Positions 1-64,000 of a stretch of DNA of 64,000 nt are shown here, piece after piece. The notes beneath the pieces were generated by a model. It was not told the origin of the DNA. It saw only the letters and a list, made by a program, of their open reading frames with translations, and made no database searches. Source of the DNA: Pavona decussata (lineage: Eukaryota). Positions within the stretch are counted from its first letter, which is position 1, and each line of letters starts with the position of its first letter. The translations under genes and the position numbers were made by a program. The stretch is taken from the NCBI GenBank assembly GCA_977016875.1, contig CDRNST010000080.1:2790001-2854000 (forward strand). Reading direction: 5' to 3'.

Positions 1-262
1 TAAAGATGCATAATAAAGTTTTTGGTTTAGGCAAAGTTAATTAAGACAACCCAGGAGTCAAATTTCTGGAGCGGAGTTTGTTTTCAAGTCTCCCGTGGAA
101 GATAACGAGACGACAACTTGAATGCCTACGTGAAAGATTCAAAGCCGTCACGCTTTAATTAGACTCCTAAACTAAGGCACTCGGTAAAAACTTAAGCTAA
201 GGTACTAAGGTACCGAGAGTTGTAATTTCTTTCTTTTCTCTGTAAACAATGTAAGCATTAGT

Positions 263-575
263 GGAATATATGAAATACATATATTTGAACAGCGGATGAA
301 AGAATTAATAAATGAATGACCATCGCAGCTGTGTACGCAACTTTAGTATTTGCGAAATTAAAAGAAAGCCTAAAAAAAAATCATGCTTGAACGGGATTCG
401 AACCCATGACCTTTGCGATGCCGGTGCAGTGCTCTACCAACTGAGCTATCAAGCCAACCGGTAGCTGATCATGTTGTGAATTCGTAATATACCGCCGAGG
501 TGCGGTGATGAAACGGTGGAAAACATGAAATACATTTATTTGAACTGCGGATGAAAGAATATTTAAGTGAATGCT
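263..575. repeat. tRNA-containing direct-repeat unit (~255 bp period, ~1.2 copies)
   Basis: TGAAATACAT.TATTTGAAC.GCGGATGAAAGAAT at ~271 and ~526 flanks the tRNA-like sequence. Confidence 0.75.
383..455 (-). tRNA. tRNA-like sequence (Thr/Ala-derived, GGC at the anticodon position) inside a ~255 bp repeat unit; probably a pseudo-tRNA or repeat
   Basis: GGCTTGATAGCTCAGTTGGTAGAGCACTGCACCGGCATCGCAAAGGTCATGGGTTCGAATCCCGTTCAAGC has A and B boxes, mismatches in the acceptor and anticodon stems, and is followed by T9. Confidence 0.5.
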
Positions 576-1252
576 CATTTTAAGCTTAAATAAATTTGTG
601 AAAATGTCCGTAATATCTGATAATAGAAACGTTCTATCTCCATTTCCACGAGGTGTTTTTGTTCTATATATAGTATGTAGTTTTTATTTGGACGTTTCTT
701 AGATAATACAGATTGATACTTTCATACTCTGCCATTGAACTTAAACTCCAGAATAGGCCGAGAAAAATTTCAAAACCGCTCAAACTTAGGAATTAAAAGG
801 AAAGCCGAGCTTAAACCACGCGGCTCACTTTTGAGAATCTAAGTACAACTTCTTTTGTCGAGACAACACAGAAAGTCGTTTAGAATTTTGAGAAAGAAGA
901 CAGATGCTTTCTTGAATAAAAGGTCATCCTGAAAAGAGCGAGACTTAGGAAAGCCCTATTTTCATTTTGTAGAATTCTTTGCTCATTGCTTTATACGGTT
1001 TGTGGCGTCTGGAGCAACTGCCATGTTTCTTTCGTGGTTTCCTAACTTCAGTTGCCATGTGCATACATAACTCGATAGACATCCGGTGCTACGGAGGTAT
1101 AATATCTCGTGTGAAGCCAGATCTTCGTCCACTTCTTCACTGCCTTGTTTTAAATTTGATCACTACAGGAGCGGAAGAGGAAACTTAGAACGTGGGGACC
1201 TTATTAAAGCGGCGTTTGGTGAATTTCAAGAACGCGTCACAACCACAATACT

Positions 1253-1603
1253 AGGGACTTTACGCGCCCCCAACGAAAACGTCACTTGAAAATACAAGTT
1301 CGTGTTACTTGTACTACTTTGCGCTTATTACAATTCGTTCAACTTCTACAATGTGGCCGAACTATCCAGTAAAAGAACTGGTGGGAACGGTCTTCAGGTT
1401 AGCACAGAGAATGAAAATTTACTGTCATGTTCTCGCGCTCTTTACAAAACCTTGAATTTGGGCATTTCACGCTGAAGACGCCGAAGACGGCGACGAAATG
1501 TATCAAAATTTGTATTGCACGTGCACAGTATTGTTTAGCTCATTAAGCCTTTTCTTTATTGACGTTTTCGTTGCCGTCGGCGTCCTGTTTGCGTAAAGTC
1601 CCT
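1253..1603. mobile_element. MITE with AGGGACTTTACGC TIRs and a 3-bp ACT target-site duplication
   Basis: ACT|AGGGACTTTACGC ... GCGTAAAGTCCCT|ACT; same family as 57390-58025. Confidence 0.8.
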
Positions 1604-3039
1604 ACTGAAGATATTCGATGGGACGTGAGTAAAAACAAGTTACGTTTAACGCTTGTAAGGCTCCGATAAAACTGAATTGTACAAGGAGCAACGTTGACCG
1701 TTATTGGGTCAAAAATCTACTGCAGTTACATCAAAGTACCAAGCCGTACAAAAGTTCCAATAAACAGTGATGCACAACTGAATCACTTTTAACGATTTTA
1801 TCTGAAAGAAACAAGTGAAGAAGTCTGGCGGGTCTCGATAAATTTGAATTAGTTTCCCTACTGGCGATCTGTTGTCAAAATCGCTCATTAATAGTTCATG
1901 CGTAAAAGAATTAATAATTTTAACAAAACGGACTAGTGGGGTTTTGCTTCGATCCTTTTATTCAAATGCACCTAAGGACTTTTTTTTAAGTGTTTCTGTA
2001 AGCTGATTGCGTTCAGCTCCGATGGCTATTAATAAACATTTGTTCGCAAAATAGCGCAAATAAAAGAGGAACATGAATCAGCAAAAGAGTTTTATCTTAA
2101 GCAGTAAAACTTAATTCTTCTTACAGTATATACCAATTAAAGTCGGGTTTAATATACCCATAAATTTGCAAAAAAGTTTGAATAGATAAGTTGTTAAGTG
2201 GCTGTCTCCATGAGATCCTCATAACCCAAATAGATGACAAAATAGATTTGATTTAAACCTTGCATGTGAATTACACCTTGCCCGGTCACTTTAAAAACAC
2301 TTTTCGTTTCCACATAATTGTTTGAAATAGCAAAAACAGCGACTTTCACCACTTCACAGCTTCCAATAAAAAGAAGGAAGGTTATGTACAAAAATACATG
2401 TAAATCAAAAATGAGACTTTCTACAGCAAGGTTGAACGTTGTAGTTATGGAAGGACAAAGAATCGTTTTTACTTATCATAAAATGACATCGTGTGGCCAA
2501 ACGGTTTTAAGACCCGAAGGCGCTTCCAAATACTAGTGTTTCTCAATTATGCAAGTTAGTAGCCTAGACCTTGAAAAGGAAACTCATAAGAAAATTTGGC
2601 TCGAAAAATACTCTCCCACATCGGGAAAACACGGAAATAGAGTTTCGAAATACAGTAGACTGCAACTGTATGTTGGTACTCGTACGTAAATAGCTTTAAC
2701 TAACTATACGCAGCCTTCAAATGACAATAACATGCTCAAGTCACCTTTTGATGATCGGTAATTTCACTACGTTGGTAAATTGATGATACCGTCTTGATCT
2801 AAAAGAATTTATTTGAGAGCAAAGTATTAAAAATAACAAATGATCAGTATAAAGCAGCCGTGTTATACAAACTAATTTCAAGAAAACTTGCTACCGTTTA
2901 GAAAATGAAATCAACAACATGGCATTTTGTTATGTTTTTATTTGCAAATTACCTTGCTTATTCCTTCATCCTCGATCAAAAGTAGATCAACATTTTAGAA
3001 ATTATCGAGTAAAAGAAAATCCATCGCCCAGAAATTTGA

Positions 3040-4650
3040 TTGAATTCAACTTTATTTATTAATCTTAATTTTTTACATTTCATGTCACCCGCAAATAGCT
3101 AGCGAGCTAATCGAGACAGATAGCGAAACTAAACTCGATAAAAAGTGTCCTGAGAAGTTGTAACAACAATAAATACGTTGCAATAAATATTATTACCGAC
3201 AGTGATAAGTTAGTATTCCCACGTAACATTAAGGTAATGGGAAAACGTTAAAAGAAAGGCGAGAACAAAGTTACAAGTTCCACAAATCTATTTATCTTTA
3301 GATTGTTAAATGCTTTTAAAGTATAACTTCATTTTTTGAAGTATATAGTGGATGGGTCAAAATATGCGTCGTCCTTCCTTAGGATCTGAATCAGCGTCTC
3401 ATGTAATCGTTTTTTTGAAATTATTATATTTAAGTTGTTTTAGGTGTTTCGGTATGGCGTTCCACGATTTCAGCTCCCAATCTACAGAAGAAAGACTTGT
3501 ATTTCCAATCTCGAGTGTCTAATGTAAAAGTTACGGGCAGCGGCTGATCTGGTGCTATAAGCGTGAAAATCTGAAACGTTTTGAAATAGGTTTAGTATGT
3601 TTTCCGGAGCTGTATTATTTTTGACTTTGTACAGGAGATTAAAGATTGGTTCAATAAAGAGGAACTTATAGGCAAGATGTTACTTTTGATCGAGAACAGA
3701 ACCACTTACTAAACATTGCTCTGGATCAGTTATAAGAATGTTATCAATTAAAGTGCCTAAATTATTATGTACTCTAGTTGGCTTGTCGATGGTAGGCAAC
3801 AGATAAAAGCTTTGTAGAGAGAAAAGGAAATTGTGGCTATAAGTAGACTTTTCCGTTTTCAAAGAGGTCAATATTAAAGCCACCCATAATGAAAAGCAGA
3901 ATTTCCTTCATAGAGAAATAACCCAGAAATAAATTTAGCTATGGTTAATAATAAAATAATGTACGTTAAATTACTCATCTGAGCGAACTACGGCTTGACT
4001 CTGTAAAGATAGCTTCGTTAAATCATCATCTTTGTTAACTTTACGGGTCTTGAAGTTTCGTTCTTACGAAGAAAGACGACCGTGTTCTTAGCCCAACAGT
4101 ATTGGTAGCCAAATTGTGTTTTAAAGCTATTGGGCAATGAGCTTAAACGTCAGATGGTGGTAAATTCCAATACGTTCAAAGGCAATGTTCAAAGGCGGCA
4201 GCAGCGCTGAGGCAACGGGTCGTTCTGTTGTTCTCGCGAATTCACAGATGATCGGTTCGGGTTTATTTTCAGCAGCGCGTGTTCTACCTGGAACGCAATG
4301 TCGATATCTTCTTAAGATATATCATCAACGCCCAGACACGAAAAGAGTTTGACACATAAATCAAATTAGCTGCATCCTCTGAAAATTCCGTCTCGTTAAC
4401 CTGCGAGAAGCCAACAATGTATTGGTAGCTGTATTGTTGGATAGCTTCGAAAGCTTCGGAAACTGAGCTTACTGTAGTCGATATATCGGACAGCTTCTTC
4501 GATACACGTTTCATTTCTGCCTTGACGTTTCGTTTGAAAGTGCCAAGGTCGTCGTACTCTTCTGGCAAGAATTATACGCCATCTTGACGATCTTGTTTCT
4601 CTGAAGTGAAAAATTAGATTTTCGTCTTCAGGGTTTCCATGTTAAACACA
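3040..4650 (-). mobile_element. Degenerate CR1/L2-type LINE: ORF1 remnant, APE endonuclease fragment, ORF2 C-terminus and 3' tail; RT domain absent
   Basis: ORF1-like YQYCWAKNTVVFLRK (~4070-4110); endonuclease LLPTIDKPTRVHNNLGTLIDNI (3680-3883); C-terminus NNTAPENILNLFQNVSDFHAYSTRSA; 3' stem and AATAAAGTTGAATT tail at ~3040-3120. Confidence 0.75.
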
Positions 4651-5619
4651 CCGAATACAAGGTCATAACAAAGTACAGAGATATAAAAATAGAAGAAACA
4701 GAAACTCGTCATGCAGAAGTATAATGATCTTTGATGGATAAATGCACTGAGGTTCTATCAAATCCTTAGGCTTATTAAATCATTAAATCCTCCAAACCCG
4801 CTACAAATACACAGAAGTAGAGAAAAACATTTTACATACTCATGAAACCTACAAAAGGCTTAATATACGTGAGGAAGTCTCGTAGGCTTGTCACTCTTTA
4901 TTTACACATTTGAGTGCTATAGGAAAGATTGCTTTAAGGCTTGTGATTTCCTTATGGAAAATCTGGAAATAAGGTTTGGTCACTGGTTAAGATAAAACCT
5001 ATGCTAGCTGTGGAGGGGGGTTTACTCTAAATTTCCAAGAGTTCATTCGAGTCCTTCAGCCATCGTGCTTTCGTGCGTTTTTGTGCGTTTACCCCATCAG
5101 TTGCACATGGTAAAAGACTCGCTTAAGAAAGCACTCTCAGATGTTCGTTCATGCCCGATCGTTTGATCGTTCACTCGATCATTTGCCGCGTATCCGTCTG
5201 TTCACCCTGTTGTTTGTTCTTTCTTCCGCTTTTCAAGTTTTTCTCTTCCATGCAAGATTTGTTCAGTTACTGGGAGAATAGCACGACCACTTAGTATACT
5301 GCTCTTTTGTTTGCAGCCAAAAGTATTTAAACGTGTATATCGGTCTTCCTGTTATTAAACAACAAACTTGAAAGCATTTACCCTTCATTAACGTGCGAGA
5401 GGCAAGTGACTGGTCTAATTTTATATTTCCGGATCTTATGTTAACTATAGTAACTGAACAAGGCATGGAAGGTGGAAATGAGATGAAAGTTTCAATTGAC
5501 TGTTTTCTTAATTGTGCAACACTATCATTCATTTGGTGCGATTCATTGCTGAGCGGGGAAGCAATAATTTAAAAACCTGCAGCCTTTTATTAGGAAAAAA
5601 AGTGAACTACTGAACTTTT

Positions 5620-6797
5620 TGGGAGAGACTAATTTACGCTAAGCTATTCCAAGCTATTACACTTGTATTTTTGTTGAGGGGAAAAACTGTTTATTTGGAG
5701 TGATTGAATGAATATTGTTTTCACAAGATTTCACTTTTCGTAGTAAACAAAAACATCCAATTTGAGCAGATAGTTTTCTAATATTTTTTTATTAATGCCA
5801 AATGTCCCACTACACTTGTGCTATTCCCTTTACAAAATGCCTCTTTAGACGAGAAATTAGACTAAACAAACTACCCGGAACGGACACATTTTGATCCCCA
5901 ATCGCATTAGCAAGAATTAAAATTAGACTTGTAACTTTAAGTGAGTGTATATAATCTATCGTCACGTTACGTTTATCTCCAAACTAATCTAGTATTTGCA
6001 GTGTGGGATTCCGATGTGGAAAATCATTTATTGATTTATGTTTTTTAAAGAGATTTAGCAGCTATTGTAGCTGCTCTAGCTTCCTCAAGGACACTGTTCC
6101 AGAGAAAAGCTCCACTGCATGTAGGAAAAGCTGCATTTAAGCTAGTCAGTTCTCGGCCTTGGTAAGACCAGTTAACGGGCAGCGTCGTGGAAATCACAGG
6201 ACGCAGTTATCTCAAGGAACATGTCAGAAAGACAACCTGGGGCGAGCTTGTTAAAATTCTTTTAAAAAAGTTATAGAGATATTTAATTTGCTTCGTCCTT
6301 CTGACGGAAAGGGGCTCTCAGTTAAGCGAGTTGAGAAGAAGCCAAGGGTTCCCCTCATACCTAGATTTTGTTGACTCAAGCAGCACAAAACTACAGTTTC
6401 TGAAGTTTCCCACTTAGCCGTAACGACAAGTCATCCCAAACTGCATTACATTCTTTATTAGAAGAAAGCAAAACAAAACATAGACGATGAGATAAGATGA
6501 GATTTTCTATTAAATTATGGATACCTTGGGGAGACTATTATAATCAGCTATATTTTCTTTCACTATCGACTGAAAAAACTATTTCCTTGATGTGACTTAG
6601 TTGAATATTATTTTTAATGTAACTTTTCGTAATAATCTAAAACTGATCCACTGTGAGCAGATCGCTTTCTATCAATTCCTTATTAATGCCAACTAACCCA
6701 CGACAGTTCATGCCGTTCCCTATAAATATGCTTCTTCAGGCAAAAAATTAGATTAAGCCTAAGCTATACGGACCGAACACATTAATCACCTTAATCG
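5620..6797. repeat. Diverged direct duplication (~280 bp; 5620-5905 versus 6527-6797)
   Basis: Shared blocks CTTTTCGTA.TAA, GAGCAGAT, TATTAATGCCAA, AAATTAGA.TAA and CGGA.CG.ACACATT. Confidence 0.6.
6050..6430 (-). mobile_element. Highly decayed LINE ORF2 fragment
   Basis: Minus-strand SGAFLWNSV-like CR1/L2 C-terminal motif near 6090-6115. Confidence 0.35.
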
Positions 6798-7146
6798 AAA
6801 GTTGGGCGTCTAACCTAAGGTCTGCGAAATCTAATTACTGAACTAAACTTAGTTAACTACCTTAAACAAAAAGAAGAAAGCAAGGCCTCTTGTAAACTGA
6901 TATTTTCACATGACTGTGATTCTGTAATAGAACCCAAATATTGTAATTAAGTTCCAAATATCTTCAGTACATGTAATATACCAAACTTGGTTTCTACAAT
7001 GATAAAATTCTCGGCCTTGCCTTTTTCATTTTGTATTCGAAACTGTCAGATAGCTCTAGATTTTAAACCTTAACAATGAGATTTTGTTTTTAAAAGAGAA
7101 CATAGGGAAGAAGGTTATTCCTAGTAGTAGCGGTTGAAGTACTGCT

Positions 7147-10100
7147 TCAGTCTTTACCATCTGTGTGACGAACTGCAAAAAAAAAAAGCATTAACATGAA
7201 GTTCAGTTAATGGATAGTTTGTACAAAGCATATTTATAAAAGTGTTTCTGGATTTCTATCTAGATAGATCAGTCAGGACCTTACAATATTTTAGTCTATG
7301 ACTGATAAAATAGTTACAGGATTGGTTTGTTTTGCTCCAAGTGGGTGACAAAGGCTGAGTAACGGAAACGAAGGTGGTAAGAATGCAAAAAGCCAAAAAC
7401 AGGTTTTGCTTTAAGGCCTGCAAGGCACGCTAAGATTCTAGTGGCTTGTTGAATGGCTGCCAAGGAGCTTTTTTTGTCCTTTAGAATAACTTTTGCAAGA
7501 TATAAATTTAGCACATTGGTGATCTTACCGGAAAATCTCTGACACTGCTTATTAAAATAGACAAGTGTCAGTGATATGCTGAAGATCGGTACACAAAATT
7601 ATCCACTGCGAAAATTGACGACTACGTGCGTAGCGCTGGCCCTTTATTATGAGAAAAATTCAGGGGGTGGGATGGGGAGGGGGGGGGGGGTGAGAGCTGG
7701 TGGTAGGGTGTCTCGAGCCTTCAAATTTTGACGTTGAGAGTGGAGCAAAAAGCGTTACGTTTCTCTACTAGGAGCGCGGACAAAACTGCTGATTCTGGAA
7801 CCCTATAAGTACGACTTTTTTCTTTTGGAGCCCTGAACAGTCAGTGTAACCCAAGACAAGCAGGAGATTTCTGCAACCACTGCCTCTGCGTTCCGAAGGA
7901 TTCCATGGAGGGCTTGTGGGATCACTTGACTGAAGGCGGTTTACCGAGACCGGGGACCACAAACAGAGGAAAAAAAATCCTTTGAAAGGAAGAAAACCAC
8001 TGTATAAGCATCCCACTTATCCATGCATTTTTCAGTCAACTTGAAAAGTGAAAACTCACCAATTTGCTTGCAGGTTGTTTTTGAAAATTGAAAAAGCAAT
8101 ACAGTCAGCATACTGACAGCAGCTAGTGAAATTGACACCAGTGGAAATACCAGACGAACATAATCTCCACACTCTTCACAGTCTGCAGATTCACCTCTGC
8201 AACGAAAACAAAAAAAATAAGGGGGCCTATAAAGGTAGTTGCATACGTTTTAATTTGGTGCAGATATGAATGGAAAACTAGTATTTTCGATTCATTGCGT
8301 AGAACGCATCTTGTGTGAAGCCATCCAAAACGGCGTTAGCATTATTCAATTTTTCACAAAATTGTGTCATTTATTTACGATATTAGTCGGCTTACCTTCG
8401 TTCAGGGAACAGGTTTTGAATAAGCATGATCAAGGGTCCCCCTATCATATGTGAAGTGAAGCTCGAAAAGCCAAAAACGAAACCAGATGTGCTCTGAGAG
8501 GGAAAATAAAAATATATAATTTTCGCTGTAAGTTAAAATACTGAAAAATAAAAGTAATATCCTAAAGGCCTTCCTATATTTTTTCAAGAGTCTATATGAT
8601 ATTTTTTTCAGTCAGTCTAGGCCACACGTGATAAGCAATTCCAATATTAAGATTTATTTCAAATATTAAATTTCAGGTGATTATGAATGAGCACCCACGC
8701 CTTCTATTTCATTTAAGCCTTTGAAATTGTCATGGAAATATGGGCTCTTGCAACTAATTATTAATTCTTCTTTGTTCGATTTTGAATCCTTCAGACACAT
8801 TGACCTATAATTTTGGCGAATTCGTCACGTGTGACATAGATTCACAAAAACGTTGTACGCATTTGAAAATAATCTATGCTGGTTATAGAAATTCATTATT
8901 AGAACAACGAAAGGAAACCCTTTAGAATTTTGGGCAAATTGAAAGAGCCGATCTTGATATTTACAGAAAATATCACAATTTTCATATATCAAGAGAACTG
9001 CATAAGTCTGACCCTCAGTTAGCTTATAGGTGAAGTGGTGCCTCATCTGATGAAACTTAGAAGGGGTTTTTCGGGTTAGTAACCGACAAAGTCTTCAATA
9101 TTCTGATCTATTTGTGGACTTTATTGAGAATTTAACTTTTTTCTGATCAAAGAAGAGCAAGACTTCGTGATCTTCAAAGATAAAACGCAAGTTGAATATA
9201 ACGATTCTTCAGTAACTATTAACTCACTTTGCTCTCTCCAATGAGCTCTGTTGCAAAGCTAAGTGCATTAACAACCATGGAGGAAAATCCAAATCCCAGC
9301 AGCACAACGGCAGGGTAAGTCATGACGCTGTTGGACTGGGTGATGAAATAAAACCAGACAGCAGCGCAGATCACGAGAAAGGCAGCTAAGATGAAGCACG
9401 ACTGAAGCCAAGAAGAAACGAATTGGATTAGAGGTCGTTTCCACTTCTCCCCTTATCAAGTGCATTTTGGGTAGATAAGAACTCAAAGCAAATGAAACAC
9501 GGTTCAACGCTAATCATTTGAGACTGATTTTTTTTTTTTTTTTTTTGCTCAAAAACATTGAGGATTCTTGAGATCTTTTGGTGCCATGACAATTTCCTTG
9601 ATGTTTTTAGCGTTATCGATGTTGAATAGAATTTCTTAATTCACCAATATAATATTAGAAATGAAATTATGCATTGTTCAGCATATGTTGATTAGTGAGC
9701 GCAACATCTTTTTTGATAAATAGATCTGTCAGCAAAATATCGAATGTCCCGTCATCAGTTGAGGCTTACTGCCATACCTTATTTCCGATCCTTCCAACAA
9801 GTTTCTTTGAAAATCCTGATGATACCGTTGCACTTATCAGCATTATTAGTGGAAGGTAAGCAATGGATTCCTGGGAAAAAAAATGGGAATTTATATTACG
9901 GACAATTTTGTCCTGTAACCTTTTGCTCGAAGTATACGTGTTGCATATTAAATTCAGTGTTTATTAAATATAAAAAGTTTCAAAGACATCCTTTCGCAAA
10001 TAAACTGACTTTGAAACTGGTGCCAATTTAAAAACGGACAGATGGAGAGATAGATGGGGGATTATGGGCAATAAATTAAACTGAAAAATAAGACATAGGA

Positions 10101-13100
10101 GGGAAGATCCGTAATTGAAAAACTATAATACAATGAATGGATGGACTTAAGAATGGACGTATGGGCGAAAACTTACATAACTACTAAGAATGGCTATTCG
10201 AACCTTTTTAAACTTGAGGCTGTAAATGAGGAAAAGTGGCAGATAGGCGTAGGTGTTTTGTTGAAGGATCCTTGCACACGCCAAGATGATGGCCACCTAC
10301 GGGAGGAAGCAAAACAGAAACGTTAACGCAGCTACAATATTACATATAAATGACTTCTTAAAGGACTTTAATCCAATAACATAAACTGTCGTTATAGGAT
10401 GAGACCATTTACCTTGTAAAGATGAGGATCCTTAAGCCAGGCGCCCACTGTCTTGGATACAGGTGTTACTAGAAGAGCAGACTCGGGATCACTAGAGGCA
10501 TTGGAAGGCTTGCTCACTTTGCTATCTGACAAAGTACCACCATTCATTTCCAATGATTTCGGCGAAACGGTGCTCGATGGTAAGTCGTATGCGTTTTTGT
10601 CAGTGACTTTTTCTACATGAGATGGACTTGATTCTGTTTCACTGACATCAAATCCTTTATTTTCAACTCCAAGGGAGTCATTGTTTTCTGAGAAGCCTTC
10701 TTGGATACTTTTTTCGGGAGTTTCATTGGCGCTGGTCACCTCTTTACTGCTGCTTGTTTCATTTGGAACTTTCAATGTCTGTCCGTTCGCGTTGCATGGC
10801 TCTTCCAAACATGTCCCTTTGGAAGTCTTCTCGTCACCATCAGTTACTCCTGCAAGTCCGAAAAATAACGTTTATATGGAACGCTTTTTTTCCGCTTCGA
10901 CGATTAGACTTCGACGTCAACCGCTAACATTTGAGTATGAACGTGAGCTTTGTGCTGGAGGGAAGACCCAGATCAATTTCCATGCATGTGGTTGTAATAA
11001 ACTACACGTATTTCTTCGCAGCCAACTTTTTAACTTGTGATTACCCCTATCTGCATTCCAATTTGTTCCCTTTCTGGAAATAGGACAAAGCTAACGCCCT
11101 CTATGGAAAATCTCCAGAGTCAACGCTTCTTTTTCGTTGATTCCTCAGCCAATACACTGGACGCTTTTGGTAAACCTTTGTAAATCATTTAAATTTTAAA
11201 AATTTTTTAAAAAGTCGTATTCACTAGAATAGGGCATACCTGTGGCCATAGGGGACATCAATTTCACAGGAATAATCGATGCAGACGTTTTTCTCTGAAA
11301 GAGAGGGAAATTCAAGTCAAGGAAGAGATCGACCAATTTCTGAGCATACCCGATGAGCAGGAAGTCAAAACGACGCACACCAATAAAGAACCGTAATCGA
11401 CCTTCTTTGTTATTACCTGCTGTCTTTGATTGATTTGGAAAAAGCACATCAAAATGTATGCGTTTTCAAATTAAAATGCTTGTGTGGAGGGGGGCTTACC
11501 ACAAACTTTCCAGATGAAGTAAACAATTTCTTCGTCTTCTCACCAGTACGCTCTTTGGTTCCAACGTGGAAAATGAAAGTAAACAACACACCTACAGCTG
11601 TCAAAATCATGGCCAGTACCTGGAAAAGCACGAAATAATAATTTATGTCGTTTACTTACTAGGTATTGTGCCTCCACAAGGTACACTTACTCTTAAGCTA
11701 GAACTTCAGACTTTCTTTTCGGCTACTGCAGTACTTAGAAACATCAGTCTCACACAATCCTTCACGGCTTCTTTGGAACCATTGGTGTATAAATTGTAAT
11801 GTACTCAACAACATCCTAAACTGTAACTATTTTTCCACCCCGGCAAGTGTAGTAATGTCTATCTATTAGCAAGGTACTTAGACAGAAATCCCAGTATTAA
11901 CACCAACTATTCAAACAGATGAAAGGGAAAATGTTTAAAAATCGTGTAACCACTCTAGATTAGCCCATACATTAACTTAAAATGAAGTTATTAAGTCATA
12001 ATTCAGTAACAATTGTTCCATACTTTTTAAGTTTTCTAAAACAAAACTTTTAATTAAGTGTCGATGCAATAAACTGCCGTTGTGCTAATGTTTTTCCCTT
12101 GGTATGCACACGGTATTAAAGGAAATATCGCAGAGTATACGTTACCGTGAAATCCATGAAATTTTTTGCAGAAATTCGATCGCCAGTTTTTTGATCTAAA
12201 ATTGCCCAAGCCACAAGATAAGTAGTGATGCCACTTAAGTAGGTAAAGGCGGTCCTGAAAAAAGGAAAATTGGATACCAATGAGTGTGTTAAGGACGTAA
12301 ATAATGATAATCCGGGTGAGTGTAGTTCTGAGAAGGACTGTCTTTGGTGACATTGACTGATATTTCGACCACGTTTACCTGAGCGGAAGTCATAATCAGA
12401 GTTAATTAAGTAAAGTGTGAAACGTCAGTAGATGGTATAAATGTCTAGTTATTGACCTGATTGGTTAACGAAGTTCTGGTGTTATTGGCTGTAAAGACTG
12501 TAAAAAGTGATTAGTGCGTTTTGATCCGTTTTTGTGAAAAGTGAAAAGTCCGTTGGTCTATTGTTAATACAACCAGTGGTTTTGTCAATTGTTTGATTGC
12601 TATCAATAAGTCGTTTGTAAGGTGGTGTTTGTTCTAAGTTAGTAAACCAGCTTTCCAGAGTGAATGTTGATAGTAAATCGTACTATAGGTAATGCACTTA
12701 GCACAGTCCCAGTCGATTTTGTAAATGAGTGTTTTTTCTCAAGAAAATGCAGGTAAGCAAAAACAAAGCTTGGACCTCGGGTGAGAGACTTTTCCCTCAG
12801 AAGAAAAGTAACGAAAGGTTTTTCTCATAAGTAGATATTGTAAATAAGAAGGAGGAAATCATCCTTGCGAAATAATAATACAGTAGGTTTATTGGTGCGT
12901 AGTGGTAGAGCATTTTTGTCTTTTCCTTCCGTCCCCCCAAGTAAAATGCAAAAAAATGGATTTAGAAGTAAAGAAGGTGACTGGCAAACCTCAATGCACT
13001 CAATTCAACTGCCTCAGTTTGATCTTTAGCAATGACTGGCATTAGTGAAAGATGGCCAATTTCCAGTATGTTGCCTGAAACAGCCAAAAAGGTGTTCAGT

Positions 13101-13510
13101 GTGGCCAAATATACCAGAATTTGCCATTTTCCATCATCACCACGGCAAAGAAAACAAGGGCTGAAGAAGAGCGCTATGGAGATTGCTGCCAGCACAGTTG
13201 CAAACAAATGCCACGACTTCCTCCTTCCAAGCTTGCTGGACAGGAACGGAATATTGATTCTGTCAACCAATACAGCGCAGATGGGTGACATCAGTACGTG
13301 AACCATTCTTTTTTGAAGAATTAACCAGCCAGAATCAGCCGCAGAGATGCTGAGCACTTCCATTAAGAAAACCAGACGGAATGAAAAAAGCAGCTGTCGC
13401 ATTATATCATTTAACACGTGGCCCACTCCATAGGAAAATCGTTGAAAAGGTGGTGTGCGTGATTCCGAGCTTAGCTTGACGGATTGGCAATGAAACTTCA
13501 ACATAGGCAT
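7147..13510 (-). CDS. MFSD12: MFSD12-like major facilitator superfamily (MFS_2/GPH-like) transporter, multi-exon
   Basis: Phase-consistent GT-AG exons: 13510-12990 (..QRFSYGVGHVLNDIMRQLLFSF..GRRKSWHLFAT..HLSLMP..ELSALR), 12254-12146 (TAFTYLSGITTYLVAW), 11619-11500 (VLAMILTAVGVLFTFIFHVGTKE), 11294-11240, 10849-10413 (..WLKDPHLYK), 10296-10204 (VAIILACARILQQNTYAYLPLFL), 9870-9778 (ESIAYLPLIMLIS), 9401-9228 (..ALSFATELIGESK), 8493-8396 (STSGFVFGFSSF), 8196-8060 (DCEECGDYVRLVF). The terminal exon is uncertain (7172-7147, VRHTDGKD*, is one option). An acceptor at 13521 implies an upstream non-coding exon. The motifs YGVGHVLND, GRRKSWH, FHVGTKE and WLKDPHLY are typical of MFSD12; this may be a divergent paralogue. 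Confidence 0.85.
10413..10849 (-). CDS. MFSD12: MFSD12-like exon encoding a long Ser/Glu-rich cytoplasmic loop ending in WLKDPHLYK
   Basis: ORF 10392..10808 extended to acceptor ttgcag at 10850; donor AAG|GTAAAT at 10413. Confidence 0.75.
12290..12725 (-). mobile_element. Penelope-like element 3' remnant (GIY-YIG C-terminus plus pLTR with a hammerhead-like motif) in an MFSD12 intron
   Basis: Frameshifted minus-strand KIDWDCAKCITYST..(T)LESWFTNLEQT..PYKRLI, followed by ACTCTGATTATGACTTCCGCTCAGG..GTCGAAA..TCAGTC and CAGAACTACACTCACCCGG. Confidence 0.75.
12990..13510 (-). CDS. MFSD12: MFSD12-like first coding exon (N-terminal transmembrane helices)
   Basis: Lies within ORF 12962..13537; acceptor ttacag at 13521, ATG at 13510, donor TTGAG|GTTTG at 12990. 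Confidence 0.85.
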
Positions 13511-14307
13511 GTTTGGCAACCTGTAAGTAACATTCACATCATCACATTAATCAGTACAAAATGCTCTTCCGGAGAGTCTTGTTAATAAGAAACCTTGACA
13601 GAGCAGAAGCTAAACTAATCCAACCTAATCAGGTCTAGCGAAATAGTGCTTAATGATAGAAATGTTCTCAAAAGCTATTTTTCATCAATGGAGATGGTTT
13701 AGCCATAGCCTCATCTGGTAGATCATTCCACTAAACAATCCCAGGGTAAGTTAAAGCCCGTTTCAGACGCCGTACTTCACATGAGCCGAATTGAATTCAA
13801 TAAATTAAGGAGGCTCGCAACAGTTTTCGGGCATTGGTGTGGATCTTTTGAAATCAATATTTCGCACGGAAGGCTTGCTTCGATTTCCATCATACTACGC
13901 CACCTAAATAATAAACATAAATATTCATTGCACTAGAATAGTAGCCGGAAAATACCAGGCAAAACAAAATATAACTTATGTTCAGAGAAAGAGAACAGCG
14001 ACTGAAACTTCAGTGGCCGAGTTTCAGCCGTCTTATCTAACACCCGAAATGGTTCATAAACCTAAAACTTGCGCAAAAATCAAGACGAATTATTATTCAA
14101 ACGCCTCACAATTGAAAAGTAAAATATGTAAGGACAATTTCGAAATATTTTGATTTATGCAAATTACAAGCTTTTCGACTTATTTTAGCCGTTTTAAAAC
14201 ACAAATAACTTCACATCGCAACGACCTATGAAGCCCAAGGTAGTTTTAGAATGTTTTGCTGTGATAAAAGATGTTTGAACAGCAATGAGAAGTTATATCA
14301 AGTTTAA

Positions 14308-15017
14308 TTAACAATTATTCACCGAAGTGGAGGTGAATAGTGATGAATATTTACCGAGCCGCGAAGCGGCGAGGTAAATATCCATCACTTTCACCGACAC
14401 CGACACTGTGGTGAATAATTGTTTTAGTATATACCACACAAGCTGAATAACTAGTGGACCCAAAAATTATTTTATATCTGACAATATGCCGACAAATGGT
14501 ATAAAATTTTAAAATCTCGTGAGCCACGCGGTAAGCGATTTCTTATTGTAGAAAGTTCCGTCTCGCTTTCTTGCAGACAATTAAAACTTTCGGAGACACT
14601 TTTTTAGTTCGTACAGTGTCAATTCTTCAATTTTTCTGTGAAATTCGCCTTGTTGTTGAAACCATGCTGAAAAATATTAGATGCTTTATTGTTTTTATTG
14701 TAATTTTAGTGCTCGGCAGTTTTCGTAAACTAGGTATTGAATTTTCATTTTTTCGCCCTGGAAAATGAGGTTGAAAAGATTAAATAACTTATCATTTAAT
14801 GCCGTCAAACCAAACTTTGTTGCCTTTTTTTTGTTTTGTTTTTTTCAACAGCCGCCTCGTTTATTGAAATAATTTCCTCTTAAGTAACCGTGGCGAAACG
14901 GGAAGCCATCTTGTTTCTCTTCGGTTGCTCGGAGGTGAATAGTACTTGGCTAATCACCTCCGAGCTAACCAATCAGCGCGCGCGAAAAGTACTATTCACT
15001 TGTGCGGTATATACTAA
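14308..15017. mobile_element. Non-autonomous element with a long terminal hairpin and asymmetric inverted repeats (Crypton-V/H- or Helentron-like architecture)
   Basis: ~115 bp palindrome 14310-14423 centred on CCGCGAAGCGG; TTAGTATATACCACACAAG (14424) is inverted at 14999-15017; second hairpin CTCGGAGGTGA..TCACCTCCGAG at ~14928-14964. Confidence 0.65.
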
Positions 15018-15299
15018 TTATTTTTCTTGCGTTTTTAACATAATTTGCCCATAAGAATGACTTGAATTCACTTTTTTTCTAATTTTGCCTTCAAGTTGTC
15101 TAGGGTGAGTAGTTTAAATCCCGAAAGTTTCGTTTTTAAGTGTCTGACTAGCTAGATTTCGAGATACTCGAAGTTGTTTAAAATGAAGTGTTTTGCGTCA
15201 CCGCTGCTATGGTAACACCTGTTGCTGTTGTTGGTTGAAAAGGTGGTGTAGTATGATGAAAATCGAAGCAGGCCTTAGATGAGAAATATATATATTTGA

Positions 15300-18200
15300 A
15301 AAGATCCACCTCTTGGGATGCCAGAAAAACTGTTGCGAGCCATCAAATGTATCACCCGAGGAAGACAGAAAAAAATGTTAACAGACAACTTGTCGACAGC
15401 TTGTGGACTGCACCCGTCTTCCACTCGCTCTTTAGCTGCCAAAAGGTGGCATAACATAGCCTGTAAAATGACTAAACGCCCTTGCAATGCATCCATAACA
15501 CATTGATGTGTGTAACCTACATGCAGCCGAGCTAAGCTTGCCGATAGAAAAGTTAACCCATCTGACGTACCTTAACAAGATGAACAACAATTACGGTGCA
15601 CGTACAAGTAAATTCAATCAACGCAAAAGTTAAGTGTTTGATTGTAGAAAATTCAAGTCTCTTGTAGAAAAAGACCATTAGACAGATAACGGCATAATAT
15701 ATTTCACACCGTATTCAAGGCTAGCGCCGAAGACAACTTACTAAACTAAGATTGTTTTAGTTTTTGCAACGAAGGCAAGAGAAATGACCTAGCAAACAAA
15801 GTTCCTTCGTGCAAACGATAAACGAGGTATCAACGTTAACCGAGGAAGACATAAAAATATTTACGGGCTACACGCCCTTGCTTTGCATCCATAAAACATT
15901 AATGTGCAGTGTGTAAGCTACATACAGCTAATCTCACCAATGAAAAAGTAAACTCATATGACGTACCTTAATAAAGATGAACAACAATTACGGTGCAAGT
16001 GAATTCAGTAAATACAAAAGGCAAATGCTGGATTAGAGCAAATAGAACTCTCTCGAAGGAAAAGACGATTCGACAAATGGCGGCATGAAATATTTCAAGC
16101 CGTCTATACGGCTGCCTCAGAAGCAAAGTTACTAGAAAAAGGGGCTCGGTAAAAACTTTAGTACAGTTAATGTCCAATAACATTAGCCATCAACTAGCTA
16201 TTTTTAGGTAAACAATGTAAGCTTTGCATTAGCTCTCTGTTATTGCCTCAGGCAGCACGTTTCTCTCGTGCTCTCCACGTTTCTCACAACCAAAACGGGA
16301 CAAACGCACCGTCGCTAAGCTGATAAAAGGGACCTTCAGATGAGAGTACGAGTACGACATTGAATACAAGTACGACTATTAAAATTTCAGAGTACTCGTA
16401 TCCCCAGAACTCTCGCTCTTTCCGGTTGTTTACCAGCAGATAATGCGACCCTAGATACGAGATTATTTTAGTTTTTGCAACGAAAGCAAGACGAATGCTC
16501 TAGCTAGCAAACAAAGTTCTTTCGTGCAAACGATAATTCGAAATCTATCAACGACAAACGAGGAAGAGAGGAAAAAAATTTATGTACGAAAAAAGCTTAT
16601 CCACTACACTCGTCTTCCTCTCACTCTTTAGCCCCCGACAGATCTTGTAACATTTCATATAAATTTGTCCAATAGGATCCAATCGCTCCGCACCGTTGTG
16701 TAAGCTACATAAAATTAAGCTTGCCGATGTTGAGCAAACCTCATTTGACGCACCTTAAAATGAACAGCGATTAGATGCAAGTTATTTCAGTCAATGCAAA
16801 AGTTAAATGTTTTTTTTTGGAAGAAAAAAAAAGTTTCTTGTAGAAAAAGACGATTCGACAAATAGTGCGGGCATGAAATATTTCACGCCTTGTGCACAGC
16901 CAGCAATGAAGGCAAGTAGAGTTATATTGCGAACAAAGTTCCTTCGTGCTAAAGATAATCAAATGTATCAACCGAGAAAGATAGAAAAAAAATTTAAAGA
17001 AGGACTAAAAAAGCTTATCGACTGAACTCGTTTTCCACTCGCTCTTCAGCTGCCAACAAATGTCACATAGCTTGTAAATTTGTCCAAAAGAATCCAATTG
17101 CTACACGCCCTTAGCATTGCAAACATTGACATTTATAAGCTACAAACAGCGAATCTTGCCGATGGAAAAGTAAAACTCATCTGACGTACCTTAAAGATGA
17201 ACAACAATTACGGTGCAAGTAAATTCAGTCAATACCAGAAGCAGTTAAGTAGTTGGAGGGAAAACAAGTCTCCTGGAGTCTCCTGCAGAAGAAAACGATC
17301 CAAACAGCGGCATAAAATATTACAAGAAGTCTTCACGGCTAGCTCAGAAGACAAGTGACTAAACTAAGGCAGTCGGCAAGAACTTAAATACTTTTTACGT
17401 CAAATAGCATGAGGTATTGGAATTATAAGAAGTTTGTTTTTTGGTAAACAGTGTAAGCTTAAAATAGCAAATTTGTATGAATTTCCTTAATCAGTCAGGC
17501 AATATTTAAAAACGTTTAGAACCTTGAGGAAAAGAAAAATCAAATGGTTTGGTGCATAAACGTCCAGCTAGGAAAGAGAACTTAGAAAGCTAACGGAAAC
17601 GAACAGTTGGGAAAGCCCGCTTTTTATTTAACAGATTTTCTTGCTCGCGGCTTGTTGGTTTCTTACCCCGTCTTCTAATAGCTACGTTATAAAAAAAAGA
17701 AACAAGGACCATTCAAAAAGCTTGGCAAGCTCTCTGTTATTGCTTCAGGCAACACGTTTTCTCTTGCTCTTCACATTTGTCACGTACAACCAAAACGGGA
17801 CAGACGCACCGTCGCTAAGCTGATTAAAGGGATCTTCAGATCAGAGAACTGAGAAGTCATTTTTGGGTAAACAATGTAATCTTAAAATAATAAATTTGTG
17901 TAAATTTCCATAATCATTCAGACGATAAAAAAGCTTAGATTCTTGAGAAGAAGAAAATTTAAATGGATTCCTGCATGCAAGTCCGTCTAAGAAAGAGAGC
18001 TTAGAAAGCTAACAGCAGCGAACAATTTGAGAGAGCCCGCTTTTCATTTCACAAATTTCGTCGCTCGTGGCTCGTTTGTTTCTCATCCCGTTTTCTAGAG
18101 CTACGTTATATATATACATATATATATAAAAAAAAAAAAACAAGGACCATTCAAAAAGCTTGGCAAGCTCTCTGTTATTGCCTCGGGCAACACGTTTTCT

Positions 18201-21200
18201 CGTGCTCTGCACATTTCTCACGCACAACGAAAACGGGACAGACGCACCGTCGCTAAGCTGATAAAAGGGACCTTCAGATCATAATACGAGTACGAGAGTG
18301 AATACAAGTACGACTTTCAAGTTTGAGGGCAGTCATATCACCAGAACTCTCGCTCCTTCCCGTTGTTTACCAACAGCTTAGGAGAACCTAGAAGCAGGAT
18401 AATTTTAGGTTTTGCAATAAAGGCAAGACGAATGACCTAGCAAACAAAGTTCCTTCGTGCAAACGATAAACAAATGTATAAAACATGAAAGACAGAAAAA
18501 AATATTTACAGACCAAAACAGCTTATCGCTACATTCGTCTAGAGTCCAATAGCTACACGCCCTTGCATTGCATCCATACAACATTGACGCGTTTAACCTA
18601 CGTACATCTAAGTTCGCCGATGAAAAACCAACTCACTGATCTAAAATATTTCAAACCATCTGCACGACAAGCGCAGAAGGAAAGTGACTAAACTAAGGCA
18701 GTCGGCAAGAACTTAAGTACACCTAACGCCAAACAGCAAAACAGCATGCAAGAGGTATACCAGAAGTACCAGAAGTTCTTATTCGGACACGATGTAAGCT
18801 TCAAATAGTGCATTTGTGTAAATTTCCATAATCAGTCAGACGATAAAGACGTTTAGAATCGTGAGAAAAAGAAAAAATCACATGGTTTGGTGCATAAAAG
18901 TGCATCATTGAAAGAAAGCTTAGATAGCTCAGATTGCAACGAGCAGTTTGGAAAGTCCGGTTTTCGTTTCAAAGATTTCTTCGCTCACGGCTTGTTTGTT
19001 TCTTATACTGGCCGTTTCCTAGTCCATGAACCATTCCGCGAGAAGCTTGGCAAGCTGCCTGTTATTGCCTCGGGCAACACGTTTTTCTCTTGCTCTCCAC
19101 ATTTCTCACGTACAACCAAAACGGAACAGACGCACCGTCGCTAAGCTGATAAAAGGGAACTTAAGATCAGAGTACGGGAACGAGAATGAGTACAAGTACG
19201 AGTTTCAAATTTCAGAGCGGTCATATCCCCAGAAGTCTCGCTCTTTCCCGTTGCTTACCAGCAGATAATGCGACCCTAGATGCGAAATTGTTTTAGTTTT
19301 TGCAACGAAGGCAAGACGAATGACCTAGCTAGCAAACAAAGTTCCTTCGTGCAAACGATAATTCGAAATGTATCAACGTCAATCGAAGAAGATAGAAAAA
19401 AAAATTGATGGAAGCTTATCCACTAAACTCATGTTCCTGTCGTTCTTTAGCTGCCAAAAAATGTTGTAACATAGCTTGTAAATTTTGTCCAATAGAATCC
19501 AATGGCTACACACCCTTTCACTGCATCCACAAAATATTGACGTTGTGTAAGCTACATAAAGCTAAGCTTGCCGATGTTAGGCAAAACTCATCTGACTTAC
19601 CTCAAAATGAACAGCAATTAGGTGCAAGTAATTTCAGTCAATGCAAAGGTTAAATGTTTTTGATTTTTTTTGGAAGAGAATACAAGTTCCTCGTAGAAAA
19701 AGACGATCGACAAATAGTGCGGGTACAATAATTTCACGCCTAGTGCACAGCTAGCAATGAAGGCAAGTAGAGTTACATTGCGAACAAAGTTCCTTCGCGC
19801 TGACGGTAATCAAATGTATCAACAGAGAAAGATAGGAAAAATGTTTTAAAAAGGACGAAAAAAGCTTATCGACTGAACTCGTCTTCCACTCGCTCTTCAG
19901 CTGCCAACAAATGTTGTCACATAGCTTGGAAATTTGTCCAAAAGAATTTAATGGCTACACGCCCTTGCATTGCAAACATTGACATGTGTAAGCTACAAGC
20001 AGCGAAGCTTGCTCATGGAAAAGTAAAACTCATCTGACGTACCTTAAAGATGAACAACAATTACGGTGCAAGTAAATTCAGTCAATGCAGAAGTTAAATC
20101 GTTTGAGGGAAAACAAGTCTCCTGCAGAAGAAAACGATCCAAACGGCAGCGGCATGAAATATTTCAAGAAGTCTGCACGGCTAGCTGAGAAGACAAGTTA
20201 CTAAACTAAGGCAGTCGGCAAGAACTTAAGTACAGTCTAGTGACGTCAAATAGCATGAGGTATTGGAATTATTGGAATTTCTTTTTTTGGTAAACAGCGT
20301 AAGCTTAAAATAGCAAATTTGTGTGAATTTCCATAATCTGTCAGGCAATAAAAACGTTTAGAATCTTGAGGAAAAGAAAAATCAAATGGTTTAGTGCATA
20401 AAAGTCCAGCTACGAAAGAGAGCTTAGAAAGCTAATAGAAACGAACAGTTGGGAAAGCCCTCTTTTTATTTCACAGATTTCACCTTGCTCGCTCCTTGTT
20501 TGTTTCTTACCCCGTTTTCTAGTAGCTACGTTATAAAAAAAAAAAAAAAAGAAAAAAAGAACCATTCAAAAAGCTTGGCAAGCTCTCTGTTATTGCCTCG
20601 GGCAACACGTTTTCTCGTACTCTTCACAGACGCACCGTCGCTAAGCTGATAAAAGAAACCTTCAGATCACAGAACTCATTTTAGGTAAACAATGTAAGTT
20701 TAAAATAGTTAATTTGTGTAAATTTCCATAATCATTCAGACGATAAAAAGTTTAGATTCTCGAGAAAAAGAAAATTTTAAATAGTTTGGTGCATGAAAGC
20801 CCATCTAGGAAAGAGAGCTTAGAAAGCTAACAGCAGCAAACAGTTTGGAAGAGCCTGCTTTTCATTTCACAGATTTCGTCGCTCGCGGCTTGTTTGTTTC
20901 TTACCCCGTTTTCTAGAGCCACGTTATAAAATTGAAAAAGAAAAAAAACTAGGACCATTCAAAAAGCTTGGAAAGCTCTCTGTTATTGCCTCGGGCAACA
21001 CGTTTCTCTGGTGCTCTCCACATTTCTCACGTACAACCAAAACACGACCGACGCACCGTCGCTACGCAATGCAGAAATTAAATCATTGGAGGGTGAACAA
21101 GTCTCCCGCAGAAGAAAACGATCCAAACAGCGGCATGAAATATTTCAAGAAGTCTGCACGGCTAGCTCAGAAGGCAGTCATTTCTCACGTACAACCAAAA

Positions 21201-24200
21201 CGGGACAGACGCACAGTCGCTAAGCTGATAAAAGGGACTTTCAGATCATAATACGAGTACGAGATTGAATACAAGTACGACTTTCAAATTTCAGAGCGGT
21301 CATATCCCCAGAACTCTCGCTCCTTCTCATTGTTTACCAACAGCTTAGGAGAACCTAGAAATAGGATGGTTTTAGGGTTTGCAATGAAGGAAAGACGAAT
21401 GACCTAGCAAACAAAGTTCAACAAATGTATCAAACATGGAAGACAGAAAAAAATATTTACAGACCAAAACAGCTTATCGACTACATTCGTCTAGAATCCA
21501 ATGGCTATACGCCCTTGCATTGCAACCATTCAACATTGACGCGTGTAACCTACATACAGCTAAGTTCGCTGATGAAAAACAAAACTCATCTGAAATATTT
21601 CAAGCCATCTTCAGGGCAAGCGCAGAAGAAAAGTTACTAAACTAAGGCAGTCGGCAAGAACTTAAGTACAGCTAACGCCAAACAGCAATACAGCATGCAA
21701 GAGGTAAACCAGAAGTACCAGAAGTTCTTATTAGATAGACAATGTAAGCTTAAATAGCAAATTTGTGTAAATTTCCATAATCAGTCAGACGATAAAAACG
21801 TTTAGAATCTTGAGAGAAAAAGAAAAATCATAAAAGTCCATCAACGAAAGAAAGCTTTGAAAGCTAATAGTAACGAGCAGTTTGGAAAGTCCGGTTTTCG
21901 TTTCACAGATTTCTTCGCTCGCGGCTTGTTAAATGTTTCTTATAACGGCCGTTTTCTAGTCCATAAACCATTCCGCGAGAAGCTTGGCAAGCTGCCTGTT
22001 ATTGCCTCGGGCAACACGTTTTCTTTTTGTTCTCCAAGAAACTGAATTGCAATTCAAAGTCGTACTCGTACTCAAACATTGAGTGCCCTATCCTCTTGAG
22101 TGGATCTGGTTCTTTGTCTACTTAAAGTTTGGGTTGGATCTTCAAATCAAGGGTACACAAGCTTACAATGTGGAACCTTATTAAAGCTGACTCTGGTAAT
22201 TTTAAAACAATAAATGTTTCACTCTTGTCTTAGTTCGATTCCACTCAAAGTTTAAAAGACAATTATTATCATTTTTTAACCCTACGCTTCCAAACATTGG
22301 AATAAAAAAAAATTATCCACTCGCAATAAGTTATTTAAAAAAATTATTGAATAGTTGAACAAGTGAAGAAGTTGTTCACTCCAAACTCCTTCAAGTTAAT
22401 TGTTAGATGACATAGCTCTTGGCGCGCTCACGTGTGATACAAATAAAATTCCTGTTTTTAATTATAAATAAGCAGCACAGTAAGGTAAGGCATGGAAAAG
22501 TCTTGTAGATAGGTACACTTTATTTGTGCACGGTATCAATTTAATTCATATTTACATGCTCTTCGATCGAGCCGTGTATTTTGATCAATTACTTAACTAA
22601 TTTTGAATTCTTTTCATTTTGAATATGACCTCTGACTTATTCTTTGTGTTCAACGATGCTGTTTTTATGCCACATAGGGCATTTCAGCTGGATTTGGTTT
22701 GGCTCGTTTACGTGCGTTATAGTTTTCAAGAACTCCCTTGCTTGTTGAGATTTGTGTAATTTCTAGGACAGGAATTAATCATTGCTTGTATTGTGCAATG
22801 AGCTTTCTGTAGTTGTTGTAACGCCGGGCCCGGCTATAAGTTGTTGTCTCAAGGTGCTGTGTTTCTTGCCACTGCTATTTGGTTTTTAGGTTCTCTGGTA
22901 ATCGTTGTAGCGTGTTATAGAGCTATGCAACATGTGACAGTAACATAAGTGTTGAATAGTCCGTAAATCACGACTGTGTTTTTGCAAATGCTTCGCTCCA
23001 CTGTTATAGTGCGTTTGAATTGTGAGAGCTCAGTGATTTTCTCCCTTTGTTAACAGAAGTGTGCATCGACTGTGTTTTAAATTTACCATTAAATGAGAGT
23101 CAATGTTTGGTTCAAGCTAAGCGAGGTGTTGATGCCATAAAAAAGTCATGACATTTAAGACAAAAAGCATCAGTGTGTGTGTGTGTGTGTGTGTTTTTTC
23201 TTGAAAGGTTTTAGAGGCAGCTTTCCGTGTAGGGGTAAAAACAAACGTCCAATTACAAACCCTGTCTGTATACGGAAGACCCTTGTGAGGGGTGTGCGGA
23301 GTTGGCCCCCCAACCCCCAAGACAAAAACTCCTAGGTACGACCCAGGTTAATGTCCAATAATATGCAAGAAGTACCGGGATTACTAGAAGTTATTTTTAG
23401 GTAAACAATGTAATCTTAACATGGCAAGCTCTCTGTTATTGCCTCGGGCAACACGTTTTTCTCGTGCTCTCCACATTTCTCACGTACAACCAAAACGGGA
23501 CAGACGCACCGTCGCTAAGCTGATAAAAGGGATCTTCAGATCATAGTACGAGTACGAGGTTGAATACAAGTACGACTTTCAAATTTCAGAGCGGTCGTAT
23601 CCCCAGAACTCTCGCTCCTTTTCGTTGTTTACCAACAGCTTTGGAGAACCTAGAAACAGGTCTGGATAGTTTTAGGTTTTGTAATGAAGCAAAGACGAAT
23701 GACCTAGCAAACAAAGTTCCTTCATGCAAACGATAAACAAATGTATCAAACATGGAAGACAGAAAAAAATATTTACAGACCAAAACAGCTTATCGACTAC
23801 ATTCGTCTAGAATCCAATGGCTACACGCCCTTGCATTGCATCCATACAACATTGACGCGTGTAACCTACATACAGCTAAGTTCGCTGATGAAAAACAAAA
23901 CTCATCTGAAATATTTCAAGCCATCTTCAGGGCAAGCGCAGAAGAAAAGTGACTAAACTAAGGCAGTCGGCAAGAACTTAGGTACAGTTTACGCCAAACA
24001 GCAATACAGCATGCAAGAGGTATACCGGAAGTACCAGAAGTCCTTATTAGGTAAACAATGTAAGCTTTAAATAGTACATTTGTGTAAATAACAAATTCAG
24101 CGCAGATAAATTCATTCAATTCAAAAGTTAAATGTTGGATTGGGGGAAATACAAGTCTCTTGTGACATAAAAAAAAACCGATTCGACAAAAGGCCGCATG

Positions 24201-25180
24201 AAATATTTCACACCATGTGTACGGCTAGCGCACAAGACAAGTTATCAAAGTAAGGCCCTCGGCAAGAGGTAAAAGTACAGTTTGCCTCCAAAGCATGAGG
24301 TACTGGAAGTAAAAAGTTCTATATTTGAAGAAGTCTCCACGGCTAGCTAGTTGGCTAGCTGCACGGTTAGCTGCACGGCTAGAAAAGTTACTGAAAGAAA
24401 AAGGAATTCGGGAAGAACTTAAGTACAGTTTTCAATCCGTCCCATAGCAAGAGGTTCCGGTCGTGACGGAAGTTCCACAATTTAAGTAGACAATGTAAGC
24501 TTTAAATAGTAAATTTGTGTAAATTTCCATAATCAGTCAGACGATAAAAACGTTTAGAATCTTGAGAAAAAGAAAAAATCACATTGTTTGGTGCATGAAA
24601 GTGCATCAACGAAAGAAAGCTTAGAAAGCTAATACCAACAAGCAGTTTGGAAAGTCCGCGCTTTTCGTTTCACAGATTTCTTCGCTCGCGCTTGTCAGTT
24701 AAATGTTTCTTATACCGGCCATTTTCTAGTTCATTAACCATTCCGCAAGAAGCTTGGCAAGCTGCCTGTTATTGCCTCGGGCAACACGTTTTCCTTTTGT
24801 TCTCCAAGTAACTGAATTGCAATTCAAAGTCGCACTCGTACTCAAACCTTGAGTTCCCTATCCTCTTGAGTGGACCTGGTTCTTTATCTACTTACTTTGA
24901 GTTGCATCTCTAAAGCAAGGATACACAAGCTTACACGTTTTACTCTTGTCTCAGTCCGATTCCACTCAAAGTTTAAAAGACAAATTATTATCATCTTTTA
25001 ACCCTGCGCTTGCAAACATTGGAATAAAGAAAATTATCCACTCGCAATAAGTTATTCAAAAAATATTAAATAGAAACAAGTGAAGAAGTTGGTCCCTCCA
25101 AACTCCTTCAAGTTAATTGATAAACGACATAGCTTTTGTCGCGCTCACGTGTGATACAAATAAAATTCCTGTTTTTCATC
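15300..25180. repeat. Complex hierarchical tandem array built from a TIR-element fragment and its flanks
   Basis: Anchor AAGCT.(C)CTGTTATTGCCTC.GGCA.CACG at ~16230, 17728, 18165, 19051, 20580, 20973, 21989, 23427 and 24759. A ~2.9 kb higher-order unit at 16230-19050 is repeated at 19051-21989, and 21180-22460 is repeated at 23475-25180. Confidence 0.9.
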
Positions 25181-25481
25181 ACAATTTAGGCTAGGCGGCT
25201 TGGAACTTCTGGACAGATATTTTATAGAGACTAACCATCTTTGCATTTGCACGATGTCTGGCCGCAGTCACATATGCGATCACGACTTTATAATCGTAAA
25301 AGTGGTTGAAAAAAACACTTTGAATGATCTCGTGCGATTGCCAAAATGGAACACTACATTCGAAACTACCGTTCCGTTTTAATTCCAACAGACGTCGTTC
25401 ATAGTTTAAATTACAATTTGTCTGTTTATAGGAAACCGCCAAAGTTTGTTCATAAACACTTTTCTATTTTTATATTATACA

Positions 25482-25666
25482 ATAGACCTTATTCCAAAAT
25501 GGTTACCATTTTGATATCTTTTTGTTGATATTCAAATAAGCCCTCCTTACCTCGTTCTTAAGCTCAAAGTTCAAAAGAATATTTTACTTTGAACGAGGCA
25601 AGAAGGGCTAATTTGAATGCAAACAAAAGAATATTAAAATGGAAGACATTTTGGAATAAGGTTTAT
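25482..25666. mobile_element. Palindromic MITE (ATAGACCTTATTCCAAAATGG TIR)
   Basis: Near-complete inverted symmetry ending in CATTTTGGAATAAGGTTTAT. Confidence 0.75.
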
Positions 25667-25771
25667 GGAAAATAAAAAAGTCACGTTTTGATTCAGGGAT
25701 GTAGCGGACATATTGACGCCCGCATAACGTCATTGAGTTTTGTTACCGGCGCTTGTGATGGAAGTGGTGTC

Positions 25772-25836
25772 TAATCTCGTACCCAGATCACATTTTAACA
25801 TTTCCAAACCTGCAATGAGATCTGGGTACGAGATTA
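25772..25836. mobile_element. Tiny MITE (AATCTCGTACCCAGA TIR)
   Basis: TAATCTCGTACCCAGATC ... GATCTGGGTACGAGATTA; related copy at 33185-33250. Confidence 0.7.
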
Positions 25837-26754
25837 CAGTAGAGTATAAACCATAATTTAATAGAGCGTAAAATTCGCTTATCTTTGCGACCAAGCCAAC
25901 AAAAGAACGGCATGCCTTGGATAGTTTAAGTTGCAAACCGCCGCTTTTTAATTTCCACTTGTTTTCTCGATCGTTTGTAAAAGTTGAAGCCAAGTTGAGT
26001 TAGCAGGAGTAGGTTCTTCTTGTGGGCCACCCGACTTAAAAATACTCCAACTTAGCTGAATGGACACTGACAGACAAGTTGAGTTGAGCTCATGCGCATG
26101 AATAAATTCGAATAGATGGACGCACGAATGGATAGGTGAAAAGGAAGGTTAAGCAACGATGAATTTTTATTTTCCAGTAATGTTTTCGTTACCTGCGCCG
26201 TCTTTGTTGCTTGAGTCGAGTCCTGTTAACAGTGGATTGACAGATACGGAAACTAGTAATATGAGCTGCTGCCTTCGATACCTTTTCAAACTGAACTTTA
26301 TAAATAAGCAGCACAGCAAGGTAAGGCATGGAAACGTCTTGCAGATAGGTAAACTTTATTTATACACGGTATCAATTCATATTTACATGCTCTTCCATCG
26401 AGCCGCGTGTTTTGATGAATTACTTAACTAATTAAATTATCTAACTAAATAAATTATTTGTACAAGATCATACTAAAAGCTATAAAAACTATCCTTTATT
26501 AACTATAATTAAATTCTAAATTAAATGCACGATTTAAAAGAGCTAAGAGTGCGTTGTGTCTTAGCCCTCAAAGGCAAGCTGTTCCAGAGAACAGAACCAC
26601 GATTTTGAAAACTTGCTTCAGTACTCGGTCTAGGAACGAAAAGGTTGTATTTTGAATTTCTTAGATTGTGTGAGTGACCACTGGATGCAGCTTTAAAGAT
26701 AGTATTTAAACGAGTCGGAGAAAGATTATGGAGAGCCTTAAACATAATGAATGC

Positions 26755-26950
26755 TGCTGTGATGTTATTGACTAGGGACCCCACGGGATTCTGGTTCCCT
26801 GACTGTTTTCTTGTGCCACCCCGCAGACTGTTTTGGTGGCCATGTTTGAGTTCAGTGCGAAAGCACGTGTTGGACAGTTTTCACTTCGTTTCTTTCTTGA
26901 GAATATTTAAAGTTAAGGTTTAGAACTGTGTTAGACACAGATTTACAACA
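26755..26950 (+). repeat. 5' LTR
   Basis: Direct repeat of 29285-29480, followed by the PBS. Confidence 0.92.
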
Positions 26951-27128
26951 TGGTGTCAGACGTGGGCGCTTTTTGAGAAGTGAACGAATTGCACGAAGGT
27001 ACGGAAAAGGTGACAAATCGTGTCCTGATGGCCGAAAGAGATTCACGCGCAAGAGTGAGGATACGCACACATATTTTGGATCTGTTTAACTGGGAACTGT
27101 TTCTGACAACGGAAAGAGAAACAAAAGC

Positions 27129-28800
27129 TTGATTACTCTCAAGATTGCAGGAAGAGACTTTCGAATCAAGGCAGACACAGGTGCAGAAGCCACAATTATC
27201 CTCTACAACTTTTACACGCAAATCACTAAGAAACCTCTACAAAAGATTCACCAACCTCTTAAAGGCTGGCTTGCAAAGAAACACATACACCCAAAGGGCT
27301 CTGTGTCTCTTCCGACTCAGTACAAGGACCAAAAACTGGATGTATTGTACCTTGTTGTGGAAGGCGACTTCACACCACCGTTGGGTTGGGATGCCTGCCT
27401 GGATCTGGAAGTGATTAAGTTTATGAATCTTCAATTAATAGATACACCTGAGCCTCAAGTCGTGAATTCAGAAACATCAAGACAAGATGAAGACCAGAGT
27501 ATTTTCGAGACTGACCCTGTACTGCGTGAATATCAAGACTGTTTCAGTGACAAGCCTGGTAAACTGCCAACAAAAGTGCATTTGGAGATTGATCCTTCAG
27601 TACCTCCAGTAGTCCCACCCACCGAGGAAAATACCGATTGCTCTTCTAGAGCCAGCACAAGAAAAACTCAAAGAGATGGAAGAAGATGGTATTATTGTCA
27701 AAGTGGAGGAACATACACCTTGGGTGTCATCTATGCTAGTTGTTGACAAAAGGAAAGCCAAAGATAGAGACATGAACATTCCACCATCTAAGGCCGTTGG
27801 AGGCCATATCCAAGAAACCGTTGAATGCTGCTCCTCCCAGGCTACAAAGAATGCTGCTAAAACTTACCAAGTATGACCTGGATGTTCTTTATGTTCCTGG
27901 GAAGAAACAAGTCATCTCAGACTGCCTTAGCAGAGCACCTCTTACTGATACCGACCCAGTTAGTGAACCTGAAGATGTCATCGGAGTGAATCTTATTGAG
28001 GAACTTGGATTTGAAAGAAGTACACGGAAGAGATTTTAAGACACTTCTTGCACAGATGAGACTTCACGAGTGGTGATGGAGTATGTCATGAAAGGCTTAC
28101 GTTCAGAAAAAGAGCAAGTTGATGAGCTTGCCAGGGAGTACTGGAGCTTCAGAGAAGAGCTAAGCGTAGAAGATGAGCTGCTCTTCCAATCTGACCGACT
28201 AGTTGTCCCAAGACCATTGCGAGCCGAAGTGTTGGATGAAATTCATGGAGCACACTTAGGAGAAAACAAAAGTATTTGTTTTGTAAGAGACTGTGTTTTC
28301 TGGCCTTCAATGACAGCTCAAATCAAAGGCAAAGTCAGCTCCTGCCCTATTTGTAACGCTTTTCGCAACAAATAGCAGAGAGAGTGACCTATTGGTCACT
28401 GATTTCTATTCAAAGTACTTTGAAGTAGAGCTACCTCACCAGAAACCTGCCACCTGTGTCATCAACAACCTGAAGAAGTTATGTGCAAGGTTTGGAATCC
28501 CAGACGAGGTTGTTAGTGATAATGACTCGCAGTACCGCAATACCAGAAATAGTGACAGGCACATTAGTTCAAAGAATTTGCCCAAGAGTGGGGATTCCAC
28601 TATACTACAATCTCACCAGAGTATCCTCAATCGAACGGTGCAGCTGAGAGGGCAGTACAAGCTGCGAAACGTATCCCAAAGAAGGCTGCAGCAGACCACA
28701 AAGACCCATTTGAAGGCCTGCTCAAGTATCGCAATACACCTTTTCAATATATAGGTTTATCACCTGTACAGTTGCTGATGAGTCGTCGAACACGCACTGA
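27129..28800 (+). pseudogene. Gypsy pol remnants (aspartic protease, RT N-terminus, RNase H end, integrase)
   Basis: ORFs 27129..27746, 27676..27876, 27797..28039, 28070..28375 and 28392..28754, separated by frameshifts and stops. Confidence 0.85.
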
Positions 28801-29284
28801 CAATGATCGGGACCCATAGACGTCTCTTACTACCACAAGCTGTTGACCCTGATAAAATTGTTGAAGCCCTCAAACTTCTCCAGAACATTTCCAAGAGGAA
28901 TTATGACAAACCAAGGCAAGGATTTGCCTCCAGTTGGTGCGAATTCGTCCAAACAGAGGGCAAGAATGACGCAAAGCAGAAGTGTTGCCAAGGTCATACC
29001 TCTTGGAAGATGACCAAGGACGTATTTACAGAAGAAATAGGAGACAGGTCATCTCAGTTACAAATGATCAGCCCATGCACCCAACGGCTGCGTGATCCTG
29101 TAGTTCCAACAATACATGACTCACCATGGAGTCCACATTTGCCTGAAACTGACCAACCGGCATCCACGGAAGCAGAAGTACCAATCAAATTCACAACAGG
29201 TGCACACAGGTCGACCATTACAACAAGATCTGGACGGCAAGTCAAAAAGCCAGAAAGACTCATTGACTCCTGTTTGAGGGCAGA

Positions 29285-29480
29285 TGTTGTAATGTTATTG
29301 ACTAGGGACCCCATGGAAATCTGGTTCCCTGACTGTTTTACTTGGGCCCCCCGCAGACTGTTTTGGTTGCCATGTTTGAGTTCAGTGCGAGAGCACATGT
29401 TGGACAGTTTTCACTTCGTTTCTTTCTTGAGAATATTTAAAGTTAAGGTTTAGAACTGTGTCAGAGACAGATTTACAACA
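29285..29480 (+). repeat. 3' LTR
   Basis: Preceded by purine-rich GAGGGCAGA (PPT-like). Confidence 0.92.
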
Positions 29481-32019
29481 ATTGCTAGTTGCTTTGAACC
29501 GAGGTTACGGGTAAAGTGGAAGATCTAACATTTAAGTCAGAGAAAGTGATTTTGCAGTTTTTGGAATCTCTCGGACTGACACACACCTATGCTGCCCCAT
29601 ACGACGGAGCTACAATAATCAAAGTATGGTTGGATGAGAGCTTTATAGATTATAATAAGAGTCTCACGGAGAACCAAGTTCCTGACACTTTTGGTAGCCC
29701 CAAAGGCGACGGATGCTTTTCAGACTGTATTGTCAATATGGGAGTCCCACGATAAGCCCTAATCCAAATCAATGCCAAGATACTTACAGGTTTTAGCTCT
29801 TTCTAGGGAATGTTCATCGATCTTTACATCAAAACTGGTGGTTTGAATAACTCAACTTCTTTTGGCTGCCAATAATAGAATTCTTGTTATTGTTGCTGTT
29901 GTTGTTTTTTTACATTAAGATTAAGTTGGCTTGTAGCCAGATCTGAATTTCAGCTAAGTCGCTATTTAACTTGGATTGTAAATCTGCCGGACCACTTGAG
30001 GATAGAGGTCCCAGGATCGATCCCTGTGGGACACCGCAAATGATGGGGCAACAGTCTGACATGTGGCCATTTACAAAGGTTTTCTGTTTACGATTAGTTA
30101 GATACGACCTAAACCACTTCAAAATATGGAAATCCACTCCATAAAATTGAAGTTTCTGCAGTAAGATGCGGTGATCCAAATTGTCGAAAGCTTTTTTGAG
30201 GTCGATAAAAAGTACTCCATTTATGAGACCATTGTCTATGTTTAGGTACCACTCCTTAGTAGCTTCTAGAAGGGCAGTTTGAGTGGAGTGTGGGGTCTAA
30301 AACCAGACTGAGTGACTACTAGGAGATCGTGCACTATTAGATACTCATAGAACTGGTCGAAAGCTATTCTTTCTATCAATTTGGTGATCACAGGCAAAAC
30401 AGAAATTGGCCTGAAGTTGTTGGGGGCGATACTCTCGCCAGTTTCACTCATATGGGAAGATAACAATAGTGATATACAAGTTAAGTGCAACCTATGTAAT
30501 GAAACAACAAACAAATCAAAAGCCAAAATTCATATGGTTCGATTCAGCGAATAGGCTAATTCCTACTTGGTGAGGATCGAGTTAAGCCAGCATATGCATC
30601 GTACTGTCTTGTATGCATGTAGAGACCATGCTGAAAAAGCAGATTCAGGGTCACCAGAGACAAAGGAAGATTTTTTTAACCATCAGGTGGCTCTGTGATG
30701 GAGAACTACGATCATTTTCTCAAAAGTTCAATTAAACGGTGTTCGGAAACTATTCGTCCATTCCAATGTCAGCGATCCAGTTTTGTTTCGCTTCAATCAA
30801 GACCCTTGTAGACTGCGGATAATAATCCACATCTGATGAAAACACCACACACAGTATGCGTCGGCCCTCAAAGACATTTAGCAAAACCCTAAAAATGAAG
30901 AACGGCCGATAATCGGTTCGTATAAATTACCCCTTACTCTTTTTTTATAAAAATTTATTTTATAAGAATATCGGGGCTGAAATTTGCGAAATTTTAAGAA
31001 TATTTTAAGAATAAACCCGAGGCTGAGATTTTGAAAAGAATCATGTATAATTTTGTGTGTTGAAAATTTGTAAATACAATACAATTATACGTTTTTAACT
31101 AAACCGTATAAAATTCTTCCTTTCTCTAAAGGCAAAACTAGCCAATAAAACCATAAAAACCTGCACTATCTCGCTGGCTGCAATGAAAAGTGATGGAGCA
31201 CGTGCACAATGTAACTCACGATACAGATCTGGACACCAAACACTTGTGCTCCTGCACTTGTAATGGCATGATACCCCAATACATTCTAAAACGGAAATGT
31301 TATACGCTATACAGGTAATCTAAGAATATTCACAACCTGAACATTTCGAGGTCTTCAGGCCAAAGTTTCACGACTGATCCCCTATTAACTTGAAAGGAGA
31401 AAGAATTCCGCCCAATGCAATAAAATCCAGAATCCGGAAGCGAGCCGCAAAATTTTTGATGGAATCCAGCGGCCTGGAATCCAGAATCATCATCAAGCTC
31501 TGAAATCTGGAAACCGCTCAAGTTCGGAGTTTGGACTCAGCAATCCACTTGTATTGTAAATTGATGTGAAAACCATAGTTGGAAAAGCTGATAAAAATAA
31601 ATTAAAGTTTATCGGACAGGGGAAAACAAAGAAAATGCTTCGATAAGAACGCAAGAGACTTGTGGGGGTCGAGTAGAGCACAGTGAGCTTAATGACATGC
31701 AGGGTGCCCGATATCTCTACGCAAAAATTCCTGAAATGAACAATTCGTCAGTTGACTGAATCGATCACGTCATCGCCAAAGGTTCTCTTCTCCCAAAGCC
31801 ATTTATTTCTGTCTTCTTTTTTATGGAAGTGTGAATAAAATGAATTGAATTTCAAGACTTCAATGTCTTCATTGCTGGGGGTATAGACGAATCCATAATC
31901 ATATTCGCCTCATTTATAGCATTGTCTCTTTCCGTAGTCATGGAAACTAGCTCAAGTAACACAAAAGAAAGAGTCATCACAAGTCAAACCATTGTCACTA
32001 AAGATAAACATTTGGTTTA

Positions 32020-32400
32020 AATAATAATAATAATAATAATCATCATCATCATCATCATCATCAGCATCTTTATTGAGGAAACTTTTTCACAAAATGTGGT
32101 TTTCGAAAAGGACCTCAAAGATTAAGACTAAAATGAATACATAAAATTAAAAGAAAACAAAGCAAGATATATAAATAAATACATTAATTATATTAAGAAA
32201 TTAAAAGCATGTCGCTTGAATGTATTCATATTAGCAGATTCTCGTATTACCTGGCTAAGTGAATTAAAGTCATTTTCAGCATGATATGCAGTTCTTTGTT
32301 TCCCCCCAATTTCTCTTAACGCTGGGAAGAAAGGCTTGACCTGTAAATTCTGCTTAGAAGATAATTGGCCGCTAATAAATTTATACGTCTTTGACTGCAC
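32020..32400 (-). mobile_element. LINE (L2/CR1-like) 3' end with a (GAT)n(TAT)n tail
   Basis: GKQRTAYHAENDFNSLSQVIRESANMNTFK C-terminus, then AATAAA and a trinucleotide tail at 32020-32063. Confidence 0.65.
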
Positions 32401-33184
32401 TTTGACAACGCAGGAGGGTCCCGTTTATAAGGCTCCACTGCTTCTGTAAAGGCCATGCTGTTTTCTTCGTTAATGTGTAAGGGGTTTCGATACAGTATTT
32501 TAGGGCTCGTGGTTACACTAGTTGTTGCTTTTGGATTGAGGGTTGTAAGGATTAACATTTTAGTAGAACCTCTATTATATGACGACAACAAACAAAAACT
32601 CTTGAAATCAGTAAATCGTGAAACTAATAGCAAAATCTTGAATTATGGTATATGGCAAACAAAAACAAAAAAATGAAAAAAGTTCTGTGTTTGATTTTAA
32701 ATAAATCGTAGAAGCGTTTTTTATGGTAAATGTAAATAGAACGAAAAATAAACAACTCTCTCAAGAGATGACTTGAAAATATTGGCAAAACGTGCCTGTT
32801 TGACGTCATGAAAGTCTGGTTGATTTTCCCTGTTGCAAGCTTGAAAACGAGTTCAATCTCTGATAAATTGCTTGCTTAAGAGTTTTCTTACAATTTTCAA
32901 ATTAATTTGTGCGTTTTTGCAAAAATATCAGGAACTGCTAGATGATTTGTTAAGATCTTCTCCATGCATGCTTGATGTTGTGAACAATTTTATCCTAAAG
33001 TTTTGTTAAAATTGATTTTATTGAACACTTTTAAATTGAAAGATGAAGAGGACGTCTAAAACGACATTATAGTTTGCGTGTTAATGAGCACGGCACTCTT
33101 TCGTGATTCAGTTATATTGTAAATACTTAACAGAAGAAACTAGCATGGTATTATACAACAAAATATATCGGACCCAGCGGAATA

Positions 33185-33250
33185 CAATCTCGTACACAGA
33201 GTCCTCAGGCACTTTGGCCAAAGAGCCTGAGGACTCTGGGTAAGAGATTG
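33185..33250. mobile_element. Tiny palindromic MITE
   Basis: CAATCTCGTACACAGAGTCCTCAGGC ... GCCTGAGGACTCTGGGTAAGAGATTG. Confidence 0.7.
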
Positions 33251-34043
33251 GGCGGAATATAGTGCACACGGGTTTCAATATACATTGTATTACTATACTG
33301 ACTTGCCAATAGCGAGTTTGCGACGTAAACATTTCCGTCATAGGTTAAATGCCCTGTTCATCGTTAAATTAAATTGATGTTCCTGAAAATCAACTTCAGT
33401 TGCACTTAAAGAGTAAAGTTATTCACATCATCAAAAAATGCATGAAGAAGATCTTACAAAAATCTAACGAGTAGTTTCTGAGAGTTTAAAAATGCGTATA
33501 AATACAAATGTTAACAGGAAAATTTAATGCGCAAATGATCCCAAAGAAAAAAAACCACGTTCGCAGGATCACAACCGAGAAAATTAGTAAAACTTTGGTA
33601 GCTTTAAACGATGACTTCAAGGCACGTATTGATAAGATTTTCTTGCCACTTCATCAAAATAGTGTTTATTTACGGTTCATTAACTTAAATTACCACACAA
33701 AAACTCAGTTCTGGAAAGTTTTAGTGATTTATTTGAAATCAAACATGCATTTTTTTCCTTGTACATTTGATTTGCCATATACCATAGTTTATTAAGAATT
33801 TGGTGGCGGCTTTTCAAATCTGGATCGCGCAAAATTTACACTTTACTGATTTCGAGGGTTTCTGTTTATCGTCCTTATGGCAATATCGATTTGCCAAAAC
33901 ATCAATCCTGACCATCTTTAATCCAAAGCCAATAACCGGTGTAAATTTTACATCTGGATAACGGGGCTAGTTTCTAAAACGACTGTGAAGGTGCGTCGGT
34001 GGCCATGGGGCGGAGTAGAAACGAATGTTTGGTTTATCAACAG

Positions 34044-34282
34044 GGTCCAGTTGTTCAAAGGCCGGATAACTCCATCCAGTGGATAAGTCGCTATCCGTCA
34101 GTTTCAATTTGTGCAAAGATTTCAGTATTTCCTCTTGTACAAGCGAATATGCACACTCTAACCACAGTTGAGTATGGGAGTGTACGAAAACCTTGGACAA
34201 CGTTTCACGTGAAGTATATTTTACACCCTGAATAGTGCCTTATCCAGCGGATAAAGTTATCCGGTCTTTGAACAACTGGTGC
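34044..34282. mobile_element. MITE with CCAGTTGTTCAAA TIRs and a CAG TSD
   Basis: CAG|GGTCCAGTTGTTCAAAGGCCGGATAAC ... GTTATCCGGTCTTTGAACAACTGGTGC|CAG; relatives at ~34835-34985, ~47590-47680 and 63196-63440. Confidence 0.8.
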
Positions 34283-34330
34283 CAGGGTTGATAACTAAAG
34301 GTAAATTGGCCACCATAAAGAGATTCGAGT

Positions 34331-34703
34331 GCTCACGTTTCCGAGCGTTAAGGCCCGTTTCTAAACGGTTTCAACATTTGAACAACATTCTTTCAACAAA
34401 AGTTGAACGGATGTTGGGCCGAATGTTGGACAAATGTTGAGCGGAGTGTTCAAACGGCTTCAACACCATTCAACATTTTCGAGAACGAAGTAAATGTTGT
34501 TCGGATGTTGAAGGAAAGTTTAAACCGATTTGAATTTGATTCAAAACGCTTTCACCAAGCTTTCAACATTTTTTACGTTTTCGACAATGTTGAACGATCT
34601 GTTCAAACGCCCCCAACATTTGCTTCAACAAAGCGTTGCGGAAAGTATGTTGAGCCAAATGTTCACACCCGCGTCAAAAGTAGCCTTTAGCCTTCGTCGG
34701 AGC
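34331..34703 (-). ncRNA. Degenerate minimal type I hammerhead ribozyme motif (Penelope-associated), split by a MITE
   Basis: Reconstructed empty site on the minus strand: GCTCCGACGAAGGCTAACGCTCGGAAACGTGAGC (CUGANGA..GAAAC core with one substitution). Confidence 0.5.
34351..34686. mobile_element. PIF/Harbinger-like MITE with TTA TSD and internal TTCAACA/TGTTGAA repeats
   Basis: TTA|AGGC ... GCCT|TTA; removing it restores a hammerhead-like motif. Confidence 0.65.
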
Positions 34704-36439
34704 AGGGCGGGAAGACTACCAAATAGCCGGCTTTAAAAGTGAGGTATGGTTCCTCAGAAACTGTATCGAGACATCTTAAATTAGTACAGAAAACGAGTGG
34801 GATAATAAGTCGAAGAGCCACCATGAAAAAGAACACTGTTCAAAGAATGGATAACTTTCTGATCCAGTGGATTCAGAATGGCTATCCAGCGGATCAAATG
34901 TACTCCAACTATTACAATTTATCCGCTGGCTAAAGACTTATCCACTGGATAAAGTTCAGTATGCTCTTTGAACAACTGGGGCCAGATGGTTTTGGCCGGG
35001 AATCCAAAGGGTTGGAATATGGAATCCAATTCCTCTGTCACGGTGGGTTCTGCTACATCGGGTGTAGAGTGAAAGTTTTCTGTTCCTTCCAAGTAATGAA
35101 ATACACGGAACACTCCTGACGAGAACTAGGGAACTAGGCAGCCCGAATTACAAAATCATTATTTTCATAAGAAAACTCGTACTGGCTTTTGCCTCGAAAG
35201 ATTTTCCAAAATAATTATTTGGAATTCACATTGGAGGAATATTTTTTCAGCCAATTAGTCGATTTTCTTGTGATTTCGGTCCAATATAGCTACAAGAAAT
35301 AGCTCAGCAAACTCCAACACTATGTTAGAAAAAAAATTGAGTTTCCTGGTGGGTGCAGCTGCCCCCTCTGCCCCCCCGCTACGTACGGCCCTGGTCCACT
35401 GCTCCTTCGTTTAGGATACACAAGAGCCTTGCGTGCGCCACGACAAATTTATCTGCTTGAAGCACAGATGATCTTGAACTGAAGAATGATTTTCCTTGTT
35501 CAGCTTATTCGGCTATTTCTTTCTGTCTACCCTGATCGAATTTATTCTGGATTAACTTGGGGTTAACATTTTTCATGGCTTCCGGAATCGCATAAAATAC
35601 CGGCGCGCCGGACTTACGCGGAACGGAGCTCAGCCAGATTATAGGACTCATTGAATACCGGCCAATTTTTAGATTTTTACCCCTTAAAGCTGGGTTTTCT
35701 AAGAATTGTGAAGATAACCTGTGCAATTCCGAAGACTTGTCCAAGATCTAGCGAAGATTTCTGCGGCAGTGGAAGTTGCAAGTACACACTCTTTGGCTTC
35801 AAAAATTCAGGGAAAGCTAAATCGTTTACTTTAAATGCAGACTGAATACCTATATGCCAGAATCTTGGTGCTAAAAGCTACGAAATGACTGACCAAAAGA
35901 ATAAATAAATAAAATGAAATAAATAATTAAAAAAGAGAGATAAGTGTACTGATAAATAAATCAAAGGGCCAATTTAATGTGGCATAACAAGTGCAAAAAA
36001 TTAAAATAAAGAAAAAAACTAAACCATGTATCTCCGAATCAAAGACACAAAAATTAAAATTCTCTGTTTAAACCGCTCGGTTCAGTACTTTTGCAAAAAT
36101 GACACTTTGCAAAATTCATAAATGATAAATTTCCCATAATTGAACAATTAACACATTTAATCGATTTTGAGTGATTTTGTGACCTCCTTTGTCTCCGGTA
36201 GATATCTTCTGCTTCGCTTTTCCTTCCCTAGCTCTAAATTCAGTACTTTCATAGTCTTTGACTAGACGGGGATTGTGAAAAGTTTTTGGGGATAATAATT
36301 TCCGGTTAAATGTTAAACCTTTCTTTGTGTTTTTTGCTGTGGACCAGCGTTGGGAATTTTCATTTCATAAAATTGTTTTATCTTTTGTTCTTGCACAACA
36401 CAAAGGTTCTTTTTCATCCTTTGTCTTGAAATTTATTGG

Positions 36440-36862
36440 TCCAGTGAAGTTTAAATCACCGGAAGTGAACTTTGAAGAGCCTGGAATCTGAAGAATGTGG
36501 CTAGAAAAACCAGCTCTTACCAGCTATGAAGGGAATGAACGTGACGTAAAGGTAAAAATAATGACTCAAGAAAATTGGCTCGTTTATTGCAATGAAATCG
36601 AATCTTGTTGTTTGCTCAACATTGTCATTTGCGAGTTCGCGGCAAAAAAGGTAAACACAACGAAAATAGTACATATTGTCAAGTCACGAAATAATTGACC
36701 AATCAGTTTGCATAATTTGAATCACGTGAGTTGTAAGTGATACGATCGTTGCGATGAACACAGAAAATGGCGTCTGTAATTTGCGTTTCTTGCACCTTGT
36801 TTGAAGGAGATATATTCTTCAGTTAATTCATTACATGAGTTGTCGACAATGGGAAAAGAAAG
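36440..36862 (+). promoter_or_regulatory. Probable SHANK promoter and first non-coding exon
   Basis: CpG-retaining region with an ETS-like CCGGAAGT (~36459), CRE-like TGACGTAA (~36542), CCAAT box (~36698), E-box CACGTG (~36723), YY1-like AAAATGGCG (~36764) and a strong donor AAG|GTAAGC at 36862. The next strong acceptor before the ATG exon is at 45044. Confidence 0.55.
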
Positions 36863-39800
36863 GTAAGCTTATCAAATGCGTTTATAAAAGCTGTTTTAGG
36901 TCAAATACTTGTGCTCGTATTCTGCATTTTACACTGATTTTGAGGTGAATGCGTTTCAAAATGTCCCTTAGAACGTTACCAAGTGGGAGAGCTAATTGTG
37001 GGTTGTTGAATCTTCATTGTGGGTAACCCATGTCCTGGTAAGGCTGTAGTAAATGTCTGAAGGATAAAATTTTACAATAGACGTGGGCTTTAGTGATTGT
37101 TTGATGTGTTTTCAAGGATTCTTTTCTGATTTCCTTCACGCAAAACTTCCATAGTTTCCGGCGCCGGCCGAAACGTAAGCTTACAAGGTTTCATCTTTCA
37201 AAAGTTATCGAAACGCAAAACCTGCATCGGAAACCGGAATGTCTAATTGTGTCTTTCACAGAGTCATTTGTATTTTTTAGTTCTTCGCTACGTAGTTAGG
37301 ATGCCTAATGTTATTACATTCTAAGATCAAGAATGTGTTTATTTTTGCGCGATTCAATCAATGCAGATTGCGGAGGCGAAGGTCAATTTTTTGTATTGGT
37401 AATTGTGAATGATTGCTCGAGGTCGATTCATCATTCATCGCCGCAGCCGATTTATTATTATTTTTTTTTTGCCGCTTAGATAGTTTCTAGAGCGATGATA
37501 TTGGCCTATTTTGTTTCTTTAATTTTGCCATATTGGCTGCATTGTGCAAAGATAATTTTGCTATCTCATTTAGATGCTTCAAAGAAACGGTTGTTACTAG
37601 ATAACAATGGAAGTCATTCGCCGGGCTTAAAGGACGAAGGAATGTTTTGCAGGAAATCACTTTAGCTTAAAAAGTTTGTTGGCGGATGCCACAGAGATAT
37701 AAGCTCACGATTTTTTAAGTACATATGTCGTCTTTGCGGCTTTTGTATTGAGAAGGTAGTTTGCTTTGGCATCTAAAGGCGTAAAATACCACTTATTTTA
37801 GTATCACTCAATACTTGTTATTCACGTGCCAGGATTTCTGTTATCACTATTCTGCTGTGAAGGACGAATGGGGGTTTATATAATTCAGAATATTTCAGGA
37901 GTGCATGTGAATATCATATGTGCTCTTAAAATAGTTATATGCTCAATACAGGTATATACAGGTTTTGGTAGATGGGTAGAGACCTTTCTAATTTTCCGAG
38001 TTGCCATTTAATTTGTGAATTTTATTAATGCTTGATAAGGATAAACCTGAAAAAACGTTTTGATTATACAAGTGCATGCCAGTTTAAAGCAGTATGACTT
38101 CTGGTAACAATGGACGAGAATTCTTGCAATGTGATAGTCTAATTCCTCGGTCAAAAGGGTACATGTATGTACGTCAACTGATTCACGTAGTACATGTTTA
38201 TCACTGCATTTGGTGTGGATATAACAGCAGGTTGTTTGATCCCAAGACAGTTGACCTCTAAAATCTATGTTACATCAGTTTATCTATGTGTATGTATGGA
38301 TGTGATGGTACATTACATAAATTATGTGTCTTCTAGTATAATTTGGCCATTTTGGATCATTAGTACGAGAACAGAAAAGCAGCCTGGTATACAGATGAAG
38401 GACTTCAAATATAGGGCATATTGTGATAGTTCATTATCGGTACATCTTAAAACAATCTTGCTACTGGCAACCGACTGTTGTGGCTGGCAACTGCGTTGAA
38501 GATGATCAGCTACTGAGAGTGTGACAGCAATATTAATTAATGACAACAGTGCTGTTGGACTTTCTTTAGTTTATCCTAGGCTACTTTTTTTCTGGAAGAA
38601 AAAATTTTTTGTTGATCTTTCAAAACCTTTAATGATGGCTTAATCAGTTCCCAGAGCCTCTTTGCAAATGGTCTGCAACAGAAAGGACTGGAGGCTCTGG
38701 AAACACGACTTCCATGGACTTGTAATTTTCAAGTTGTACACGCATACAAACTCAATCTTTTACCTTGTAAATTAGATCCCGATCTAATGACAGCTCCCTG
38801 AATCAGTCAGGGCTTGGCATTGAAGTTAGAAGAAGCTGGCTTGTATAACATGATGTAATTTCACAGTGTGTTGGTCAGGAACTTACATGTATGAAATAAC
38901 AACTTAAAGGGCATTTTTTCGTCATTTTTAAACTTTGAATTTGCGACTTGTTGGTTACTTATTAAATATAGCAACCCTGCTTATTTCCACAGCTCATATA
39001 TTAAGAGCCAAGTGTTGGCCAAATTCACGAGGCCTATCAAACTAGTTTACCCAGGTTCACTATCTCCTTAATAAAAGTAATTTCCTTTCATTTTATTTAA
39101 TTTATAATATTAAAGGGATGATTTAACTACATTGCCAGTCTGCTCTTACAAAAGTTTATTAATAGCTTTAATTGAAAAAATCTTTTCATACATGTATTGG
39201 ACATTCTCATGTAGTGTCTATTGCACATAGTGTTTTTTCTTTCTTGAAAACTCTAACCTTGAGATCTGTACATCTTGGTTGTTTATTGGTATCAATTACA
39301 TTCTATCCTTGGCTGTAATAGTCCATAATTTGGCAGCAACAGTATACTCAATAAATAGAAGGAGGTTCTGTCAAGGCAGATATTGATCTTGTCAGTTGAC
39401 AATATTAGCATGGGAAACAAGTTGTTTTAAGGGGTTTTGACTTGTCAGTGTCCTTTTGCTCAAAGAGTGTTAACAAGAACCTGAATGTGATTTTCTTCCT
39501 GAAATTTGTGAAATTCTTTGGGAAATGTGAAGCGAAGGATGTCTCGTTACAGGTGTGTACAAAACTGGTTTCCTTGTAGCATGTATGCATAATCATGTAC
39601 ATATAGCATCTTGTTGGTGTACAAAAAAGAAAGTGGGAGACAATATAAAACTGGGGTGCCATATTTACATCATCTTGCTTTTGAAAGATAAATTTGGTGG
39701 TATCTTTGATCATCTCTCAGCAGTCAAACTCTATTGTGTGCTTGAATTGACAAAGTGCTTGTTACTACATCTATTTAAAAATTTGGTAACGAAATAACTT

Positions 39801-41000
39801 GCAAATCTCTCCAGATTTATGTTAAGAAAAAATGTATTGAGTGGTTTAAAATTGTTGCCTGATCAATACACTACATGTACATATAAAAATATTGATGAGT
39901 TCATTCATTTGAATTTACTTGCATCAAACTTTAGTGTGTGCTTGAATTGACAAAGTGCTTGCTACTACAGCCTGAACATCAATTTCATTTAATTAGGAAA
40001 TGGTGCAAATTTCACCAGATTTGTGTTTAGAAAAAATGTGTTGACTTCTTTAAAATTAATCTGTTGCCCTATTAAATCAGTGCACTGTATTAACACACTG
40101 TGAAAATATACATGTAGATGAGTTCATTCATCCAATTTTACGTTCATCAAACCTTGGTGTGATTTTGAATCAACAATGGTGCAAATTTTTTCAGATGTTA
40201 TTTTGTCAAGAAAAAATGTGCAGAATGGTTTAAAATTAATTTGTTGTCAGGTGATCAGTACACTGTATAAAAATATTGATGAGTTCATTCATTTGAATTT
40301 ACTTGCATCAAACGTTAATGTGTGCTTGAATTAACAAAGTTCTTCCGGTTGCAGTACTATACGGTCCGTGCACACTTCGGCCAATCTAATTTTTGATTTT
40401 TCCAACCAAAACGGAAAAAGAAAAAATTACTTATCCTTATCATATTTACATATCTTAAAGTACAGAATAACATAGAAAAAACAGAAAATGGTCAGGAAAA
40501 TCGATCATTTTTCTAATTTTGACGTTAAATTTAAAAATACAAAAAATACTGTTGACGGCTAAAAACTATTTTGCTACTATTTTATTTTCTTGTTTTTGTT
40601 GGAAAAGTGAGAAAAATAAAGTAATCTCCGAGTCCTAGATCATTTTTCTATTTTTTCGTTTTTTTCACAAAAAACAGAAAAATGAAAAAAGGGTATTTAT
40701 TCACATCATTTTTTCATTTTTTCTATTTTGTTTAAAAAATGAAAAAATAGAAAAATGGCATAGATATCGTCCAATTTTCCATTATTCTATTTCCACATGA
40801 AAAATAGAAAAATGCCACAAGGATTTTGACCGAATTTTTTTTTTTCATTTTAATCGATCGTAAGTTTGAAATTGAAATATGATGGATGTTACTAAAACCA
40901 GGAACGGGAGCCAGGAGCCGGGAACGGGGAACGGGGAACGGGAGTCTGAGAACGAGTGTTCAGCGGTAATCCCTTTAAGAATTCAAAATAGGCTATTTAA

Positions 41001-43054
41001 GGCAATTAAAGAGCGCCTTTAAGGTTTATGTTAGATTTTTTGGCAGATATTCAGGGTTAAGTTTCATAACAGGAATTAACAGTGATTGTCAGTAAAAATC
41101 AAAGAAATCGTGGCCAGGGTCAAGAATTTCGCTCATACTTTGTCAGTTTGAAGGTCTAGGTAAGTAACGGAAGGATATACAGTTAAGCCTGGTTTACACT
41201 AGCGATATAACGACATAACGACATAAGCAAAACGACACAAAAAAGGTCATTATGTCGTTATTTTTGTAGTGTGAACATGTAGACATAATGACATAATAGC
41301 AACATAATGACATGGACATAACCACATATGGAAAAAAAATGATCTTTTCCTTGCACGTTCCTTCTGTCGTTATGGCTATGTCGTTATGATGTTATATTTC
41401 GGCTGAAATAAGCGTGATAATCAGTGACATAACGACATAACAAAGAACCAATCAGAGCGCCACAAGATTTGTCGAACCCAGTTTGCATTAGCACAATTTT
41501 TAATATGGCGGCTACTGTGGAGTTGACAGACATGACGTAGAGAATTTATTGGCCTTGGTGCGGCTCGTGTAGATGAAGAAAAACTTGCTGAAGCGGTTCG
41601 AACTTATCCAATATTGTATGATTATGATAAAAGCATAAAGGAATTTAAAGACCAAACGAAAAAAGAAAACGCGTGGAAGAAGGTTGCAGTCCTGAAATAC
41701 TGGACGCACCCACTCTTTTCTTCTAGCAATTTTTTTCACTCGGCGTCGTCGAAGAAAAAGAAACAAATCATCGCAAAGAAAACAAGCATTTCTTTCGCCA
41801 TATTTAAAGTATTCTGTTCACCTAACCTTATGTCTTTATGTCAGTGTTCACATTACCGACCTAAGCGATTATGTTGTTTAATATGTCATTATGTTGCTAG
41901 TGTGAACCAGGCTTTAGTTTTGAAAATCTAAGATAATCCAAACCCAGCGAGGAAAAAAGCTGACCGGTAGTGGCTCAAATGCTCTGATATTAAAAAAAAA
42001 AAAAAAAGTTCACTCATTGATGTTTAGGTTTGCGGTTTTAAATCGTTAGGATCTAGCAGCACTTTTGCACGAACGTCTATCAAAGTTCAATAAGATTACA
42101 ATTCAGCGGCTTTGAAATCTACGACTTTCGCGTATAAGAGAACGATGCAATATTTGCATTTCGCAGGAACAGTTACTTCCGATTTGCTATCGAAGGCTGA
42201 TAAAGTTTCTCATCCTTAATAAAATTTTAAAAATTTAATTTTTCCAGGCTTTATTAACCGGGGAATCTGGCACATCGTTAAGTAAGATATTTTAGAATAT
42301 GACTTATTTTAAATCAACGGATGTAAATATCAGTTTGGAAGCCAAGTCGCTCGTCTGTGTCGTGTGTAGGCTCGATTTCAGCCGTCTGCCGGGTCCTGTC
42401 TTTAGATTTCAAAGTCGCGGAAAATAATTTTATTGAACTTTGATCGGCGTTCGCGCAAAAGAGCTGCTTGATCCTTAAGATTTAAAACCGCAAACCTGAA
42501 AGTCAATGACTGAAATGTTCTTTGTTAAAATAGCGGAACATTTGAGCCACTACCGGTCAGCTTTTTACCTCTCTGAGTTTGGGCTATTTAGACTTTTGCG
42601 TAATTGAGAAAAGTGTGTCTACTTAATCCGAGCTCAGTTCGCTCACAAACGAGCAAAGATGAAAGTAATTGCTATGTTTTGACAAACGAAGAATCAATGT
42701 ATTCATTTATACCTAGGAAAGATTCGCAGCTATGTAAACGTCTGTGTAGCGAGAAGCTGAAAAGTGAAAATCTCGAGTTCTCGCGAGGTAAAATCCGAGC
42801 TTCCGTAGGGTGACCGTTTTTCGTGGTTTTCTGCCGTTATATAGAATATTAAAAAAAAAAAAAAGTAACTGTATATCTTTCAGTTACTTACCTAGGCCTT
42901 CAAACTGACAAAGTATGAGCGAAATCGATTTTTGACCGTAGCCACGATTTCTTTGATTTTTACTGACAATCACTGTTAATTTCGTTATGAAACTTAACCC
43001 TGAATATCTGCCAAAAAATCTAACTTAAACCTTAAAGGCGCTATTTAAGTTGCA
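41001..43054. mobile_element. Nested long-TIR element flanked by TTAA (Kolobok/piggyBac-like target)
   Basis: 41001-41185 pairs with 42866-43054, and 41922-42125 pairs with 42405-42598. Confidence 0.7.
41186..41913. mobile_element. Internally deleted PIF/Harbinger transposon with a MADF-domain remnant and the transposase N-terminus
   Basis: TTA|AGCCTGGTTTACACTAGC ... GCTAGTGTGAACCAGGCT|TTA; plus strand DEEKLAEAVRTYPILYD..KEFKDQTKKENAWKKVA (MADF/Myb-SANT); minus strand RRRRVKKIARRKEWVRPVF. Confidence 0.85.
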
Positions 43055-45117
43055 TTAAAGAGCAAATTCTTATAGGGATTACCGCTGTACACTCGTTCCC
43101 GGACACCTGTTCCCCGTTCTCCGTTCCCGGTTCCTGGTTCCCCGTTCCCCGTTCCCGGTTCCCGGTTCCCGTTCCTGGTTTCCGTTCCTGGTTTAAGTAA
43201 TATCCACCATACTGTCGATCGATTAAAATGAAAAAAAAAAAAAAAAAAAAAGTTCTTGTGACATTTTCCTATTTTTCATGTGGAAATAGAATAGTGGAAA
43301 ATTAATTAGACGATATCTATGCCATTTTTCTATTTTTTCATTTTTTGAACAAAATGAAAAAAATGAAAAAATGGTGTGAATAAATATCGTTTTTTCATTT
43401 TTCTGTTTTTCTATTTTTGGGGGAAAAACGGAAAAAATAGAAAAATTATCTAGGACTCGGAGATTACTTTATTTTTCTCACTTTTCAACAATAACAAAAA
43501 AAATAATAAAGAAGCAAAATAGTTTTTAGCCGTTAACAGTATTTTTTGTATTTTTGAATTTAACGTCAAAATTAGAAAATGGAAAAATGATCGATTTTCC
43601 TGACCATTTTCTGTTTTTTCTATGTTATTCTGTACTTTAAAATATGTAAATATGATAAGGATAAGTAATTTTTTCTTTTTCCGTTTTGGTTGGAAAAATC
43701 AAAAATTAGATTGGCCGAAGTGTGCACGGACCCTATACAACTATTTAATTTAATCTGGAAATGGTGTCTCCAGATTTATGTTAAGAAAAAAAAATTGTTT
43801 CAAGAGTGGTTTAAAATTAATTTGTTGCCCTTATCAGTGCACTGTACAATGTATACACATTGTAAAAAAAAATTATAATTACATAGATGAGTTTGACTCA
43901 TCCAAGTTTAGTGGCATCAAACTTTAGTGTGTGCTTGATTTGACAAATTGCTTGCTACTACAGTGTAGATCAATTTAACCTAATAACTAAAAGGAAATGG
44001 TGGAAATTTCTTCAGATATTTTGTTAAGAAAAATGTACAGAATGGTTTAAAATTAATTTGTTATCAATGTGCTGTACAAATATAGCTGAGTTCATTCATC
44101 TAAATTTTCTCACGTGATGTACAGTGTATTGCCACATGTCACCTGCCTGTACAGTGTATTTACCGCAAAGATCTGTAGAAATCAAGCCTTTCAACTTTCC
44201 AAGTTTGAAGTTTTTCACTACTGGACTGCCTCATTACTTGAGGTGTAACTCGTGTTTTACCATTCGCTTACAAGGAGTTCTAAAATATTTTTATATTTGT
44301 TTTCTCCTTTTTTAATTTATCCCACTGTTTTACTAAATGTTTAAGGAATACATGTACTTGTAATCTTTGCCCTTATACATGTACCAGCCCTAATGTACAA
44401 AACACCTGGAGTGGCTGTGTGACCTATGTACAATAAAGTAGAGAATGTGTACTTTGAGTTTACACCAAAAGTTATGAATTCATGATATGCATCTCGGTGT
44501 ACAGTTTGTATATGAGATTCGTTCTTTTCTGTGTAAAATGATTCCATTATCAAAAGACAGATCATAACCACAACACATTTTCTGTAGAATTATTGTTTGC
44601 AAAATCTGCAGATTAGAAGTTTTCCAGTTACCCATCTGGCTATTAATTAAAATTAAAACAGCTCAACAAGAACCCTGGCCAATTCTTACTAATTTAAGTG
44701 AACAATTTCCTGATAGAATGATTACACTGTTGTTGGACCTGATAGGTGAATGCCAGATTAGTGTCACCCACGTGCCTGATACTATATGATCGATTTTTAT
44801 GATTTTCTAGACTGTTTATTATCAGGATACGATACTTACATGGTGCCCATTTATTAGTTACAGTTGTACATTATTCAATTGTACAGTTGATTAAGTGTAC
44901 ACAATTGATCCCCTTTAAAAAAGAAAAAAAAAAGAAAATTGCATGACTTGTACACAGCTGCATAATTGATTATTGTAAACTTGTTCATTTGCATATTATA
45001 ACCTTACATTTGTGATCATGGTGTTGTGTTTTTGTTCTCTACAGGCAAAATTTTCTTTACGACTTTGTGTCAAGCATGTTCATTTGTGATGGATAGTAAA
45101 CCAGCAATAATATCACA

Positions 45118-48100
45118 ATGAAGGACAATTTAAAGTTGGAATGTAATGGAGGTTCAGAAGAAGAACGAAGCAGTTTGGAAGTGTTGGTCTCTCTGCCAGA
45201 TAGAAAAGTCAATGTAAGAAAATCACTAACTCTATCTTGTGCATATATGATGTTTAAATATTGTGTAGATTGAAAACAGCTAACAGTAGAATCATGACAC
45301 ATGTGCTACAACTGAAACTTTGTTTAAACCTGAATTCTCACTAAACCAAGCAAAGAGTCACTAGTTCTTTCCTTACTAACTTCTTTGATTTGGTACAAAG
45401 AACTTTGAACAGTCCATTTTGGCATTCAGTCAATGTTGTCTTTTCCACCTCAAAAAGCACTTAAAATAAGTGAATGTTACATGTATACAATGTACCTAGG
45501 CCTCTGGGCAAGCCTGACAGTTTCTTCATAATTAACATCATAATGCTTTGGCAAAATAATGTTCTCGTGACAGAATGCAATATTTAAGTTGACACATCAT
45601 TTAATAATATTTAATTTCTTTTCGATGACTACATGTATTCATGAAGTGTTCAATTCGTTATTATTGTTTTTTTTTTTAAATTTTTGCAGTCGTTTTAGGT
45701 TATCATTGTACAACCTTTAATACTGCATCTACATTCTGCATGCTTGTTTTAAAATGAAAATTAAACTTGCAATGTTCTTGCAGCTGTTTCTTGTTTTGAT
45801 TTTCTGAAAATGGTAAAATTTGTAATTAAGCATTGGACCCCTGTTGTGTGATCTATAATTATTAACTTTTTTAGGCTACCATATTTGTTAAGTATCATTC
45901 TGTGACCATTCACACAAAGAGATCTGTGTGTATTATGTGAGAGAAGTAAATTATTATGGGAAATCTTTACATGTATTTTTGTTGATTTCATTTGAATTGC
46001 GCTAATTTGTAACTTTTGAATAGAGATCAATAATTGGATGATTTTGATTTTTGCTCTAGCTTTTCCTTACCCTGCGAGCAGAGGTAGCTTTTTCTTGCTT
46101 TCATTAAATTTTAATTATAATATTATACCAAGTTTACTTTTATTTTGTTTATGAGTTGCATAAAATTAAGCCCACTAAGTGCTACAGTGATTGTTTTGTC
46201 TCATTTCTTCTCATATTTAAATTCAAGACAGGAGGTGTTTAAATAATTATAATAAGCGGATTATAATATATTCAGTGAATTTTAGTAGGTTACATGCAAT
46301 GTACTTTATAAGTCTTTTGTCGTTTAACCCCAGTAAAATCATGCATTCATGTAGTTTGTTGCAGGGGCATGATCTGGGAAGAAGGGGTATCGGGAAGGGG
46401 GACACTGTCTTCCACACACATAAAAAAAAGGATGGACGTGAAAAAAAAAAAAATTAAAACTACATGTAACAAATTTATACAAAAACAACTTTATGCACCA
46501 ACACAAATTGCTGGTACATTAATTTGAAAAAAAAATTGGGACCTGCAGGTAGTTTTTGAGAGCTATTTAAATAGGCTAAAAGAAGATATGTGTACCAGAA
46601 TCTCATTATTTTGTTTGCGTGGTTCATAAATGTATTAATTTTTATCTCTGAGCGTTACCAAATGCATTTGATTTATAAGTAATTCTTGTCATTTTTTGCA
46701 AGTAATACCAAAGAAGATGTATGTGCGGCCATGACTCTAACGAAGGCCACTAGTCTAATTACATGTAGTTTTAGCGGATCCTATTTACATGTAAAGCAGC
46801 ACCAATCTGCACATTTACCCCCTGGAACCATAACAATCACACGCCCTTTTCTGTATGGGAATACCCCCTGCTCCCAAACATGTAAACCTACTCGTACTTG
46901 AAGTACACTGTATGTGTAGTTGTCATCATGTCGTCATCTTTCAGCAGTTGTTCATCAGTGTTGTATTGTGCCTGTTTTTTTATCTCTAAGGTTGCATTGT
47001 TAAGCCCTCTTTTACCCATTTCAACCATGCATGCATGCATGTACAATGTACAGTGTGCATGTACCTGTTAACCTAATGAAGGAACATCTATCACACGTGT
47101 ATGTGCATGTAACCCCTAATGAGTTTGCAGCCCATTGGGGGAGGGGCAGGATACTGTACTTACATGTACAGTATTTCTCTACAGCTGTAGTTGTTTTTGT
47201 CTACATGTAGGTAATAAACAACTTTGACTCAAATGCAACTTAACTTGCCATTTGTTAAAATTTCAGAAACTTTATCATTTTGATGTTCATGACAAGGTGT
47301 GGAATGCCAAACTTCAAGTGATTAATAATGAGTTGAACAAGGTGAGAATCTGCTGCTCAATACAATGTAGTTCACTTAAACGCACGCCTGTAGGTACAGT
47401 CAGTTGAGCTACTGTGTGCATGCAGATGTTTAACTGTTCAGATGCCAATCATTGATATTAATTTACAGGGACTGTCACTTTCTTTGGATACAACTCTAAT
47501 CTTGTCTTGAAAATTTTGTCTGACAACTGAGCCTATAAGCTACATTGTAGAAGTGTAAAATAATTGGTATTAAAAGAGATTCAAAAGCTGGCCCTAGTTG
47601 TTCAAAGAGCAGACATTTTATTTGTAAATCCAGAGGATGAGTCACTATCCACTAGATAAAATGTATTAATTGGAGTACCCTTGTANNNNNNNNNNNNNNN
47701 NNNNNNNNNNNNNNNNNNNNNNNNNNNNNNNNNNNNNNNNNNNNNNNNNNNNNNNNNNNNNNNNNNNNNNNNNNNNNNNNNNNNNNNNNNNNNNNNNNNN
47801 NNNNNNNNNNNNNNNNNNNNTGACTTTTAGATATTTTTATATATTTTATATTTTTAGACTGACTTTTATATATTTTTATATTTTTTATATTTTTTCTATA
47901 TGTATGTATATTTTATTGATTTATTCACGTGCTATTTTAAGTTTCGCTTGGCTCACAGGTTACGCTATGCGCCCTGTGGTGCTTCTTATACTGTGCATAC
48001 AGATAGTTTTACTGCGCATAATAATAATGATAATAATAATAATAATGATAATAATAATAATAATAATAATGATAAATAAATATATAAATAAAAAAGAATA

Positions 48101-51100
48101 ATTATAATAACAAAAATCATTATACACATACAGTGTACACACAGTAAGTTTTCATGTGTGGACCTAATACTTCAAGTATCTTTTAGTACATTGGTTAGTG
48201 TTTTTTTAGTTCAAACATGTCAATATGCTGCCTTAAATTATGAAAATTTTAAATCATTAATCTCTATTAAATAAAGGCCTGGTAAGTTATTGGGAATTTC
48301 AAGAATTACAGGCCTTAGGCCCTGCCGTTTCAAGCACTAGTTCTTTTGTCAGAGCATCTTCAGGAGTAAAGGCTAATAAATAAGAATGGAAAGCTTTCTT
48401 TAGCTTGTATGACAAGCTACATATAACTGTACTTTCCTGGTAGAGTCAGTTTTGAAAATTTTAATGGCAGCCCTGTTTACTGAAACCATGATTTTAATTG
48501 TCAGGGTGTTAAAGATGTCCTGAATTTTGGATTCTATGACCCACCCTGCAATGGGAAGTCGGGCAAGTTTCTTGAAGAAGAAAGGCCTTTCATTGATTAC
48601 CCTCTGAAGGGTACCCCTCCAGTTCTTGAGGTAGGTGGCAAATAGATTTTAGTGCATTTATATTGTTCCATTACAGTCATTATCTTACATGCAACATATG
48701 CACAATGGAGCTATAGTTGTATGTGGAGGCTGTACATGTACATGTATGTACATGTACGTATATGTAAGTAGTCTGCATACAGGTGCTGCGATTTTAAAAT
48801 TACAGCTGTATGACTTTGTTGAATTGGGTATCTTAGTTTGCTGTTGCATCTTTCTGTCATTTCAAAGCTTGTGTGTGCTTGTGTGTTGTTTGCACGTATT
48901 CATGGATGAAGGATTCAACTGTAATTTTCCATAATGTGAAAATTTCCATGTTACAGGATTTATAAATGTTGTTTTGTGTTTCTTTTTTCCCTTCAGTTCA
49001 AGGCTAAGGGAAGAGTGTACCGTTCCATGGTGTATGAACCAAAAGCTCTACAAAAAATGAATTCAAAGGTTAGAGACAAGCATGCAACAACAGTAATTTT
49101 TTTGCTATCATTTGAACTTATATTAGCTTTTTCTAGCCCTGTATTGTCATTCGTTCATTTTTATATATCTTATTGTAAATCAAACGTAATTCAGCCTGTG
49201 GCTGCAAGGTTTTTGATTAATAAACTATCTATCTATCTAGTAAAGTACATTGTGTAATCTCTTAATGCTTTTTCCAAACACAAGGTAAATCAGAGAAGGT
49301 TTCTGGAATTGGTCTCTTCAAATGCATTTGGTCAGGTTGCTAAGTTCACAGAAAAAGGAATGGATCCCAACTTCCAGGATGACAGAAGTGGAGGCAAGTT
49401 AAATTGTCACTGAGTGCTGTGAGGAACACTACTTGTACAACTGTATTATAATTATGTATTGCCTTCTGTTTTTGGTAGCTGTTACAAGTGTCCTCTTGCA
49501 TCTCCACATTTTTGCCTCTTTGCTCTCTCAGTTCATGCAACCATTGGCTAAAACATTCTGAATGTTTCAAAAATAGTCATAAGGAAAAACAACTGGAGAA
49601 ACATGCTAAATTTGAGTCAGGTTTTTCTACTGGAAATTGAATGGAAAAGGATAGAGCTTCCTTACCCTCTATAAATAAAGCCTCTACTTACTTACACTGT
49701 ACTTACTATCGTCCATATAAATGGCAGGTTCTTCTGAGTGTCAACTTTGAAAGAAATTGTGAAGTTTACAGATTTACCTAAAGAAAGTCTGATCAAATAT
49801 TCTTGAATTTTCAGAGTAAAACTTTATGGTAGACAATGCAGCCTTCCGTTGCTTTGTTTTCTTGGAATTGAAAGTAACTGGCAATCTGTTGTGAGAAAAG
49901 TTGCACTTGTAAACAAAACACTATGTATGTGTGGACATAGTAAAAGTGCCTTTGATACACATACAATGTACAAGTACATGTACATTAATAACAGAAATTA
50001 TTTCTGTTGAATTTTTAGAAACCCCCCTGTCCGTAGCTGTAACGAAAGAAAATGCCTGTGACATGATAATCATACTGGTGAATGGAGGAGCTCTCCTGGA
50101 CTATAGAACAAGGGACGGGCTGACACCTGTGCACAAAGCTGCTGCGTCTGGCCAGGCAGCCTCTGTTAAGGTATTACATGTAGCAGATACTGCTTGTCAT
50201 TTAGTGTATGATTGACATGAAATAAAATTAATGTGATGGTATACTTTTTTTAAGCCCGGTGAGTGAACGAGAATGATGTATTATTCAAAGTGACACAGGC
50301 CTGCATACTTGGAAAAAAGGAAATCCGAGTGCTCCTGTCAGGAGCCGAACCTAAGACCTTCCGATTATTAAAGCATTCGAACTAGTAATCGGAAGATCTT
50401 AGGTTCGACTCCTGATACACGTAGGACCACTCGGATTTCCTTCTTTTCCGAGTATGCCTGTGTCACTTTGAATATAAATACATGATTCATGATTGACATG
50501 TGACACAGGTTAACATGATCACTGTGATTGTTGTTATGTTCTCTCCAGACTCTGTTAGACTTTGGAGCCTCACCAAATTACAAAGATACCAAGGTGAGGA
50601 TAGTAGCTTTACGGGCTTTATGAATTGATTATGCAATGTACAGTACATGTAACTGAAAAGTGGAACATCCCCTTATGACCACTCTACATGTATTTATACC
50701 ACTGCTTCATGATAATGAGCTTCGTGCATTTGCCTTGACCAAAACCCTTTACATGATAAGTTTTGTTTCTTATCTGTAGTACACTGTTTCTGCCAAACCT
50801 TGCTAACCCCACCAATGTGTTATTACTATACATGTACGACCAAATTTTTTGGACAGCCAGTGATTGTCAGCTGGGTTTTACCATAAATCAGGGTGTTAGC
50901 TACAGGCTGTAGAAGGGAATCCAGCCATCCAGGGATGCCCTACTTTTCGACAAAAGTCACTAAAAGTCACCTTTTTAAAGACGTACATGTCCAAGATGCA
51001 TGTCTCTTGTGAAAGTAATGTGAAAGAATTAGGTGAATTTTCACTGACTTTTTTCGAAAAGTGGGTGTTCATACATGTAGGATGTCTGCCCACTGCAACC

Positions 51101-54100
51101 CTCTACACCTCGCCCCCCCCCCCCCCCCCCCTCCAAAAAAAAAAAATCATAAGGTAATCCTCTTTACTGGGTATAGTGTATGTTACCAGGGTTGAAGGAT
51201 TTGTACTTCCCTCGTTACTGATATTTATTATTGTTACACACACAATAAACCTTTCTCCCATGTCTCAAGAAAAAGATGTCTGGTCACCCTTCTGAGTATT
51301 ACTTGTACATAAAAGCCTTGGTGGTAATATTATTGGGAATCTTTTGGATTTTGCAAGACTGTGTACATGTAGCTCAGTACAGTGTAATTATCGATGAAGC
51401 TCGAGCAGCTGCCTTTAAGATAATGGCGAGCAGTTTTGGCAAAGTTCAATAGATACATGTACTTTGTAGAAGCAAATTAATGTTGTTAAACGTATCTGTT
51501 CTACCCTGCAGGGACTCACCCCACTTTTCTACACTGTACTTCATGGTGGAGATCCATACTGTTGTGAGATTCTTCTCAATGATCATTCTGAAATACACAT
51601 CTCTGATCATCAAGGAATGCAGGAAATACATTTGGTAATCACATGTCTCCAGACTTTCCTCTCCATTTACAAATGGCAACCTGTATGCTCCTAAGTTGAT
51701 GAGGTCCAATTTAACCCAAGTGTACATTTACATGTACAGTAGGCTAATCATTTCCAGCTGCTTTTGGGAGAAAACACCACATGAGAGTAGAGTAGCCTAA
51801 GGAGAAAATTAATGGTTCAGGTAGTCCAAGTATCATGTGTGGATGTAGTCAAAACAGTAATATGTGCTTATAAGTACATGTATAGTGACCAGAATCGAAT
51901 TTCTCCAGTGCAGGTAAAGAAAGCAAAATTATCACCTATACTGTAAAATAACTGTCTTGTCTTGATTTTTAAGCAAAGTCTCCCAACTGGAATACATGGA
52001 GAATGGTGAAGACTATTTATGTTGATGTTGGGGCATATATTGTGTAAAGGAATATTAAGCAAATTATAACCCACTGATTAATTTCGGTGTGGTACATAAT
52101 CGGACGGCAGTTATCAGGCGATAACAGTTGTCTGTTTTTCTTTTCTTTTTCTTTTTTTATTTTTTTTTTGAGAAGGTCGCAGTTTTAGGTCTTAGTTGTT
52201 GTAATCCAATCACAGTTTAATAAAATCAAGTAAGCTAGTTAGTTTGCATTTGTCTGGCTGCAATCATGCCGTGGCCATTACTTGTTGTTTTATCTTTTAT
52301 CCTTTGTATGGGAATTTAGTTTCCCCCAATTATTCTCCGGTCATGCGCTTTTTATATCTTTTGCAATTTCATTTTTGTTGTACATATACTAGCATGACAA
52401 AGCATTATTTAACTTAAACTAAAACTTAAACTTAAACTTTTCCACAGTGAAGCGCCAGTGTTTCAGAAATTAATTGGATGGCTATGAAATAAATAATCCC
52501 CTTTTCGGCTTGCTGGTATACCGGAGGATAATGCCCTCGGCTTAAAGATTGTCCTAAAAATTCACAGTTGCCCACAAAGCTTCGCTTCAACTGTTCATTT
52601 TTCAGACAATCTTCCAGCCTCTGGCATTATCCTCCGATAGATCAGCCGCCCAAAGGGGTTTATTTACTGATTGCAGTATTTTGGACCTGCAGTACATTTT
52701 TCATTTATTTTCTGTTAATTTTGTCTCCCTTCAGGCTTGTAAAAATGGGCTTGTTCAGCACTTGGAGCATCTGTTGTTTTATGGAGCGGCAATAGATGCG
52801 CGCACAGCCTCAGGAAACACAGCATTGCACGTGGCTGCTCTAAACAACCAGGTACTTTAGTGCAGCATAGAGATACTCACCTCTGAATTTACATGCACAT
52901 GTACAGTGGATTCCCCCGCCCCCCCCCCCCCCCCCCTCTCCGGGGCGGGAAATATGTTTAGAAATGCACCAAATAACGAAAATGATAAATTTGACGAAAT
53001 CTCGCCATCATTTTGGATAATAGTATAACTAAGGACACCTCGTTAGTACAGACAATTTTGTCGGTCCCGGCGTAAAGGCCAACAAATGAATGAATAATTT
53101 ATTAAAATGATAAAAGGTACAGTTGTGGTACTGTAGTATTTTGTTATGATCTCTTGATGAAAACAACCAGAGTATAACAGTTCAATTGAAAAAGAATAAA
53201 AACAAAAAGAAATGACACTATAAACCAGTGAAATAAATACATATGCAAACTGAAAATAACATTTGTTATAAATCCCAATTGGTGGAAGGCAAATAAGTTG
53301 GCTATTTACAAAGCCTGGCCTTGGAGCGGGGGCCTCCAGATTACGCGTCCGGCGCCCCTAACCACTAGGCCAGTTCTTTCTTGTGTTTGTTTTCATATTT
53401 TACCATTTTCAATACTGAAAAGTTTGTTTGACAAATATGACAGTATCTCCTGAAATAGTATCAGTTTTCCACGAAGCTACACACGTGAAACATCACGTGT
53501 TCAAACTCTCTTTACACTAAAAATGTGCGCGACGATTGTTTTTAAGCAGGATGTCTCATGAAACCTTAAGTTGTATTGTTATTAATTTTTCCATAACAAT
53601 GGCGGTCTTGCTGTTCACGGTCAATAGCTTTCATATTAATATTTTAGTAGTTTTACCACCCAGAAATTGATGTTTTTTCTCACAGCGCCATTCTAGTTTT
53701 CCATCTATAAATTGGCACTTCCGTTTACGTTTCCTACCACAGGAAAATTTGTTCTTCCAAGGAAATACTTTCGCTTTGGTATATTTAAATAACCTCTCCA
53801 TTGTCGGGCAAACACCAAAAATTGTGATTGCTTAAAGTGCTTTTAATAGTTAAATCACATGCTTATTATTAGAAGATCTGATAATTTTTCCCTTTTATGG
53901 GAAAATTAACCATTAACTTTTTATTTTTGACGTTGTTTAGACAGGATTTAGTAGAAGTTTGCTTACACTTTCGCGTGCAAACAAACAGCTGTCATACTCC
54001 ATTTGCAGACGATGTCTAATATTTAAATTAGAACCACGATATCCCTTACATCGAAAAGTCTATTTTGAAATTTGGTCCTACATGAGGAGCAGTTCAAGTT

Positions 54101-57100
54101 GTTACTGTAGTCTGTGAGGAGGAAATCAAACACGATTCCGTCTTGAAAGTTTGTGATCGAGACGCTTAAGAAAGCATTACTTTTAAAGTGGAAGGTATTG
54201 AGCCGCACTTTCCTGTAGCGGTGTTTATCGCGCTGTACAATGTTGTTCTCATGTTTAGCTTACGGAGTGTGACCATTCTTTTGAAAGCTGCGGCTGTTGC
54301 TATCTTTTAGCCTTGTTGATTGTGCTGTACAACTTGAAGCCCATAGATGTAATCCTGACGTACGATCATTTTGTGAAGGCCGTTAAGCAATATTCTGTAG
54401 TGCGCTATTTCGTTTTTCAGCTTTCATTTCTGCAAGGGCGATTTTGAATTTCTTTTGTTATATTTTGAGTGAATGTAATTATGCATGCGCAAAATATATG
54501 CAGTTCATACTGTTAGGAAATGCCTCGCTGATCACGTCATTGTAAAACTGACTGTGAAAAATATATTGTAAAGTTTGCACAGCGATCATATCACGCCACG
54601 TGCTTAATACCGGAGGAAAATAATTCGCAGTGTACCGACTGATAAAGGTAGTGGTGGTTTAAGCTCTGTAAGACGTATTAGCTGATGTACGAGCAATAGA
54701 CAACGAATGGGTGTTCAAGAGTTTTATTGAATAATCCAACGGAGCCTTCATTAATATAAATTAAGTATTGTCTAATGCTTTGCAGAAGTTGTGTATAAAC
54801 ACTGGAAAGTGGTGGTGTTTTGCCAATGTTCATTGGAAGTTTGTTTGCAATCGTTTTGCTGTACTTTATATCGCGTTTATATTCTTGATTTCTCTCGTAG
54901 GATGGATGCGCAAGAGTACTCCTGTTCAGAGGAGCGAAGAAAAATATTTTAAACTACGCTAACCAGTCTGCATACGAAGTAAGTACTTTGTTCGTAGTCG
55001 TTAATTTGTTACAGTTTTATACCAATGTTAATTTGAATTTGCACTTGTAGAGACCAATGTCTCAGGTCTAGTTTTTTTTAAATTGCAAGGAATTTACATC
55101 TCTTTGTATTTTGAACGATATACTGTTAATATATTAGATCGCCCTTTGAAATTTTACCATCGATGAGATTTGTGTACCTTTTCGAATTAGCCCCCCTAAA
55201 CTGGATCTTTGTTTGCCTTTTCCATGGAACGCAAGTTGTTACTCTTCATTTATTTATTTTTTCTTTTATTAGTGATTTGTGATACCGGATTAAAAATGGC
55301 TAACTAAGCTGTTCACTTTGCTTCGCGTGACATTAATATGGCGCTTTGCCACTGAATTTGTGCATATTTATTAGAATGAACCGGTTTCTATTTATGGCGA
55401 AGATATCGGTGTCGTATTATGGGCTTCTGGTGACGAATTATTTTGTCTCGACCTAAGAAACGTCTCATGACTCACCTGCTTTTTCTATGCAACGCATTGT
55501 TTTTACTATTTTATTTTCTTATTAGTCATTTGTAATACTGGTTTTAACACCGCTACTTGAGTTATTGGTTTTGGTTCGCGTGACGTAAATACAAGCTGTT
55601 GAATTTTTGCATAATTAGAATGAACCGTTACTCTTTTGGGAGTTATCATAGCTATTGGGGAACCTCTTCCTGTAAAACTTTTCTGGGCAAGGTATTTCTA
55701 TTTTCTGGTATTGTGGTGACGAATTTGCACTGACCGAGAAAAGTTTTCACAAAAGCAATTGTATCCGTAAACGCAATTGTATCCGCACTCAACCACAACA
55801 TGAAGCCATAGTTAGTAGACTAACTATGATGAGGCAAACGTGTTTCTCTATTTTCGCTTTAAACAAACAGCCTGGATCGCCAAATCAAAAGGCACTCGCA
55901 ATCTCACATAGGTGCTATTTTGCCACCAGCAATTTGTGCCTTATACCGGCTGTAGTACACTGCGTGTGAAAAATAAGGATGTGGAACTTTCTATTTGCTT
56001 AAGGGTGTTATTAATGAACCCTCGAGAAAGCCACAAGTTGAGATAATTGGCCGTCGGTCAAGGAAGCTTAATGCAGCGTAGGAATTGATTGTACCCTTGT
56101 TAAATACTGATCCCCCGACACGGAATGACCAACGGTTTTATCACTCACTTCCATTTTGGAAAAAAAGATTACGTCACGTGTTTGGTCACGGTAGAGGTGA
56201 CTTGCGTGACTTGCTCGAGTCTAAGATTTGGGGTAGGGAGCCAGAATGTGTAAAAATTAAGTGAAACTAGGGTTCGCGTAAAAATATACCTAACGGATTG
56301 TCGGCTTTTTGATTTTTTTTCCCACGCTGAAAGTCATTTGGTCGTGTGTAAAATTGTTTGATTCAACTAGCCCCCAGTCTTCTCTCTATTCTTAAGACGT
56401 CGTGCCGCTTGTGTAACGCGAGTCTCCTAACGAAAGAGGCAACAGTGTGTTATTAACAAACGAATTGGGAGCAACACTTTCAGCGTTTTGTTTTTTGTTT
56501 GCTGACGCACGTGGGAACTGAAATTCCATTTTCCTGTCAAAATATTGACATCAAGGAGCTAAGACAACTGTAACTGTGACATCTCTGAGTAACTCGCGCC
56601 CAAATTACGTTGAAAATCGTTTCACTTGTTTTTTTTTTTTGTTTTGTTTTGGTTAAACTTAGCTGGGAATGTTAGCAAGTAAGGTCCAGAAAAAATGCTG
56701 GCAATTTTTGTTGTCCAAACTTGTTCAAAACAAAAATTGGGAATAATTGTGTGATCTTATGCATATTCAAGAGCGAATTCTGCTACACCTTCAATATCAT
56801 TTGAAAGTCGTTTGTTCTTTCCCAACCGCTTATTTACCCTCATTACTTATTAATCGTTTATTTCTACTTTCTCGTTATTAGCTGTAATGCATTATTGATT
56901 GTTATAGGGGTATGGAACATGGTTTGGATGACATGAGTCGTGATATTTTAAGAAAAACGTGTTTGTTGTGTGTGATTGTAATTTCCTTCCTTTTTGCGCT
57001 TTTTCAGGTTGCGGCCGTTGGTGGCAATAAAGGTCTAGCTGAATTAATTAACAGTTTCACAGACAAGGATATAGGTACACAAAAAGCAATTTTCAAGTGT

Positions 57101-60100
57101 AATTGGCTTCCTTTCTTGATGCTGTTGGTTTTGTTAGCTTACACGATAAAAAATATTGTGACATTCTTTACCTTGTAATTACATTTACACGGCGCATTTT
57201 GACCGGCAATGTCAGGATAACCCTTTAGACTCGCTCAGCGATGTTCGTGTATTTCTGATTTTCACTGTTGACACAAGTATAACGCATTCCAAGCGTACAA
57301 ACGCTGAGTATTACCTAAGCGCGATCAGTCCTTGTTCGTGTACTTGCATTTCTAGGGATTTGTATGAACTCTTGTGCTTGCGTCGCAAGCGACGACGGCA
57401 ACGCCAACGAAAACGTCACTTAAATTATAACTTCATTTTATCTGTGCTACTTCGGGATTATTTCAACTTTTTCATCTTGTACAAAAATGACGAACTACCC
57501 AGGAACCAAATTGGTAGGAATGGTGTTCAGGTTAAGAAAGAGAATGAAAAGTTCATCGTCGTCTGCTCACGTTCTCCCCAAATCTTGAATTTGGTCATTT
57601 CACGTTGCTGTTTTTCCGAGGACGGCAAAGAAATATACCAAACTTTAAAGCGCACGTGGAGGGTGATTGAAAACGTCACTTGAAAATGTAACTTCATATT
57701 ATTTGTGCTACTTCGCGGTTATTTCAGCTCGTTCATCTTGTACAAAAATGACGAACTACCCAGAACCGAATTCGTAGGAATGGCGTTCAAGTGAAGAAAG
57801 AGAATGAAAAATTCATCGTCGTGTGCTCACGTTCTCCCCAAATCTTGAATTTGGTCATTTCACGTTGCTGTTTTGCCAAGGACGGCAAAGAAATATAACC
57901 AAACCGTGGCGGGTGATTGTTTTTCTCATTAAACCAAGAGAGGATGAATCTCTTAGGTTTAATCTCTTGATTAAACCTATTGTTTTATGATGTTCTCGTT
58001 ACCGTTGCCTTGGTAGCTGCTAAAGTTATTAGCGTCGAATGCTGAGAGGTGGTGTAAACAAAAGAGGGAGGTGTTAAGCATTGGTTGTTGAAAAAAGTTT
58101 TGGTCAAATAAAAGATATTTCTCTCTAAACTACATTTGAATGCCGCAGAGTGTGATTTCTAATGTTTTGCGCTGCGGGTTCACGGTCGGTGTTCTATTTG
58201 CTTGTACAGGTGAAGAGATGGTTCGAAAAAGTCGCATCGACAGCCCGCGGCGAAAATCGCATGTGTAGCCCACTCTTGCAAGCTAGCTAGCGGTTTTTGT
58301 TGGTGGGCTCGCGGGAAAGCCGGGCCAGAACGAGTGGCGAAGCCGCGGGGGAAATGGGGCGAGAGCAACAAGAAACCAACTCCGCACTTTGTTTCACGGA
58401 AATTTTAACTTGTTTTAGTTTCTCGCAATAACTTGTGCCATTTTCTTCGCTGTAGCGTCACCTGTTCTAGGATGGTTTTAATTTAACCCTGGCGACACGA
58501 CAATTTTTGAGAAAATCATCGCTTGTGCAGGGACAAATCGCTCGTGTGGCGTCGGCTTTAATTATTTCACATCAATCGCAAGCTTTCGGGAAGGTCCACT
58601 GTCCAATGAGAAGAGTAGCTTCCAGGAAACCAATCAAATTCACCCTTGGCCTCGAGTTGTTTCCTGGAAACTGTATTCGGATTGTGATTGGATAGTCATC
58701 TCCAGCACAAGAATATGCATGCACGCACGCTCAATTGATGACGCTTCGTGCTGTGATCGTGATAATCCCTCGAGAATCGTACACAATTTTTAAGTTTTCG
58801 TGTTTAATTTTTTTTTTTTCTGTCTTTAAATTGTAGTTAACACAGTTGTCAATTAATTTCTTTTCCAGTAAAACTCGCTGGCAAGCCAACTTACAGCACA
58901 CGTCGTCGGAAATCCGTTTCCAAACCGAAGGCTTCCTCGTTATTTCCTCGTACGTCATCGGAATCTCAGCTGTCAGTAAACAGCGACACGACACCACCGT
59001 CGCCTGTCTCTTCAACTCAAAGTATTCCTTCAATTACGGCCTCGGAAACAGCCTCAATCGATGAAACCAGTGCAACAATGAATGGTGAGCTCGAGACGTA
59101 TAAGTACCCGGGAAAAAAGATGAATAGAACTTTGTCCGTGAGCTCTACGGCTTCGGATTCTTCGAATTCTGAGGAATCCGACTCGGGTGATCTCAGTTCA
59201 CCGAGGGAGGAGACACGGAATAATCGAACATGGCGACAGTTCTCGGTCCCAGATATGACGGAGAAGGCCGTTGTTCCGCCGGTGAAAGCGGTTTCTGGAG
59301 CGGCGACAATTCGTAAACGGCTCTATGCAAGTGTGCCCGGGAAACGTTTTGTGGCCATCAAGGATTATCGGCCTTTTATGGCCGGAGAGTTGGCGCTTGA
59401 GAAAGGAGATGAAGTGGAAGGTAATGTTGCGTTACTTATTTTTTTTCTACGGATTGAATTTCAAAGATAAAGTGTTGTACCTGGTACGATTCATGCATGC
59501 AGAGACTCGTTTGTTTGTTGAAATTAGCGGGTATGAAATCAGGACTTGTTTTGAATTTCTCGACTGGTAGCGATAGAGACTCAGATAAACACCTGGAATA
59601 GGCCGAGTGTAGTATGTTCCTGTGGAGAAATGTCATATTTAATTTTCTTTTGTGACATCTTTAGAAGTTGTCATATATAAATTGTTCAAAGACCAGACGA
59701 AACTTGATCTGTATCAAAACAAAGATGATGACTTCAGGTGATAATTGTTCTCAGTTGCAGATAATTTCACGCACTTAGTTGTTTGTATGTACAACAGATG
59801 ATACTTCGCCGATTTTCAGGAGAAATGCTGATAAATATACAAAAACCGAACCATCGTTTCATCAGTTAGCAGTTAAATGGAATTGTAAACCGACGACTTA
59901 GCGCTGAGACGAGACTTTCTGTAAACTTTACAATGTAAATAAAATGTCACTGGCAAACAGATATTGCATGGAGTTATATCGCCAATCCGATTATTTGAAG
60001 CTTCGTTTTATCTCTCTCCGTTCCTGTGGGGTGTTATGTCTTGCAGTGTTGTACGTCGGCGAGAAAGGTTATTGGGAAGGTCGAGTGGGGAATTCAACTG

Positions 60101-63100
60101 GCTGGTTTCACCATTCATATGTACAAGAAAAGAAAAAAGGTATGTACGTGCTGATTCGAATAATATAGTAGCTTCTAATATCACTCTGAGGCGGGCCAAT
60201 CTTGTGTTTCAATGGAATTTATTGAAAAATATATGAAGATATAAAAGAGAGCTCGTGCAATGTAAACCGCATGCACATCAGAATTTTTTCCCGGTGCCTG
60301 TTAGTTCTCTTAGCTTTTCTTTGGCCTTTCTGTTTCGGCGAATCGTGAGCTTTGCGACTTACTTTCCTGTTTTAAACTGATTCTTATTTCAATATTGTGT
60401 GTGATTCGGTTTGGTTTGTCTATCTTTATTTTCTTTTGTCTGCACGCGTGACATCTAACAATAGCAACTCTTCAGTATATCTCGCTCATCATCCAACGAA
60501 ATGTTCTACATTGATTCTCTTTATCCCGTTGATTTGTGTAACCTAATGATTCAGTAAGGGCAGCCTGCGTTGAAGTCGTTTCTTTTCTTTTTTTTTTTTA
60601 TTTATTTTATTATTTAGTTGTATTTTTTAATTCGTTTTTTTCAACAATCGAGTTATAAAAACAGTTGTGTAGATATTTTATCTGTGTATGGAGTCTCTGT
60701 GTTGTTTTAATTTTGTTTTTCTTTCTATTTTTTTCTTTTTTGCTTTCTCTGTTCCAGTCATACAAGTTATTAGTACCTTTTCGTTGTAGTATTTATTGTT
60801 GAAATTATCAGTTTTTTAACCTGCAATTAACTATATTAGTGTCATGAATATTCTTATCTTGCAAGTCAGGTATACCAAAAGACAAGCGAAATCTTTTCTG
60901 GCGCGGGCAGCAAGGCTCCTTTGTTTATGATTGTGTAATTATAACTTTAGATCCAATTATGTAAATCAATTGTATATTTATTTTTTAAGATGGATGAATA
61001 AAGCTTATTATTATTATTATACCGATCAACGGACATTGAAACACAAATTTTGCCTTATTTTGCAAGTGCATTAATTATCTTAACAGAGTGTATGATATAA
61101 CTTAGTTTAAGAAGCGGGGGGGGGGGGGGGGGGACTGGTGCAAATTAATTGGCATGCTTAAGCCATATGTTTTACAGAGACTTCGGGGAACTTTGACCAA
61201 GCCGAATAGCACGAAGGCTTTTGTATAGTCAATACTGAAACTCCGGCGCGTTCAATGCTTTGTTTTCATAGTTTTGTTCATTATTATTATTTTTTTTTTT
61301 CATACAGGTAAACAAAGACCTAAGACGCTGTTTGGGCGACCACCGTCTCTTTCGTCAATTCCCAAGAGGTAGCTAGGATTGTTTTCATAACTATAAATTT
61401 TCACAACGCAGCTCCTCTGAAACCCACTAGCCTGCAATGCAGGCGTATTTTTGGAGCGGGAGCGCTGAATACTCCTTCGTTGCTGTCATCTTGGGCGAGG
61501 AAGCGCGAGAGGGCTGGAGGGAGTCAAAAGTGACCCTAAGGGAGAGGACGACTGGCTGAGAAACTGCCCCCCCCCCTCCCCCTCAGCCTCCTTCAAATAC
61601 GCCAACTAAATTTATTATTCAGCGCTCGCCCATGAAAAACGCCTGCACTGCAGGCTAGAAACCCACTTGCGAAAAAAATATTCATGTTGCTCTCTGTTTA
61701 AAGATATAGGTGGTCATATTCGCCATCCATCTTCGCCGTCTGCTTGGCATTTCATTCAAACTGACCCTGGTTTCCATATAATCGCAGACGATCCCAGGAA
61801 TTGTTCACTATGTAATCTCGATTGCAAACGACTACAAAACGCTGTGTTTCCATGCGGTCGCGAACAATTGCAAAAGGAAGTGATCTATTATGCCTGCATA
61901 CTTTCTGGCCAGCGGAGTTGGCCAAACATGAACTTTTACGGTATGAGTTTCGATTGAACGATCGCAAAACATCGGCTTCCATGTGATCACAGAATCGAAA
62001 TTGACCACAGACGATTGCAGAACATTTAAAAGAGATCTATCTTCCAAAACCAGGCGAATGCAAGCTTGGTGCTAATCTGGTACGTACTTGGCAAGTTCTA
62101 TGATTTGAGAAAAAAGAAAAGACAAAAAGACAAAAAGAGACAAAAAAAAGACAAAAAAAAAAAAAACTACAACAACAACTTGAAAATCAGTCACCATGAT
62201 GGACCCCCTGTCCCCATTGCATTTTCAGGACGTACTATTTTCGTGTTCGTTGTCCTTACTATATATCTTGTAGCCTGGAATAGGCTAGTTCTAAAAGATG
62301 ACGAGGCAAATTTGCAGCAAACGCGGAAACTAATTTCGAGACTTTTGGAATTAGCTGACTAGTAGAGGTCGATCGTTCAATTCATGGCCGCTCAATACAG
62401 GATTGATCATTTTCAATTTACCCTTTCAGTGATACGAATGGTATGAACCACATGGGTTTGGACAATGCCACTGATTCTTCCCGGATTGTGACTCTTCAGA
62501 GAAGCGCCGCGGGGTTTGGCTTTCAGATGAGAGGAGCAAACTGTAAGTAAAGTGTCATCTTTACCAGTTCGCAGCCGTTTGTCATGAAACACCTCGACGT
62601 CTTGTCACACTACTCTTCTAAGGAGTGTTGCGTGACGATTGAAAGTAAATTAATGTGACAAAATGACTGAGTGTCGGAGAAGGAGAAGGGATGAGGGAAT
62701 TCCACTGTTTAAGTGGAATGCTGTAAGTTAAATCAGTATAATCAGTTGTTGAATGTCCACAGCTCGAACATAATAACATGAATTATTTGCAGGAATAGTT
62801 TTGTTTTCTTTCACGCTCGAGCACAGTATGAACTTTTTTTTTTTTTTTTCTGCAGCGCAAGTTCCCCGGTTGAATTTTGAGCCCACTCCCGAGTTTCCAG
62901 CTCTTCAGTATTTTGGAGAGCTGGAGAAAGGCGGAGAAGCAGAAACGAAAGGCGTCAGGGCTGGAGATTTCATTCTCGAGGTTAGTCAGTCTTTTTGGAC
63001 GTGTCGTTACGCGAAAGCCTTTTTCTGTAGTGTTCTGTGCTATTGTATAAAATGTTTAGCGACTTGTCGGGAATGAACGCTAAGGGTAACTCCGATGAAC

Positions 63101-63714
63101 TGTTAATGTGTGTATCGGTGTATCGCTTAGGATACAAGGTTGGTAACTCAATTCAATTCAATCTTTATCGACATATGGTTAAAAAAATTCACCAGGCTCC
63201 AGTTGTTCAAAGAGCGGATAATTTTATCCACTGGGTAGGTCGCTAGCTGGCAGATGAAATGCGTGCAAGATTTTCCCGATAGCCCTATAATTTGTGGATA
63301 TGTATAATTTGTGGATTTGTAAAATTTAAATAAGGGATTGTGTGGAAAACTTGCCAAAAGCGTTAGTTGGAGTACATTTGCTCCGCTGGATATTGACTTA
63401 TCCAGTGGATCAAGTTATCCGCTCTTTGAACAGCTGGGGCCAGATCGATACAATATAAAACTACAAGATAAACCATCAATATCAAAATGAATAATTCGAA
63501 GGACGAAGTTAGAGAGACGACGGATTTCTTATTTTCAATTTAACTGTTCTTTCCAATTGTCCTTTTCAGGTTAACGGCGAGGACGTAACCACAGCAACGC
63601 ACGGTCATGTTGTTGACTTGATTAAAAAGGGTCGCGACTCAGTCACGTTAAAAATAGTAACGGTTAATGTTAGGAAGCCGTCTATAAATGGAACAGACCA
63701 CACCGACGGACAAG
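45118..63714 (+). CDS. SHANK: SH3 and multiple ankyrin repeat domains protein (Shank/ProSAP), 5' part; gene continues past the window end
   Basis: 17 phase-consistent exons: 45118-45213, 47267-47341, 48505-48630 (LNFGFYDPPCNGKSGKFLEEERPFIDYP, SPN domain), 48997-49068, 49285-49393 (KGMDPNFQD), 50019-50170 (TPLSVAV..GGALLDYRTRDGLTPVHKAA), 50549-50593, 51512-51634, 52735-52851 (QHLEHLLFYGA..SGNTALHVAALNNQ), 54901-54978 (CARVLLFRGA), 57008-57074, 58869-59420 (..RKRLYASVPGKRFVAIKDY), 60047-60139 (GEKGYWEG..GWF, SH3), 61308-61368, 62430-62542 (GFGFQMRGA, PDZ), 62856-62980 (FEPTPEFPALQY), 63570-63714 (VNGEDV..HGHVVDLIK). Confidence 0.95.
47686..47820. other. Assembly gap (135 N)
   Basis: Run of N inside a SHANK intron. 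Confidence 0.99.
47900..48110 (+). mobile_element. LINE/SINE 3' end with an (ATA)n tail
   Basis: Stem-loop CACAGG..CCTGTG followed by a long (ATA/ATG)n microsatellite at 48018-48075. Confidence 0.5.
48322..48355 (-). ncRNA. Decayed hammerhead-like motif of the same family as 34331-34703
   Basis: Minus strand GCTCTGACAAAAGAACTAGTGCTTGAAACGGCAG; the core differs from CUGACGA..CGAAAC by CpG-type transitions. Confidence 0.35.
48505..48630 (+). CDS. SHANK: SHANK exon, SPN (ubiquitin-like N-terminal) domain
   Basis: tcag|GGT..GAG|gtagg; encodes GVKDVLNFGFYDPPCNGKSGKFLEEERPFIDYPLKGTPPVLE. Confidence 0.9.
50019..50170 (+). CDS. SHANK: SHANK ankyrin-repeat exon
   Basis: Encodes TPLSVAVTKENACDMIIILVNGGALLDYRTRDGLTPVHKAAASGQAASVK. 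Confidence 0.92.
50271..50488. mobile_element. Palindromic element made of two inverted tRNA-derived halves
   Basis: ~105 bp inverted arms; B-box GGTTCG(A/G)CTCCT on both strands. Confidence 0.7.
52090..52440 (+). mobile_element. Retroposon 3' end with an (AAACTT)n tail
   Basis: ..CATGACAAAGCATTATTTT followed by AACTTAAACTAAAACTTAAACTTAAACTT. Confidence 0.45.
52488..52667. repeat. ~180 bp imperfect palindrome (hairpin element)
   Basis: AAATAATCCCCTTT..CGGAGGATAATGCC..GATTGTC pairs with GACAATC..GGCATTATCCTCCG..AAAGGGGTTTATTT. Confidence 0.75.
52735..52851 (+). CDS. SHANK: SHANK ankyrin-repeat exon
   Basis: Encodes ACKNGLVQHLEHLLFYGAAIDARTASGNTALHVAALNNQ, very close to vertebrate Shank. Confidence 0.93.
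53255..53375 (-). mobile_element. tRNA-derived SINE fragment
   Basis: A-box TGGCCTAGTGGTTAGG, then a deleted body, then TGTAAATAGCCAACT..GCC..CC.CCA.TTGGGATTT. Confidence 0.55.
54195..54420 (+). repeat. Degenerate ~80-90 bp tandem repeat (2-3 units)
   Basis: Recurring GCTGTACAA, (G/T)GA(C/T)CATT...TGAA(A/G)GC and (C)TGTAG.G.(T/C)G.TT blocks. Confidence 0.45.
55248..55725. repeat. Local diverged direct duplication (~255 bp spacing)
   Basis: TTATTAGT.ATTTGT.ATAC.GG, TTCGCGTGAC, TTAGAATGAACCG and TGGTGACGAATT each occur twice. Confidence 0.6.
57390..58025. mobile_element. MITE of the 1253-1603 family with an internal ~260 bp tandem duplication
   Basis: GAAAACGTCACTT..GAGAATGAAAA..CTTGAATTTGGTCATTTCACG present at ~57409 and ~57669. 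Confidence 0.75.
58869..59420 (+). CDS. SHANK: SHANK exon: Ser-rich linker and start of the SH3 domain
   Basis: ttttccag|TA..; open frame that includes ORF 59078..59470 up to GAAG|gtaatg. Confidence 0.9.
61428..61657. mobile_element. Non-autonomous TIR element with TAGCCTGC ends and a perfect 9-bp TSD (Academ/AcademH- or MULE-like)
   Basis: GAAACCCAC|TAGCCTGCAATGCAGGCGT ... ACGCCTGCACTGCAGGCTA|GAAACCCAC. Confidence 0.85.
61766..62056. mobile_element. Degenerate Harbinger-like MITE
   Basis: CCTGGTTTCCAT ... AAAACCAGG ends with internal ATCGCA/GATTGCA repeats. Confidence 0.45.
62856..62980 (+). CDS. SHANK: SHANK PDZ-domain exon
   Basis: QVPRLNFEPTPEFPALQYFGELEKGGEAETKGVRAGDFILE carries the Shank-specific PTP.FPALQY motif. 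Confidence 0.93.
63196..63440. mobile_element. MITE, CCAGTTGTTCAAA family, CAG TSD
   Basis: CAG|GCTCCAGTTGTTCAAAGAGCGGATAA ... TTATCCGCTCTTTGAACAGCTGGGGC|CAG. Confidence 0.8.
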
Positions 63715-64000
63715 GTGAGCGCTGGAGTGTTGATTAGTTTACGACTAGCATACGTAGTTGTAGTCAATCGCAAATGCGCTAGTGTAGTGGAGAAGATGTG
63801 GGGATGGAGAAGCCTTTGCAAGTTGCGGCTAGTAACAGAAGTATTTCGAAGCCAGGAAATCCTTAGTACAAATAAATGAACGTATCACCGCAGGCTTTAC
63901 TGTGTTACTGTAACATGATTCGTACTAATCCCGTTTCGGGATTTAGAAGCCATGAAACACACGAATACCTCGAAAAGAAAAGCGTCCCTGAAATGCCCTG

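Follow-up and report, generated by a model that had tools for sequence, protein, structure and literature searches.

Candidate excision scars of Tc1/IS630-type transposons in a CpG-depleted domain at the 5' end of a coral SHANK gene

Excision footprints in described systems and candidate scars in the coral

Transposons of the Tc1/IS630 family insert at TA dinucleotides, which are duplicated, and are released by a transposase that cleaves each 5' end a few bases within the element. Each flank then holds TA and the terminal CA(G)/(C)TG of the element, and end-joining gives TA-CA|TG-TA, a net gain of 6 bases. Footprints described for Tc1/mariner elements consist of 2-4 bases from the start or end of the transposon, enclosed by TAs (PMC6943129, PMC7827188), and for ISY100, a member of the family, a 2-base 5' stagger has been documented (PMC2170065). 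In plasmid assays in human cells (Jursch et al. 2013, PMC3680223), SB, Frog Prince and Minos were excised at a >20-fold higher rate when the donor was CpG-methylated or in compact chromatin; Tc1, Himar1 and Hsmar1 showed no methylation response (PMC3680223). A census of DNA-transposon excisions in rice, by alignment of two species, yielded heterogeneous scars (Roffler and Wicker 2015, PMC4423477). Intragenic CpG-poor stretches are an accepted trace of germline methylation in cnidarians (PMC8857917 and works cited there). Within the literature searched, no report connecting transposon scars with methylated domains was found.

We analysed a stretch of 64,000 nucleotides from Pavona decussata (the window), part of which is densely populated by the octamer TACATGTA and its relatives. 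The words TACATGTA, TACA-N-TGTA, TACAGCTGTA and TACWGTA are probably excision scars of TA-targeting cut-and-paste transposons, assigned to Tc1/IS630 at the level of type, that have piled up in CpG-depleted DNA. Like the footprints of Sleeping Beauty (TACAGTA/TACTGTA), C. elegans Tc1 and ISY100, they have a duplicated TA and terminal CA../..TG that would be left between the TAs after end-joining (PMC6943129, PMC7827188, PMC2170065, PMC13148408). However, the main coral product keeps both 2-base ends (TA-CA-TG-TA, +6), whereas the known systems give +4 or +5, and the coral has tens of thousands of fixed scars, known from genome sequence and not from an assay. As in the rice census, which included Mariner-type elements with TA targets, the scars would be a genome-scale source of small indels (PMC4423477); in contrast with rice, a single octamer dominates, detected as a k-mer excess and concentrated in CpG-depleted domains. 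Methylation-enhanced IR/DR transposition would likewise predict a scar excess in methylated DNA, but it is a plasmid effect without a natural scar landscape (PMC3680223), and it would extend to the coral elements if these are of the IR/DR type. Compared with the mosaic gene-body methylation of cnidarians (PMC8857917), the coral SHANK gene shows a division in two, being CpG-poor in its 5' part and CpG-normal in its 3' part.

A field of TA-bounded motifs in CpG-poor DNA

The window contains 30 exact copies of TACATGTA, against a mean of 1.19 and a maximum of 4 in 100 dinucleotide-preserving shuffles. Twenty-eight lie at 38160-51882, with a spacing of ~380 bases over the first 14 kb of the SHANK gene, and two (2395, 6968) in the other 53 kb. 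Each of these positions had been listed in a first-pass annotation and proved exact, and the nested insertion that it described as free of motifs has none in 40341-43699 (Table 1). Markov models of the domain, covering 10,506 read bases (38001-40340 and 43700-52000), predict 0.38, 0.45, 1.2 and 3.0 copies at orders 0, 1, 2 and 3, versus 28 observed; the local dinucleotide model, which the annotation had named as a possible full explanation of the enrichment, thus fails (0.45 expected). TACA-N-TGTA occurs 15 times in the domain versus 3 elsewhere in the window, TACA-NN-TGTA 4 times versus once, and the only peaks in the TACA-to-TGTA spacing are those at 0 and 1. Candidate scars occupy 47 of the 891 TA sites of the domain (~5%). 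The octamer is a discrete unit, as T..A flanks ACATGT in 28 of 36 cases, and its exact copies (28) outnumber the sum of all 24 one-mismatch neighbours (23).

The motif is strand-symmetric, with CATGTA and TACATG counted 36 times each, and is not a strand-specific RNA signal. A motif-bearing interspersed repeat or satellite was also rejected, since every flank is different and the segment 44100-47685 is single-copy in the genome, with no haplotig of the locus. Genome-wide, the octamer is present 62,960 times, ~3x the composition estimate, and TACAGCTGTA 2,928 times versus 484 for its control. TACATA/TATGTA, the +4 scar that C. elegans Tc1 typically leaves, shows an enrichment of only ~2.3-fold here. 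The +1 base after the scars is C in 34%, and the flanks are unlike the AT-rich target preference of Sleeping Beauty. After masking, a residual excess of TGTACA (17 versus 3.5) is left over by the scar explanation.

The motif field has the same extent as a CpG-depleted domain whose boundaries, near 38.0 and 52.0 kb, are sharp. Its CpG o/e is 0.31 versus 0.89-1.3 outside, in agreement with the CpG-poor domain noted in the first pass, and its TpG+CpA o/e is 1.36 versus 1.08 next door, where CpG o/e is 1.04. Taking CpG depletion as a proxy, we infer long-term germline methylation of the domain. The assembly gap affects no count and has CpG-poor, scarred DNA on either side; collinearity across it is putative. 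The SHANK label given to the gene is borne out by two exons matching SHANK3. The motifs had been described as all intronic: the recognised exons are indeed without an exact copy, but the first visible coding exon (45112) comes only after seven of the sites (38160-44376). The variant at 51530 is probably a chance match and no scar.

In an independent 200 kb, scar density rose stepwise with falling CpG o/e, a relationship that had been proposed for checking: there were 0.8, 2.0, 3.9 and 11.7 scars per 10 kb at CpG o/e >0.8, 0.6-0.8, 0.4-0.6 and <0.4, respectively (p = 2e-12). The CpG-normal DNA sampled is mostly young repeats, age being partly confounded with CpG state, and the control DNA proven single-copy amounts to 3.6 kb only. 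At the density of the domain, that control (53400-57000) should contain ~9.5 exact motifs, versus 0 seen.

Table 1. Candidate scars and other features of the window (positions counted from its first base)
Feature	Positions	Strand	Remark
Left part of CpG-depleted scar-rich domain, lying 5' of SHANK exon 1	38001-40340	.	CpG o/e 0.07-0.6 per 500 bp
Candidate scar TACATGTA	38160-38167	.	exact match
Candidate scar TACATGTA	38884-38891	.	exact match
Candidate scar TACATGTA	39189-39196	.	exact match
Local ~200-bp tandem repeat in left part	39700-40340	.	no further genome copy
TACATGTA, tandem-repeat unit A, then CATA	39872-39879	.	+8 vs unit C, ambiguous alignment
TACATGTA, tandem-repeat unit B	40109-40116	.	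TA here in other units
Variant TACACTGTA	40259-40267	.	
Nested TIR transposon insertion splitting domain	40341-43699	.	CpG o/e 1.32, zero scars
Right part of CpG-depleted scar-rich domain, containing SHANK exons 1-8 with introns	43700-52000	.	CpG o/e 0.05-0.68
Variant TACAATGTA	43845-43853	.	
Variant TACAGTGTA	43959-43967	.	
Variant TACAGTGTA, twice (44120, 44150)	44120-44158	.	
Candidate scar TACATGTA	44349-44356	.	exact match
Candidate scar TACATGTA	44376-44383	.	exact match
Variant TACAGTTGTA	44859-44868	.	
Putative SHANK exon 1, an ATG-containing open frame	45112-45210	+	from reading of the frame
Candidate double scar, TACATGTA then directly TACAATGTA	45478-45494	.	
Candidate scar TACATGTA	45630-45637	.	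exact match
Candidate scar TACATGTA	45968-45975	.	exact match
Candidate scar TACATGTA	46461-46468	.	exact match
Candidate scar TACATGTA	46760-46767	.	exact match
Candidate scar TACATGTA	46786-46793	.	exact match
Variant TACACTGTA	46904-46912	.	
Variant TACAATGTA	47042-47050	.	
Three candidate scars within 49 bp: TACATGTA, TACAGCTGTA (47180), TACATGTA (47202)	47161-47209	.	
Putative SHANK exon 2, 25 aa, left of gap	47270-47344	+	alone gives no match; too short for search confirmation
Variant TACAATGTA	47361-47369	.	
Variant TACATTGTA	47541-47549	.	
Assembly gap (N), estimated length	47686-47820	.	left flank dispersed repeat (47580-47680), right flank AT-rich simple sequence
Variant TACAGTGTA	48129-48137	.	
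SHANK exon, right of gap	48505-48630	+	matches SHANK3 residues 47-80
Candidate scar pile-up, TA-CATG-TA-CATG-TA-TG-TA-CATG-TA	48733-48756	.	TRF calls short repeat (48731-48766)
TACAGCTGTA, 3-base ends both kept	48801-48810	.	
Variant TACAACTGTA	49436-49445	.	
Variant TACACTGTA	49693-49701	.	
TACAATGTA then TACATGTA (49975)	49962-49982	.	
Candidate scar TACATGTA, intron	50175-50182	.	5 bases past exon end 50170
Hairpin MITE copy with derived TA -> TACACGTA (+6) at 50414-50421	50250-50490	.	alignment to MITE family
Candidate scar TACATGTA	50644-50651	.	exact match
Candidate scar TACATGTA	50685-50692	.	exact match
Candidate scar TACATGTA	50829-50836	.	exact match
Candidate scar TACATGTA	51072-51079	.	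exact match
TACATGTA then TACAGTGTA (51378)	51364-51386	.	
Candidate scar TACATGTA	51454-51461	.	exact match
TACACTGTA in coding exon (..YTVL..)	51530-51538	+	not counted as scar
SHANK exon	51512-51634	+	matches SHANK3 residues 216-255
Candidate scar TACATGTA	51729-51736	.	exact match
Candidate scar TACATGTA	51875-51882	.	exact match
Control, adjoining single-copy SHANK intron and exon DNA	53400-57000	.	CpG o/e 1.06, 0 scars in 270 TA sites

Insertions at TA and resident elements

Alignment of the paralogues of a seven-copy family (L009-L019) showed gaatttacTACATGTAgctg in three copies and gaatttacTAgctg in four; the most diverged copy is among the latter and lacks the insertion, and thus the scar is the derived state. 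The site L007:998 carries 6 additional bases relative to two paralogues. In the pair L006:9773/L013:2179, TA is replaced by TACATGTACAGCTGTA in one member, and by TACATGTA at the next TA in the other. There are exceptions at the unscarred site, where the paralogue reads CA/GA in one case and TG in one case. Such exact changes of TA to TACATGTA (+6) uphold the earlier proposal of insertion rather than point mutation. Of the two tandem-repeat examples on which it had been based, the one at 40109 is an exact TA -> TACATGTA change in unit B, the other units reading ATA-TA-GATGAG, but the one at 39872 cannot be aligned unambiguously.

The site tested in the MITE family reads TA in 2,456 exact copies, and only two TA-NNNN-TA variants of it exist in 602 Mb, one with inner CATG and the other, which is the window copy, with inner CACG. 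Other length variants at this site include TACAGCTGTA, TACAGTGCA and TACAGTGTTAA, and TACAGTG... remnants are present. No canonical scar was found at a second TA site of the same MITE, and the scarring process is therefore strongly site-dependent. The inserted bases are of the transposon-end type (CA..TG, CAG..CTG and CAGTG), with inner CATG, CAGCTG, CAGTG.. and ..CACTG. Units of CAGTG, CAGCTG, CAACTG and CACTG, set between TAs, form candidate scar chains at L004:8104-8154; the window has such chains at 47161-47209 and 48733-48756. Among the sites compared within this genome, none was found in all three states (empty, occupied and scarred).

A search for Tc1/mariner families, suggested in the first pass, identified at least 150 Tc1/IS630 transposase loci, matching DDE_3 (PF13358) above the Pfam cut-off, and resident elements with TA|CAGTG... 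ends. About 25 of these hits share the same intact 357-aa frame, and many have intact frames of 357-384 aa. TA-flanked CAGTGGAACC... element ends number ~1,860 in the genome. TACAGTGRRACCYC occurs 930+928 times, versus 7+8 for the control, with many occurrences in inverted pairs 165-1,865 bp apart. Together, the +6 change at TA, the transposon-end nature of the inserted bases and the matching resident elements support the Tc1/mariner excision scars suggested at the outset.

At the coral sites, an element would have inserted at a TA and duplicated it, and cleavage by the transposase, a few bases within the element at each 5' end, would have left TA and CA(G)/(C)TG on the flanks. End-joining of the break would then have produced TA-CA|TG-TA with 6 additional bases, and scars would have become fixed in this way at ~5% of the TA sites of a 10.5-kb single-copy domain around the 5' end of SHANK. 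New TA sites would be re-used, giving scar pile-ups that resemble (ACATGT)n micro-repeats. The elements may prefer to land in CpG-depleted chromatin, or may leave it far more often. If CpG methylation raises Tc1-family excision, the copies resident in methylated DNA would end up as scars and those elsewhere would persist.

Other explanations of the motif field

The confinement of the scars to the domain could result from targeting, from methylation-enhanced excision or from time. If time alone were responsible, the footprints would be real but without chromatin preference: old single-copy DNA would have gathered both CpG loss and scars, next to young flanks. Repeat candidates at 76-95% identity do number in the thousands for L019, which is motif-free, and for the flanks (25-38 kb, 52-64 kb), versus 204 for the domain piece, and young cnidarian transposons are methylated but still CpG-rich (PMC8857917). 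Nevertheless, the segment 53400-57000 is single-copy (14 candidates) with conserved SHANK exons and therefore old, yet it is CpG-normal and has zero scars. In addition, the scars look young, at ~0.08 substitutions per site from the exact/one-mismatch ratio, an age like that of the flanking repeats, which should hold ~1/3 of the steady-state scar density but hold none. We thus regard time as an unlikely cause of the confinement, although the most serious of the alternatives.

Iroquois-class homeodomains prefer ACATGT-type palindromes, and TACATGTA might be a DNA-binding site that selection keeps inside gene bodies or in regulatory introns. In favour of this, the motif is a strand-symmetric palindrome with few one-mismatch neighbours and is dense near the 5' end of a developmental gene. 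It is nevertheless very improbable that selection for binding accounts for the field, as the octamer also appears as a +6 insertion in genome-scattered MITE and repeat copies, its density tracks CpG o/e at unrelated loci, and the accompanying TACAGCTGTA and CAGTG remnants are unbindable by any single factor.

We give equally little credence to a sequence-specific insertion without transposons, by (ACATGT)n slippage or by fold-back repair at TA that forms palindromes. The octamer is itself perfectly palindromic, a short repeat is present at 48731-48766, and the 16-mer GTACATGTACATGTAC has 182 genome copies. However, slippage is at odds with the unequal hexamer phases (TACATGTA 28 versus ATGTACAT 5) and with most sites being solitary, in unique sequence; fold-back repair would copy the local flank rather than a constant CATG, and the other palindromes AACATGTT, CACATGTG and GACATGTC are not enriched (0-1).

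Lastly, CpG decay of TACGCGTA, TACACGTA or TACGTGTA ancestors, or the base composition of a methylated domain, is hardly tenable and is refuted for the bulk of the sites: although the field is a CpG-poor domain with TpG/CpA 1.36-fold over-represented and one domain copy reads TACACGTA, Markov orders 0-3 predict 0.4-3 copies, sibling products are not enriched (TATGCATA 1 and TATGTGTA/TACACATA 5, versus 28), CpG-normal DNA lacks the precursors (TACGCGTA 0 times in 253 kb), the difference between paralogues is one of length (+6) and not of substitution, and the motif arises in CpG-normal repeats too (L009:6700).

An octamer field in a CpG-depleted domain

The octamer TACATGTA, spelled TA-CATG-TA, occurs 30 times in the window, and 28 of these copies lie within 38160-51882. 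The 28 positions listed in the first-pass annotation all proved exact on recount. In 100 dinucleotide-preserving shuffles of the window the mean was 1.19 copies and the maximum 4. The octamer is the top over-represented 8-mer of the gene region. The domain that holds the field (38001-40340 and 43700-52000, around the 5' end of SHANK) has a CpG o/e of 0.19-0.36 per 2-kb bin, versus about 1 elsewhere, and at 500-bp resolution is sharply bounded, near 38.0 and 52.0 kb. As the annotation had claimed, the nested insertion (40.3-43.7 kb), which splits the domain over 3.4 kb and has a CpG o/e >1, is devoid of the motif. In total, 47 of the 891 TA sites of the domain, about 5%, are scarred, i.e. carry a proposed Tc1-type excision footprint. 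No period, nucleosomal or other, was found in the distances between the domain sites.

The enriched core is CATGTA/TACATG, with 72 occurrences observed and 3.8 expected from the remainder of the window, and 28 of the 36 ACATGT in the domain have the outer T and A. TACA and TGTA are separated by no base in 28 cases and by one base in 15; larger gaps are at background. The 28 sites have mutually unrelated flanks, and the segment 44100-47685 has no second copy in the 602-Mb assembly, its last 100 bases excepted. Thus, the motif is not repeat-borne. The flanks also differ from the AT-rich targets that Sleeping Beauty is known to prefer.

Several sources other than transposons were rejected for the bulk of the sites. 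Decay of CpG from a putative precursor, TACGCGTA, should have yielded sibling products, but these are not enriched (TATGCATA, 1; TATGTGTA/TACACATA, 5), and the precursor itself has zero copies in the 264 kb examined. The 24 one-mismatch neighbours of the octamer together total 23, versus 28 exact copies. Base composition fails as well, since Markov models of orders 0, 1, 2 and 3 trained on the domain predict 0.38, 0.45, 1.2 and 3.0 copies, respectively, in its 10,506 read bases; the local dinucleotide model, named beforehand as a possible refutation, misses the observed count by about 60-fold. Slippage within (ACATGT)n is rejected because the hexamer repeat occurs in its six phases at very unequal frequencies. 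A selected motif was likewise rejected. Equal strand counts argue against an RNA-level motif (Rbfox, PUF, branch point) (CATGTA 36 and TACATG 36; ATGTAC 24 and GTACAT 22). Palindromes that are enriched in introns and look like 'binding sites' may be scars, a caution for motif hunters.

TGTACA is also in excess in 38001-52000 (17 versus 3.5, about 5-fold after masking of all TACA(N0-2)TGTA), with heterogeneous flanks. Adjoining or half-deleted scar junctions (..TG-TA-CA..) are a plausible source.

The annotation had placed all the sites in introns. No exact motif falls in a recognised exon, but seven lie upstream of the first recognisable coding exon (45112), and a 9-base variant at 51530 is in coding sequence. 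The short putative exon 2 alone gave no structure-database match. An assembly gap (47686-47820) with CpG-poor, scarred DNA on either side separates it from the exon confirmed at 48505; the gap affects no motif count. The break probably stems from the neighbouring sequence, which on the right (47821-48110) consists of an AT-rich simple sequence and an (ATA)n run of 93 bp, and on the left of a dispersed repeat of ~100 bp. SHANK itself is split near 52000, with roughly the first eight coding exons in CpG-poor DNA (o/e 0.31) and the later ones in CpG-normal DNA (~1.1), and the switch is completed within about 1 kb.

Insertions at TA and resident Tc1-type transposons

Tc1/mariner elements insert only at TA, which is duplicated, and upon excision the non-transferred strand is cleaved within the element, 2-4 bases from its end. 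Once the break is sealed by end-joining, the two TAs enclose the first or last 2-4 bases of the transposon, as in TACAGTA/TACTGTA of Sleeping Beauty (PMC6943129, PMC7827188). The stagger of ISY100 is 2 bases (PMC2170065), and Tc1 leaves a +4 scar in worms (PMC13148408). TA-CA-TG-TA would thus correspond to retention of both 2-base ends, and TA-CAG-CTG-TA to that of both 3-base ends. The coral mostly retains both ends, presumably owing to its local end-joining machinery.

Each motif site was subjected to BLAST against 264 kb, and four sets of paralogues were found. In a seven-copy family, gaatttacTACATGTAgctg is present at three loci of the independent 200-kb sample (L009:6700, L015:2766 and L017:2640) and gaatttacTAgctg in the other four, including the most diverged; the difference is a clean 6-base indel with the polarity of an insertion. 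The octamer at L007:998 has two paralogues shorter by 6 bases. Realigned by hand, the CpG-poor pair L006:9773 and L013:2179 share the frame CAAyyTT-TA-CTTCC-TA-yTTGCTCA, in which the first TA carries TACATGTACAGCTGTA in one copy and the second TA TACATGTA in the other. An unbiased census of paralogue indels of 3-14 bases yielded 42 six-base placements; in four of these, which stem from two independent events, TA has become TACATGTA, and the chance of this change among six-base indels is 1 in 4,096. These +6 differences at TA bear out the earlier suggestion of insertion rather than substitution. Indels of 4-6 bases with GTAC/ACGT (17782, 16582, L009:3328) were discarded as single-copy deletions or of ambiguous polarity.

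Two other features emerged from these comparisons. In an internal repeat array at 14-25 kb, one copy (15593-15606) has CACGTACA in place of CA (+6, at 15599) and five others have CA; this palindrome-rich insertion is outside the TA scar grammar. L008-L010 (C1:678-690 kb) and L016-L017 (C1:754-766 kb) form a recent segmental duplication; the copies lie about 76 kb from each other and are 99.7% identical in the piece tested, and both have the scar L009:6700 = L017:2640.

A hairpin MITE of the window provided a one-site test, as it has TACACGTA at a position that is TA in a copy from L001. A 20-base word spanning this empty TA site is present 2,456 times in the genome, and of 100 listed occurrences 99 have TA. 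TA-NNNN-TA is found there at only two places in 602 Mb, with inner CATG (C60:2631729) or inner CACG (the window copy). Length variants of any kind are found at 24 places and include TACAGCTGTA, TACAGTGCA and TACAGTGTTAA, alongside trivial 1-3-base changes and tandem duplications. Some variants retain five or six bases, CAGTG or CAGTGC, with which Tc1-type inverted repeats typically begin. Thus, independent MITE copies have gained the same constant bases at one TA. No canonical scar was found at a second TA of the same MITE, indicating that hit frequency differs strongly between sites. This MITE is one of several short, MITE-like elements scattered through the SHANK introns, with lengths of 150-550 bp, identities of 80-95% and copy numbers from hundreds to thousands.

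A search for Tc1-type families, proposed in the annotation, revealed both transposases and element ends. The catalytic domain of Tc1/IS630 transposases (PF13358, DDE_3) gave at least 150 scored matches above the Pfam cut-off from 447 candidates, and about 25 of them share one intact 357-aa frame. The word TACAGTGRRACCYC occurs 930+928 times, versus 7+8 for the reversed control, with many copies in plus/minus pairs spaced 165-190, 490-565 or about 1,800 bp apart. Judging from these paired end words, they are probably elements flanked by TA and bearing CAGTG... at their ends, with sizes from that of a MITE to that of a full Tc1; one resident TA-flanked family of inverted pairs starts with CAGTGGAACC. 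The recurring word TACAGTGATCTAGATTTCC... was rejected as an element end, as it belongs to a 16-copy local family in a single orientation. Scanning 264 kb for TA-flanked inverted repeats with CA..TG ends detected mostly TACA/TGTA words inside larger palindromes, and a sole plausible MITE.

Altogether, TA insertions, transposon-end bases and resident transposases make it well supported that the TACATGTA field consists of Tc1/mariner excision scars, as first proposed. No allele still occupied by an element was observed. Such scars are a known kind of object, of textbook status, usually seen singly in assays. Here, in contrast, they are so numerous that one octamer dominates. This abundance, the dominance of a single octamer and the tight link with CpG depletion are not described in the searchable literature, in which TACATGTA appears only as an oomycete promoter motif and in primers.

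Features of the SHANK locus and of the transposon complement (bare coordinates, window positions; L, pieces of the independent 200-kb sample; C, contigs)
Feature	Location	Description
Nested TIR insertion	40341-43699	CpG o/e 1.32 within domain of 0.3; apparent CTATAC direct-repeat flanks; ends GGTCCGTGCACAC...; not TA-duplicating
Exon-sized open frames	48505-48630; 51512-51634	Match SHANK3 residues 47-80 and 216-255
Further SHANK-like exons	near 54.9 and 57.03 kb	
Hairpin MITE	50250-50490	Window copy of genome-wide family
Further short high-copy elements in SHANK introns	53214-53372; 57388-57937; 60874-61020; 61427-61658; 63180-63449	
Plausible MITE	L005:3750-4125	From inverted-repeat scan
Tandem DDE_3 arrays	C114:2216986-2261607; C347:105863-131602; C511:1721-27696; C294:1288159-1300645; C82:1935887-1949202	6 to 13 transposase-bearing units; intact 315-384-aa frames; fixed 2.4-3.7 kb spacing

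Scar density, CpG depletion and age

Our genome-wide claims are based on pattern counts and one 200-kb sample. TACATGTA occurs 62,960 times in the genome (1.05 per 10 kb), versus 23,613 for the reversed control and a composition estimate of about 20,000, and TACAGCTGTA 2,928 times versus 484 for its control. Within the initial 1.4 Mb of contig C1 the latter has only three copies, all in CpG-poor scar clusters. The relation between scars and CpG o/e extends beyond the window: in the independent 200 kb (L001-L020), density rises from 0.8 scars per 10 kb at o/e >0.8 to 2.0 at 0.6-0.8, 3.9 at 0.4-0.6 and 11.7 at <0.4 (binomial p = 2e-12). Scar density thus tracks CpG depletion within one gene and at unrelated loci.

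The obvious confound is age, as scars might be confined to old unique DNA and missing from young repeats, and much of the CpG-normal DNA here indeed consists of repeats at 76-95% identity. Nevertheless, the segment 53400-57000, which proved single-copy once each of its 14 first-look candidates had been scored, has conserved SHANK exons, a CpG o/e of 1.06 and a similar TA density, and harbours no scar, whereas about 9.5 exact motifs are expected at domain density. Thus, a contrast between old unique DNA and young repeats does not by itself account for the restriction, although the proven single-copy control spans only 3.6 kb.

After background subtraction, about 18 one-mismatch copies accompany the 28 exact ones, which gives a mean scar age of ~0.08 substitutions per site. 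With ~5% of TA scarred, the rate of TA to scar in the domain would be, very roughly, a quarter of the per-base substitution rate. By a similarly rough estimate, this would require only some 0.01 cycles of insertion and excision per genome and generation, within reach of active Tc1 elements.

Three candidate causes of the CpG-poor bias can be considered. Insertion might favour methylated or transcribed chromatin. Alternatively, excision from methylated donors might be more frequent. Such an effect has been shown for SB, Frog Prince and Minos, whereas Tc1 and the mariners tested lacked it (PMC3680223), and it would also account for the near absence of resident elements in the domain and their abundance around it. 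Lastly, local hopping could leave trails on one haplotype. With slightly more doubt than confidence, we propose that in this coral Tc1-type transposons preferentially land in, or depart from, chromatin with long-term CpG methylation, TA to TACATGTA scarring being a domain-specific germline mutation process. If so, the introns of methylated genes would be rewritten and (ACATGT)n micro-repeats seeded, and a k-mer signature in the genome sequence would record past methylation and transposon activity. Were the link causal, the scars would naturally record, in an animal whose methylation is mosaic, the landing or departure sites of cut-and-paste transposons, and would reveal that gene-body methylation carries a mutational cost or side effect undescribed in the literature searched. 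TACA(N0-2)TGTA per TA could then serve as a simple marker to date and map past Tc1 activity in corals.

Scar pile-ups

Scars also occur in chains, such as TA-CAGTG-TA-CAGCTG-TA ... TA-CAGCTG-TA-CAACTG-TA-TA-CACTG-TA at L004:8104-8154. In the window, three scars are found within 49 bp (47161-47209), and a chain at 48733-48756 is called a repeat by Tandem Repeats Finder. As each scar makes new TA sites, their re-use explains the chains, and it is probably also the source of a 16-base hexamer run with 182 genome copies. At L004:8790-8865, TACATATGTA (TA-CA-TA-TG-TA), possibly a compound of two +4 scars, is present three times in a small local repeat.
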